Shown here: one piece after another, positions 1 through 64,000 of the stretch | How the letters are laid out: each line of letters begins with the position of its first letter | How positions within the stretch are numbered: the stretch's first letter is position 1 | Source of the DNA: Heterodontus francisci | Taxonomy: Eukaryota | NCBI RefSeq assembly: GCF_036365525.1 | Contig: NC_090406.1 | Span: forward strand, 24,596,854-24,660,853 | Length of the DNA: 64,000 nt | Direction: 5' to 3' | The notes under the pieces: generated by a model | What the model saw: the letters and a program-made list of their open reading frames with translations, nothing else | Databases searched by the model: none | What the model was told of the DNA's origin: nothing | Made by a program: the position numbers and the translations under genes

Positions 1-491
1 TCTTTCAATGAGTATAATAACAGGTCTATTGAGATTTTGAATTAGCAGTCCATCAGTAGAAACTTTACTGAGTTTCCAGAACTCCCAGAAATATGAAAGG
101 CAACAGGAAGTCATTCCTGAAGTAGAGACTGGAGTAAAAAGGAATTTGCTACCTTCAATAATGCAAATATTCCTTTCCAGGGGTCTTTTCCTCTTTAGGC
201 AAAATACAGCCTATAGGCCAATATAGATTTTCTGCTGAGAGACACAAATTCTTCCGTCCTTCAAAGAAAGCATGCTTCACCGGTCTACCAGTTCAAACCG
301 GTTCTAGCCTGTCTTTACACACAGTCAAACTGATACAATGTGGCATGTTACCTCTCTCTCTTGCTGTTGTTTAGAAAACAGGCTTGCAGCTCACACACTT
401 TTCCCAGAAAATATAAAAATTGCTCTCAGTCTTAAAGGCACACAGACCCCCTTTAGTTTTTAAACAGAGAAAAAAAACCACTTCCATAACA
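1..491 (-). mobile_element. Probable partial solo LTR
   Basis: Starts TGTTATGG on the minus strand, non-coding, resembles other LTR-like segments in the window. Confidence 0.35.
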
Positions 492-999
492 ACACGCTGA
501 TGCAAGAAGTTACAGATGTCATTGTAGTGCTATCTCAATAGCCCAGAACAGTGAGGGCTGCTAAGTGTTCGTACTGATACTGTATTTGTACACTGCATTG
601 CTTTTATATTGATTCACTTAATCCATCGTTTCTCTAGATTGAGGGGGGTAGTTTACATAGATTATTATTTTTGGAAATGTTTGGCTCAGTTGATCCCAAA
701 GCTTTCCCTCACACAATCTGCGATTTTTCTGACAAATTAATGACTGATATGACAATCTTCACTTGAACTGATATCAGTGCTTTAATTACATCACCAAAAA
801 ATAAACCCTTCTGAACACCCCATCCAAAAAAACCCTTTTTGATTTATTTTGATTAGTTGATTTTATTTACATTACAGGCTAATCTTAAGGTTCCGAACAA
901 TTTAAATGACTAATGCATTTTTACAGGGTATTTAATTTTGCAATCACAGATTGGACGGCTTGGACATAAAAATAACAAACTTAAAGCAAAACTAGAAAT

Positions 1000-1215
1000 T
1001 AGAAGAATTTTTCTTCCCTGGAACTCGCCAACTGCAAGGGTGGTGGAAGCAGAGATGATATATGATTTGAAAAGGAAATTGGATGGGCACTTGAGAAAAA
1101 TCAACTTACAGGGCTACAAGGATAGCACAGGGGAATGGAACTGATTGGATTTCTCTACAGAGAGCCGGCATGGAGCTGATGGACAGAATGGCCTCCTTCT
1201 GTGCCGTAATGGCTT
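1000..1215 (+). mobile_element. CR1 LINE 3' fragment
   Basis: WNSP..VVEA-like RT tail followed by the CR1 3' UTR motif (gatggacagaatggcctccttctgtgc). Confidence 0.7.
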
Positions 1216-3189
1216 TACAACTATAACTAAAAAATGAAGCAGATGAGAAAGCAGTTTACTGCTATGTTAATGCTTTAAGAAAAAAGCTGCATAAATGTCT
1301 GGGTATGGATGGTATTGACGGTTAGAAGTACAGATACAGCTGATCAAATACGCTAACAAAACAGTCCCAGGGCTGCTGCAGCCATAACTGAGTCAGCTGG
1401 GCACTGCTGCCTGCCGATAGTCTTATTTCTGTCATTGGTGTGTCTTGGGATTGTCCCCACAGGCTGCTAGTTGAAGTCAATGGCTATTTTCAGGCTTATG
1501 TAGATGACACCTCAAGTATCTATTCCCCTTCACAGCCACTTAAATTACAGGTTATGCCCCACAAGATGAATGCGGACCATCCTTGAATCTATGGCTCAGG
1601 AAGAAAGCAGAAATCCAAACTGCCAGTCCGAAAACTACCTGATAAATTGATTAAATGTATTCCAAAAGATAGTAAATAGCATGAGATTCATTTTTAAGAG
1701 CCAAGGGAAACCACTTTAAACAGAAAGTAGATGCCCTATCTTTCTTTTCCTCTTAAACCATATCACGATAGCATTGCAGTTTCAGGCTGAGGAGTGCTTC
1801 AAAATATCTTTTCCCTACTGAGCAATCTTTCATCATCACTAGGTTGCAAGCAATTTTACATTACAATTACATACATGATTCTGAAATGCACTTTATTTAT
1901 ACTGAGACAATTTTCACCTGTTCTTTGGGTAGGGAAAATTCATCGTGTTGAGAGGTTCTGAACATTTTTAAGTTGCTGATCTCATTAATCCGTTCACAGC
2001 ATAAATTTAAAATAAATACGAATTATGCTATTATTTTTGACAGCTTCATTTCTTTGAAGCATGATCATTCTCACTACTTGCTAGCCATACCTAATCAGAA
2101 AAGTGCTAGACCAGATCATTTTTCACTATAACTCAAATATTTAAAATGCAATTCTCTCTTAAAATGCTTAAATAGAGGATTAAATTTTCTGAAAAAAGGA
2201 TAAAATTGGTAAAATTGTAAACTGTTAATTGGAAGCTTGATTTTTTTCCCTCAAGATTCATATAATTAACACTCATCATGAACATTTATTTTGAGATTTC
2301 AGATCTGTAACCAGATGGTCAACTCCCAAAGGTCCACAAATTAATTACTCCTCAGAAACTACTGAAGAGATAAAATGCTTCACATCCTTAGCCAATGGCA
2401 ACGAAGAGACAATGAAAGGGTATAATTTTTCTTCCATGCACTTTAACCCTTTAATATTTATTGTAAGTTTGCATTTCAGTGTCCAATTGACAATTCATAT
2501 TCAATTGCTACTGCAGAGAATATGCTACATTGAGCATATTATAAACTTGAAATGTGTTTTACGCCAAAAGAAGTCTCTCCTCAACTCAATAGTAAACAGT
2601 GCTCAAAATATTCTCAATCGCAATAAATGCACACTGCTACTTCTGCACTGATGCAAATGAGTTTCAGGTACCCGAATAGCAGTATAACTCTGAAGTCAGA
2701 GTCTAATCACGCATTTGAGTGCACTTTAGTTGCTTTTATGTTGTTCTATTTTTAGTTCAGATTTTGGGATTCCTTTATCTGTGAGCCAGTTCTCGGTGTT
2801 TATGCTGTTAAATCCATTTTCCATAGCTTGTCTGCAGGCTTGTCAATCCAGTTAATGGATTTGTAACAGTATTAATGCTGGCTGCTGGCTCTCAGATTCC
2901 AAGTTAAAAGACCAACATAAAAGCGGCTTTAATCAAATGGTGTGAAAGTGCTGCCAGTTGGCATTCTCACACCATTTTAAATTTGCACCAGGTACATTTT
3001 AAACAACACTTGCTCAAAGACACATTTTGACAATGCCCAGCCTGTCTATCGTTCTTTTTGGAATAGTTGACAATCTGACAATATCAATGTCTCGTAACTT
3101 TTAAAGCTTTGTATAGAATGTTTTTAATTTAATAAAAAAGCAGACACTCCAATTTACTTCGGTCACATAAAAAAATTAACCACCTTATG

Positions 3190-5165
3190 TTTGAGTGTCA
3201 AGCTGTTTAGTCACTAACCTTACTGGAGGGATGAGTACTGAACTGTAAAACTTTAGTCTCCCAAATGCCCATTTATGAGACCAATGACTGCAGGATAATT
3301 ATAGCCTTAATTGACATATTAAACTTAAAGGTGCTTGGACTGGGCAGGGTGAAAATGGATCAGATCTGCAACAATGCAAGTTGGCCAGATACTACATAAC
3401 ATTTTCAAAATGTCATGATCATGCAATACAAACTTATGAACTATCATGATGAACCTATGAAGAAAACCGGAAATGGACACCTTCCTGTAAAACAAAATGG
3501 AGTTGTGAGGTCAGGTGACCTTTTCTTTTCTGCCAATACACATAGAACCGCAAGAACCCCCGAGTTACTTGCCATGTCTGGACATGTCTTTGCGAGCCAC
3601 TAAAATGCAACTGCCTTTCTGGACATATCTTTCAGAAGTCACTAAAATGCAAATGACCCTTCTTGTGGTAATGGCTGCATTTCTCCAAAATTAAAAAAAC
3701 AACTAAGTTCAAAATACTCTTGTAGACTCTTCGACTCTAAACTTGAAATCCAGAAAATGGGTGAGAAAAGTTCTATTTTATCAAGATGGTATATGGATGA
3801 CTGTCTGACCATGGCCTAACCATCAGAAACTATTTATGACAATGGAAAGAGATGTTTTGGTCACATGACAGAAATTGTTTTGGGGGGGGGGGGGGGGGAA
3901 ATTTTATGCTCTTCCTCGCAGCAGGTTTGGAGGCAGGAAGGGCATAAAATTGGGTGGGAAGGCGGCGGGGGGTTCCCACCTCAATCAAAATTAAGTCTGG
4001 GGAAGGAAGGCCTGTGAACGGCCTTCCCCCCACCAATTGAAGCCCCCTAACTGGGCAATTAATGCCCAATTAGGAGCCTCATCCTGCCACTGCAGTTAGC
4101 CATGCGGCCCTGTTGCCGCATGGGAAGCATGGCATGAGAAACTGTGCGGGCTGCTTTCCAGCTTGGTGGAGGGTGGGGGGTGGGGGGGTTCCGTTTTAAA
4201 AGCCGCTTCGTGCCTGAATGAGGGACCTGGCATTGGGTAGGGGGGCAGCTTGCTGATTGCTACCAGCTTACACTCCCCTCCCCAACGACCCCTCCCACCC
4301 TGACCTACCTGTGGCCTGGTTGCAGCGCCACTCCTGGGCCTTGGGTAGGTGTTCCACTGACAGCAGCCACTGTCTCTGCGGTGGTGCTGCTCAGTGAAAG
4401 AACTGCCAGCCTCTGATTGGCCAGCTCTCAAAGGGCAGGACTTCCATCACCAGGGTCCTTGATCCCGTGGAAGGCCCGTCACTGTCCACTTAAGTGCCTA
4501 ATTGGCACTGAATTTGATCGGCCTCCCACAAAAGAGGCAACGTGGGGTTCTCGGCGTCACTTTTTCCAGATGTTGAGACCCCTGTTTCCAGGATAAAATC
4601 CCGGCCCAGGTTTCTGATAAAGGGTTTTAATAAGGCACATTCTGGGCAGGCAGAAACAGGAGAAACATCTATGCCAACAAAGGGAAAGAACCCTGCCTAA
4701 GACCACCAGTTTTAAGCTACATATAGGCAGAGACTCAGGTTGGCCTTGAACTCTCCACCTCAGGAACCATACCTGGGCTTCACCATTGAAACTTGACTGG
4801 AGTATAACAAAAGAAATCTGCTACTGTGAACATAAAACAACAGTGAATCCATCCTCCTAAACCTCCAGAGCTTTTCTTCAGTGACAAAAAAAGATTACAG
4901 ACCTACATTATTTCAAGTTTTCACCTTGGGGAAAAGCAAGTGTAACAGAGAACTCTTGAAATCATAAGACACAAATACATGCTACTTTTACAATCGTAAT
5001 CTTTTCTTGTGTATCTATATGAGTGTGAGGTGAGTGTAGTTGTGTATATTTGGGCGTTGAAATATAAACATTTATCTTTCTTTTAAAAATTACAAGAAGA
5101 CCTGTCATTTGTCTGTTCCTGATAATTAAAGCACTCGGGAGCTAAAATTAAAAAAAAAACACACT
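3190..5165 (+). mobile_element. Probable solo LTR split by a MITE (3893-4607)
   Basis: 5000-5165 resembles 51040-51190 (TG tract, caagaa.ac.tgtca, aaacacact); the 5' boundary is approximate. Confidence 0.4.
3893..4607. mobile_element. GC-rich MITE (PIF/Harbinger-like TIRs)
   Basis: GGGGGAAATTTTATG ... ATAAAATCCCGGCCC ends; internally similar to 23649-24376. Confidence 0.75.
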
Positions 5166-7989
5166 GGGCTGAATTTTACTTTTCTGCCGCCGGGAGCAGT
5201 GGCATGCAAAGAAAATGGTGGCTCGCATGCACAGACTGCCTGCCGCCATGTTGCCATAATCTAGTGCGCGGTGGCTCATTTCCATACCCAGGGCAGTACC
5301 CCCCCCCCCCCCCACTACACTGTACATATATGTGTGACCCATTCCCCTCCCATCCCAATACACAGAAAATACAGGGTAATCCCTGGACGGGAAAGCGAAG
5401 GCACGCGTGTGCCAGCCGTCACAAAGAAGGACGCGGACAGAGGGGTAAGATCGTGGGGAACGGTATGTTAATTTATTCATGTCCTTTATTTCAATAATTA
5501 AAGTTGGGTCCCGTCACCGAGCGGCGGTGGGGCTGCCATGGAGCCTTGCCGCCGCCAGTAAGATTGGCCCGGCAATCCCAGCATTGGGCTCTGTGGGGGG
5601 CTGCTGCCGCTGCGATCATCCAGCCCAAACCTGCCATAGAGCCCGATGTCAGGAGCTCAACAAAATTCACAGTCTTTGGTCAATCGAGAGGTGAAAAGGG
5701 GGAGCTATCCCTAACATCTCTCCCCTGTCCGTAACACATAGCCAAATACAAGTAGCCTGGGGTAGGAATTTTCTGCTTATCCCAATGGCCTGCCTTGACC
5801 CAGCTCGTTTTCCAGAGTATGGATGATAACCTAGCTGGGCTTCCAGAAGGCTGCCTGCTGAAGTTACACCGTGGAACTGGCAAAACTTAGGTCAGTATGC
5901 AATTCTTTATCACCAGTAAGAGGTAATTATTCTTTTAGAAAACTTCTTTTTCTTTGTTTTGAATTTTTTTTTTTTACATTTTTGAGAGTTTACTCACGGG
6001 TGAGGTATTTCTGCGCTGGGGAATAGAACATGTTTCCATTTCTGACTCTGACTGCTACTCGCCAATTCAGGATGAGTAACTTTTAAAGAAAGCAAACTGA
6101 AACATTTGAATGGTAATATCCTGCTGCATTTCTGTTGTCTTTGGACTTACCAACTGAATCAAACAACTTTTGATTTGCCTATGGTCTAAAACTATTTCCT
6201 TAACACTGAGATTTGATTGATTAGTTAACTGATGAATTTTCATTTTAGCCAATCGCTAATTTCTGCCTAATATGTAATGCCCCAAGGTGTGACAACTTTG
6301 TAAAGGCATGATGAATGCATGCTAAATGCAAGACTTTTGAGTTTCTTTCTGGTATTGCTTTTGACTCTCCCATTTCAGAAACTCGCAGATATGTGTAGCA
6401 AGTTGATCACATCAATATACATTAGTAAAATTCAGGATACTGTGATAATGGTTCTAGGAATACTAGAACACAGCTAAAATTTAGAACTGAATGGAACTTT
6501 GCCTCATTAACTGACTATTATTTCATTAGCAATAGCTTTCACAGTTTGGAAGCTGACAATGAGTTGACTGCCAGTGATAACCAGGTAATAGATTTGCATT
6601 GCAGGAGGCTCTGAAATAATCATTACAGTAGGGATGAAGGGCATTTCAGATAGAAATATTAATAGAACTGTTGGGGATTAGTCCAGGAGGTATTTAGAGT
6701 AACATTTTACGATTGAATGTGCTTAACTAGGGAATTTTATAATTTTCTGCAAAAAGATCTAATATCAGCTACCTTATTGTATCACCATGATGCTGGATGC
6801 AAGACTAAAATTTCAAATAAAATGATTTTAATCAGGTTATGTAATATTATGTGGTTTTCCCTTTCCCGGGAATCCAGCTACATATTCACTTTCATTCTCT
6901 GGGACTGCATAAATAGTTTTATTCTGTGGGTGCACATGATAACATCACCATCAAAATTAAGGTGCCTTTTGTACTCTTACTTTTTAAGCAAATGATTTTT
7001 GTAGAATATACTCTATATTTTGTATTGTTAATATGTAATACTCCCATACTATTTTATGCCTAGGTAGAAGACTGCTGTAAAATCAACTGATTAAGCTGCT
7101 TTTCTAAAGAACTGCAAACCAATGAATATAAATTTTCATCATCGTCACCTCAAGACAGTGCACATCTGGTACAACATATTTGTTGCATCAAGGTGACGAA
7201 GGAGAGAATTTTCCACCATCATTTAATGCAAATTGAAGTCCACACCTTCTACACTATTTCTTAGTTATAGTGGTAATGGGAGGGAGAAAGGTCGATTAAT
7301 CCCTTTGGTAATTCTGTGCTACAAAGAATTTTAGATGCAAATTTCCCTGTTAATGGCTTGGTTTTCTGGGGTCCAACAGCTTCTGTTTTTTTTTACTGGG
7401 ACTGAAGTTACTGTCTACATGCTTTCCAATGAAACCCGACCAGCATACTCCTAAAACTCTAAGTAGAGTTACTCAACTTGAAGTTTTCCATGTTGGTAAT
7501 AAATTAGTTTTTTTAACATCCAAGTACATTCTTGTAAGTATATTATTTTCCGCTACAAAATGGGAGAATATCTGGAGAACAAAGTACACCCTCTCGGCTT
7601 TACTTCTCTTTTACGTAAATGTTATTAGCTATTGTGAAATGTTTGCACTATACATTAATGGATTGCAAAAGGATGATAGTTACCTAAATTTAAACACAAG
7701 TACAATTATATTACACAAGTAGGGTAGATCAAGTGCAACCACAAACTGCTAATGTAGACAATGATATTCAGATATTTAAAAAAATCTTTAAAATTTTTTA
7801 AGCCAAAGGCTCTGCATTGCAACATCTATACTGCATCTGGCACTGGAATAAAATGAAAATGGCCAGCACCATTTGTGTCATTATAACTTTATTGAAGATT
7901 TAGCCGAGCATCTATCTGCAATTGTTTCCAATTAGACTGGTAGCAAAGAAAAATATATTTTTTCATAGCTATAGTGTTTGAAATATCTG

Positions 7990-10900
7990 AATTGGGGAGA
8001 GATTAAAAAGCAGGACCTCAAACGTTGCAATCTCTGGACTACTCCCAGTGCCATGTGCTAGTGAGTATAGGAATAGGAGGATAGAGCAGATGAATGCACG
8101 GCTGAGGTGGTGCAGGAAGGAAAGCTTTAGTTCCCTGGATCACTGGGTCTGTTTCTGGCAAAGGTGGGACCTGTACAAGTTGGATGGGTTGCACCTGAAC
8201 CAGAACGGGACCAACATCCTTGCTGGGAGGTTTGCTAGTGCTGTTGGGGGGGGGGGGGGTGGGTTTAAACTAATTTGGCAGGGAGATGGGATACAGAGTG
8301 GAGTTACAGTAGGGTGTGATGCACAGTCAAATATAGAAGAGAAACTGAGTCAGTCTGGAAGGCAGAGCAAATATAGACCTGTTAAGGCACAAGTGAAAAA
8401 TGCAAGGCTAGATTGCATCTATTTTAATGCAAGGAGTCTTACTAGTAAGGCAGATGAATTGAGGGCATTGATTAGCACATGGCATTATGATATTATTACT
8501 ATCAAAGAGACATGGGTGAGGGAGGAGTAGGACTGGCAGCTCAATATTCCAGGGTATAGAATCTTCAGGCATGACACGGGAGGGGGTAAAAGAGGAGGTG
8601 GCATTGCACTGTTGATCAAGGAGTCAATTACTGCAGTAAGGAGGGGTGATATCTTAGAAGGTTCCTCAAATGAGGCCATAGGGTAGAACTTAAAAACAAA
8701 AAGGGGGCAATCACTTGTCTGGGAGTGTACTACAGGCCCCCAAACAGTCAGGGAGAGATAGAGGAGCAGATATGTAGGCAAATCTCAGAGAAGTGTAAAA
8801 ATATTAGAGTAACAATAGTAGGGGATTTCAACTTCCCCAATATCAACTGGGATAGTCTTAGTGTAAAAGGCTTAAAGGGGGCTGAATTCTTAAAATGCAT
8901 ACAGGAGAGCTTATTGAGCCAGTACGTAGATAGTCCTACAAGAGAAGGGGCAGTACTGGACCTAATCTTAGGGAATGAAGCCGGACAAGTGGTAGAAGTG
9001 TCAGTGGGGGAACATTTCGGGGATAGTGGCCATAACATAAGATTTAAGCTAGTCATGGAAAAGGACAAAGATGGACCGAAAATAAAGGTACTGAATTGGG
9101 GGAAGGCCGATTTTAAGATGATAAAACAGGATCTGGCCAAAGTGGACTGGGAGCAGCTACCTGTAGGAAAGTCGACATCAGATCAGTGGGAGTCATTCAA
9201 AGAGGAAATAGTGAGAGTTCAGAGCCAACATGTACCCATTAAGGTGAAGGGTAGGACCAACAAGTCCAGGGAACCCTGGATGTCAAGGGATATAGAGGAT
9301 TGGATCAGTAAAAAAAAGAGGCTTATGGCAGATTCAGAATGCTGAAAACAGTGGAGGCACTAGAGGAGTATAGAAAATGTTGGGGGGTATTTAAAAAAGT
9401 AATTAGGAGAGCGAAGAGGAGACATGAAAAAACACTGGCGAGCAAGATAAAGGAAAATCCCAAGGCGTTTTATAAGTATATTAAGGGCAAGAGGATAACC
9501 AGGGAAAGAGTAGGGCCCATTAGGGACCAAAGTGGTAATGTGTGTGTGGAGCCGGAGGACATAGGTGAGGTTTTAAATGATTACTTTTCATCTGTGTTCA
9601 CCATGGAGAAGGACGATGTAGGTGTAGAGATCAGGGAGGGGGATTGTGATAGACTTGAACATATTAGCATTGAAAGGGAGGAAGTATTAGCTGTTTTAGT
9701 GGGCTTAAAAAATCCTCAGGCCCAGATGAGATGTATCCCAGGCTGTTACGTGAGGCAAGGGAGGAGATTGCAAGGGCTCTGACATAAATTTTCAAATCCT
9801 CTCTGGCCACAGGTGAGGTACTCGAGGATTGGAGGATAGCAAATGTGGTAGCAATATTTAAGAAGGGTAGTAGGGATCAACCCGGTAATTACAGGCCACT
9901 GTCTCAAAAAATTCAATCAAGTTAGTCAGACATGATCTCCCCCTGACAAAGCCATGCTGACTATCCCTGATTAATCCCTGCCTCTTCAAGTGGAGATTAA
10001 TACTGTCCCTCAGTGGTTGGGAAACTATTGGAAAAAATTCTGAGGGACAGTATTAATCTCCACTTGAAGAGGCAGGGATTAATCAGGGATAGTCAGCATG
10101 GCTTTGTCAGGGGGAGATCATGTCTGACTAACTTGATTGAATTTTTTGAGACAGTGACGAAATTGTAGATGAGGGTAAAGCAGTTGATGTAGTCTATATG
10201 GACTTCAGTAAGGCTTTTAATAAGGTCGCTCATGGGAGATTGATTAAGAAAGTAAGAGCCCATGGGATCCAAGGCAATATGGCAAATTGGATCCAAAATT
10301 GGCTTAGTGGCAGGAGGCTGAGAGTGATGGTCGAGGGTTGTTTTTGCGAGTGGAAGCCCATGACCAGTGGTGTACTGCAAAGATCGGTGCTGGGACCCTT
10401 GCTGTTTGTAGTGTACATTAATGATTTAGACGTGAATATAGGAGGTGTGATCAGTAAGTTCGCAGACGACACGAAAATTGGTGGTGTCATAAATAGTGAG
10501 GAGGAAAGCCTTAGATTACAGGACGATATAGATGGGCTGGTAAGATGGGTGGAGCTGTGGCAAATGGAATTTAATCCTGAGAAGTGTGAGGTGATGCATT
10601 TTGGGAGGACCAATAAGGCAAGGGAATATACAAAGGATGGTAGGACCCTACGAAGGACAGAGGGTCAGAGGGGCCTTGGTGTACTTGTCCATAGATCACT
10701 GAAGGCAGCAGCACAGGTAGATAAGGTGGTTAGGAAAGCATATGGGATACTTGCCTTTATTAGCCGATGCATAGCATATAAGAGCAGGGAGGTTATGATG
10801 GAGCTCTATAAAATGCTAGTCAGGCTACAGCTGGAGGACTGTGCACAGTTCTGGGCACCACACTATAGCAAGGATGTGATTGCAATGGAGAGGGTGCAGA

Positions 10901-11015
10901 GGAGATTCACCAAGATGTTGCCTGGATTGGAGCATTTCAGCTATTGAGAGAGACTGAAAAGGCTTGGGTTGTTTTACTTGGAGCAGAGAAGGCTGAGGGG
11001 AGATATGATTGAGGT
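7990..11015 (+). mobile_element. CR1 LINE, decayed (ORF1 esterase C-terminus, ORF2 endonuclease and RT)
   Basis: DGLHLN esterase motif, FNARS, YYRPP, GDFNFP, DFSKAF, KFADDTK; stops and frameshifts. Confidence 0.95.
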
Positions 11016-11321
11016 TACGAGAATCTGTTATTAAGGACAGAATGACTGAGCATTTGTACAAATATAAGCTGTTGAGAGAGATCCTGTACGGATTTATAAA
11101 GGGTAAAAAAGTCATATCTAACAAACAGAGTTGAATTTTTTGAGGAGGTGTGGAAGTTATGTTATGTTATAGCTGTAGAGTTCTGGTTAGACCCCATCTA
11201 GAGCACTACATTCAGTACTGGGCACCGCATCTTAGGGAGGCTATATTGGCCTTGGAGTGTATGCAGCGCAGATTCACCAGAATGATACTGGAGCTAAAAG
11301 GGTTAAATTATGAGGACAACA

Positions 11322-11700
11322 GCAGACGGTGGCATAATGGTAGTCACTAGACTATTAATCCAGAGGCCCAAGCTAATGTCCCAGGGACACGGGTTCAAAT
11401 CCCACCATGGCAGCTGGTGGAATTTAAATTCAATTAATTAATAAAAATCTGCAATTGAATGCTAGTCACAGTAATAATGCCATGAAACTATCACTGATTG
11501 TTGTAAAACCCATCTGGTTCACTAATGACCTTTAGGGAAGGACATCTGGCACCCTTACCTGGTCTGGCCTCCATGCGACTCCAAATGCACAGAAATGTGG
11601 TTAACTCTTAACTGCCCTCTGAAATGGCCTAGCAAGCCACTCAGTTCAAGGGCAATCAACATGCCAACGATGCCCATATCCCATGGAAGAATTTTTTAAA
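11322..11700 (+). mobile_element. tRNA-headed SINE inserted in a CR1 fragment (11150-11770)
   Basis: A box (tggcataatgg) and B box (ggttcaaatcc); the head recurs at 56956-57090; CR1 RT tail sequence lies on both sides. Confidence 0.75.
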
Positions 11701-11769
11701 AAGTTGCATAAACTAGGCATGAATAGTCCATGACTATAGAAGATTAAGGGGTGCTCTAATTGGAGCTAA

Positions 11770-14200
11770 GACAGTGGAAAGGCAGTGGAGGAAGAAATAT
11801 GTAAGCAATTATGTTAAATGAGCAAGAGGTATCGAATTATAATCATGGGAGATGTTAACTACCCCCCAAATAAACTGGCAAGAGGTAGCGAAAGGGTTAC
11901 AGGAAATAGAGTTTTTTTAAAAATAATGTGTGCAGGACTCCTTTTTACCCAATATATAAAAAAGCCCAACAGGAGAGGGAGAACTTCTGGATCTAGTACT
12001 GGGAACATCCAGGCAATAGCAATAAGAAGATAAGGTTTAAGATAAAGATCAAGAAGGACATAAGACAAAGACTATTTGGAAATTGGTAATAAGTTGGAAA
12101 AAAAATTGGTTTTAAGAGCGAGAATAGAACTAAGGAAAATAAACTGGAAAAACTTATTGACAAAGAAATTGAACAGCAGTGGGAAATGTTTAAAACAATG
12201 ACTAGTAGAGTCCAGAAGAAATATATGTCACTTAAAAGCAAAAACAGGCTAGCTAGCAATGATAAACCATGGATGAATAAAAAAGGGCAAAATTGAAACT
12301 AAAGAAAAAAGCATACACTAAGTCCATATACAACAAAGGAGAAAATGACACAATGGAATACAAAAAGGTGAGGAAAGCAGTTGAAAAAAATTATGAAAGC
12401 AAACAGAAACTAGGACATTTGATTCTCAAAGAATATAAGAAATAGTATAGTATTCAAAAGGCACACAAATAACAGAAGAAAAATCATGATTGGGATAGAG
12501 CCACTAAGAGACACATGATAAACTCACAGGTAATGACTGTGAAATAGTAGAAATATTAAGTAATTACCTTGCTTCAGTATTTACTACAGAGACAAACATG
12601 GTGGACATGATATTAGAAGAGATCAAAAAGACATAAAGACATTTAAAATAGAAAGGGGGGGGGGAATAATTGATACATTAATTAAACTTAAAAAGGATAA
12701 AGGACCTGGTCTAGATGGATTGCAATCGTGCATACTAAAAGACATTAGGGAAGAGATAGCAGAGGCACTAACACACACATATATATTTATATATTAATCA
12801 GAAAAGGGAATAGTGCCTGAGGACTGGTGGACAGCTAGTGTGATGCCTGCATTTAAACAGGGAGATAAAACAAATCCCTGGAACAATAGGCTAATTAGAT
12901 CATTGGATCCTTACTCAAAAGCTATAATGGAAAAACATTTTAAAAATGAAAATATGATAAAGAATAGTCAGCAGGGATTTCAAACAGGAATGTCATGCTT
13001 GACCAACCTTATTGAATTATTTGTATAAGTAACAGAATGGGTAGACAGCTGTAATACAGTTGACAATATATTTGGATTGTCAAAAGGCCTTTGATAAGGT
13101 ACTGCATTGTAGACTCATGATTAAGATCAGAATATGTGGCGTCAGAGAACAATTAGCAGAATGGATAGCAAGCTGGCTACAAAACACAAACCAAAGTATC
13201 GGGGTTAAAGGTAATTATTCAGACTGGCAAATAGTGGGAAGTGGTGTTCCACAAGGATCGGTGCTGGAACCACTGTTGCTCACCATTTATGTAAACAATT
13301 TGGACTTGGGAATCAGAAGTACAATTTCAAAACTTGTGGGTGACACCGAATTAGGGGTTATAGTTAATACAGAGGAGGATGACAGCAAAATACAAGAAGA
13401 TATTAATAAACTTGCAGAATAGCTGTGTAATTAGCAAATGAACGTCAATATATACAAGTGTGCGGTGGTACATTTTTCCCGGAAGAATAAGGAGGCCACA
13501 TATTCCTTGGAAAATAATTGTCTGAATGAGGTAGACGAGCGGAGGGATCTGAGGATAGATACCAAATCACTAAAAGTAGTGCCACAGGTTACTAAGGCCA
13601 TAAAAAAGCAAACAAAACACTAGAGTTCATTTCTAGAGGAATAGAATTGAAAAGCAGAGAGGTTATGCTAAACATGTATAGAACCTTGTTTGGACCACAC
13701 TTAGATTACTGTGAACAGTTCTGGTCTCCATATTATAAAAAGGATACAAGAGGCATTGGAGATGGTGCAAAAAAGAGTTACTAGAATGATGCCAGAAATG
13801 AAAGATTACACCCATCGGGAAAGATTGAACTGGCTAGGACTGTTTTCTAAAGAGAAAACTAAAAGGGTGACCTGATAGAGGTCTTTATGTCTACCCTGTC
13901 AAACCCTTTAATAATCTTCGAGAAGGTGTTTCCACTTGCGAGAGACACCAGAACTAGGGCAATAAATTCAGAAGAAACATCTTATCTAGACAGTGGTTAA
14001 GATGTGGAATTCCCTACCACAAGGCAACTAGCATAGATGCATTTAATGGAAAGCAAATGATGGAGAAAGAAATAGAAGGATATGTTGATGTAAGTTAGAT
14101 AAAAAGGTTGTGAGGAAGCACATGTGGATCATAAATACCAGCATAGACCAGTTGGGCCAAATGACCTGTTTTTGTGCTGTAAATGTTATGTAATGCCATG
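11770..14200 (+). mobile_element. Older decayed CR1 LINE ORF2 and 3' UTR
   Basis: IIMGD, PEDW, LDCQKAFDKV, GVPQGSVL motifs with many disruptions. Confidence 0.9.
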
Positions 14201-14224
14201 CAAGATGATTAAAGGTTCCTCTAG

Positions 14225-14360
14225 CAGAGCAGGTTCGACGGGCTGAATGGCCTACTCCTGTCCCTAAGGCAGGTAGATGAAGTCAAGATGCAGATCAGCC
14301 ATGATCTAATGTAGCGGCGGGACAGGTTCAAAGGGCTGAATGGCTTACTCCTGTTCCTAC
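14225..14360 (+). repeat. Two tandem CR1 3' tails
   Basis: gggctgaatggc(c/t)tactcctgt occurs twice; the same tail is seen at 57810-57870. Confidence 0.7.
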
Positions 14361-15381
14361 AGGAGTTTTTCTGCAGGACAGATGGAGGCACGGATACATG
14401 CACTAAAGTATCAGTGGTAGGAAGGCGTAATTACATTATGCCAAGTTTATATAGGCAGCTTTGATTATAAATGTGATAACAGGAGTATAGTTTTGGACAG
14501 GCGTAGTAAAAAAAAAATTAATAAAATTTTGTAAATAAAAAAAGGAAAAATAATTTGTCTCAGGAATGGCTAAAGTCATAACTGCTGAGTTGTACCTTGT
14601 GGTTGATGCAATAGGAGGACTGATCACCGTAGAACCCCACATAGCTGAGCCACAAAGAAGGAGGATAAATGGAGTGTCAATCAATTCCTGAACGGCATTC
14701 AAAGAAGCCTATTGATGGCAAACAACTGCACAAAAGTGTGGTCTCAATCAAGTTCTCCCGCTCCACATGCTGCTTCTTCTAGCCCACCTCCTCCATCACT
14801 GTCCTGATCCAGAAAAGGGGAACGTGTGCTACTCCACTGTCCTTAGGCATCAACAAGGTCTCATCAGTCAGCAAAGCCTGAGCCAACCCCAAGTATACTT
14901 AAATTTATTTGTGCAGTTTCCAATGATAGAGGCTGTTTCTCAACATCTGGAAAAGCTTGGTGTCCCTAAAGAAAGCATCATACTAGGCTTTTATCTCTAG
15001 TATTTTAGGATTTAGAATTGGGATGTTTCCTTTTACATTAAAGCAAAATATCCTGAATCTCCTTAACTTCTAATTGAGTATGAATTGGAGATATTTTTCG
15101 ATCCTAGATTTGTGCTTTCTTGATATATTTCGATAAAGCCATGGTTAATGCCTAGAGCTTCTAATTAGGACAAAGAGCCCACTAAATTAAATATAACATT
15201 TTGATCATGCGGGGATTAAAAGCTATTTCCCCAAACCCAGTGAAGAATAAAATTACCCTACAAGGGAAGTTTTTTAATATTATAAATAGGATAAATTTAA
15301 ATGAGTTTTCTAATAAAATAGATGAGCAATTGACACACAGTCCCATCATGCCAAGAAATAAAAATAAAAAGATAAACTTCA

Positions 15382-15585
<204 letters not shown>

Positions 15586-18239
15586 CTATTTAAGGTGAAC
15601 TTCACAATTAAAAATGGAAATGTATGTATCCTCACTTTTAGCATCACCTACTTCTGTAGGAATTTAACACAACAAAAGTCATCACTTTTACTTAATTGAT
15701 GGGGCCAGCATATATGAACACAAGTGCATATGAAAGAAAGGAATAGCACAATTTTTCATTTCATTACTCTTCAATTTTCTTCTTTCCTTTGTAGCAGGCA
15801 CTAGTTTCAGCTGGGATACAGCTCAAGTACTGACCACCTACTGGTGCCTCAGCCAACTGGCAAAACTTCAAGAGCATAAGGAAAGTCACTCTATGGATTA
15901 TTCCAAACATGGACTAGATGTTCCTGCATGACATGTTCATCGATGGATCTTCTGCCCACCTAATGAGTTTAGTGAATTTATTGGGGTATTACTGTTGCTC
16001 CCTGTGATTGCTCACTTAAAACATGGAGGGAGGAATGGCAAGAGCTGCATTATTTAAATGTTTGCCACTGCTTGAAAAGCCTAGCTAATTTAGGACCAGC
16101 TTTGTTTGCAAGAAGGGGAAACCGTCTGAAAGTCAGAGATCAGTTTCAGGGTACAAAGCCCTCATTTGCAAGAGCATGAAATAGAGATTATGCTGGCCCA
16201 AATCAGGATGGAAAAGGATTAGGATTGCCAATTCTGGTTGGAGGTATTCCTGCAGATTTGAGGATGTGATTTTCTGACCACATGGCATTTGATCATGTGA
16301 TTCCTGATCATGTGACAATCACATGAACAAATATCTATCCCATTCCCTTTGAAATGCAGGTTTAGTCTCTAGCTCAATAGCCACATATGTGAAGAATCTC
16401 ACAGTCTACTATCATCAGGTCAAGAACCTTCCTCCTCCCTTCCCCCTTGTTTTGTCCAGTGAGAATCCTTGGTTTCCATTACCTCTTTTACCATTCACCC
16501 ACTAGTGGAAACAATCTTTCGCTGTTTACCCACAGTAAGGTCCCCAAGGTTTCACACCCTTTTAATTGGCTGCTCCTCTCTCAGTGCCACTTCCACTCAC
16601 CACCTTGCTGCTACTGCTCCGGGCTCTGTGCGAAATGCTGAGCCCCACACTCATGCTATTCCCCAGTATCCCTCATGGCCATAGTCCTTATTCCGCATCT
16701 CCCCCACCCTCCCCATTCATCAGTCTCCCTCTCTTCTCTGGCCACACTCAGAGTCAACCCCACCCTGCCCCCAAGCACCTGATTTCAGAGACCTCCCGCA
16801 ACCCCCCCTCTCCCCTACCGACCACTGGGGATTCTCTGCAGGTGCCAGCCCTGAGCAGTAGCCAGTGACAAGCCCGTGGAAAAAGCTTGGTAATGATTCT
16901 ATTTAAAATGAATGCCATTTAATCACCTTCTGACTCCCGATGCCATGCTACCAGTAATTAGTTACTGTACCTCATATAAGTGTTCATGTGGGTGTACTGC
17001 GACAGGCAATTTAAATTGTGATCTCCCAGGTTGCTGAAGGCAGCGTTTGAGATAGAAAGCCCCGATTCTGCAAAAGTCCCAGGAGGGTTCGGTACAATTT
17101 GAGATGGGGTGGCGGGGAAGGAGACTAGTCATAGGAATTTCCCAAGCACAGTAGGTAACTTTGTCAATTAGCAGCACCTGTTAGGTAGCTGGCAGAAGTT
17201 TAATGATCTGACCAATTTAGGGAAATTAAGAAGTTAGCTACATCATCCCAGAATACACAGGACTAAGCATGCTCATCAGTTACAACCGTCTTCTCTTCAC
17301 TGTGCTGCAACGATTCAAGAGCTTACAATTAGTTTCCAAAAGGTTCCATGGTGCCTTCAAAACTGCCAACCTTCATCTGTAAATGTTTCTTTCTCACAAA
17401 GTAACTTCATGGACCCAACAGAAAGCCTCACATGATATGCAACTTTTTCATGCAGCTGTTATCAACCCGTTATGTTCTGTCTGCTGACACCTCAGTTGAT
17501 CATCATCTCATGGCGTGTAGAGGGTATTAACACTATCTACATTCTGCTCAAAAGGGAAGCAGCTCATAACACAGAAGTTGAGAGAAAGACATTCCTGACC
17601 TTTTAAAATAAAGATGCTTTCAGAGTATCACGTACATGTAGACATTGGGAATAATATTCCCAAAATGGATGGAAAATAATAGGTCACACACCCATGACAT
17701 CCTGATATGTAGTTGGAGGGGGGGGGCGGGGGAAGGTGGGGGGACAGGCCTCAGCATTCAAAAATTGATCTCTGTAACGTTAAGTTTCAGGGATCAGACT
17801 AACCATGCAACAAGACACTAAATTTAAAAAATAACTTCATTTAATGACCTCAGTGAAACATACTATTTTGGTCTGATTGCACTCTGTGAAGCACCTTGTG
17901 ACAATTATTTGCATTAATGTATGTTGTTGTTGTCAATCAACAAATTAAGAGATCGGATATTCTGTCAGTTACTTTGAAAGTTAAATATTGCTCCAGCTGA
18001 AGAAGCCTGAAGACACTGGCCTAAAAACATATGACCTTTGTTAACACATCACATAAGTCTCGCTCTTTTCCCTTTCCCTGACAAATGGCAAATGATTGAT
18101 TAGAAAAAGCTACAATCTTAGGTCAACAAGCAATCAAACACATATTTGAAGGTGCAACATGTGTACTGAATGTTATAACATGTATAGCATAGTACTTCAG
18201 TGATCTGAAAACTAAAAATGACAAATACATAGCTACTTA

Positions 18240-18449
<210 letters not shown>

Positions 18450-20519
18450 CTAAAAATACCCACCGACTAAAAGAATTATTGTGATGAGTGTTACATTGAA
18501 GTGCTAATCTTGCCTACGTCTATCCCTTCAATAATGGATAGTTTTAATTTTAAAATCACCACAGTCTCCCCAGGTATTAGATTTCTTTCCCCATTCTATA
18601 TATTGAAATATGTTGCATTAGAACATGAATAACATTGACAGAATTTAATTGTCCCTTGCATTGCAACCCTTACAAGATTATTTTCATAAATCAAATGTCA
18701 TGTTGTTGAATGCAGTACTGATTATTCACTAATATAACTGCAACTTTTGTTAAACTGTTGTGTCAATCAAATAATCTTTTCTCAGTTTCTCATACTGCAT
18801 CAGAAAAGTATAAAACTTATACGCTGCTAAAATGCTCTGCATAAATTGTTTGTATGTGTAAGTTAAATGATTGGTACATGCAAGAAAATTGATAAAGACT
18901 GTAGCTTTGTTACATGACATAAGGATCCTGATACCAAAGCTCACTGTTTGGAAAAACTGAATACTGTTTAGAGATGTGACAGGTTAACATTATGAGACTA
19001 CAGCAGGTAGCATATCAAGCAAGTTGTACAGTAAATCAATGATATTTTGTTAACCACAGAAATGGTCATTTTAATTTATACAAAGATATTAGCGAAAATG
19101 TTTCTTGAAGGCTTTTCAGTTGATATACTTATCATTCACTGGTTTTAAGACATTAACACTTTTGGGAAGATGTTTAATTAAATATATGAGTCAGGTGCAG
19201 AGTTCTTAAGTATGGATGTGAATAAGTGTAGTCTTGTACAGATCATATGTTCTCTGTACAAATATGAAACTAATGCAGGCTTTATTGTATGTTTGTCTCT
19301 AAGATGGTCAACAGGTGCCAGTATGTCTGTACACTTGTAGATGATGTACGTTCTTGACGGGTTTAATATATCAAGCCAGGAAGAAGATTTTCAAAAGGTG
19401 TGAATGACACTCATTTTGTACTTAATTCATTTTGGAACAGACATTATCAAAGAGACAGATGAACAAGCAAGGCATTGTAAGACATTCACATTTCTATATT
19501 TATATAAATTATATATTGTGTAGATTTTCCGTTACTTCTAGGCAAATTGAAGAGATAGTACAATATATAAACCCCAGGTTTGAAGACTGCTGAGCAGTGA
19601 GAAATTAAGGGAGACTAGATACAAAACATTTCCAGGAACTGTACTGAAGTTTGCACTGTAATGGAGTTAGACTTGTGGACAACAATATTTACCATTTAGT
19701 GCTAAGGAACTAGAGGGCATCATCACAGCTCTGGGATTTTAGCAGCTAGTCATTGTGTAAAATAGTACTGTTCGATGTTTTTACTTGTAAAGGCTCCAGT
19801 CAAGAAATCAAGTAATTCAATATGGAGCCTGAACCAAACGTGAGCATGTTGTACAGGTATTTCATCTCCCAGAACAACTAGGAGAAACAAGATTGCATAA
19901 TGTGCTGGTTAGCAAGGACTTGTGAGTCATAACGGTATGAGACCCCTTTCTGGGCAGAAATCCAAGTGCTGTAGATTCTGGGGCATGAGGTTCACTTACA
20001 GGGAGCAACACCATTGAAAAGAAGGATTTTCCATTAAAGTAGCTTAATCATTTGTTACAAAGAACAATATTATAAGATACAGTGAAATAAAATAAATGTT
20101 ACATCAATCAAATGCTAATGTATTCTCATCTGAATGGTATAGATGACTTTTATTTTGAGGGGGGCACTGGAAGATTGCATGAAATATTAAAATATGGAGA
20201 AATCTACTGTACTTGCTTTAATTTCTGCAATTACTAACAAATGTGATTTGTCGGTTATAGCTTGAGATACACAATCTGTTACAGTATTATTTATCAGTGA
20301 ACTGAAGAAACTAGGAGACTAGAAGGTTTATGATACCGTTTAATGAGTCTATCAGCAGTATGGGGATTTATTATTCACCCCAGGTATAGTACCTCGCAAA
20401 TTACATTGCAAATAAGGTCACATATTGGTTCAGAAGGAGCGTGAGCTTCCCTGTGGAAATGGAAATTTGTGTTTGGCATAAGAGAAAGTATTGGGACATC
20501 AACTGAATCATTTATTTAT

Positions 20520-20940
20520 TTATTTAGGATTTTTAATGTAGAAAAATATCCCAAAGCATTCTACAGAGGAGAAATGTATGCTGTCCTTAGTGGTCAAATT
20601 AGGAGAGATGATCAAAAGCATGATTGAAAACAAAGGTTTTGAAGACGCTTTAAAGGATGGCAGACAAATAGCAAGAGCAAAGGGGAGAGAGAGGAGTTCC
20701 AAACAGTAGAGCCAAGACAGCTAAAGGCTCTCCCACAGCAATAAGCAGAGGGACGGAAAATGTGTAGCAGCTGAGAGAGGACTGAAGGATTTGGTCTGCA
20801 GAGTAAAGTGAGAAGAAGTTGCAAAACTGGGGTTGTGAAAAGTTATAGATGGGCTTATAGATAAGGATGAGGAGGTGGCAGCAGGTGCATGTACATGGAT
20901 AGTCCTGATCTTTGAGACAAAAAGGTCCATCAGCTGCTTG
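20520..20940 (-). mobile_element. L2-like LINE 3' fragment
   Basis: Minus strand GRAFSCLGSTVWNS..L..FK..LK-type RT tail. Confidence 0.55.
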
Positions 20941-22191
20941 CACTTAGCTTTGGAGATGAAGATGAAAGGAAAGTGTGGTTTGTTGTTGAGTTTGGGATTA
21001 TCTCTTTACTGCAGGGTGATGCTAGAGTAGGAGCAGGATTTGGCTGTACAGAGCAAGGTTCAATATTGCCGAAGATAGAATACTGTCGTTTCTGAAAACA
21101 AAATAACATGCCAGCAGACTAAAGCGTATAAAATTTTATCTATTTCAACAAGCATACTGCAACAAATTAGAGAATAGTATACAGAGACAAAAAAAGCAAG
21201 ACATTATTAATATACAACAGCCAAACTTACACACTGTATGAACTGATCCGTCTTCCTTAAAAAAAACAAAATCCTTGCAGATTTCTTTCATAAATTCTTG
21301 AAAACTTACAATATGGTGGTAAGTTACAGGGAAATGATTCCTTACCGAGCTCCTACTGGCACATATTAATGGCAAGGAATGCAAGACCCCAAAAGAGTGT
21401 CTAGCTTATAAGGTGTCTTTTCCTTTGAGAAAAAATTGTTTGATCTTCAATTGTCAAAACAATCAAAATGGTAAGTATTTTTAACACTGAAGTGCTCAAG
21501 GTGTAGCATGAACTAAGATTTTGCGCAGCTTAATAGTCTAAGTTTAACACCTAACAATAGAATAAATATGAAGTAAGCCTCATTTTATAACTTAATTAAA
21601 CTGTGACCAAAGGCTTACGGAGAGTCAGATACACAGGCTCAAATATTGACAGGGGCTTTCTGAGTAGGGGGTTGGAGTTTTGGTCGGGAAGCCCAGAAGT
21701 TCGGAATTTGATTCTTTGACAAGATTCCCACCCACAAGTTAGCCTGATTGGCAAGCTTGGCTCCTAGTGTGGCAGGGATTGCTCTGTAGCAGGCCACAGG
21801 AGAAGGTAGGGAGCCTGCCTCTGCTCATGGGAGTGGGGAGGGACACACACACCAACCAATCCCTGACCCCGGGTGGGGGGCTGGTGTTCAATGGCAGAGA
21901 AGCAGGTAGGTTGGTGGGATGGGAGGAAGCACTCCAGCTCCTCCTGGTATTTTAATAAACATGCTACAGTAAATTAATTTTAATTTTATCTAAGTACAGT
22001 TCTGATATGCTATTTCTGTCACAGTGAAAAGTATTAGCAAAGTTGGAAGGATTCTCTTCCCTTCAGACTAATTAAGCCCCATTACATTCTAAACTGTATA
22101 TGCCAGGAAAAGGGAACAGTTAAATAGCAAAGTAAAAATAAAGGCTGCATATCAAAGAAGAAACTTTATCAACTCCTTGTAGAATTTTCTA

Positions 22192-22368
<177 letters not shown>

Positions 22369-23648
22369 CTAAGAAGAGAGACTGAAATAAGTCTAAAAAT
22401 ATTACAAAATTGTAAAACATTTTTCTGTACTTTCTTAATACTTCCAACAGGTAACATCCCTCAATATCACACTAGATTTTACATGAATAAGAAACATTGT
22501 GCAAAACTGAAAATTTTACTCCACTGAATTTTACTTCCTTTTAGGAAAATATTTGTCCTACAGTTGAAACACAAATACACCTTCAATTCTCCATGGACTG
22601 CTCTGATCTTTTTGATTGTGTAATCAGAAATCATGAGGCACAGTAATACCTGAGGAAATTATGACACGTATGAATCAGAGCCGATTTCAACATCTTTGAT
22701 TTAGTTTCCTCTCCAACCCAAATTTGCTTAATCTACATCCCGAGTATTATTCAAGGTCAGGAAAGGGGAATATAACTAATCTTCACATCCCTTAGTGCTG
22801 GGCCTGATTACCTGCTTTCCTGCTATATACCCAATCCAATTCTGAGCTTGAGACATCCATAGTCTTCTTTCCAGGGTTAGACAGGAGAAAAGTGCAGACG
22901 AATGCTGGTAATTCTACCCAACATTACATACGAGCATACAAAAATGACAAGACAATTAAAGACCAACTGGTCCATCACATCTATCCTATGCTTCACAATA
23001 CAGACACCCTACCCACAGAGAGCCAAGCAATCTCCTGGAGAGGCAAAAAAAAGATAAAAACTGAGGCTGATTAGGGAAAATTCCTCTTCTATTTTTTTAG
23101 GAGATCAAAACTAGTCCAGGAGCTCACATTAGGATTCAGGTTGTTTGTTTATGCAATAAGTCACTTAGTAAACAAAACGGCTGATCTTTGGTTAGATCCC
23201 AAATAATCCATTGCTCGATTATTTCCCCCTCAACAAGAAACATAGTTTTTTTTGTTTTTTGTAAGAAGCAGAAGTGAGACATTTGAAGGATGTAATTTTG
23301 ATCACGCCCAGAATTCAGTGGTAAAGGTATACCTAAAGCTACAGGACCATCTGGTAAGTGAGTACACTAAAATTAATTCTGTGTAAATAGTTGGGATGTA
23401 TAGGAATGACGACAACAGGTGCTCCAGCTGTACAAAGCCTTGGTCAGATCCCATTTGAAGAACTGCACTTAGTTTTGGGCACCACACTTCCAAAAGGATA
23501 TGTAAAGCCAGTATACCCTTTCCTGAACAGCAAATTCTCTCTCACGTATACAACTGTCCACAGGTGCCCTGTTCAGCCCTCCCCACATATTTGTCATAAT
23601 ACAGTTTACAGTTTGATACCAGTGATGTTACCAACTGACAAGCATCAG

Positions 23649-24376
23649 GGGTTGAATATTACGCCCTCCCCTGGTGGCGGGTTTGGATGCGGGGAGAGCA
23701 TAAAATCAGGTGGGACGGTGGTGGGGGTGGGGAACCCCGCCACCATCATGCCTCTGCTGAAATTTAGTCTGGGGTGGGAAGACCTGTGAACTGCCTTCCT
23801 GCCCTGCCACCAGCTGAGGTCGTTAACTGGGTAATTAACCCCCAATTAAGGGCCTCTTCCCGCTGCAGCTACTTGTGTGGTGGGCGGCCATGTAGCCACA
23901 CTGGAAGAACGGCACAAAAAATAGTGCGGGCTGCTTCCGCACTCTGGGTTGGGTGGGGGGGTGCGGGGATCCCTCATCTAAAGGCACTTAGTGCCTGAAT
24001 GTGGTACCTGGCATCAGGAAAGGGGGGCCTGCTGCCGACCACCCCCTGCCCTTGCTGCCGACCCTCTCTCACCCCACCCCGCGAGACCTCTCCCGCCCTG
24101 ACCTACCTTAAGCCTGGTTCCAGCTCTGCTCCTCAGTGTCTGGTTGCTGCAGATACAGCAGCAGCCACCGCATCTGTGGTGACGTTGCAGCTGCTGGCCT
24201 CTAATTGGCCGGCAGCTCTGCAAGGCCGGGACTTCCGGTGACGGGGTCCTAAATCCTATGGAAGGCCAGCCACTGTCCAGTTAAGTGCCTGATTGCCATA
24301 TAAAAGGAGACGCGGGGATCTTGGTGTCAGTTTCCCCCGACGTCGAGACCTCCGCCGCTAGCATAAAATTCCCCCT
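23649..24376. mobile_element. GC-rich MITE with 3-bp TSD CAG
   Basis: Imperfect TIRs GGGTTGAATATTACG / CATAAAATTCCCCCT, CAG on both flanks. Confidence 0.8.
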
Positions 24377-24853
24377 CAGGTCTCTAACAATTGATAGAAC
24401 TAGTAGATAATATGGTCTCTGATGTATTGTCTGCTGTTTTATGTATTGTGCATGGAATATTTTTTAATGAAATTTTTTAAAAATCACATTCTAAAACACT
24501 GCCCGATTCCGCTGGTTCGTGGAAGATTTTACGTTCGGCAATATGTAAATGAGTTTGAGCAGAAACTTGAGCAAAAAATTCTCTTTACGAATCTAGCACA
24601 ATTTTGAGTATGTTTTTTTCAAATTAGCGCAAAAGATCGTAAAAATCTGACTTACACTGGACGTAATTTGCACTTGATATTCCATGACCTTTTGTGCAAG
24701 ATTAGCTAATTTAGGGCGAACGGCGCACAACCTAACAGAAACTCCAGGTCGATGTGTTTTAATACTGTTACTGTATTTTGATGCTCAAGCTGTACTTTTT
24801 TCTGTTCCAAACCTTGTCACTTGCACAGTAGTAGATTAAATATATATTTATTA

Positions 24854-24994
<141 letters not shown>

Positions 24995-26224
24995 TTAAAT
25001 AAAATAGAACAAATCCATTCAAATTTTAATGGCATTAAAAGGTATAGAGCATATTCTAATTGGGTACAATCCAGGAGTTCAGCATGTCAACTTCATACAT
25101 CAGCATTCTTGTACCATTGGACAAATTGAACCATAGCAAACATTTTTTGTATTTTCATTTGTTCTACAATTCAGGTAATTTAACTTGCAACAGTATCTAT
25201 TTTTATGTATTAAACCTAATCATACTTTTATTCCATCTATTCCAATGACACAAGTCTAACTCTCATGCCACAAAAGTAAGTTATGTACAGATGGCATAGT
25301 CTACAAATCATTACATAAATCTTCAAGCATTAAACTAGACTTCCCTAGTCTATCAGATTTCACTTTGTGCATTGAGGAGGTGGATTTACAATTTATGCTA
25401 ACATTAGAACAGTGTGATATGAAGTAAACTTGCTGCAGCACAAGCTATCTGTGCAAGACAATTAACGCATTTTTGATTCATTTACTGCGCTATAGTGGAG
25501 TAAATTCAGTCGAAGAGAAGAGTGTACACTGTGCAATAGCTCTCCACTTTATGGCCTAGAAATTGACCCCACTCTGCCTGTTTTTCAGGTGCAAAATCAA
25601 TTCAAAAAGCACCAATTTCATGATGTTGTGCCCCGTGACCCCAGGGAGTTTGAAATACGTTAAACCCAATATTGTCTAAAATAGGCATTAGTTCCCCTGC
25701 AAATACTTATGACCAGCCTAACGCCTGTTTGAGGACTCATTCTTGCAATTGGTTAGCACGAAGAGCAGTGTGTGTTGGGCCGCTTCCACTCAGTTATTCA
25801 GGTGCTTCAGCGGCCTAACCAGTGGTTCTTAAAGGCCATCAACCGAAAGATGCATTTTTAAATAAATTACCTTTATGTGCAGCTGAGAGGAGCAGGGGTT
25901 CTTCTCCTGGCTCCACAACACTGGCAGGCCACTGCTAGCCTGCATTAGCCTCTCTCCACCTCCCATCACCCCTCCCCCCCCACCCCAGGACATACTGAAG
26001 ACTGCTGAAGTGAGTGTCCCAAATTGGGGAGTCACAAACTGGCATATAAATATATCTTTTAGGTTGTATAACACAACTGTATACTTTAGACTTATTTTGA
26101 TAAATATACTCAAAGAGCTACTTAATAGGATCACCTTAGAATAATTAAACAGACAAAAATGTTAATATTTTCTCATCAGTATGACTTTATCTTCAGCTTC
26201 AGTACAATTACCTTCATAAAAAAG

Positions 26225-26345
26225 AAAAATATTGCGGATGCTGGAAATCTGAAATAAAAACAGAAAATATTGGAAACAGTCAGCAGGTCTGGCAAATGCT
26301 GCCCCACCTGCTGAGTATTCCCTGCATTTTTTGCTTTAATTTCAA
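26225..26345. repeat. Short inverted remnant of a Penelope-type terminal repeat
   Basis: ctggaaatctgaaataaaaacagaaaat... followed by its inverted partner; same family as 46347-46560. Confidence 0.55.
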
Positions 26346-26998
26346 TGACCTTAATCCTACACTAAATGGTGTCTCCATTCTGAACATCAGATTCTTGACA
26401 CAGCTCTTTCAGTTCAAACAGATGTGAGCAATTTCCTGCTGTCAGTTTGAGGCTTCCGAGAAAAAAATAAGACTGCCAATATCCCTTTCCATTAGTGATA
26501 ATTAGAAACCGGAATGGCTAGCCGGGGGTCTACTTTAGCTTCTTTTTGTATGGCTACTAAACTGCAGTAACTATCTTACACACACATATAGTGCAATTGG
26601 CTGGGAACTGTTAGGTGCAAAATATATCCATGACAACATGTTTAACACTTTATATTTCAGTGTCAATTTAGTCAATGCAGTGGGTTAATCATGTAATGAA
26701 AAGAAAATTGCATCAACAGAAGCCCAAACAAGCAAATGCGTATCTCACACTGCGAGGCCAACCCGAAAGATGTAAACTAGATGCTTATTTCTCCTTTGCA
26801 ACTGTATTTTCTTACATTGTAGGCTAGTTGCTAATTGTCTGAAACTAGTAAAATTTAGGTAACCCTCAAAGGTGGCTGATATTAACACAGGCTACTGTAT
26901 CTTTTGTACATTATTTCTAATTTCTAATCTGGACTTTTATTCATATTTTTAATCATGACATAATTCTGCTTAGATGAAAAGAAACTTAAAAGATGTTA

Positions 26999-27106
<108 letters not shown>

Positions 27107-28876
27107 TTAATAATGATTGAAAACATGAGGGTAGATTTTCAACCTACTGCCTGATCATTAAACTCCTGTCACGGACAAACCATCTCTTTTAGAATCTACC
27201 CAATTTTCATTTCCATTGATTCTGATGGAAACAAAATCTGTGCCATCATGTTAAAATAGGCAGTCATCTCTCAATACTGATCTGCATATCTAAATAGTAG
27301 TTAGTATACTATCTCAATCAAAAGTAGTCATTTGGAACAGATTATTCTGAACTGACTCAGAAGAATTAAACAGAACCAATACTCTTGTCATTCATTATAA
27401 CAAAGCAGTTACAGAAGTAGAACCACAACGTATACACATAATTGCTACACCACAATTGTGCAACACTGACTTTTCTTTTTGCAGATTCTCCATGTTTCAC
27501 ATATCCGAGACTCTACTGAGAATCCAGAAACATGAACAAGCATGTTCTGCAGAAAACTGTACAGTATTCTTTTATTGTCAACATAAAACAATTTCTTGTA
27601 GAATGTCCATTTCAAATTGAGAATTTTCTATCGTGCACAAATAAAACAAAATTTTTATTCATGCTTTGTCTTAACTAAGGTAAAAACATGAATAAATGGG
27701 TAGTTTGTGCATGGAAGTGTTTTAACTCAAGGCGTTGCACTATTATTAGTGCTTGGTCAAATTAATCTGCACTAAGGCTCGTATATATTTGGTTCAAAAA
27801 ATATTCAGTTTGTTGAAATAATATTTGGTTTATCTCCATCACTCTGCCAGAACTGCTGAGTATTTCCAGCATTTTCTGCTGTAATTTCAATTACTTTAAT
27901 CCTACACTAAATGGTGAGTCCATTCTGAACATCTGATTCCTGTCACAGGGCTTTCAGTTCAAACAGACATGAGCAATTTGCTGCTGTCAGTTTGAGCCTA
28001 CCGAGAAAAAAATAAGACTGCCAATATCCCTTTCCATTACTGATAATTAGCAACTGGAAAGGTTAGCTGCAGGTCTACATTAGCTTCTATTTGTACTACA
28101 ACTAAACTGCAGTAACTCTCTTACACATATTTATATGGGGGGAATTTTATGGAGGTAATGGGGGTCTCAGCCACTGGCTGGAGAGCCGGCGAGAGACCCA
28201 TGTTGCCTCCTTTGGGGAAGGCCCACTGAATTATGAGCCAATCAGACAATTAACAGCCAACCGGCAGGCCTTCCACAGGTTCAGGATCTCAGGGACAGGA
28301 AGCCTTGCTTGCTGAGAACTGCCAGCCAATCAGAGGCCAGCAGCTCTTTTGCTCAGCAACGCCACCGGGATGGTGGTGGCTGCTGCCAGGATGACACCCA
28401 CAGGAGGCCGAGGATTGCAGAGCAAACCAGGCCATTGGTAAGTGATGGCAGGAGGAGATTTGCGGGATGGGGGTCACGGGGGAGGGAGGTGTAAAGGGGC
28501 TGGCAGCAAGGACAGAATGGTTGGCTCACAGCGCCCCCTCCCCCCAACCTTCTCGATGCCAGGTCCCTCGATTGGACATTAAGTGCCTTTGAACGAGGGA
28601 CCGCTCACCCCGAGAGACCACAAGTAACCCCGCACAGGTTTGCACGTTGTGCTCCCCGTGTGGCGACAGGCCCTCCTGCTCTGGGTTAATACCAGTGGCG
28701 GGGGGTAAGAGGCCCTTAATTGGACATCAAGGGCCTCAATTTGCGACAGGGTGGGTAGGTCATCCACAGGCCTTCCCACCACGGACTTAATCGGGCTGGA
28801 GGCGGGAAAGTGGCAGGGTCCCCATCTCCACCATCCTGCCCTATTAAATGCCTTCCCTGCCACCAAATATGCCACA

Positions 28877-31714
28877 TGACAGTGTTGCTACTTATCAAGT
28901 TGAGTTTTTTTTCAAAAGCTCTGGGGAAAAAAAAACAGGGAATACTGATTTCTCTCCCAGGCTGACCAAGATCAGCGACATTGCAGGAGGCAGTGAAACA
29001 AAAAGCACGGGAAATCTCCGATCACTGCAGAGTCTCCATTCATGCAGCCAAAGTTTAAAAAAAATTAAACCACTTGTGCGTGAAGAAGTCTCCATTCACG
29101 CAGCCGCAGTAAAACAAAAAATTAAATAATTAGAGCGTGAAGAACAAACGAATTCTGGCCAAAAAGAAGCAACTGAACAGCTGTGTAAACAGACGAGCTG
29201 AAGTGCCGCAAGATAAACACAGAACACTGTCAAACACCTGTTACTCTCCATCCAGGCAGCTAGTCTAAATAATAAGGGGAAACAGAGCAGAGTGATGGAA
29301 CAAAATTAAATATAGAGAGCACAAAGCAAAAGAACAGCAGAAAAATGGATACCAAATTCCCCAGCATGAACTGGAAGGACACTGATATCCTATCTGAGTT
29401 CAAACTTTTTAAACAAAGAATGCAGTTATGCTTCACAGACCAAGAGATTGTAGGACCAGAGCAGCAGGCTGTAAAAATACTAATAACAGTTGGATATGAA
29501 GGGTTACACAGAATCAACACTTCTGATTTATCTGAAGAGGACCAGAAAGATCCCGCAAAGATATGAAAAGTGCTAGAAGATCATCTCCGATTAAGAGTGA
29601 ATTTTCAAATTCACCGCCTGGAATTGAGGCCCTACAGGCAACAGCCACAGGAATTAGTAGATCAGTTCATCAGTAGATGTCATAGTAAGGGCAACGAAAG
29701 CTATTTCTCAGAAACTGAGCTGTCGGAGAGACTAATGGAGCTGGTGATTGTCTCAACACCCATTGAAGTGTTTCAAAAGAACCTTTTGGTGAAAAGAAAA
29801 GTCACAGCACTGACGCGCTGCTAGAAGATGGCAGGAAATATGAAGCTGGAGAACAGCACCTGCCAGCACTAGGTGCAGTTCAATGGTATCGACATAATAA
29901 CCAGATCGAAAAGAGTGAGCAAGCTGTGTGGTAAGTGTGGTTTTTCCCACTCACCATGAAATTGTCCTGCATTTCAAGACCTGTGCAAGGCATGCAGTGC
30001 AAAAGGACACTGGGCCCGCCTATGCAAGAAATCTGGTTCCAAAGACACAGCCATAAGTCACAGTATGACACAAGCAATCAGAAGACAAATACAGCATCAG
30101 GGCAACAGGAGAAAGGAGAGCTCCAGAGATCCACGTGAACACAAGCAGATACACGAAGCCCACAGCGAAATAGCCTTGAGACAAGACTCAGAGCGGAACA
30201 ATCCTCAGAAAGAAGACAAGCAGGCATTTCACATTGTGAACCAGACACATCATGTTGATGAAGTCAAACAACTGGAAGTTTTTGCTACCATTAACATCAT
30301 GTGCCCAAAGAAAGTTGGCAAACACACACTCAGGATTAAGACTGACACCGGAGCTAGTGCAAATATCCTACCACTCAGAATCCCTAAGGATATGCACCGG
30401 AGTTGTTGGAAATCAATGATACAATTGACAACTCCAAAGTTATCTGCATACAACAGGTCACCCATCCTTTGCAGTGGGACACTGACAATGCAATGCAGCA
30501 ATGGTAGGTCGGCATGGAAACCGTAAATATTTTACCTGGTAGACATGAGCGGACCAGCAGTGGCAGAACTACCAGCGTGTAAGGACCTCAACATCATAAC
30601 TATTCACAAGGTCACCAAGGTACCAATTACAGCAGAAGAGACCAAGGGTACCTACATTGAATCACAGTTCCACCAGGATCTCAGTGGTTCTGGTTTGGAG
30701 AGTATCAGCCCCTTCTCAAGAGAATGAAGATCCAAAATCAGATGGTAAAAGTTCTTGGTCAATGGGCAGTGTCTTTTCGTGCTCCAACTACTGAGAAGCA
30801 AAGGCTGGCAGTGGGGAGCATTCGCAAGGAGAAATCTCCAAGGACTGGAACCCGCTCGCAGACTCTGGCCAGCATCAAATGGTGCAGTCTGGAATTCCGT
30901 CAACAGCACAACTATGCCATTCCCTCACTTCTGCTCTCTAGAGAACTGCTATCACCACAATGAGCCAGAACGGACAGGTACCTCCATGCGACCAAGTACT
31001 CAACCCTGAGCCCCAGGCCTTCAAACGCAGAGCATGAGGAGAGTCAAAGGACACACAATGTCCTGAAGTCGCAGTGGAGGAATGAGTTGAAGCATTATCT
31101 GTGGCTCTTTAAGACGAGGTGCCAGAACTTTCCAAGAATGACAAGGCCCAAAAAGTGGTCATCTTGAGAAAAGCAACAGAGTATATTAGCAGGCTGAAGG
31201 CAGAGCAACAGAGCAACTTAATGCAGCGAGGGAGAAACTTCAGGAAAAAACAGCAACAGGTGAGACACGGATTCCCCAAGCAAGAGTTGTCAAACCACAG
31301 AAACGATCTATGAACTTTTAAACCTTTGCAATTGTAAATTTCATAATCCCTATCCATCAACTTGTAAATTTTAGTCTCTACCAATATAACTAATTTTGAT
31401 ATTATGCTAAAAGTAAAAACACATAAAATTTGATATGAGACTTATCTTTGGAAAGAAAGGGGATGTTGTATGATTGCCTTTAAGAGTGATGTCCCTTTAA
31501 GATCACAGTATGCTAATGAGCTAAGTACCAGGATGTAGTCATGTGACTACAAGCCAGAGTTACTCTGCAACACCTCGAGGAAGGTTCTGTAAATAGTTTG
31601 CTCTGTACTGTACCTAACAGTTTAGCTGTTAATAAACCTGTTTGAGACCTTCAACGACCTGGACTCCACACATTTCATTTATGCTGCACAAGACAATATA
31701 AAGAACTCATTACA
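28877..31714 (+). mobile_element. Non-autonomous Gypsy (Mag-like) LTR element: gag - protease - myc segment - PPT - 3' LTR
   Basis: gag fragments 29345-30138 with two Zn knuckles (CGKCGFSHSP*NC, CKACSAKGHWARLC); protease DTGASANIL; PPT 31450-31463; LTR 31464-31714 (TG...CA, AATAAA at 31631). Confidence 0.88.
30781..31313 (+). pseudogene. myc-family (MYCN-like) exon-3-type segment: Myc box IV and bHLH-ZIP, decayed
   Basis: IKWCSLEFRQQHNYAIPS; LSPRPSNAEHEESQRTHNVLKSQWRNELK; DEVPELSKNDKAQKVVILRKATEYISRLKAEQQ; in-frame TGA at 30961 and frameshifts near 31110 and 31210. Confidence 0.9.
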
Positions 31715-34439
31715 AAGAGAGCATAAAATCCTGCCCATATAGTGCAATAAGCTTGGAACTGCTGGGAACTGTCTTAATTAAGGTAAAAGCATGAGTAAAT
31801 TGATAGTATGGGCATGGGAGTGTTTTAACTCAAGGTATTGCACTATTAATAGTGCTTGGTCCAATGGATCTGCACTAAGGCTCATATATATTTGGTTCAA
31901 AAAATATTCTGTTTGTTCAAATAACACTTGGTTCATCTCCATCACTGCCAGAACAATTACCTATCTTTAAAACAGTACATACATTGTCAGCTTGTACAGC
32001 TCTGCGTAAGAGGAAGTATGATATTGTCAGCAAACGTCTGAAGGCTAAAAGCAACCTCCCAATGTAATGATGGTTTTCACATACTCAAACTATTGACATC
32101 AAAACAATAACTTGTATTTATATAGTGCCTTTAACATAGTAAAATGTCCCAAGGTGCAAGAAGGCTTATTAACAAGTGCTCATTCACAAGTGTTACTCAC
32201 TGACACACTAAAAAACAATGAACAATTTGTTAAATAAAGATTCATTATCTTCTTCTGAGAAGCATCCTCTGTACAATGTTAGGATGGACCAGCAACAGGC
32301 CACAACATACTGGGAAAGTCACATAAAAGGGACAACCACCCTTTTAAGATAAATTGTGATATCAGCAACATGCTCACGTGACTCATGGTGTTCCCACACA
32401 TTAGGGTGAACCTTGCCTTGGAGCTTCATGTTAATTTGTTCCAAGACATTTGATGAAGATATATTTTACATAGTTGCCATTTCTACAAGACCTGAGGGGA
32501 CGGCAGAGTAGTTGAGTGCAGGATGCTCACAATTTAACCACTTAGCTGAGGCTATATCTGACACTAACAATTCAAACAGCAACTTTTAACTTAATTAATT
32601 TCTGAACAAAGGTGTTCAGACAAGCAATGATAAGTTATCCAGGACAGACATGTCCCATTGTCACAAGGCAGACAGTTACGTACATCATTTGTCAATGAAA
32701 AAATAAACTTCACCCAGAGACAGAGTTGACTAAAGCCAATTTTTAAATCACATCTACGCAGCCTTTTCTGAAGTCATAAATAACAACAAAATGCTCTGGA
32801 CAACAGTTTCAGGAATAATAAAGATGCAGTTATGCAGTGACTTTTCATGTTGTGTTTCCTGCCAGTTACATGGCAAAAAAGTAATATACATGCAAGAAAC
32901 CATCAGGAAGTCAATTTTCAATGACAGGTTTACATAAAGTGAACAACTTCTGAGATTTTTGGAAAGGTTTGGTGTATTCCAGTTAGAGTGCCACAATCAT
33001 CCACACAGTGAAGATGTTCTTTTATCTCAAATTCTGAAGCGGAGAATAAAAATCTGAGAACACATGACGCTGTACTGAATGCCCAACAGTTTATCTCATA
33101 CTACAGAAATTTTCCCCAGTATAAATGAGAAAGATTGGTCACGTGATATCTCAGATGTCACAAAATATCTTAAAAGGCAATTCTTTAAGTAATCTTTTCT
33201 AGTGTGCCAGCCGTATATAGATCAGATCTATGGAAGAATGAGAAATACAGAACAGTTGGATATGCAATGCTTGCAAATTTGGCAAGACATATTGGCTGTC
33301 TTAAACCATGATAATAGTGGTTTATTTTGCCGTGGATTATTAATCAGAGTTACTGGGGACCTTAGCCTTCAGAGCGTCAAAATAATGCATATTTACATCT
33401 GATTTTCTCCCACTGTACGTTTCTTTCATTACCATTTTTGAGACTCAAGCCACAAAGTAAAAAAGAATGTTTAATCTTTTAACTACCAAATTCAATGGCT
33501 AAAATAGTTAATTTACATTTATTAAGGTGCTATGCAATTCATAAATGATTCATTTTTACAGGTCATGTCCTAAGAAGTACTGTGTCTTTATAAATTACTG
33601 TAATTTACAGAATGATTACAGTGCATTTTCAGTAGCTGTATAAATCCGGATACAACAGATTGCAAATCAGCCATGAAATTTTAATTAACCTTTCCAAACA
33701 CCTATGTTTTTACAGCATATCAATTTAAATCTTAATGTGTGGGAGGGAGAACCAAGTGTATAAAAACATATCAGCTAACTGGTTATTTTTCCAGGAATTC
33801 ATTTACAAAGTGACTGTGAGTACAATAACTGAAGTTATAATGTGGGTGGTAGGGTTCTGAAAATGGCTATAAGATTTTATCAACTGAATGGCAATTACAA
33901 TTACTGGGCTATGGGGAAAGGGCGCTAGAGTGGGACTAGCTGGATTACCCTAGCAGAGAGTCGCTACGGATAAACGGGCTCCTGCTAAGCTGTAACCAAT
34001 CTATGATTTAATGATATACTAGCAGTTGCTCACTCTAAATCAGAGCTTTTAAGACAGAGATGCTCTGCCAAGTAGTATTCCCTGGGGCACAGGTTTCTCA
34101 ACATTGGGGATCTGGAGGCACTGGGAGGGGCTCCATTAGCATCCTCTCCCAACCTTCCCATTGGCCACTTTGCATGTAGTACTGTCCGATACGAACATTT
34201 AACACTTACGTCTGGAGTTTCCTTCTTGGGCGCAACCCGGATGTTAAACTCAAAAATACACCCAATATCATGTCCACTCTAGGTTAGCCCAAGTATCCTC
34301 CCAATCTCATTTGAACATGTCCAAATTTAAAATGGACATAAATCAGTCAGAAAAAAAGGGGTACAAGGAAAGCAGTGAATCCGCAACCATATATTTCTTC
34401 TTTAACTATGAAAATAGAAGTTTCTACTCCTTTAACCTT

Positions 34440-35211
34440 GGGCTGGATTTTAAGAAGCCCTTGATGTCGAGATCCGTGGTGTGGGGGGGGGGGGGGGGGG
34501 GAAGCCTGAAGATGGCTCCGGATGAGGCCCACCAAGAAACTCAATGCCAGCAGGGCCTGGCCCGATCCTCCCGGCGGCAGCGGGGCTCCATGCGGCCCCC
34601 CCCCTGCCTCTGGGTGATGGTACCACAATTTACATATTCAAATTAACAAAATGAATAAATTAACATGTACTTATCTGAGATCTTGAGAGGCCCGCCATGA
34701 TCTTTGGCGTGGCAGCCAGCACTCCCGTGCCTTCACATCCCTGTCCGGGGAAACGAAGCACGACACTGGTGGGTAGGGGGGATGGAGATACATTTGTCTG
34801 TGCGGGGGGCGGGGATGGGGTCAAATACACGTAATGGGTGTAGGGGATGGTGGGAAGGTTTGAACCTTAAACTTTGTGCAGCTTTGGGGGGGGGGGGGCG
34901 GGGGGGTGGAGAAGGTGGTCAGATGTAAAAAGTAAGTGTTTTTTTTGGGGGGGAAGGGGGAGGGGAAGGGCAAATAGTTATCGTATATGTTATTGGGGGG
35001 GGTGAAAGGGGCAAAAGAAATATATTTACTTAATTTTGGTGTCTATTTCTTTAAATATTTAAATAAGCCAGCAGGGCTGGCTGCCCTTTAAAAATGGCAT
35101 CAGCGCCTGCGCACAGGTCGTGGTGGCTCTTTGGCGTGCAACCCATGCGGGTGGGCTGCCATTTTTTGAGCTCGCCATTGAGATTGGCAGCAGGCTCATA
35201 GAATCCAGCCC
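34440..35211. mobile_element. MITE of a second family with related TIRs
   Basis: GGGCTGGATTTTAAG ... CATAGAATCCAGCCC; flanks CTT/CAT. Confidence 0.75.
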
Positions 35212-36191
35212 CATCATTCACACCCATGGCACAGCATGTTTAGAAACCTGCAATCTGGAAGCTTTTCCATTTTTAATGTGACTTATGCTATAAAAATGCT
35301 TTAAAATAAACTCAAAATGCAGCTCAGGTCTCAGTGAGGATAAATTAAAAACAAAACTAATAAAATTGAAATAAATCATCAGAAGGATGACTTTCATTCC
35401 TGCTGCAACTGAATACCTGGTTGCATGGAGACCCTCTGAACATGCACAATAGGAGCATACTCGTACTTTGGGCATGGCCAGATTTATGCGTGAAGATTAA
35501 CTCGGGCAGAGGGTTCGATGGACAGCCATAAAAGATTGAGGAGAGTTGAGAGGAGACTTGCGTGTTTTGTATTTTCGCACAAAATTTGCTTATGCCCCAA
35601 ATTCTGTAATCCTTTAAACCACACAACTGGACTGTTCCAAGATTACACGCATGTCTGGGCGAAAACGCAGAAAAAACTCCAGGCTATGGTGTGCAGATAA
35701 TGAGACCACAATTTGTCAAATAGTATTCCTATTTTGTACATCTTGATCTCATCTCTGATTAGATGATATGAAAACAGTTATTAACACAATACATAGCAAG
35801 GAATATTATATTATGCAATACTTCAGATGACTACCATAATTACCAGTGTGAATTACAACAATGTTTTGGAGAAAATTGAGTTATTTTCTATGTACAGTAG
35901 ATGGCGTGAGATTAGATCAACATTTCTATTCTTAACTTCGCGCCTTTCTATGGATAGATACAAGATAGAGCTTTCCGTTAAAAATAGTTTATAGATGAAC
36001 ACATTTTGACATCTTTTATATTGTTCTAACAATGAAGGTTGTAAATCGTCCATGGAATTTTGGTTCAAATTTCAGTCTTTGCAGTCAGAAAAGAAAAATT
36101 GCATATGAGCTCATTTCAATCTTGCATCTCAAAAATCAGGTTTGATCAAATCCATGTCAATGAAATTAGTGGTGAATTTTCACAAACTTCA

Positions 36192-36473
<282 letters not shown>

Positions 36474-36845
36474 CTAAATTTTAATTTGTATTTTAAATAT
36501 ACAAAATCTAGTGAAGATAATTGCACTCCCAATAGTAGCTTTAACTGTGAATAGCTGAGCTATATCATTTGAAACTAATCCCAGGTATGTGCTGTTTATG
36601 TTAAAATAAACTCAGTTGGGTCTGTGATAAGTGGCACTACAACTGGCCCTCAATGCCTTAGACTACAGGCAGAAACTTAGCTGTCCAGTGGTCACTATTG
36701 GAGATGCATGTGTGACGCTGAATAAGAGCAGGATAAGGATCGACTATGTTCCCTCCTCACCACAGGGAAACAGCCTAATAACACTTACTAATAAGATGTA
36801 CACTTAAATAATAGTCAAGTGATCAAGAAACTGAGGGTGCCTTAT

Positions 36846-37543
36846 TCATGGATTTTACGTCAGGCGGACAGGAGCTGGCCACCAACGTAAAAGTTGGCGG
36901 CGAACCCACTTGCACCTAGCCCAGGGATCTATCCCGTATTTTATGAGTCCCCAGGCTTTAATTATTCAGAGGTGGGACTTCCACCCACTTGAGGAAGTCC
37001 CGCCTCATTGAGCTGCTACCCATTCATCGGGCCGGCAGCTCTTAGTCCCAGCAGCACCACCTGGAGTGGTGGCCACTGCTGAGACTGCAGCCCAGCCGAG
37101 GACATGGAACCAGGGCTGCAGGTAAGTTGGGGTTGCCTCGACAGGGGTAATCGGTCATGCCCCAGTGAGACCAGGGTGGTCATTTGGGGGAAGGGGGGAT
37201 GACCCGGGTCTTGCATGTGGTTGGGGAAGCGGGGGTGGCCCTCAATCGGGCACTCTGTGCCCAACTATCAGGCCCCCCCTCCCGGGGCACTGAGAGGCCA
37301 CCAAGTTTCACTGGGCGGCCTTTCACGTCTCCCAGACACCCGCTTGCCACGAAGGCCCTTAAGTGGCCACTTAAGGGCCTTGATTGGCTTGGGGCAGGCG
37401 GCCCGTTTTTTGCCTCCTCCCACCCTGCGTAAATAGGCGCGGAGGTGGGAGTGGGTCGGGAAGGCCTTCTGGAGCCTCCTGCTCAATTTTACTCCAACCT
37501 CCCGCCACCATCCAGCTCGCTGGGGTGGCGGAAAATTCCGGCC
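36846..37543. mobile_element. GC-rich MITE
   Basis: GGATTTTACG ... GAAAATTCCGGCC; shares aagtggccacttaagggccttgattgg core with other copies. Confidence 0.75.
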
Positions 37544-37544
37544 A

Positions 37545-38409
37545 CTGTGTCTGGAGATGTGACCAAGTTCAGAAAGGCTCTTTTTTCACTTTGGACCCTT
37601 TAAAAGCCTGTGAATTGGACAAAGAGCAGGCATTTGAAATTTTTGCTTGACCTGCCTGTAGCAAGAGAGAAAAGACCCAGAAAAGTAAAGGAGACTAGCA
37701 TCTCTTGAAAATGAATCCTACATTTGAAAGTTGGCAGATTCCTGTTGTCTCCTGTCTCTGAAGAATTTCTGCATCCAGTGAGATTCCTGCTGCTTCCTGT
37801 GTTCTAAGAAATCCTAAAATCTGAAGAATTCTTCTACTGCTAGCCTGCTGCTTCAAGACCCCAAGCAGACCTGTTGCTACAACACTGATGAAAGACCTAT
37901 GTGACGCCTGCTGCAGTTAAATTGCCATGAAAACCTACCCATCACAGACTGTTCATCAGCCTCGCCTGGAGAGACTGCGAGTGGCATCCGACTATTCGAC
38001 TCTGGGACACCTCACTGTACCGGAAACATCCCACCAGAATGTGAACCTCAATTTTTTTATTATTCCTTCTATTCCGAAGAAACAGTTATAATCCAAAACA
38101 CCCTTTTGAAATTGGTTAACTGTTTCTTTCTGAATGTATATGTGTGTGCCTGAGGGTTAAGGAAATAAAGGTTTTTTTCATGTATAGATTTATGTCGTTA
38201 GTAGTTAAGATCTATTATTTCTTTTCCAATAAATAGTTAATGTTGTTGTTGCTTAAAGAAACCTGCTTTGGTGTGCTTTATTATGGGGGGAAAAATACAG
38301 TGTTTAATTTGGCTAGTCTTTGGTAGGTGGAAAACATTACTTGATATGCTATGACCTGTTACTAACGGGACTGAATTAACAGTGTATTACTTCTGCTTTG
38401 GTCGTAACA
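37545..38409 (+). mobile_element. Probable solo LTR
   Basis: AATAAA signals; ends ggtcgtaaca, mirroring the tgttacggcc end of the 59577 LTR. Confidence 0.55.
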
Positions 38410-38843
38410 ATAGCAGAAATTCATATGGCAAACAACAAACATTCCCTTAGCAACCGCACTGGAATGACAGTGACATCTTTGGCAAAGAATGAATTTGTTT
38501 TCAGTGGTTTGAAGTGATGTCACAGCTTACACTCTGCATTTTTACCGAGGGACCTACTGGATGCAATATTTATGATACTACTGATGAAGTGTTGTGGTCA
38601 AAGAATAGTTCCTGCTAGTTGTGGGAATTAAGTTGAAACAAATATTTGTCAAAATTTTGATGTATTTTACAATTCTCTGACTGGGCCTCACTACAATATT
38701 TTTAATCACTGATGTGCTTGATTGAAGGGAGAGACATTAACATTGCATACTAACTGCCAGAATTGAGCAGATCATTTCACTGATAAACAGTTAACAACTC
38801 ATTCTTTCAAAAAGTACTCATTGAAACAGCTGCATAAACTTAC

Positions 38844-39007
38844 GTCATAGCCTGATAAATGGATTCTATACCAAATCGCATTGCAAACTCATCCACTATT
38901 TCTTGGGCAGTTTCATCAAAATAAACTTTCCAGGCATCATCTCCTTTTGCGTCTGGGATTTTCACCACTCCATTATTTTGTATATCCGTCAAGAAATGAA
39001 ATTGATT
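38844..39007 (-). CDS. unc13a: unc13a coding exon ([55 protein letters not shown])
   Basis: 164 bp, tacag/gtaagt; [15 protein letters not shown] is UNC13A-like rather than UNC13B-like. Confidence 0.93.
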
Positions 39008-40012
39008 CTGTATGTATAAAAATACAAAAATCAAAACACTCTTTTGGCAGTAAATCACAACTAATGCGCTTATACAAAACAAACTTGTTTGAAACTTTTA
39101 ATTAAGGCATTGTTAATTAAGGACTATTAACTATATTACTAGAATTATTAAATATGCATTCGCTCGCAGGAGAAAATGGATTGCTTTGTTCCTTCCAATT
39201 TGAAACTGTCCACAGCATATAAATGGAACAGTTACATTAATCAACCTCAACTAAATCCGGTTCCGAATGTTGGCATAAATGATATCAGCTGTACACTCCA
39301 GTGAAAAATCTCAAGATTGCCACTGAAATCAAAAGAAAATTTTAAGCTGAAGGAAATAAAGGATCAAATTCTCCAGGAAAAAAAATCAAGCTTCAACAAC
39401 ACTGAAGTCAGAAAGATCTTGAGAATTACACTCAGCCAAGAGCAATTAGACTGTAACCCAATCAAGAAATTAAGCTGACGCTATAAAGAAAGAACAAACC
39501 AAGTGAATTATAAGTTAACTGGATCCAGAGATAAGGTTATTGATTTTGAATCTCTTCGGGTAACAGACTTTTTCTTTCACGACAAACAATGTGGAGTTTA
39601 TGGCCAGTTCTAAAAGGAAATGTTGCCGGTTGAGGCAGGCATTGACAATCACTATAAATTTAACATGTGACAATTGATAGTTGATTACAAAAAAAAACAA
39701 ATAAATGTATAAATATATAAAAATAACACTCTTTAGTTTCATTTATACAAATATATAGGTAGAATAACCCTCATCTATTCATTACTGTATTTAAAACTGT
39801 CAGAGACTCAATTAGCTGATGGAAAAGCCCCATCTGGGCTGCTGACATCCCAGAAATCTGAAAGCAGAACTTTCCAGTAAAGCAACCTACATCTCTCTGT
39901 GGATTTATAAAAAAGGCCCTAATATCAGGCACCAGTGACTGATAGAAAAGATGCTGTTTATGACTTTGCAGTAGGATATATCCAAAGGCAATGGACTACT
40001 GGGAGAAACATA

Positions 40013-40687
40013 GGTCGGAATTTTATGTTGGGTGGGAGTCCAGCCAAAAGGTCAGGGGTGAACCTGCCTCTGCTGGGCCTGGGGAGCCACGCCAGGATTT
40101 TATACTCCCCAGGTCCTTAATTGGCCTTGGGCGGGACTTCCATTCCTCTGAGGCAGGAAGTCCCGCCAAATGGAGCTGCCGGCCAATCAGCAGGGCGGCA
40201 GCACCAGACTGCACCCAGTCACAGCAGGATCGTGGAGGCCAGCCCAAAAAAGGTAAGTCTCTGGGGATAATCGGCTGGACCACGGCGAGGCAAGGGAGGT
40301 CAATTGGGTGAGGGGGAGGTGTTGTGCAGTAAGGGCAGTTGGGCCATGGGGGTGCCCTCCGTGGGGCACAGGATGCCCAATCAAGAGGGCCCACCCACAC
40401 AAGGCAGCCACCATGTTTTACTTGGTGGCCTCCTGGATGGCCTGAGCCACCCGCCCAACAGCGGGAAGAGGCCATTAAGTGGTAGTTAATTGGCCACTTA
40501 AGGGCCTTGATTGGCCTGGGGCAGGCAGGCTGCTGATCTTGCTGCTGACCCTCGTAAAATTGCAGCAGGGGCGGGAAGGTGCCAGGATTGGCCCCCCCAC
40601 CACCCACTGCCTCCCACTCAATTTGACGACCCCCCCCGACCCATTCGCTCCCGTGGGGTGGGGGGAGGGGGTTGTAAAATTCTGGCC
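40013..40687. mobile_element. GC-rich MITE
   Basis: GGTCGGAATTTTATG ... GTAAAATTCTGGCC; inverted relative of 52718-53431. Confidence 0.8.
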
Positions 40688-40816
40688 ACAGTAGCTGAAG
40701 AATTTAAACTTGAAATTTTCTTCCCTTGTGTTCTTGACAAACAATATTTGAATATTTGCAAGTCATCAGTGGACTCCATATGGAGGGAAAAAACAAAGAC
40801 ACCATGTAATAATTCA

Positions 40817-40960
<144 letters not shown>

Positions 40961-43900
40961 TTATCAATATAAAACAGAAAAAGAAATTAAACTTTGCAAG
41001 TAAAAATCTAGCCAAAGTCTGAATCTAATTCGTCAGGCACTTATTTTTTTTTTAGAAAAAACAGAACAGGTTTGCACAATAACAATTAATTTTGAAAGAT
41101 GCTACTCCCAACTAGACCTCAAGATTTATAAATTTCTTCATGAGATTCACAGCAATATTGGGAAAATGCATCCATCTAGATAGGACATTTATAAATGGTT
41201 ATATCAACTGTACATGTGAATTTTTCATTTTGTAAAATATTTTTATTATGTCTTTATACTTTGCCACAGCTTTTGCTTCGTGTCCGCACCAATATTTTGA
41301 ATCAAACTTCTATTATGAGAAATAAAATTAAATCTAAATTATGGAAGAAAAATGCATGTATCCTTCTGGTATTTAAAAAAAAAGTAAAGTCCTTACTGTT
41401 TTCATTTTCTTTTTAGCTTAATTTCTGACTGGGAATTCATTACTATCCATGTATATATTTTATAAGCAGTTGAACATTTTGATTAGACAGTTATATTTTA
41501 ACAGACTCCTACAGAAGGGCTTTTGTGACTTCGTGTATGGAGGTTATTACCATGCACACAATTTGACTAATTAGCACCACTCCTCTAAGCACACCAGCAC
41601 ATTCCTTTTAATATTAAAGAAAATCCTACATCCTTTTGCATAGACGGCAGAAAACTAAAGGTAGCACTGGAGAAAAAAACTATTCTTCAGGTCTTACAGT
41701 TTCTATATTAAAACAGAATTATAAGATCTTTAAGCAGGCTATATAAAGCTCATCATATAGTAGCAAACAACTATTTATTGTGAACAAGTTAACTAATCTT
41801 TGAACTCAAGCATGAAGAGTTAAATACAATTCTATTCAGCATGATGTCCTTAGCGATTAAACACATGGGATGAAACAAATTTATCATTTTGATAGAGTCA
41901 GAGTCATTTACGACACAGAAGGAGGTCATTCAGCCCATCGAGTCCATGATCGTCATTAAAATGATGTGGAAAACGAGGGGCAATTTTAATTTTGTATTTT
42001 TAAGATATAAAAGTTATGTCACAGTTCACCACTCATTGTAAAAGACATCAGCCTAATAAAATAACTTAAATGCCTACTTGTTTGATAACTGGAAACAAAA
42101 ACAGATCAATTAAATTGAAGAACTGATCACAGCACAAATTCAGCACTTTGTAACCCTGATTCTTTGGCCTGTTCTCCTCTGAAGTGCAGCTCCCTACTGG
42201 CAGCATGGGAAGTATGGTTTACCGTACAACTTAAGTAGTTTTGATTAAAGATTATTCGTGTGCTGTACTAACTCAAGAACAAGCTCTATGTGTATTTCAG
42301 TATACAAATAGCACATTTCCTTCCAGTTTTTTTTAATTCATTTGTGGGATTTGAACGTCACTGACAAGACCAGCATTTATTGCTCAGCCCTAATTGCCTT
42401 TGAGAAGGTGGTGGTGAGCTTCGTTCTTGAACCATGTAGTGTAGGTACATCCACAGTGATGTTGGGGAGAGAGAGAGTTTTGATATTAGAACTACATTTA
42501 AAAAACAGTTCACAGTTTTCATCAGGGGATTTTATTTTGCAAAAATATCTTAGCATTTGGTCAGAGTATTGCTCCACCAGTTTCTTCTTATTTCAGGACA
42601 TAAAGAATGTGTTCTCTCAAAAGAAAACAGGAGTAGCAGTGGAGAACAAATGGAAGATCATTAGAGGAAGAGGCAGCTGACTCAACACAAACTGGGTTAA
42701 TAAATATTTTGCTACTTTCAAACTGGCAAGTCATTTTTGTTTAATAGCTTTTGTAATTTTAAGGAAGCTGACATGGCAGAAACAAACTACTAACATTTTT
42801 ACCGTGACTTAATAAAGCATTTAATACTCTTAATGACACCAGCTGATATCAGCCTTAATATATGTGTTTGTTCCTTGTTAGCTTCAAAAAGGAGTCTGAT
42901 GCGACAGTTTAGCACCAAGATTCCTGGTCTAGTTTATTACCAAATCTGAAAGCATTTACTTGAAACTCATATTTTCCTTTCACAATTCGAAGATAAAGAA
43001 ACTTACCTATATCAAAAGTACAAGTCAGCTACTCCCCAATACATTGAAACAATTTTTAAAAAAAGGAAGATTCTAAGATTTAGAGCTCTGCATTATGGAG
43101 AGAGACTTAAATGACTTTAATTTTTTTCCACCAGACAAAAAGAAGTTCGAGGGGAGACATAATCTAGATTTTTAAAATGCTGGAAGAAATGGATTTGTAA
43201 CTGTGGGTACATTATTTACTTTGGACAGCACTAGAGGCCATGATCATTAAATTAACATGGTTGAGATTAGGAATAATCCCTTCCTTTCCCCCTCCAAAAG
43301 AGATGCGGATTAAGCAGTTAATGTCATGTGGATCGATAGCTTTATAACATAGTCAAGATATGTGGTCACGTACAGCTTTCAGAGTTAGTTGAAGCATAAA
43401 TAAACTCATCTTTTTCTCATGCCCAAATAAACTCACATATTGGTGTGGTAATAACTGGCCTGTTTTTATTTCCAGAACCTCTTGAATGTTCTAGTCAAAG
43501 ATTAATAAAAACAATACAAGAGACATATTTGGAGTGTAATTGCTATAATGCATTTTTTCATCAGGCCCCAACTAGTCTTCAGTTATTTTTTGTTAAACAA
43601 TAGTGTCTTTGTGGTATGATGTACTTTACATTTAACCTTATGAATTGTGATAGACAGAAGGTAAAAATGAACTTAAAAAGGAATTCAAAGTTTCTTACCA
43701 TTTGAATTAATTATTAGTCACAAACTCTTTAAAAAAACAAGTTCTGTTTCAGCATGAACACTAAGCAGCACCGCAACCTAATTAAAGATCATATATGCTG
43801 AGAACTTATTAGAAAATATATTTTTTTTACGTTACTTAAAGCATCCGTTTGAGCAAACGGAGTCACAGAAAGGGTGCCATCATTAAGTATTTGGTTAGCT

Positions 43901-45840
43901 ATTATCTTAAACTCTTAATATGTCACATTCTCCAAAACCTGGAGAATGTGGTACATTAACTAAGACAGAGAAACAAACCTGAACTATTTTAGATTCTTTG
44001 AATGGTATGTAGAGGAAAACTCTCCCTCTTCCAGAAAATACTTATACATCTGTTGATAATATTATGCCCATTATAAACTAGACATTAAACTGATTTCTAT
44101 ATGGAATTAAAAAAACTATTTTATAACCAGAATTCCTCTCTATCAAGTTGCTGCTAAATAAATAACTTGACAACAAATTTTCACTTACTCATGGAGTTTG
44201 TTGTCACTAAGAGCAAAATGCACATCAAATTTGGTTTTATGTCAATAGGCTAATCTTTTACAATGCAGCACTTTTCAGTAGCACATAGTATCATTAATAC
44301 CGTGAAGACTGTAATGTCATTGAATGTGGCATCACCGAACATCTTATAATGACTGTTGCTACATTAATCTACTAACTGAAAAAACTAGCTCATAGGGATG
44401 TTAAATAGTAATATAATAAATATAGTCAAAGGATAATAAAGTTGTTATAATGGAAATATAAAGAGTGAAAGCAAACCAGCTCTTGGTGTTGTCTAATAAA
44501 ATATAACACATATTTCAAAATATATAAATATATAATACACTGTGCAAAAAAAATAATACTTGCTGCCACACTGTGATACAAGCGCTCAGAATCTAAAAGT
44601 TCCATCAATATATTCATATAATCTTTTGTGTGTCTGATATAGTTATAGGATTATTTCCCTAGGTGCTGACATCAACCAATCATTCCGCAAAAAAAAAAAT
44701 CAAAAAACTGTATTTCACTAAACATACTGTCAACCAATGAGATGAAAAGGAAGCTGTATGGGCATGAGTACTGGCAACAATGTTCAAAGTTCACCATTGA
44801 TCCTTATTATTAAAACATCGAATACATAATTTCCTATAAAAGTTGATGGGTGAGCTATTACCAGATTATCTACATATTCTCCCTCTCAGTGTTGATAAGT
44901 GTTCCTTGGTGGTCAGTGCCTCACTTGAGTGTCCTTTTGCAAATCAGGAACTTAAAAATGGAGAACTTCCATGATACCCTGACACAGCACAATGAGCAAG
45001 TACAAAATATAGTAGATCATTATATCCCTATCCCAACCACCTAAATATACTGAATTTCATATGTACTTGCTTTATTTGTATATAAATGGTATTTCAATCA
45101 TTGAGTTTAAACTAGAATTAATTCTATTAATATTTACCTTTACTGCATTAACTTTCCTGCACTTTGAAGCCTTAAATAGATGGTCAGTAAATAAAAGTGT
45201 TTATTAAACAGGGTCCTAAAACAGATGTTGTTTTCTTGACCACTAAAACAGGCAAAATTATTAAAATTTTGCATCAATAAAACTTGATTAAAATGATTTT
45301 GATAACTTTATATTAGATATTGTGTTGAACTTTGTAGTTGAAATGCAGACTAGCATATGATCTTTAATTTCTCTTTAAGCTTGTACACTACAGGCACACA
45401 CTTTAAAAAAAATTAAAAACCTGTATGGTAATGTATCTCAGGTCTTGCTGCATTTTCTTTTGACTGTGTTCACACCAATATTCAGACTTTAAAACAGTAA
45501 CTGAAAAAGGAAATGAAAACAAATAAAAAGATTCAACATACCTTTAAAGGCATAACTCTGTCTGCAAAATGCATTCTACACCACTTTTTAAAAAATAGTT
45601 TCTTTTGAGAATGTGTTGACAATATTTTCACATTTCTCTGTGAAATCCCTATTGTTAGCCATCTCATCATGTCCTAATTCAATGGGAAGGGTGGAGATTG
45701 GACTGAGGTGTTCACGTTTGCCTGGCCATCATCACATTGCTCCGCACAACTATGGTATACTTTGAGTGAGTGTGACCAATCTTCTGAGCAACTTTCACTT
45801 TTGCATGGCCATCGTCACATTGCAAATTATTATCCATTTA

Positions 45841-46098
<258 letters not shown>

Positions 46099-46346
46099 TT
46101 AGTTTTTCAATTAACAATGTTCTGTTTTCAATTTGTTTTGCTTTTTTACATTTTCAAATAGATGAAAGCATATATCTTCAACAAGTTAACTGAGTTTATA
46201 TGTTACCATGATATGTATAATTTAGAACAGTAAATAAGGTGTTATGCAATCTAGGTGGCCTAAATGAATAGCACAGCAAGCTCTGACTGCAGGAGTATGA
46301 AACAGCTGAGAACAGTCATAATTCTTTAAAAATAATACTTCAGTTT

Positions 46347-46560
46347 CTGGAAATCTGAAATTAAAACAGAAAATGCCAGGAATATTCGGCATGTCTCATA
46401 GCATCTGTGGAGAGAGAAACGGTGTTAACATTTCAGGTCAATGACCTTTCATCAGAACTGAAACTTTTTCCAGGAAAGATCTGAAACGTTAACTCTGATT
46501 CTCTTTCCACAGATACTGCCAGACCTTTTGAATATTTCTGGCATTTTCTGTTTTTAATTC
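46347..46560. mobile_element. Penelope-type inverted terminal repeat with a minimal hammerhead motif
   Basis: Long imperfect palindrome; the minus strand reads CTGATGA-A-AGGTC-ATT-GACCT-GAAA at 46455-46431. Confidence 0.65.
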
Positions 46561-46830
46561 ATAATAATTAAATCTACAGACAATAATGGCAAGGGAAAAA
46601 ATGAATTTCTTATTGTACTACATTGCTTTCTATTACAGTTCTAGTGTTACTAACTATTGGCTGTAGGGCGCATCATGGAATGCCGCAAAGTAGACTTGAA
46701 CCTGCAAAGAAAACACAGGGAGCTCCCAATCTCAATAGCCTTGGAAAGTTATTCAGTGTCAGCCAAGCATTTATCCACAGGGAGGAAGGTGGCTAGTCAC
46801 CTTAGGCCACACGTACACTTATAATGGACT

Positions 46831-47950
46831 TCTTCATTGGCCTCCTTGTCTCAGGAGACAATGGGTAAGCGCCTGGAGGTGGTCAGTGGTTTGTGGAGCA
46901 GCGCCTGGAGTGGCTATAAAGGCCAATACTAGAGTGACAGACTCTTCCACAGGTGCTGCACATAAAATTGGTTGTCGGGGTTGTTACACAGTTGGCTCTC
47001 CCCTTGCGCTTCTGACTTTTTTCCTGCCAACTGCTAAGTCTCTTCGACTCGCCACACTTTAGCCCCGCCTTTATGGCTGCCCGCCAGCTCTGGCGATCGC
47101 TGGCAACTGACTCCCACGACTTGTGATCAATGTTACAGGACTTCAAGTTGCGTTTGCAGACGTCTTTAAAGCGGAGACATTGACGGCCGGTGGGTCTGAT
47201 ACCAGTGGCGAGCTTGCTGTACAATGTGTCCTTGGGGATCCTGCCATCTTCCATGTGGCTCACATGGCCAAGTCATCTCAAGCGCCGCTGACTCAGTAGT
47301 GTGTATAAGCTGGGGATGTTGGCCGCCTCGAGGACCTCTGTGTTGGAGATATGGTCCTGCCACCTGATGCCAAGGATTCTCCGGAGGCAGCGAAGACGGA
47401 ATGAATTGAGACGACGCTCTTGGCTGACATACATTGTCCAGGCCTCGCTGCCGTAGAGCAAGGTACTGAGGACACAGGCTTGATACACTCGGACTTTTGT
47501 GTTCCGTGTCAGTGCGCCATTTTCCCACACTCTCTTGGCCAGTCTGGACATAGCAATGGAAGCCTTTCCCGTGCGCTTGTTGATTTCTGCATCGAGAGAC
47601 AGGTTACTGGTGATAGTTGAGCCTAGGTAGGTGAACTCTTGAACCACTTCCAGAGCGTGGTCGCCGATATTGATGGATGGAGCATTTCTGACGTCCTGTC
47701 CCATGATGTTCGTTTTATTGAGGCTGATGGTTAGGCCAAAATCGTTGCAGGCAGCCGCAAACCTGTCGATGAGACTCTGCAGACACTCTTCAGTATGAGA
47801 TGTTAATGCAGCATCGGCAGCAAAGAGGAGTTTCCTGATGAGGACTTTCCGTACTTTGGTCTTCGCTCTTAGGCAGGCATTTTCCTCCACACAAGATCAG
47901 GTGGCATGTTGTTCAACCTTGCCTGCCTAAGAGCGAAGACCAAAGTACGG
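46831..47950 (-). mobile_element. 5'-truncated, 5'-inverted RTE LINE with 10-bp TSD
   Basis: LLFAADAAL (from FADD), FTYLGS, LLYGSEAW, GRIPK and C-terminal C2H2; ATAATGGACT at 46821-46830 and 47951-47960. Confidence 0.93.
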
Positions 47951-48019
47951 ATAATGGACTAGTTATAGAGTTATAGCAGAAACCAGCAAGCAAATCTTCA
48001 TTCCAGTCTCTTGGAAAAG

Positions 48020-48460
48020 AAAGAATTTGCATAGATATTATCGCACCTTTTATACCCTCAGGCTGTACTAAATTGCTTCAAAGTCAATCAACTAGTTCTG
48101 ATGTAGTATTACTAATGTTATATAGCAAAATGAGCAACATATTCCCACAAACAGCAAAAAATATAAATGACCAACTAATCTGTTTTGGCGGTATTGGTTG
48201 ACCAAAGAATGTTGGACAGGATGCTTGGGAGAATTTCCCCACTATTTCTTCACACTGTGTCTTTGGATCTTTTACATCCACCTGAACATGTTGGAGCATC
48301 CTCAGTTTAATGTCTCATCTGAAAGAAGGCACCTCAAACAATGCAACACTCCCTTGGTGTTACATTAAAATGAATAGATTATGTACTTAAATTGGGGAGT
48401 GGGGCTTGAACTAATGTCCTTCAGATTCCAACACAAAAGAACAACCAACTGAGGCAAATT
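48020..48460 (-). mobile_element. Old SINE, DeuSINE-like
   Basis: tggatcttttacatccacctga...ctcagtttaatgtctcatctgaaag resembles the recalled Deu domain in antisense. Confidence 0.55.
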
Positions 48461-49734
48461 GACAGCTCTGATGGGAAAAATAAATTATGCAAGTGGTTGC
48501 TAGGCATTTGCAACTCTCATAGTTTAGGGCAACCTATTTTTGTTCTTTTACTTTCTCTTATGTTATTGTGGCTGTTAATGAGGTACTGGCATATGACACT
48601 GGGATCATAGTAAATCAGATGCCACAATTAGTTAGCTTGACAAAATAATATAAGGTCAGCTCACCTAAAATATTTCAGTGGTGCTCCCAGCATGTAGCAC
48701 TCGACAGAATCAGGTACCAGCTTAGAAGGGCTGCTGGCTGCTTAACTGTTGCCACCATTTAAACAAAAAAGAATACAGCCATTGGAATCCTAAGTCTCCT
48801 TGCTACATTTGGCCATTGAAAGCCAAACAAATGCAGCAAAAAAAAAAAATCCCTTGATAAAGTCTGGGCTTCCCCTGAAGGGCCGGTTCCAAACTGGCAG
48901 TTAGTGATTACAATGCTGATCTGCCATCCCAATTTGCATTATGGAGACCGAATGGAAATATGGTAGGACTCAGGCTGTGATAATTTGGGGAGTCAGCACC
49001 CATTACACTTTGACACAATAGTTGCCTGCCATTGCATCATCAGCCCATAATCTCAGTTTATAAACTACCCAGCTGTGACGGTTACCCGTAAATGAGTTTA
49101 ATGCTATACCAACAGTTTCCTTTCTTCTGTTGCAAGAAAAAGCATAAGAGTGTTGTTAGGACATTCTGTTATCTGTAATTTGACTGAAAGGTCTCTATAG
49201 TATTGCAGCACTTTCCTTTCCTGTTAGAAACTGAGAGTAAGAATTAGAATGGCACTGAATCTCCGCTCCAACATTTGACTGAGTCAGAGAAACACATGAA
49301 GCAAGTCTACCGAGGGTTGCACAGGATTGGAAGGTAGTGGAGTGTACTGCAAGTATAACTATTAAGTATAAAATCAAATACCATACAGAAAGGAAAGGTT
49401 ATTGTTTCACTTATTCTTCCTTTTAGAATTCACAGAAGCGCGCACTATTGTCTCACTGAGAAAGAGCAGACAGATGATCTGCTGTCAAGCCTCAGTTAGC
49501 ATTGCTCTGCGACTGAACTCTATAAGCAAGTGGCCTAGTTTGGCTTAATTTCTTATTTTGCCTTCCTTCTTGTGAGAAATGCCTGATAATGACAGATGCA
49601 AAACGTTCATTAACAAAAATGAATTTCAAATTAGACATCTAAAAGTTGTAAATGCACTATAAATGAAATTATCTTGTATTACATTTTTAAAATAAATTTC
49701 TGTTAGAGCCAAAAGATTTTGTTATAATTAATTC

Positions 49735-50160
49735 CAATGCCCTCCTGGCCAGCTCCCACCTTACATCCTCAATAAACTTGAGCTCATTCAAAACTCTTCC
49801 TATTCAACCATTGCCTGTGCTCACTGACATACATTGGCTCCCCTCAACCAGCGCCTCGATTTTAAAATTCTCATCCTCATGATCAAAACCCCTCCATGGT
49901 CTCACCCCTCTCTATCTCTGTAGCCTTCTCCCACCCCACAACTGACTGTGCCTTCAGACAACTCAGCCTGAAGCTCTGAAATTCCCTCCTTGAACATCTC
50001 TGCCTCTCTCTACTCCTTTAAGATACTCCTTGGTACCTAGCCCTTTGAGTGAACTTGCCCACCCTAATCTCTCCTTTGGCTTGGTGTAAATTTTTGTCTG
50101 TTTACAGTCCAATAAAGCACTTTGGGATGTTTTACCCCACTTTATAAATGTAAGTGGTTG
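49735..50160 (+). mobile_element. L2-like LINE 3' fragment
   Basis: LHWLP...DFKILIL RT tail motif and an aagcactttgggatg 3' end. Confidence 0.65.
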
Positions 50161-50650
50161 TTGTAATGATTAACAATATACATTTATATAGCACTTTAAT
50201 GTGGTAAAATAGCACAAGGGGCTTCATAGCTTAGGGTTAGACCAAAGCAGGTGTTGGAAAGAATTAGGTTAGGTAACCAAAAGTAGAATTGAAAGGTAGG
50301 CTTTTAGAAGGCTTTTCAAGTGGGAAAGGATGAAGCAAAGCAGGCAATATTTAGAAGAGTGGAGGATGAAAGCTGTGACATAGTGCTGGAGCAGGTTGTA
50401 GCTGTAGAGAGAAGAAAGATCATGGAAGGATTAATAGATAAAGATTTAGACACTGATGCATACAGAGGATGCTCAGCCGAGGTGCGTGGGAAATCATGTC
50501 TCACAAATTTGATTGAGGTTTTCGAGGAGGTGACCAAGGCGATTGACGAGGGACAAAGGAAAATCTTTAAAGCTAAGAGGTGTCAATTGAACCCATTTTA
50601 CACCCATCCTAAAACACTCCAGAATCGAATGTCTTCTTTTGAAAAAAAGG

Positions 50651-51256
50651 TGTGATATAGTCACACCCTGGGCCATTGTGCAGTCACCAAGGGGAAGAGA
50701 CCAGAGCGTCTCCTACAGGAGGTGACAAGTAACACAGCTTAACCTTACAAAAAGCAGTCTAGTGAGACTCCAGAGAGAGAAGAAAAGCAACATCCAGCAG
50801 CTTGCTTTCCAGCAAACCAGAAGGCACGTGCCCTGCTGTAGAATTCTACATCTATGCTAGACAGCAGAGAACTAGAGTGATCTGCCATCTTCAACTGAAC
50901 TTTCAACCAAGAGAGAAATCTATAATCACCTCAGGCCTGCAACCCATGAGAACTCGACTGCCAAGAGAATTCAACAAGTTTACGTGACTCCCCCAAAACC
51001 TACCCCCCACTTATGCTCTCTATCTGTCTCTTCTTTTGTGTGTGTGTGTCATGCGCGAGAATGCGTGAGTGGATGCTGTTGCAACAATAAACAATTGATT
51101 TTCTGTTTGTAAACCTACAAGAAAACTTGTCACTGTTCATCTATTTGACAAATAAAACACCAAGGGGTTAAACACTAATAACAAAACACACTAGCTGTGG
51201 TCTGGTGGGGAGTTGGACAGTGGGAACCACCCACATCTCACCACTTGGCTGTAACA
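50651..51256 (+). mobile_element. Probable solo LTR
   Basis: TGTGAT ... GTAACA termini, internal AATAAA, TG tract; no TSD recognised. Confidence 0.55.
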
Positions 51257-51610
51257 TGAGAAATTCAGGTGATCAAATGGTATGGTCAAATGTGTTGAAT
51301 ACCAGAGAGAGATCAAAAAGGATAATGAATAATGTACTACTGTCACAGTTACACAGAAGGCAGGTGGTAACTTTGACCAGGGCAGCTTAGAAACTAGAAT
51401 GAAGAAATTTGAACAGAGTGATGGGAGATGTGCTCAATTTAGCTGGCAATGACATAGTGTAAAATCTTGTATCTTCATGTGCCTGTGCCAATTTCTATGA
51501 CTTCTGCCTCCAGACACTGCTAGCAAACCAATCTGTTTTGGATGGTAAATTTACATATATTGTAACAAAGTAAGTAAGTAAAATGCATATTTGAAATTCA
51601 AAGTAACTTA

Positions 51611-51775
<165 letters not shown>

Positions 51776-52199
51776 CTAATTATCAAATTCAATATTCGAG
51801 TGAATGTTCCAAAGTTTCAATATTTATTCTGATAATTTCAGTAATATTTTTGTTGCATCAATACATTCCAAATCAACTCAAAAGATTTTTCAAATGTAAC
51901 ATTGGAAATTGAGATAAAACTACTGGAAAACAAACAAAAACCACAAATTCTGAAAATTCACAAGCGGTTGATCAGCATCTGAAAAGAGAAAGGAAGGTTA
52001 ATGTTTCTGCAACGATGGCCTTGATTTCAACTCTGTCTAGTGGAAACCAGGCGGGGATCAGTTAAAATTGAGAAGGGGACATATGCACTTTTTCCTGCCC
52101 AATCTGAATGACTGCAACTTTAAATTGAAGGCAACAAAGGCACCTACCCCAAGCCGGCAGGATCCTCTTCAAATATGCAGGACATGCTTCAATGGCATC

Positions 52200-52655
52200 A
52201 TTGTCAAGTATATATCTCTTTTAAAAATTACTGAATCTGCTTCCACCAGCCTTTCAGGCACTGCATTCCAGATCATAATTTGTTGCGTTAAAAAAAATCT
52301 CACCTCCTCTCTAGTGCTTTTGCCTATTATCTTAAATCTGTGTTCTCAGTTTTTTCAACGCACCCACTAGTCATAGAGTCGTACAGCACAGACTCTGGCT
52401 ATCTACCCTACTATCTATGCTAATCATAATTTTATATACCTCTATCATGTCCCCTGGAAAGTTTCTCTTGTTTACTCTCATGAAACCATGTATAATTTTG
52501 AACTCCTCCATTGAATCTCTTGTAAACCTTCTCTGCTCTAAGGAGAACAATCTCAGCTTCTCTAGTCTCTTCACATAACTCAAGTCACTTGTCCCGGGTA
52601 TCATTCTGGTAAATTTCTTCTGCTTCCTCAATATTACTTCCACAAAAGTAGTCAT
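52200..52655 (-). mobile_element. CR1 3' fragments
   Basis: FTRMIPG..LSY..RLEKL.LFSLEQRR motif. Confidence 0.8.
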
Positions 52656-52717
52656 TAGGTGGGTTGGGAGGACCTACTCCTTCAAAGTCCAGGTCAACTG
52701 CTGTTAATTAAGTTATT

Positions 52718-53431
52718 GGCTGGAATTTTATGACACCCGCCCCCCCCCACCCCCAGCAGGAGCGGACTGCTGGCGAGGGGTTGTAAAATTGAGTGGGAGA
52801 CGGGGGATGCCATTCCCGACGCCTTCCCGCCCCCACTGAAAATTTACAAGGGATGGTGGCGTCGAAAACGACTCGCCCACCCCAGGCCAATCAAAACCCT
52901 TAAGTGGCCTATTAACTGCCACTTAAGGGCCTCCTCCTCCGACTGCTGGTATTTTACCAGCGGCTGGCAGGTGGCTGAGGACCCCCCAGGAGACCAAGTA
53001 AAATCTGGCAGCCTCCTTGTTGGCTGGGAAGGGGGGGCCCTCCTGATCAAGCATCCTGTGTCTCACGGAGGCTCCCCTGACCCCCCCTCACTAATGGCCC
53101 ATCCGCCCCACTACACAACACTCCCCCCGTCCCCAACCTAGCCCCCTTGCCTCACCCGGGGTCAGCCGATTGTCCCCAGCAAGGCCCCACAAACTTACCT
53201 TTCTCCTGGGGCCGCTGTCTCTCTTGCTGCTGAAGCTGGGTGCAGTCCCAGTAGTGGCCACCGCTGATTGGCCAGCAGCTCTTGGAGACGGGATGTCCTG
53301 CCCGAGGCCAATAAAGGGCCGGGGGTGGCAGGTAAAATCCTGGCGTGGCTCCCAGGTCCAGCAGAGGCAGGCTCACCTCCCGATTTTCTGGCCGGTGGGC
53401 AGGGCCTTCCAACCAACGTAAAATTCTGGCC
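52718..53431. mobile_element. GC-rich MITE with 3-bp TSD ATT
   Basis: GGCTGGAATTTTATG ... CGTAAAATTCTGGCC, ATT on both flanks. Confidence 0.85.
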
Positions 53432-53469
53432 ATTACTGTACAAATTTATACCTGATCAATCAATCAATA

Positions 53470-53817
53470 GGGGTGGCGCAGTGGTTAGCACCGCAGCCTC
53501 ACAGCTCCAGCGACCCGGGTTCAATTCTGGGTACTGCCTGTGTGGAGTTTGCAAGTTCTCCCTGTGTCTGCGTGGGTTTTCTCCGGGTGCTCCGGTTTCC
53601 TCCCACAAGCCAAAAGACTTGCAGGTTGGTAGGTAAATTGGCCATTATAAATTGCCCCTAGTATAGGTAGGTGGTAGGGAAATATAGGGACAGGGGAATG
53701 TGGTAGGGAACATGGGATTAGTGTAGGATTAGTATAAATGGGTGGTTGATGGTCGGCACAGACTCGGTGGGCCGAAGGGCCTGTTTCAGTGCTGTATCTC
53801 TAAACTAAACTAAACTA
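53470..53817 (+). mobile_element. HE1-type V-SINE, intact-looking
   Basis: tRNA-like A/B boxes, V-domain (gggtgctccggtttcctcccaca), CR1-like tail, (TAAAC)n end. Confidence 0.9.
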
Positions 53818-56800
53818 ATTCCATTATTTTCACAGGACTGAAGACAGGCAATAGGTTTGTAGTTGCCTGAATCTGATATTCTCTCTTTTTGAATATGGAT
53901 ATCATATTAGTCTGTTTGCAATTATATGTACCTCCCCAGTTTCCCTGACACTCAATGAAACATAGAGCCTCTCAAATCTCTCTTCACTTCCCTTCAGAAT
54001 TCTAGGATAAGTACCATCTATCTCTAGGGATTTTGAATGTAGATTTAGCTCCCTTTGGTCCCTAGTGCCATTCACATCCGATGGGGAAGTAACTGAAGAT
54101 TGCTTCTAGCTGAGCACAACCTGAAATCAATCAGCAAACAGCATGGATGCCAAGTGCCAGCTTAAATGCTGACACTGATGACTAATATTATCCAAACAAT
54201 AAGAATGTTAAACCAGCTAAATGGTTGCACAATGCTAACCAGGTTGGAGAAGCTGTTTGCTCTGATTGGAAAAGTAACATGAAGGGAATATAGCTGACTA
54301 GATATACTACACTTTGCCGGATACCTTTTGTATTTAGGTTAAATGCTCAATGATGTCTTTGTACACGAGTATTGGTCTGCAGCAAAAAAACCTTCCTGAC
54401 GGAAATAATCCAACCCCTAGGTGAAAATAACAGTATACTAGCTAATTAATCACACCAAAAGCAATATTAAGTTGTGTATTGCGTTCAATAAATCTCAGAA
54501 TGCTTTGAATTGTACTGCTCTTGCTATTCCCGTTTTCTATTATTGTGCAGCAATTAGGTCAGTTCAGATTTGTTCATAAATTACATTCCTGTCATCTGCC
54601 AACAGAAAGTCAATGAGCAGTTGCATTGGCAATATTACAGCATGGTCTAAATGGGGAACAAGTAGCAATGTTCAGTAAAATCTTAACTTTCTGCATGATC
54701 AAATGTGCATGACAAATAAAACTCAATGTCAAGCCAGATTCCCTTTAGTAATATGCCCAGTTCATCTCATCCATGTTGTTACAATTGCAGCATCTCCATT
54801 GAAGATCTGAATGACTCTCGGGCCACATTTTGAGTAAACACAATAGCTCCTTTCATGATGTTGAGTATGGACTGCCGACAACAGATTTTCCACACCATTG
54901 TGCGAACCTCTAAAGTGCTGCAATATATTTTCCCAAAGAATAGTGTTAAACTCCAGAAAGCTTATTTTGGAAGAATAATCCTGGAGCCTATCTTAACTCA
55001 GTTTCACATTTATTGCACAGAATGAAAGGATTACAAACATGTAGCTCCTCACTCAAAACACTCCACCAGTAATTGTCTGCTTACAAGTGCTCAAGAAAGA
55101 CCCCAATTAACACCCTACACCTGCATATAATCAAACAATTGATACACAATTAACAGATTCCCATCTTTGAGAATACAATGTGGATTAATATGCTCAAAAA
55201 ACATTTCAAAGTAAATTCCATATTGGGTACCAAGTATTACATTGAGACACGCCCCTCCTCTAGCACCCCTAACAATTTCTTTGTAAGAGCATTTCTTTTT
55301 GTGAAACAATTGGACAGCTGACAACTTGCATCTACCCATTTAAGTTTGGAGATTTCCTTTCTCTCCAGGATTTGTTTCAATCCAGCAAGGTCAATATGTA
55401 GTCTTTTCTCACTCACACTTTTTGTAGAGTATACACTGTGCCACAAAGAACGATTATCCACATAACATTCAATGGGTATCCTATTTTCAGTATGTCCCTT
55501 GTTCAGAATTTCTCCCAAAATATTTGACAATTAGAACCCCATGTCTACTGCCTCCACAACACCTGGTGTTTCCACAGCTAAAGTGCTTTTAATGACCCGT
55601 TTTATTTTCTTAGCCTCCCAAGCTAAAGGACACCATTTTCCATATTCAACGATCAGAAATATTATGAAATCAGCTGCACTGGAATACCCATCAGCAAGGT
55701 TAGCATGTGAAGCATCACTAAAAATTATTAGCTTCCTGTTCTTTGGGTCACCTAAGGATGGGAATTTCAGTACACATTTCTCCAGATTTAGTTTTTTTAA
55801 TGTTTTATTTGCCCTTAAAATATTCTCAACTTCCAGCTGTTTCATCATCATGCTTAGCTCAGCACATAAAAGCTAGCAAAAGGCCTAGTTTGAAAGCACA
55901 AGCAGTTTAATTGACCAATCAAGCTTCATAATTGCTCAGTCTCTGCTTTAGAGAGATCATCATCTTTCTGTGATGACCTAACACAATTAACTGGGATGGC
56001 AGTAACACTCTCTAAAAAGGATTGTTGATTTAAAGTTATTCCAGACTTAGTCTGCTTAATATCTAAACCAATATATTTTAAGGGCCCACAAGTCTGACTC
56101 CCAATCTTAAATTCTGCCCTAATTTTATTAACAATTTATTTCTCAAAATCCACAGTACCACCCCATAAGAAATCATCAACGTGCATCATGAAGATGTCTG
56201 AAAGTTTTCCTTTATGATCCCAATAAAACATTGCAGGATCTGTTTTTAGTTGAACACAACCAATTTTCAACAAAACAGATCTCACCGAGAAATACAACAT
56301 CCTGGAAGCAGCATTAAGGTCATAGACGCATTTGTTCAGTTTCCATACTTTTCCTTCTGCATCAGCTGCCTCTTTGGGTGGTTTCAGAAACACTTCTCTC
56401 TGAAAAGTATCACGCTGCAGAAATGCAGCTTTTATGTCAATGGATCTATACTCCCATGGATATGCGGCCAAAACAGCTAAAAAGACTTTCAAGAATACTT
56501 TTCCAGCTGTGGGAGAGTCCACTCCAACATTGGTATCACCCAGTCGCTCTTCAAAACCCCTTGCAACTAGCCTCGGTTTAGCCTTATAATTCCACAGGGA
56601 AGGACTTCTTTTCGTACAAATCCATCTATGTGACAAGGCTGCCTGTCCCCTATCTGGTACCTCAGAATAAACTCCAAACTCTCTCCAACTCTCGAATTCC
56701 TTATGTTTTGCTTTTCTTATTAGTTTATCCTCAAGTTTGTTGGCAGCCACTAAACCTTTACAGTCTTCATGCTCTTTTCTTTAATAGTGCAGTGATTATG

Positions 56801-56868
56801 TTACTGGACTTTTAATCCAGAGATTGAGAGTTCAATTCTCACCTTGACTGTTGAAAATTTAGTGGTAG

Positions 56869-56940
56869 GTGATTGTCGTATAGTGGTGAGCATAGCTGCC
56901 TTCCAAGTAGTTGACCTAGGTTCAATTCCCAGCCATCGCA
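56869..56940 (+). pseudogene. tRNA-Gly(TCC) pseudogene
   Basis: GTATAGTGGTGAGCATAGCTGCCTTCCAAG matches recalled vertebrate tRNA-Gly-TCC; the stems carry transition mismatches. Confidence 0.8.
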
Positions 56941-57094
56941 AATCTGAGTATTTTGGGGGAGGTTGTGGCCAAGTGGTAATGTCACTGGACTAACAATGCA
57001 GGAACCCAGGCTAAAGCTCTGGGGGCATGGGTTTGAATCCCATCAGAGCAGATGGTGAAATTTGAATTCAATTAATAATTCTGGAATTTTCCCA

Positions 57095-57870
57095 ATACTA
57101 CAGAAAGCCGAGAGGAACATAGAAAGTAGAGAGGTGAAATCAAAAAGAAAATTAGGAAAGCTAAGAGGGAACATGAAAGAATATTGATAAGCAAAATCAA
57201 GGTGAACCCAAAGATGTTTTTGAAAGCTAACATGCAGATGATGCAAGCAATTAAGAAGGCTAATGGTATGTCAGCCTTTATTGCAAGAGGATTTGAGAAC
57301 AGTGAAGTCTTGCTTCAATTGTATAGAACCTTGGTGAGACTGCACCTGGTGTACTGTGTGCAGTTTTGGTCCCCTTACCTTAGGAAGGATATTATTGCCA
57401 TAAAGGGAGTGCAGCAAAGGATCACCAGACTTGTTACCGGGATGGCGGGACTGTCATATGAAGAGAGATTGGGGAAACTGGACCTGTATTCTCTAGAGTT
57501 TCGAAGAATGAGAGGTGATCTCATTGAAACCTACAAAATACTTAGAGATAGACAGGGTAGATGCAGATAAGATGTTGGGGAGTCTAGAACCGGGGACACA
57601 ATTTCAAAATGAGGAAGCCACTTAGGACAGAGATGAGGAGAAATGTCTTTACTCAGAGGGTTGTGAATCTTTGTAATTCTCTACCCCAGAGGACTGTGGA
57701 AGCTCAGTCATTGAGTATGTTTCAAGCAGAGATTAACAGATTTCTAAATACCAATGACATAAAGGGATATGGGGATTATGTGGGGAAAAGGCATTGAAGT
57801 GGATGATCAGCCATGATCATATTGAACGGCGGGACAGGCTTGATGGGCTGAATGGCCTACTCCTGCTCCG
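57095..57870 (+). mobile_element. CR1 3' fragment nested in the Copia element
   Basis: LVRLHLVYCVQFWSPY, RMRGDLIETYK and the CR1 tail. Confidence 0.9.
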
Positions 57871-59576
57871 ATGAGGACTTCTGCTTCTAGTTCTATTCCG
57901 ATACTGCTGTCTAGCCTTCATTTCATTGTGGAATCTGCTTAAACTATGCCCTTTATTAGTACTTTGATGTCTTTCGGGACAGCTGCTGGAAGATCTCCCT
58001 TGCACATTATCAGAGGCTCTTTCTTCAGTATGTGATCACTTCCTTACGCAAGAGTCACTTCCAGACCTACTACTAGAACTTGCACTGCGTCTTCTTACCC
58101 TCCACTTGTTCTCCCCATTCTGTAAGTCTATGGATCTTGCTTCTTGGCCATCATCTTGAACATTTAACCAATATTTTTAAACTTGCCTATAGATTTTCCT
58201 ACACGCCCCACAATTGTTGCATCCCTCCATCTAGTAGACCCGTCTGGAATATATGTGACCCGAGTACCTACCCGGGACAATTGTCCTTTGGATGCAATAG
58301 CTCTTTCTTGAGCGTCATGATCCCTCACATTACTATCCAACCCTTGATCTACCTCATTCTGTTCCTCAGGACCTTCATCACAAATCACATGAATATTTGA
58401 GGTGCAAGGTGCATCGTTTCTCCCCCCTATCAACTGTTCAGATTCTGAGATTTTGTAATCAGCCCCGATTAATTGCAAGGAATGAACTTTAACAGTTTGA
58501 TTTCCATGCGTGATAACCACTGTCTTACCATCACAACTGTTTTACTTTACCAGAGCCCTTCCATTCCCTATGACCCTCCCTTTTATAATACACCAAATCT
58601 CCTGAATTAAGTTCCACCTCAGATGGCCTTATATGATGCCTCAGAGCTGTCCGAATTTTCTCAGAGACCTCAGCCTTGATGGATGCCTGTCTCCCTGCAT
58701 GTAAAACATTCAAATGTGCAGAAAAAAACAGAACTAATTGTAGTACCTTCTAGAGCAGGAGGACTGTCGCACAGTACAGAAGGCAATTTGGATTCCACCC
58801 ACAAACCAATTGATAGGGACTATATCCTCCAATCATCTGAAGCAAATTCTTCACATGAATTGACCATGTCAAAGTAGTTGGCAACTTGCAGTTTGGCTGG
58901 TCAGCTAAGATTTTATGCAGCATTTCATTAACCATTGTGTGATTCCTTTCACAGAGCCCATTGCTGAAAGGCTTTCAGTATTCACAACCGTAATGTTCAT
59001 GATTTCACACATGTCTCTGAATTCGTCCCCTCCATTAACAGTCAGAAACTTAGCTGGAGCCCCAAGTCCAATCCCTATCCATTTCTCCGTAACTTTGTCT
59101 ATAATCACCCTCTTGTCATTGCTATTTATTATTTCAGAAAGGCTAAATCTCGTTGCTAGGTTTATAAAATGTATAATTATATTTATAATATTTATATTTA
59201 ACATAACATTTATATATATAAATTATAAAATAGAATGAAAATATTCTTGTCTTTGTCCCACACCTTTAAACTACCTCGTTAAAGTCACTTAAAGCCAATG
59301 GAAGGCTGATAATAGGACATGATGGTGTCCTCTGATCCTTTTTTTTTACAGATTTCACACTTTTCACTAATCTCTTCTGTTATCCTCGTATACTCATCAA
59401 TCACACCTGCATCCTTTAGCAGGGTTTTTAATCTGACAAGAAGGATTATCAAATTGTCTGTGTAAATTTAAGACAATTTGCTTTTTATCTCTCTGATTCT
59501 TAACACTTGATGCCATTAGTACTGTTCTAACACTCTGACCAGAATCAAGTTTTGTTAAGGGTATACTATAATGCCC

Positions 59577-60480
59577 TGTTACGGCCAGGTGAGAAAGGTG
59601 TCTAGGGGTCTTTTACTGTCTTTGCCTGGTCTTATTGTAACAGGGTTTGATTTTAAACACACTGTGTTTTGAACTCTCCCTTTATGAATCCTTGTTCACA
59701 GCTTTTCAATTATAAGGCAATGAAATGAGCACACCAGGTTTTCTTTAGGTTTAAAGAAAAGTGAAATTTATTAAACCTTAAACTCTAATACAGTTAATGT
59801 CTACGGATATATGACGCGCCCACGCTAGCATACACACGCAATACACACATCCAAATAGGGACAGAAAAGAGAAGAAAAATAAAATGGAGAGGTTTGAGGC
59901 AGTCTCTAAAAGGGGGTTTCTTGTTACTGTTCCTGTGTTTCCAGCTCGCTGTGGAGTCCTTGATTGTAGACAGCTCTTACTTTTCGATGGGGCCCAGTAT
60001 TCCTCTTAAACTTTGTTCACTGTAGGAGACTTATCTCTCTTGGGGTTCATATGTCTTCAATGGTTTCGGAAGCTGGTGAGAAGAGATGAGAGCAGACAGG
60101 AGAGAGATGTTCTCAGTCCAGGAGAAAACAGCCTTCTGAATTCAAAATCACTGTTGGAAGTTCAAATTCAAAAAACTCCAACAGTCATGTGGCCAAACTG
60201 GCCCGACCACATCGGTTTGTGTATTGGGCCATCTTAGTAATTAACCTGGGCTGTTTCAACGTCTGGTAATCAAAAGTCCATTGTGGATTAAATTGCAGCA
60301 GGGAATAGCTCCTTTGTCCTTTGAAGTACTTGTCTGTTGATATGCTAATATCTCTCTCCAGCCAAAATCTCCAATTGTTTTTTAAAGCAAGTTCTTTCTT
60401 CGCCATTAGCAGTTTAAAATCAATGTTCATGTTGTGAAATTAATTTTCCTCACTCTTGGCAGGTGGGAGCTTGCCTGATA
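59577..60480 (-). mobile_element. Solo LTR nested in the Copia pol
   Basis: Interrupts the LQFTQSG|HYSIP reading; flanks GCCC/GTCC (near 4-bp TSD); minus-strand AATAAA near 59770. Confidence 0.75.
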
Positions 60481-62489
60481 GTCCTGACTGGGTAAACTGC
60501 AAATTCACTGACTTCCCAAAAACAATTGCCTTAACATGCGCCATATCAATTTTCATTTGTGCCTTTGTCATTGAAGGCTTACTCAACAGTAAAGGTATCT
60601 CACTAGAAACTACATCAATACTGATAAAGTGGCTTACTCCAACTATTTTACATGGAATTGCTACTCTTTTCAGTGACTTCAATGTGTTGTCATCACCAAA
60701 CCTAAAGCTGGTAGTACTTTTATACTCCTTAACCTTACGTCGATCCTCACTACTGAGTGAATCCAGGTAGCTTTGTAACCAATCAGTTCTAAATACGGTC
60801 AGCGTGCAAGCACTATCCAATACAACACAGTTGAAAGAATTTGTAATTAACACATTCATCACAGGAATAAAACTCCTGTGACTAGTACAATTCATTTAGA
60901 TTCAACAGTATCTTCCTTTTCTGCTTCAGAATTCTCTGCATTGTGTATTATTTTGAGGACTCTACCCCTCCACTTCAGGCAGTTGATATATAATGATACT
61001 TTGAGTCACATCTGAAGCACCTATTAACTGTTCCTTGGGGATTCATGGGAATCATTCACCTATGATTGCTGTTTCAAGTCTGTCTTCCACTATAATAGTG
61101 AGACCTGCTAAAGGTGTTTTCATTCTCATTCCTCCTGTCTTTAACTCTTCCATTGTACTTATGCCCGCTTCCAGTATCTGAACCATTTCAAAATCTAGTA
61201 AACATCGAGTCCTCCATTCTTTGTGACACCGGAGAATGCCCTGTTTGTTCTACCAGGGCTGTAGGAAATGAGTATTTCCCCAGAAACTTCTTTAAGGCAG
61301 CAGATATTTGATCCAACAGGGAGTCGTTGTCCAGGAACTGAACCCCAGTTAGAACGAGAATCCTGTCCATATGTGACACCCTAGCACAATCTAGCAATTT
61401 AAATGCTAGCACTGAACCAGGGATCTCTAAATTGAATTTCCTCAATCTTCTATACAGTCTGTTAAAGTCCATGATATATTCCTCCATGAATGTGTTCTGA
61501 AATTTATCAAACTCTGACCATGCCTCATACACATTCAATAGGTCATCTTTCTTGTAAATTTCATCCAAGGATTTTCACAGAAGATCCAACCCTTCATCAG
61601 TTTCCAACTGACGAGCATCCAGTTCACAAAACACTTTACTTCTGATTTTACTTTTGGTGGGAAGTGACAATGCCAAGACCATGCCTTGTTTCCTCTTTGG
61701 TAGAGATGTAACCCATGTCCACATACCCACTTCATTCTTCCACTGGTCATCTGCTTCAGACTCAGAGAACATCGGAGGGTAATCATACCCTGACAATTTA
61801 CACTTGCTTTCTGCCATATTTTCCACAATAGCCCATGAGATTTTAGTTTTCTATGTAAAAAAAATTTCCTCATTTCCAACCTTCATCTTTAGGCAACCAT
61901 CATCTGCTACCATATTAAACTCCAGAAAGTTTGTTATGGAAGGATAATGCTGGAGCCTATCTTTACTCAGTTTCATTTTTATTGTACAGAGTAGAAGGAT
62001 TACAAATATGTAGCTCCTCACTCAAAACCCGCCACCAGTCTCAATAAGTGTCTGCTTATAAGTGCTCAAGACAAACCCCAATTAATACCCTCCACCTACA
62101 CATAATCAAACAATTGATATGCAATTAACAGATCAACAAATGGAGCTTTCCGGATACTCTGAGAACTTCTACTTTTCATCCTTTTCCTGCAATCAGCTGG
62201 CAGGAAATGTAAACTGAATGCAGATTCTCTGAATTAAAGTGGTTGAAAACCTTCAGCCCAATTAGTCACACAGAAACAACTGTACTTCTTGCTCACCAAC
62301 ACAAAGGATTTCTCCAACATGGAGGCATTCTATCTCTTACCACTCAAAGTTTCTGCTGACCGCCATTCCAACGTAGATAATTGGGAATAGAATGCAATGT
62401 TGCTATTCTCCATTGGCATTCTTCATGAAAATCTAACTCTGCCGCATTTAGAATCTTCTGTTACACCCTAAGCTCAGATTGGAGGTAAG

Positions 62490-64000
62490 CAAAACTGGTA
62501 ACCTGTCTGAGGTGTGAGAACCCAGAACAAGTATTAGAGAGGAATACCAAGATGCACAGAATACTGGGGGAGATAGATAGCACAAGAGTAGGGAATAGTA
62601 CGTTATTAGGTGGGGTCAGAGTAAGGGAGAAAGTAATAAAGTCTGAAGCAGGGTTAATGTGCATGTATGTGAATGCACGGAGTGTGGTTAATAAGACTGG
62701 TGAGGTACAGGTGCAGATTGCCATGTGGAAATATGATGTTGTGGCTATAACAGAGACCTGGCTCAAAGGAGGGCAGGACTGGGTGTTAAATATTTCTGAA
62801 TACAAGGTGTTCAGGAAAGACAACAAAGGGGGAGGGGTGGCAGTATTGATTAAGGAGAGGATTGCAGTGGTGGAGAAAAAGGATGTCCCAGAAGGGTCAA
62901 GGACAGAATCAATTTGGCTGGAGCTAAGGAACAGAAAAGGTGCGGTTACATTGCTCGGTGTTGTCTACGGGCCACCAGCTAGTGGGAAGGACATGGAGGA
63001 ACAAATTTGTAAGGAAATTACAGAAAGGTGCAAAGATTATAGGGTAGTTATAATGGGGGACTTTAATTATTCAAATATAGACTGAGATAATAGCAGTGTA
63101 AAGGGCAGTGAGGGGCAAGAGTTCCTAGAGTGTGTTCAGGAAAATTTTCTCCAACAGTATGTTGCTAGTCCAATGAGAAAGGAGGCACTGTTAGACCTAG
63201 TTCTTGGGAATGAGGTGTGCCAAGTGGATCAAGTATCAGTAGGACAGCATTTCAGCGATCATTGTATCATATGGTTTAGGCTGACTATGGAAAAGGACAA
63301 AGAGCAATCCAGGGTAAGAATAATTAACTGGGGAAAGGCTAACTTCAATGGGGTAAGAATGGAGCTGGGGCGAATAAATTGGAGTCAAAAACTGGCAGGA
63401 AAACTGGTAGATGAACAATGGGCTACCTTCAAAGAGGAGATAGTTCAGGCACAGTCAAGGTATGTTTCCTCGAAGGGGAAAAGTACGGCAAACAAATCCA
63501 GAGCTCCCTGGTTGACAAAAGAGATAGAGATTAAGATAAAGAAGAAAAAGTGTTCTTATGACAGATGCCAGGTAGAAAATACTACTGAGAACCAGGCTGA
63601 ATATAGAATCCAGAGAGGAAGTGAAAAATCAAATAAGAGAAGGAAAGAGAGAGCATGAAAAGAGACTGGCAGCTAGCATTTTAGGAAATCCCAAAGTGTT
63701 CTATAGGCATATAACTAGTAAAAGGGTGATAAAAGGAGGAGTGGGGCCGATTGCGGACCAGAAAGGGGATTTACACATGGAGGCAGAGGGCACAAGCTGA
63801 GGTATGAAATGAATACTTTATAACTGTCTTTACCAAGGAAGACAATGCAACCCAGGCAATGTTGAAAGAGGAGATAAGGCAGACACTAGAGGGGTTTAAA
63901 ATTGATAAAGAAGAAGTATTAGAAAGGCTGTCTGTACTTAAAGTGGATGAAGCACCAGGGCTGGATGAGATGTATCCAAGGATACTGAGGGAAATGAGGG
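62490..64000 (+). mobile_element. CR1 LINE ORF2 endonuclease region, runs off the window
   Basis: YVNARS, AITETWL, KGGGVA, MGDFNY, LLDLVL, SDH motifs. Confidence 0.93.

Follow-up and report, generated by a model that had tools for sequence, protein, structure and literature searches.

A non-autonomous Gypsy-type retrotransposon family carrying spliced mych in place of pol in the genome of Heterodontus francisci

The window analysed, a 64-kb stretch of the genome of the shark Heterodontus francisci, contains on its forward strand a single copy, decayed and 5'-truncated, of a myc-carrying Gypsy family. The family is non-autonomous, the 3' two-thirds of the host gene mych replacing reverse transcriptase (RT), RNase H and the integrase (IN) core. 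The window copy resembles complete copies from about 28900 on, some 240-290 nt past their primer site, and this likeness identifies its first part (28900..29344) as a remnant of the 5' leader, in which a 57-nt tandem duplication was observed at 29031-29144. The gag region (29345..30250) is broken by stops and frameshifts and contains zinc knuckles near 29925-30020 (zf-CCHC_2, E=0.017, under the cut-off). It is followed by the aspartic protease and a linker (30251..30655), with the catalytic D-T-G at 30344 and a stop at 30524, in the frame of the myc piece. The captured spliced mych mRNA occupies 30656..31266 and corresponds to nt 382-1051 of the 1086 of the host CDS. It includes a segment (30901..30970) which, by likeness to c-Myc, we take to be Myc box IV and an NLS-like basic patch, where the position of host Lys243 (30958) is changed, and the basic region-HLH-zipper (31039..31266), where His281 (31054) is kept, Glu285 (31066) is Lys and Arg289 stands at 31078; the zipper ends 8-9 codons short of host mych. 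The integrase C-terminus remnant and the 3' untranslated part, of the short-tail subtype, extend over 31267..31445, and the polypurine tract (PPT, 31446..31463) precedes a 3' LTR of 251 bp (31464..31714, TG...CA) with a CATGTG hexamer at 31540. The 5' LTR and the primer site are absent, the LTR matching only once within the window. The 3' untranslated part also contains a 33-nt self-complementary stretch (31403-31435), matched in reverse by many copies at 84-94%, for which a packaging or dimerisation hairpin is possible.

The comparison with an RT-bearing relative, which aligned over 29298-30665 and resumed only from 31282, bore out the original prediction: between the protease and the 3' LTR there is neither RT nor RNase H nor an integrase core. 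The predicted match to a Myc bHLH-ZIP domain likewise held, the helix-2/zipper piece giving E=2e-7 against solved Myc and only E>0.1 against Max, and the Pfam HLH profile scoring 20.9 bits on the window piece against a cut-off of 20.7. The Myc-like peptides quoted earlier were all present, spread over three frames. The myc segment, first placed at 30781-31313, was corrected to 30656-31266 and starts within exon 2 of the source gene. The decay, described before as one stop with frameshifts, had been understated: the gag-pro frame contains six stops (29564, 29822, 29870, 29957, 30524 and 30725) and the myc piece six indels, five of them frameshifts.

The element sits inside a local duplication (26299-28135 and 31736-31954; 292 nt at 87% and 187 nt at 88%). 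Adjoining the truncated 5' end, at 28141-28875, is a GC-rich repeat of which the window contains other copies; the 5' LTR may have given way to it. Broken open reading frames at 7991-10947, 47273-47896, 56136-60895, 57130-57570 and 62489-63658 are, judged by their look, presumably pieces of LINE endonuclease/RT and Copia-type elements.

The source of the captured segment was found to be the host gene mych on contig C16 and not MYCN, the match named originally. The window piece showed 80% DNA identity with gaps to nt 382-1051 of the C16 CDS (673 columns; 89% over aligned bases), compared with 68% over 225 columns for the MYC-like host gene; the MYCN-like gene matched in a single patch of 62 nt. 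Exon 3 of the C16 gene is identical to the H. francisci protein labelled 'myelocytomatosis oncogene homolog' (mych) and 76-87% alike to proteins of that name in other sharks. In a tree of 41 rows covering MYC, MYCN and mych, with MYCL left out, 14 of 14 element copies nested with shark mych (99/99), and the mych clade was supported at 100/100 against MYC and MYCN; the expected grouping with the Myc family thus stood, the nearest member being mych and not MYCN. The named relatives together with the tree led to the rejection of MYCN and MYCL as donors in favour of mych. A Myc_N profile scan of the 6.0-Gb genome (118 matches among 119 scored of 1624 candidates) detected one cellular gene on each of the contigs C5, C3 and C16, the other matches being partial copies; MYCL was not among the cellular myc genes found within these 119. 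According to passages of PMC2323570, mych is a distinct member of the Myc family with maternal expression in zebrafish, and passages of PMC3958507 place its first detection after mid-blastula. The catshark Mych record P0003 showed an internal repeat ahead of the basic region, perhaps an artefact of assembly or annotation.

The mych intron of 1,707 nt was absent from all 62 copies spanning the exon joint (63 examined), the join being exact in 53; therefore the cargo was derived from mRNA, and the suggested transduction of a myc message is upheld.

A DNA search with the element returned 3605 candidates, and the 39 other places scored were 76-84% alike. Exact genome matches numbered 220 for a 20-mer of the HLH and 239 for the joint motif, with 0 for the controls. 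From contigs C1-C8, on which 7 of 98 joint matches also had the HLH motif, and with calibration on one subtype, a copy number of about 3,000 was obtained (estimate ~3,070; 95% range 1,550-7,500), so that the piece has spread as a family, as had been proposed. A protease motif with 600 genome matches was set aside as a gauge of the size of the whole family, its calibration being subtype-specific (0/22 in the RT picks, 2/16 and 6/28).

Complete copies measure about 3.1-3.8 kb, later insertions excluded, and are ordered as LTR (~255 bp), primer site, gag-pro-myc-tail, PPT, LTR, with a 5-bp target site duplication (TSD). Paired TG...CA LTRs were identified in 22/37 and 6/8 myc stretches, and among 15 full LTR pairs the TSD agreed at 5/5 positions in 2 and at 4/5 in 6. 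Over 10-15 nt, the primer-binding site behind the 5' LTR fits the 3' ends of genes for tRNA-Leu(AAG/TAG). The places matching it held no tRNA gene at two lone matches and 4 tRNA-Leu genes in two other stretches. A tandem array with a period of ~3050 bp and ~80 units was seen on contig C34 (18.73-19.00 Mb), one unit, which was checked, containing tRNA-Leu(TAG).

The same joints recur at hundreds of loci (239 exact motif matches, control 0) and bear neither TSD nor poly(A) of their own. A processed pseudogene that landed in a single dead element, or a gene domesticated by the host, would share the intronless state and nothing more, and the window copy decays as the other copies do; such an origin has a negligible probability. 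The single-locus pseudogene insertion that had been named as a refutation thus failed, the piece occurring at thousands of loci and grouping with Myc. Annotated gag-myc fusion proteins were found neither among 120 of 681 nor among 150 of 189 proteins listed, and a search for gag-pro homologs among longer proteins passed 0 of 507 candidates, which is weak evidence.

An autonomous partner with the same LTR, anticipated in the original prediction, was identified. Among 150 scored RT loci, 28 of the best 30 carry the gag-pro of the family up to the joint at 76-87%, and 12 of 12 longer stretches of this RT-bearing helper show the same LTR and no myc; ten have both LTRs, and most are 5.3-5.9 kb long. 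The helper and the myc family have gag-pro, LTR, primer site and age in common. The order PR-RT-RNase H-IN was found in the helper by tblastn, which covered the relative P0157 in order, and by Pfam on P0157 itself. The gag-pro relatives, 0 of 150 of which contain myc, are single-ORF Gypsy polyproteins (gag-PR-RT-RNase H-IN), in agreement with the Gypsy origin first assumed; with relatives and helper of this type, an origin from Retroviridae with env and infectious spread does not fit. Judged by length, env is lacking between integrase and LTR in 12 of 12 helper stretches. The marine-invertebrate Ty3/Gypsy proteins P0157, P0161 and P0140 share with the shark element the domain order and two zinc knuckles, and with the helper the same RT start and the same C-terminal motif, whereas identity over the queried gag-pro is 32-34%. 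A place in the Mag lineage is conceivable. Ten gag-pro relatives (P0121-P0161) were looked up, and the named ones came from this shark species or from Lineus and Solemya, with no other sharks; the helper may have entered the shark genome by horizontal transfer.

The defective family arose from a single-ORF Gypsy element with a tRNA-Leu primer and a 5-bp TSD, in which codons 115-353 of spliced mych took the place of pol between the RT start and the integrase tail. RT and Mych have about 7-11 nt in common at the 5' joint, where each encodes D-A-V-P in frame (the pattern was matched by 7 of 12 helpers), and at the 3' joint, behind the integrase core, 6 nt and a second patch are in common, both reading K-F-x-x-M-Q (10 of 12). 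In retroviral transduction, host sequence is acquired by two switches. By the same model, the reverse transcriptase would have switched template twice, at short homologies, onto a co-packaged mych mRNA; the joints argue strongly for capture by this route. Very probably RT and IN were provided in trans by the helper. The family grew to thousands of copies beside the RT-bearing one, its 5' side was shortened in frame at least three more times and its tail several times, and it then became extinct. The capture and the amplification as such are well supported.

Later deletions shifted the 5' joint, always on microhomology, to nt 382, 585 and 593 of the host gene. Measured from the protease Asp, the most frequent distance to myc is a multiple of three in each of the three main subtypes: 468 (5/18), 339 (7/25) and 270 (9/20). 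The fourth joint (593) reads through locally in both copies available, whose phase is broken by upstream indels. With the capture joints and three later deletion joints in frame, the suggested Gag-Pro-Myc fusion is sustained. Single copies were in phase in only 12/25 and 7/18 cases owing to private indels, and among the copies compared no frameshift or stop was common to the whole family. Of the 220 HLH matches, 20 copies were drawn in order of listing, passing over four places of which two were in the sample before; 11 of the 20 start at 582-596 and 2 at 593, and 17 have the protease upstream. Copies picked by the 5' joint alone still reached the HLH in 26 of 30 cases; nearly all the samples were found via myc, so that myc-less derivatives are under-sampled. 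The tails shorten from ~590 to 360, 270 and 170-200 nt, the short ones shifting frame after the zipper. A private 29-nt deletion at 30786/30787 removed the exon joint and box IIIb from the window copy alone; family-wide loss of box IIIb was considered and rejected, this deletion being private to the window copy among the 382/345 types. The 585 and 593 joints, however, also remove box IIIb.

As first noted for the window copy, no N-terminal MBI or MBII is present: the capture begins at codon 115 or later, and no element copy matched Mych residues 1-115, a search that gave 26 candidates and 2 matches, both host genes. In the retained part, of 133 residues that are invariant among five sharks, Glu285 is preserved in the fewest copies. 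The residues His/Glu/Arg form the E-box triad, and passages of PMC7226237 and PMC3113581 report that a change of this Glu abolishes DNA binding. The triad was present in all 80 named Myc proteins matched by pattern (of 120), and element copies as a rule lack it in intact form, Glu being found in only 10 of 104 (Lys in 74, Arg in 15). In the later subtypes the His281 codons are spread over CGC, TGC and CAC, as from a shared Arg codon, and the four groups have preserved Lys243 of the NLS-like patch in 12/16, 4/8, 6/25 and 0/26 of their copies. The long-tail group, largely picked by host likeness, so that its host-like counts may be raised, differed from the later subtypes in Glu (5/16 vs 2/58), His (15/16 vs 16/56) and Lys243 (12/16 vs 10/59). 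These three residues represent a handful of lineage events chosen after a regional scan, and one copy sampled without bias, L197, kept Glu and lost His, against a strict order of loss.

Lineage changes in the HLH-zipper are of a conservative kind, non-conservative ones falling on 0 of 47 shark-fixed residues as against 5 of 52 elsewhere (p=0.058), and the zipper heptad positions are still aliphatic in most copies. Indels are private, slips in short runs excepted, and stops cluster at three CGA codons (23, 18 and 11 of 62 copies) because of CpG decay. The copy-to-copy d0/d4 was 0.80 (bootstrap on p-distances 0.68-1.04), as in dead copies; purifying selection on the myc piece (dN/dS<1), proposed as a check with the original prediction, was not demonstrated, by tests that have no power. 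The stem ratio of 0.33-0.41 is mixed with selection on the host gene, and subtype-limited changes (4 N, 3 S) did not differ from rare changes (p=0.37).

From the joints and substitutions, the history of the Myc part may be read as follows. With moderate confidence, the piece would have been translated within the Gag-Pro polyprotein and exposed to selection, although the in-frame joints may instead reflect homology between like codons or a need for translated RNA. In the abundant lineages E-box reading would have been lost (Glu285, then His281) together with the NLS-like Lys243, the fusion being disarmed in steps while frame and dimerisation surface were retained, and the likeliest remaining activity would be Max binding without DNA reading. 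The suggestion of a dominant-negative product gains support from the changes at DNA-contact residues, and a translated Gag-Pro-Mych fusion, disarmed stepwise to leave at most a Max-binding decoy, is regarded as fairly probable. Alternatively, mych may have been a pure passenger, a stuffer of fit length whose master copies carried their substitutions by chance and whose frame came from homology or RNA stability. The non-significant dN/dS on element lineages, the shrinking of the cargo with successive deletions and the microhomology at all joints are in keeping with this, whereas four upstream joints are in frame, the sampled subtypes were trimmed on the N side only, and some seven lineage changes in 157 codons include two at the three base-contact residues (chance ~0.005, chosen post hoc); a passenger is considered rather unlikely.

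An active, oncogene-like cargo as in gag-myc retroviruses, which would have spread by making cells of the germ line or embryo proliferate or survive, is plausible only for the earliest lineage. The minority long-tail lineage retains Glu and His, PMC10177328 describes transformation of cells by a Myc-box-deficient Hydra Myc, and PMC3958507 an anti-apoptotic Mych in zebrafish embryos. Against these stand the first 115 residues, found in no copy, the Glu missing in 94 of 104 copies and the fact that the most abundant subtypes are the most disarmed, which make such a cargo distinctly improbable. Less probable still is a role in the particle, in which zipper and helix would replace the integrase tail as a coiled coil and the loss of NLS and DNA contacts would keep Gag-Pro cytoplasmic. 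The 3' joint does carry the zipper in frame into a helix behind the integrase core, and none of 26 copies of the commonest subtype retains Lys243, but the commonest tails change frame right after the zipper, and Myc zippers are poor at homodimerising according to passages of PMC7226237.

If the Max-binding decoy is accepted, it is tempting to speculate that it disturbed the host's Myc/Max network in germ cells or in cells of the early embryo and thereby made the element transpose more; we hold this proposal tentatively and with some doubt. Passages of PMC8639735 describe repression of germline genome-defence genes by the MGA/MAX complex in mouse; an anti-silencing effect via MGA/MAX would be double-edged, because titration of Max could raise defence. 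Should the decoy be real, it would represent a transposon-encoded counter-measure evolved from a proto-oncogene and refined across successive subfamilies.

The sampled copies are all old, with nothing young among them. Median LTR-pair divergences were 0.119 (22/37 stretches) and 0.127 (6/8) for the myc family and 0.111 (9/12) for the helper, that is about 0.12, one pair giving 0.05 by direct alignment, and the two families were active together. Once two twin pairs are set aside (L014/L015, of which one was dropped, and L066/L082, 97%), none of 111 copies is more than 91% alike to its nearest neighbour. Ten changes on the host's own lineage were scored, of which the copies share 4, lack 4 and are ambiguous for 2, and a further such change is lacking in 96 of 105 copies; these shared and missing changes point to a capture roughly midway along this shark's lineage since its split from other galeomorphs. 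With an age of ~200 million years for that split, if correct, the burst would be of the order of 100 million years. An absolute date from the epaulette rate of 7e-10 per generation, as given in passages of PMC10587355, was discarded, the resulting ~8e7 generations being impossible in years. Contigs of two other organisms cover the element; in one of them the junction of protease and myc is bridged by a single contig, the shorter side measuring 86 nt, and in the other all 30 element bins are covered, with no bridging joint among the matches listed.

Defective retroviruses with gag-myc genomes are known from birds (MC29, CMII, OK10 and MH2) and as FeLV-myc. Like them, the shark family has a spliced myc in place of the replication genes, in frame behind gag, with joints at short homologies and dependence on a helper, the features of a transducing retrovirus. 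It differs in its Gypsy carrier, in a mych cargo devoid of the activation domain, in the loss of DNA-contact residues instead of a gain of activity, and in thousands of germline-fixed copies. Gene capture by LTR elements is known from maize Bs1 and other plant cases and from LTR-mediated retrocopies in flies and mammals. These share with the shark family the RNA-level capture by template switching between LTRs and the amplification of the chimera, but the shark cargo is a proto-oncogene transcription factor in ~3,000 copies, the frame is kept across four joints and functional residues are changed stepwise. Id and Omomyc act as dominant-negative bHLH proteins. In common with these and with basic-region Myc mutants (passages of PMC7226237), the predicted shark fusion would keep a dimerisation domain and have neither E-box reading nor an activation domain; it differs in that its basic region is point-changed and not deleted, and in being encoded by a mobile element. 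The literature consulted contained no report of such a myc-carrying Gypsy family; most subscription papers and Repbase/Dfam lay outside its scope, and an unannotated entry is possible.

Oncogene capture has so far been known from short-lived retroviral isolates selected in tumours. The shark family provides a germline record of the process in an LTR element that is not a retrovirus, spread over several subfamilies and thousands of copies that can be dated, and indicates that a captured Myc, where the host must survive, has so far been disarmed rather than activated. The copies also preserve a fossil shark mych from partway along the lineage, and as thousands of myc-like pseudo-matches they may mislead annotation and RNA quantification.

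Two minor features were seen in both families. CATGTG, common to the helper, occurred in 81 of 121 LTRs (CACGTG 5, CACATG 1); a regulatory E-box loop was given no weight, CATGTG not being a decayed CACGTG and one CANNTG per LTR being expected by chance. GC-rich inserts of ~775 nt were present at the gag-pro site equivalent to window 30250/30253 in four myc and four RT-bearing copies (L002, L009, L018, L027, L146, L148, L157 and L160). Being 66-78% alike in patches, they were read as separate insertions and rejected as proof of recombination between helper and cargo; another repeat may target this site.
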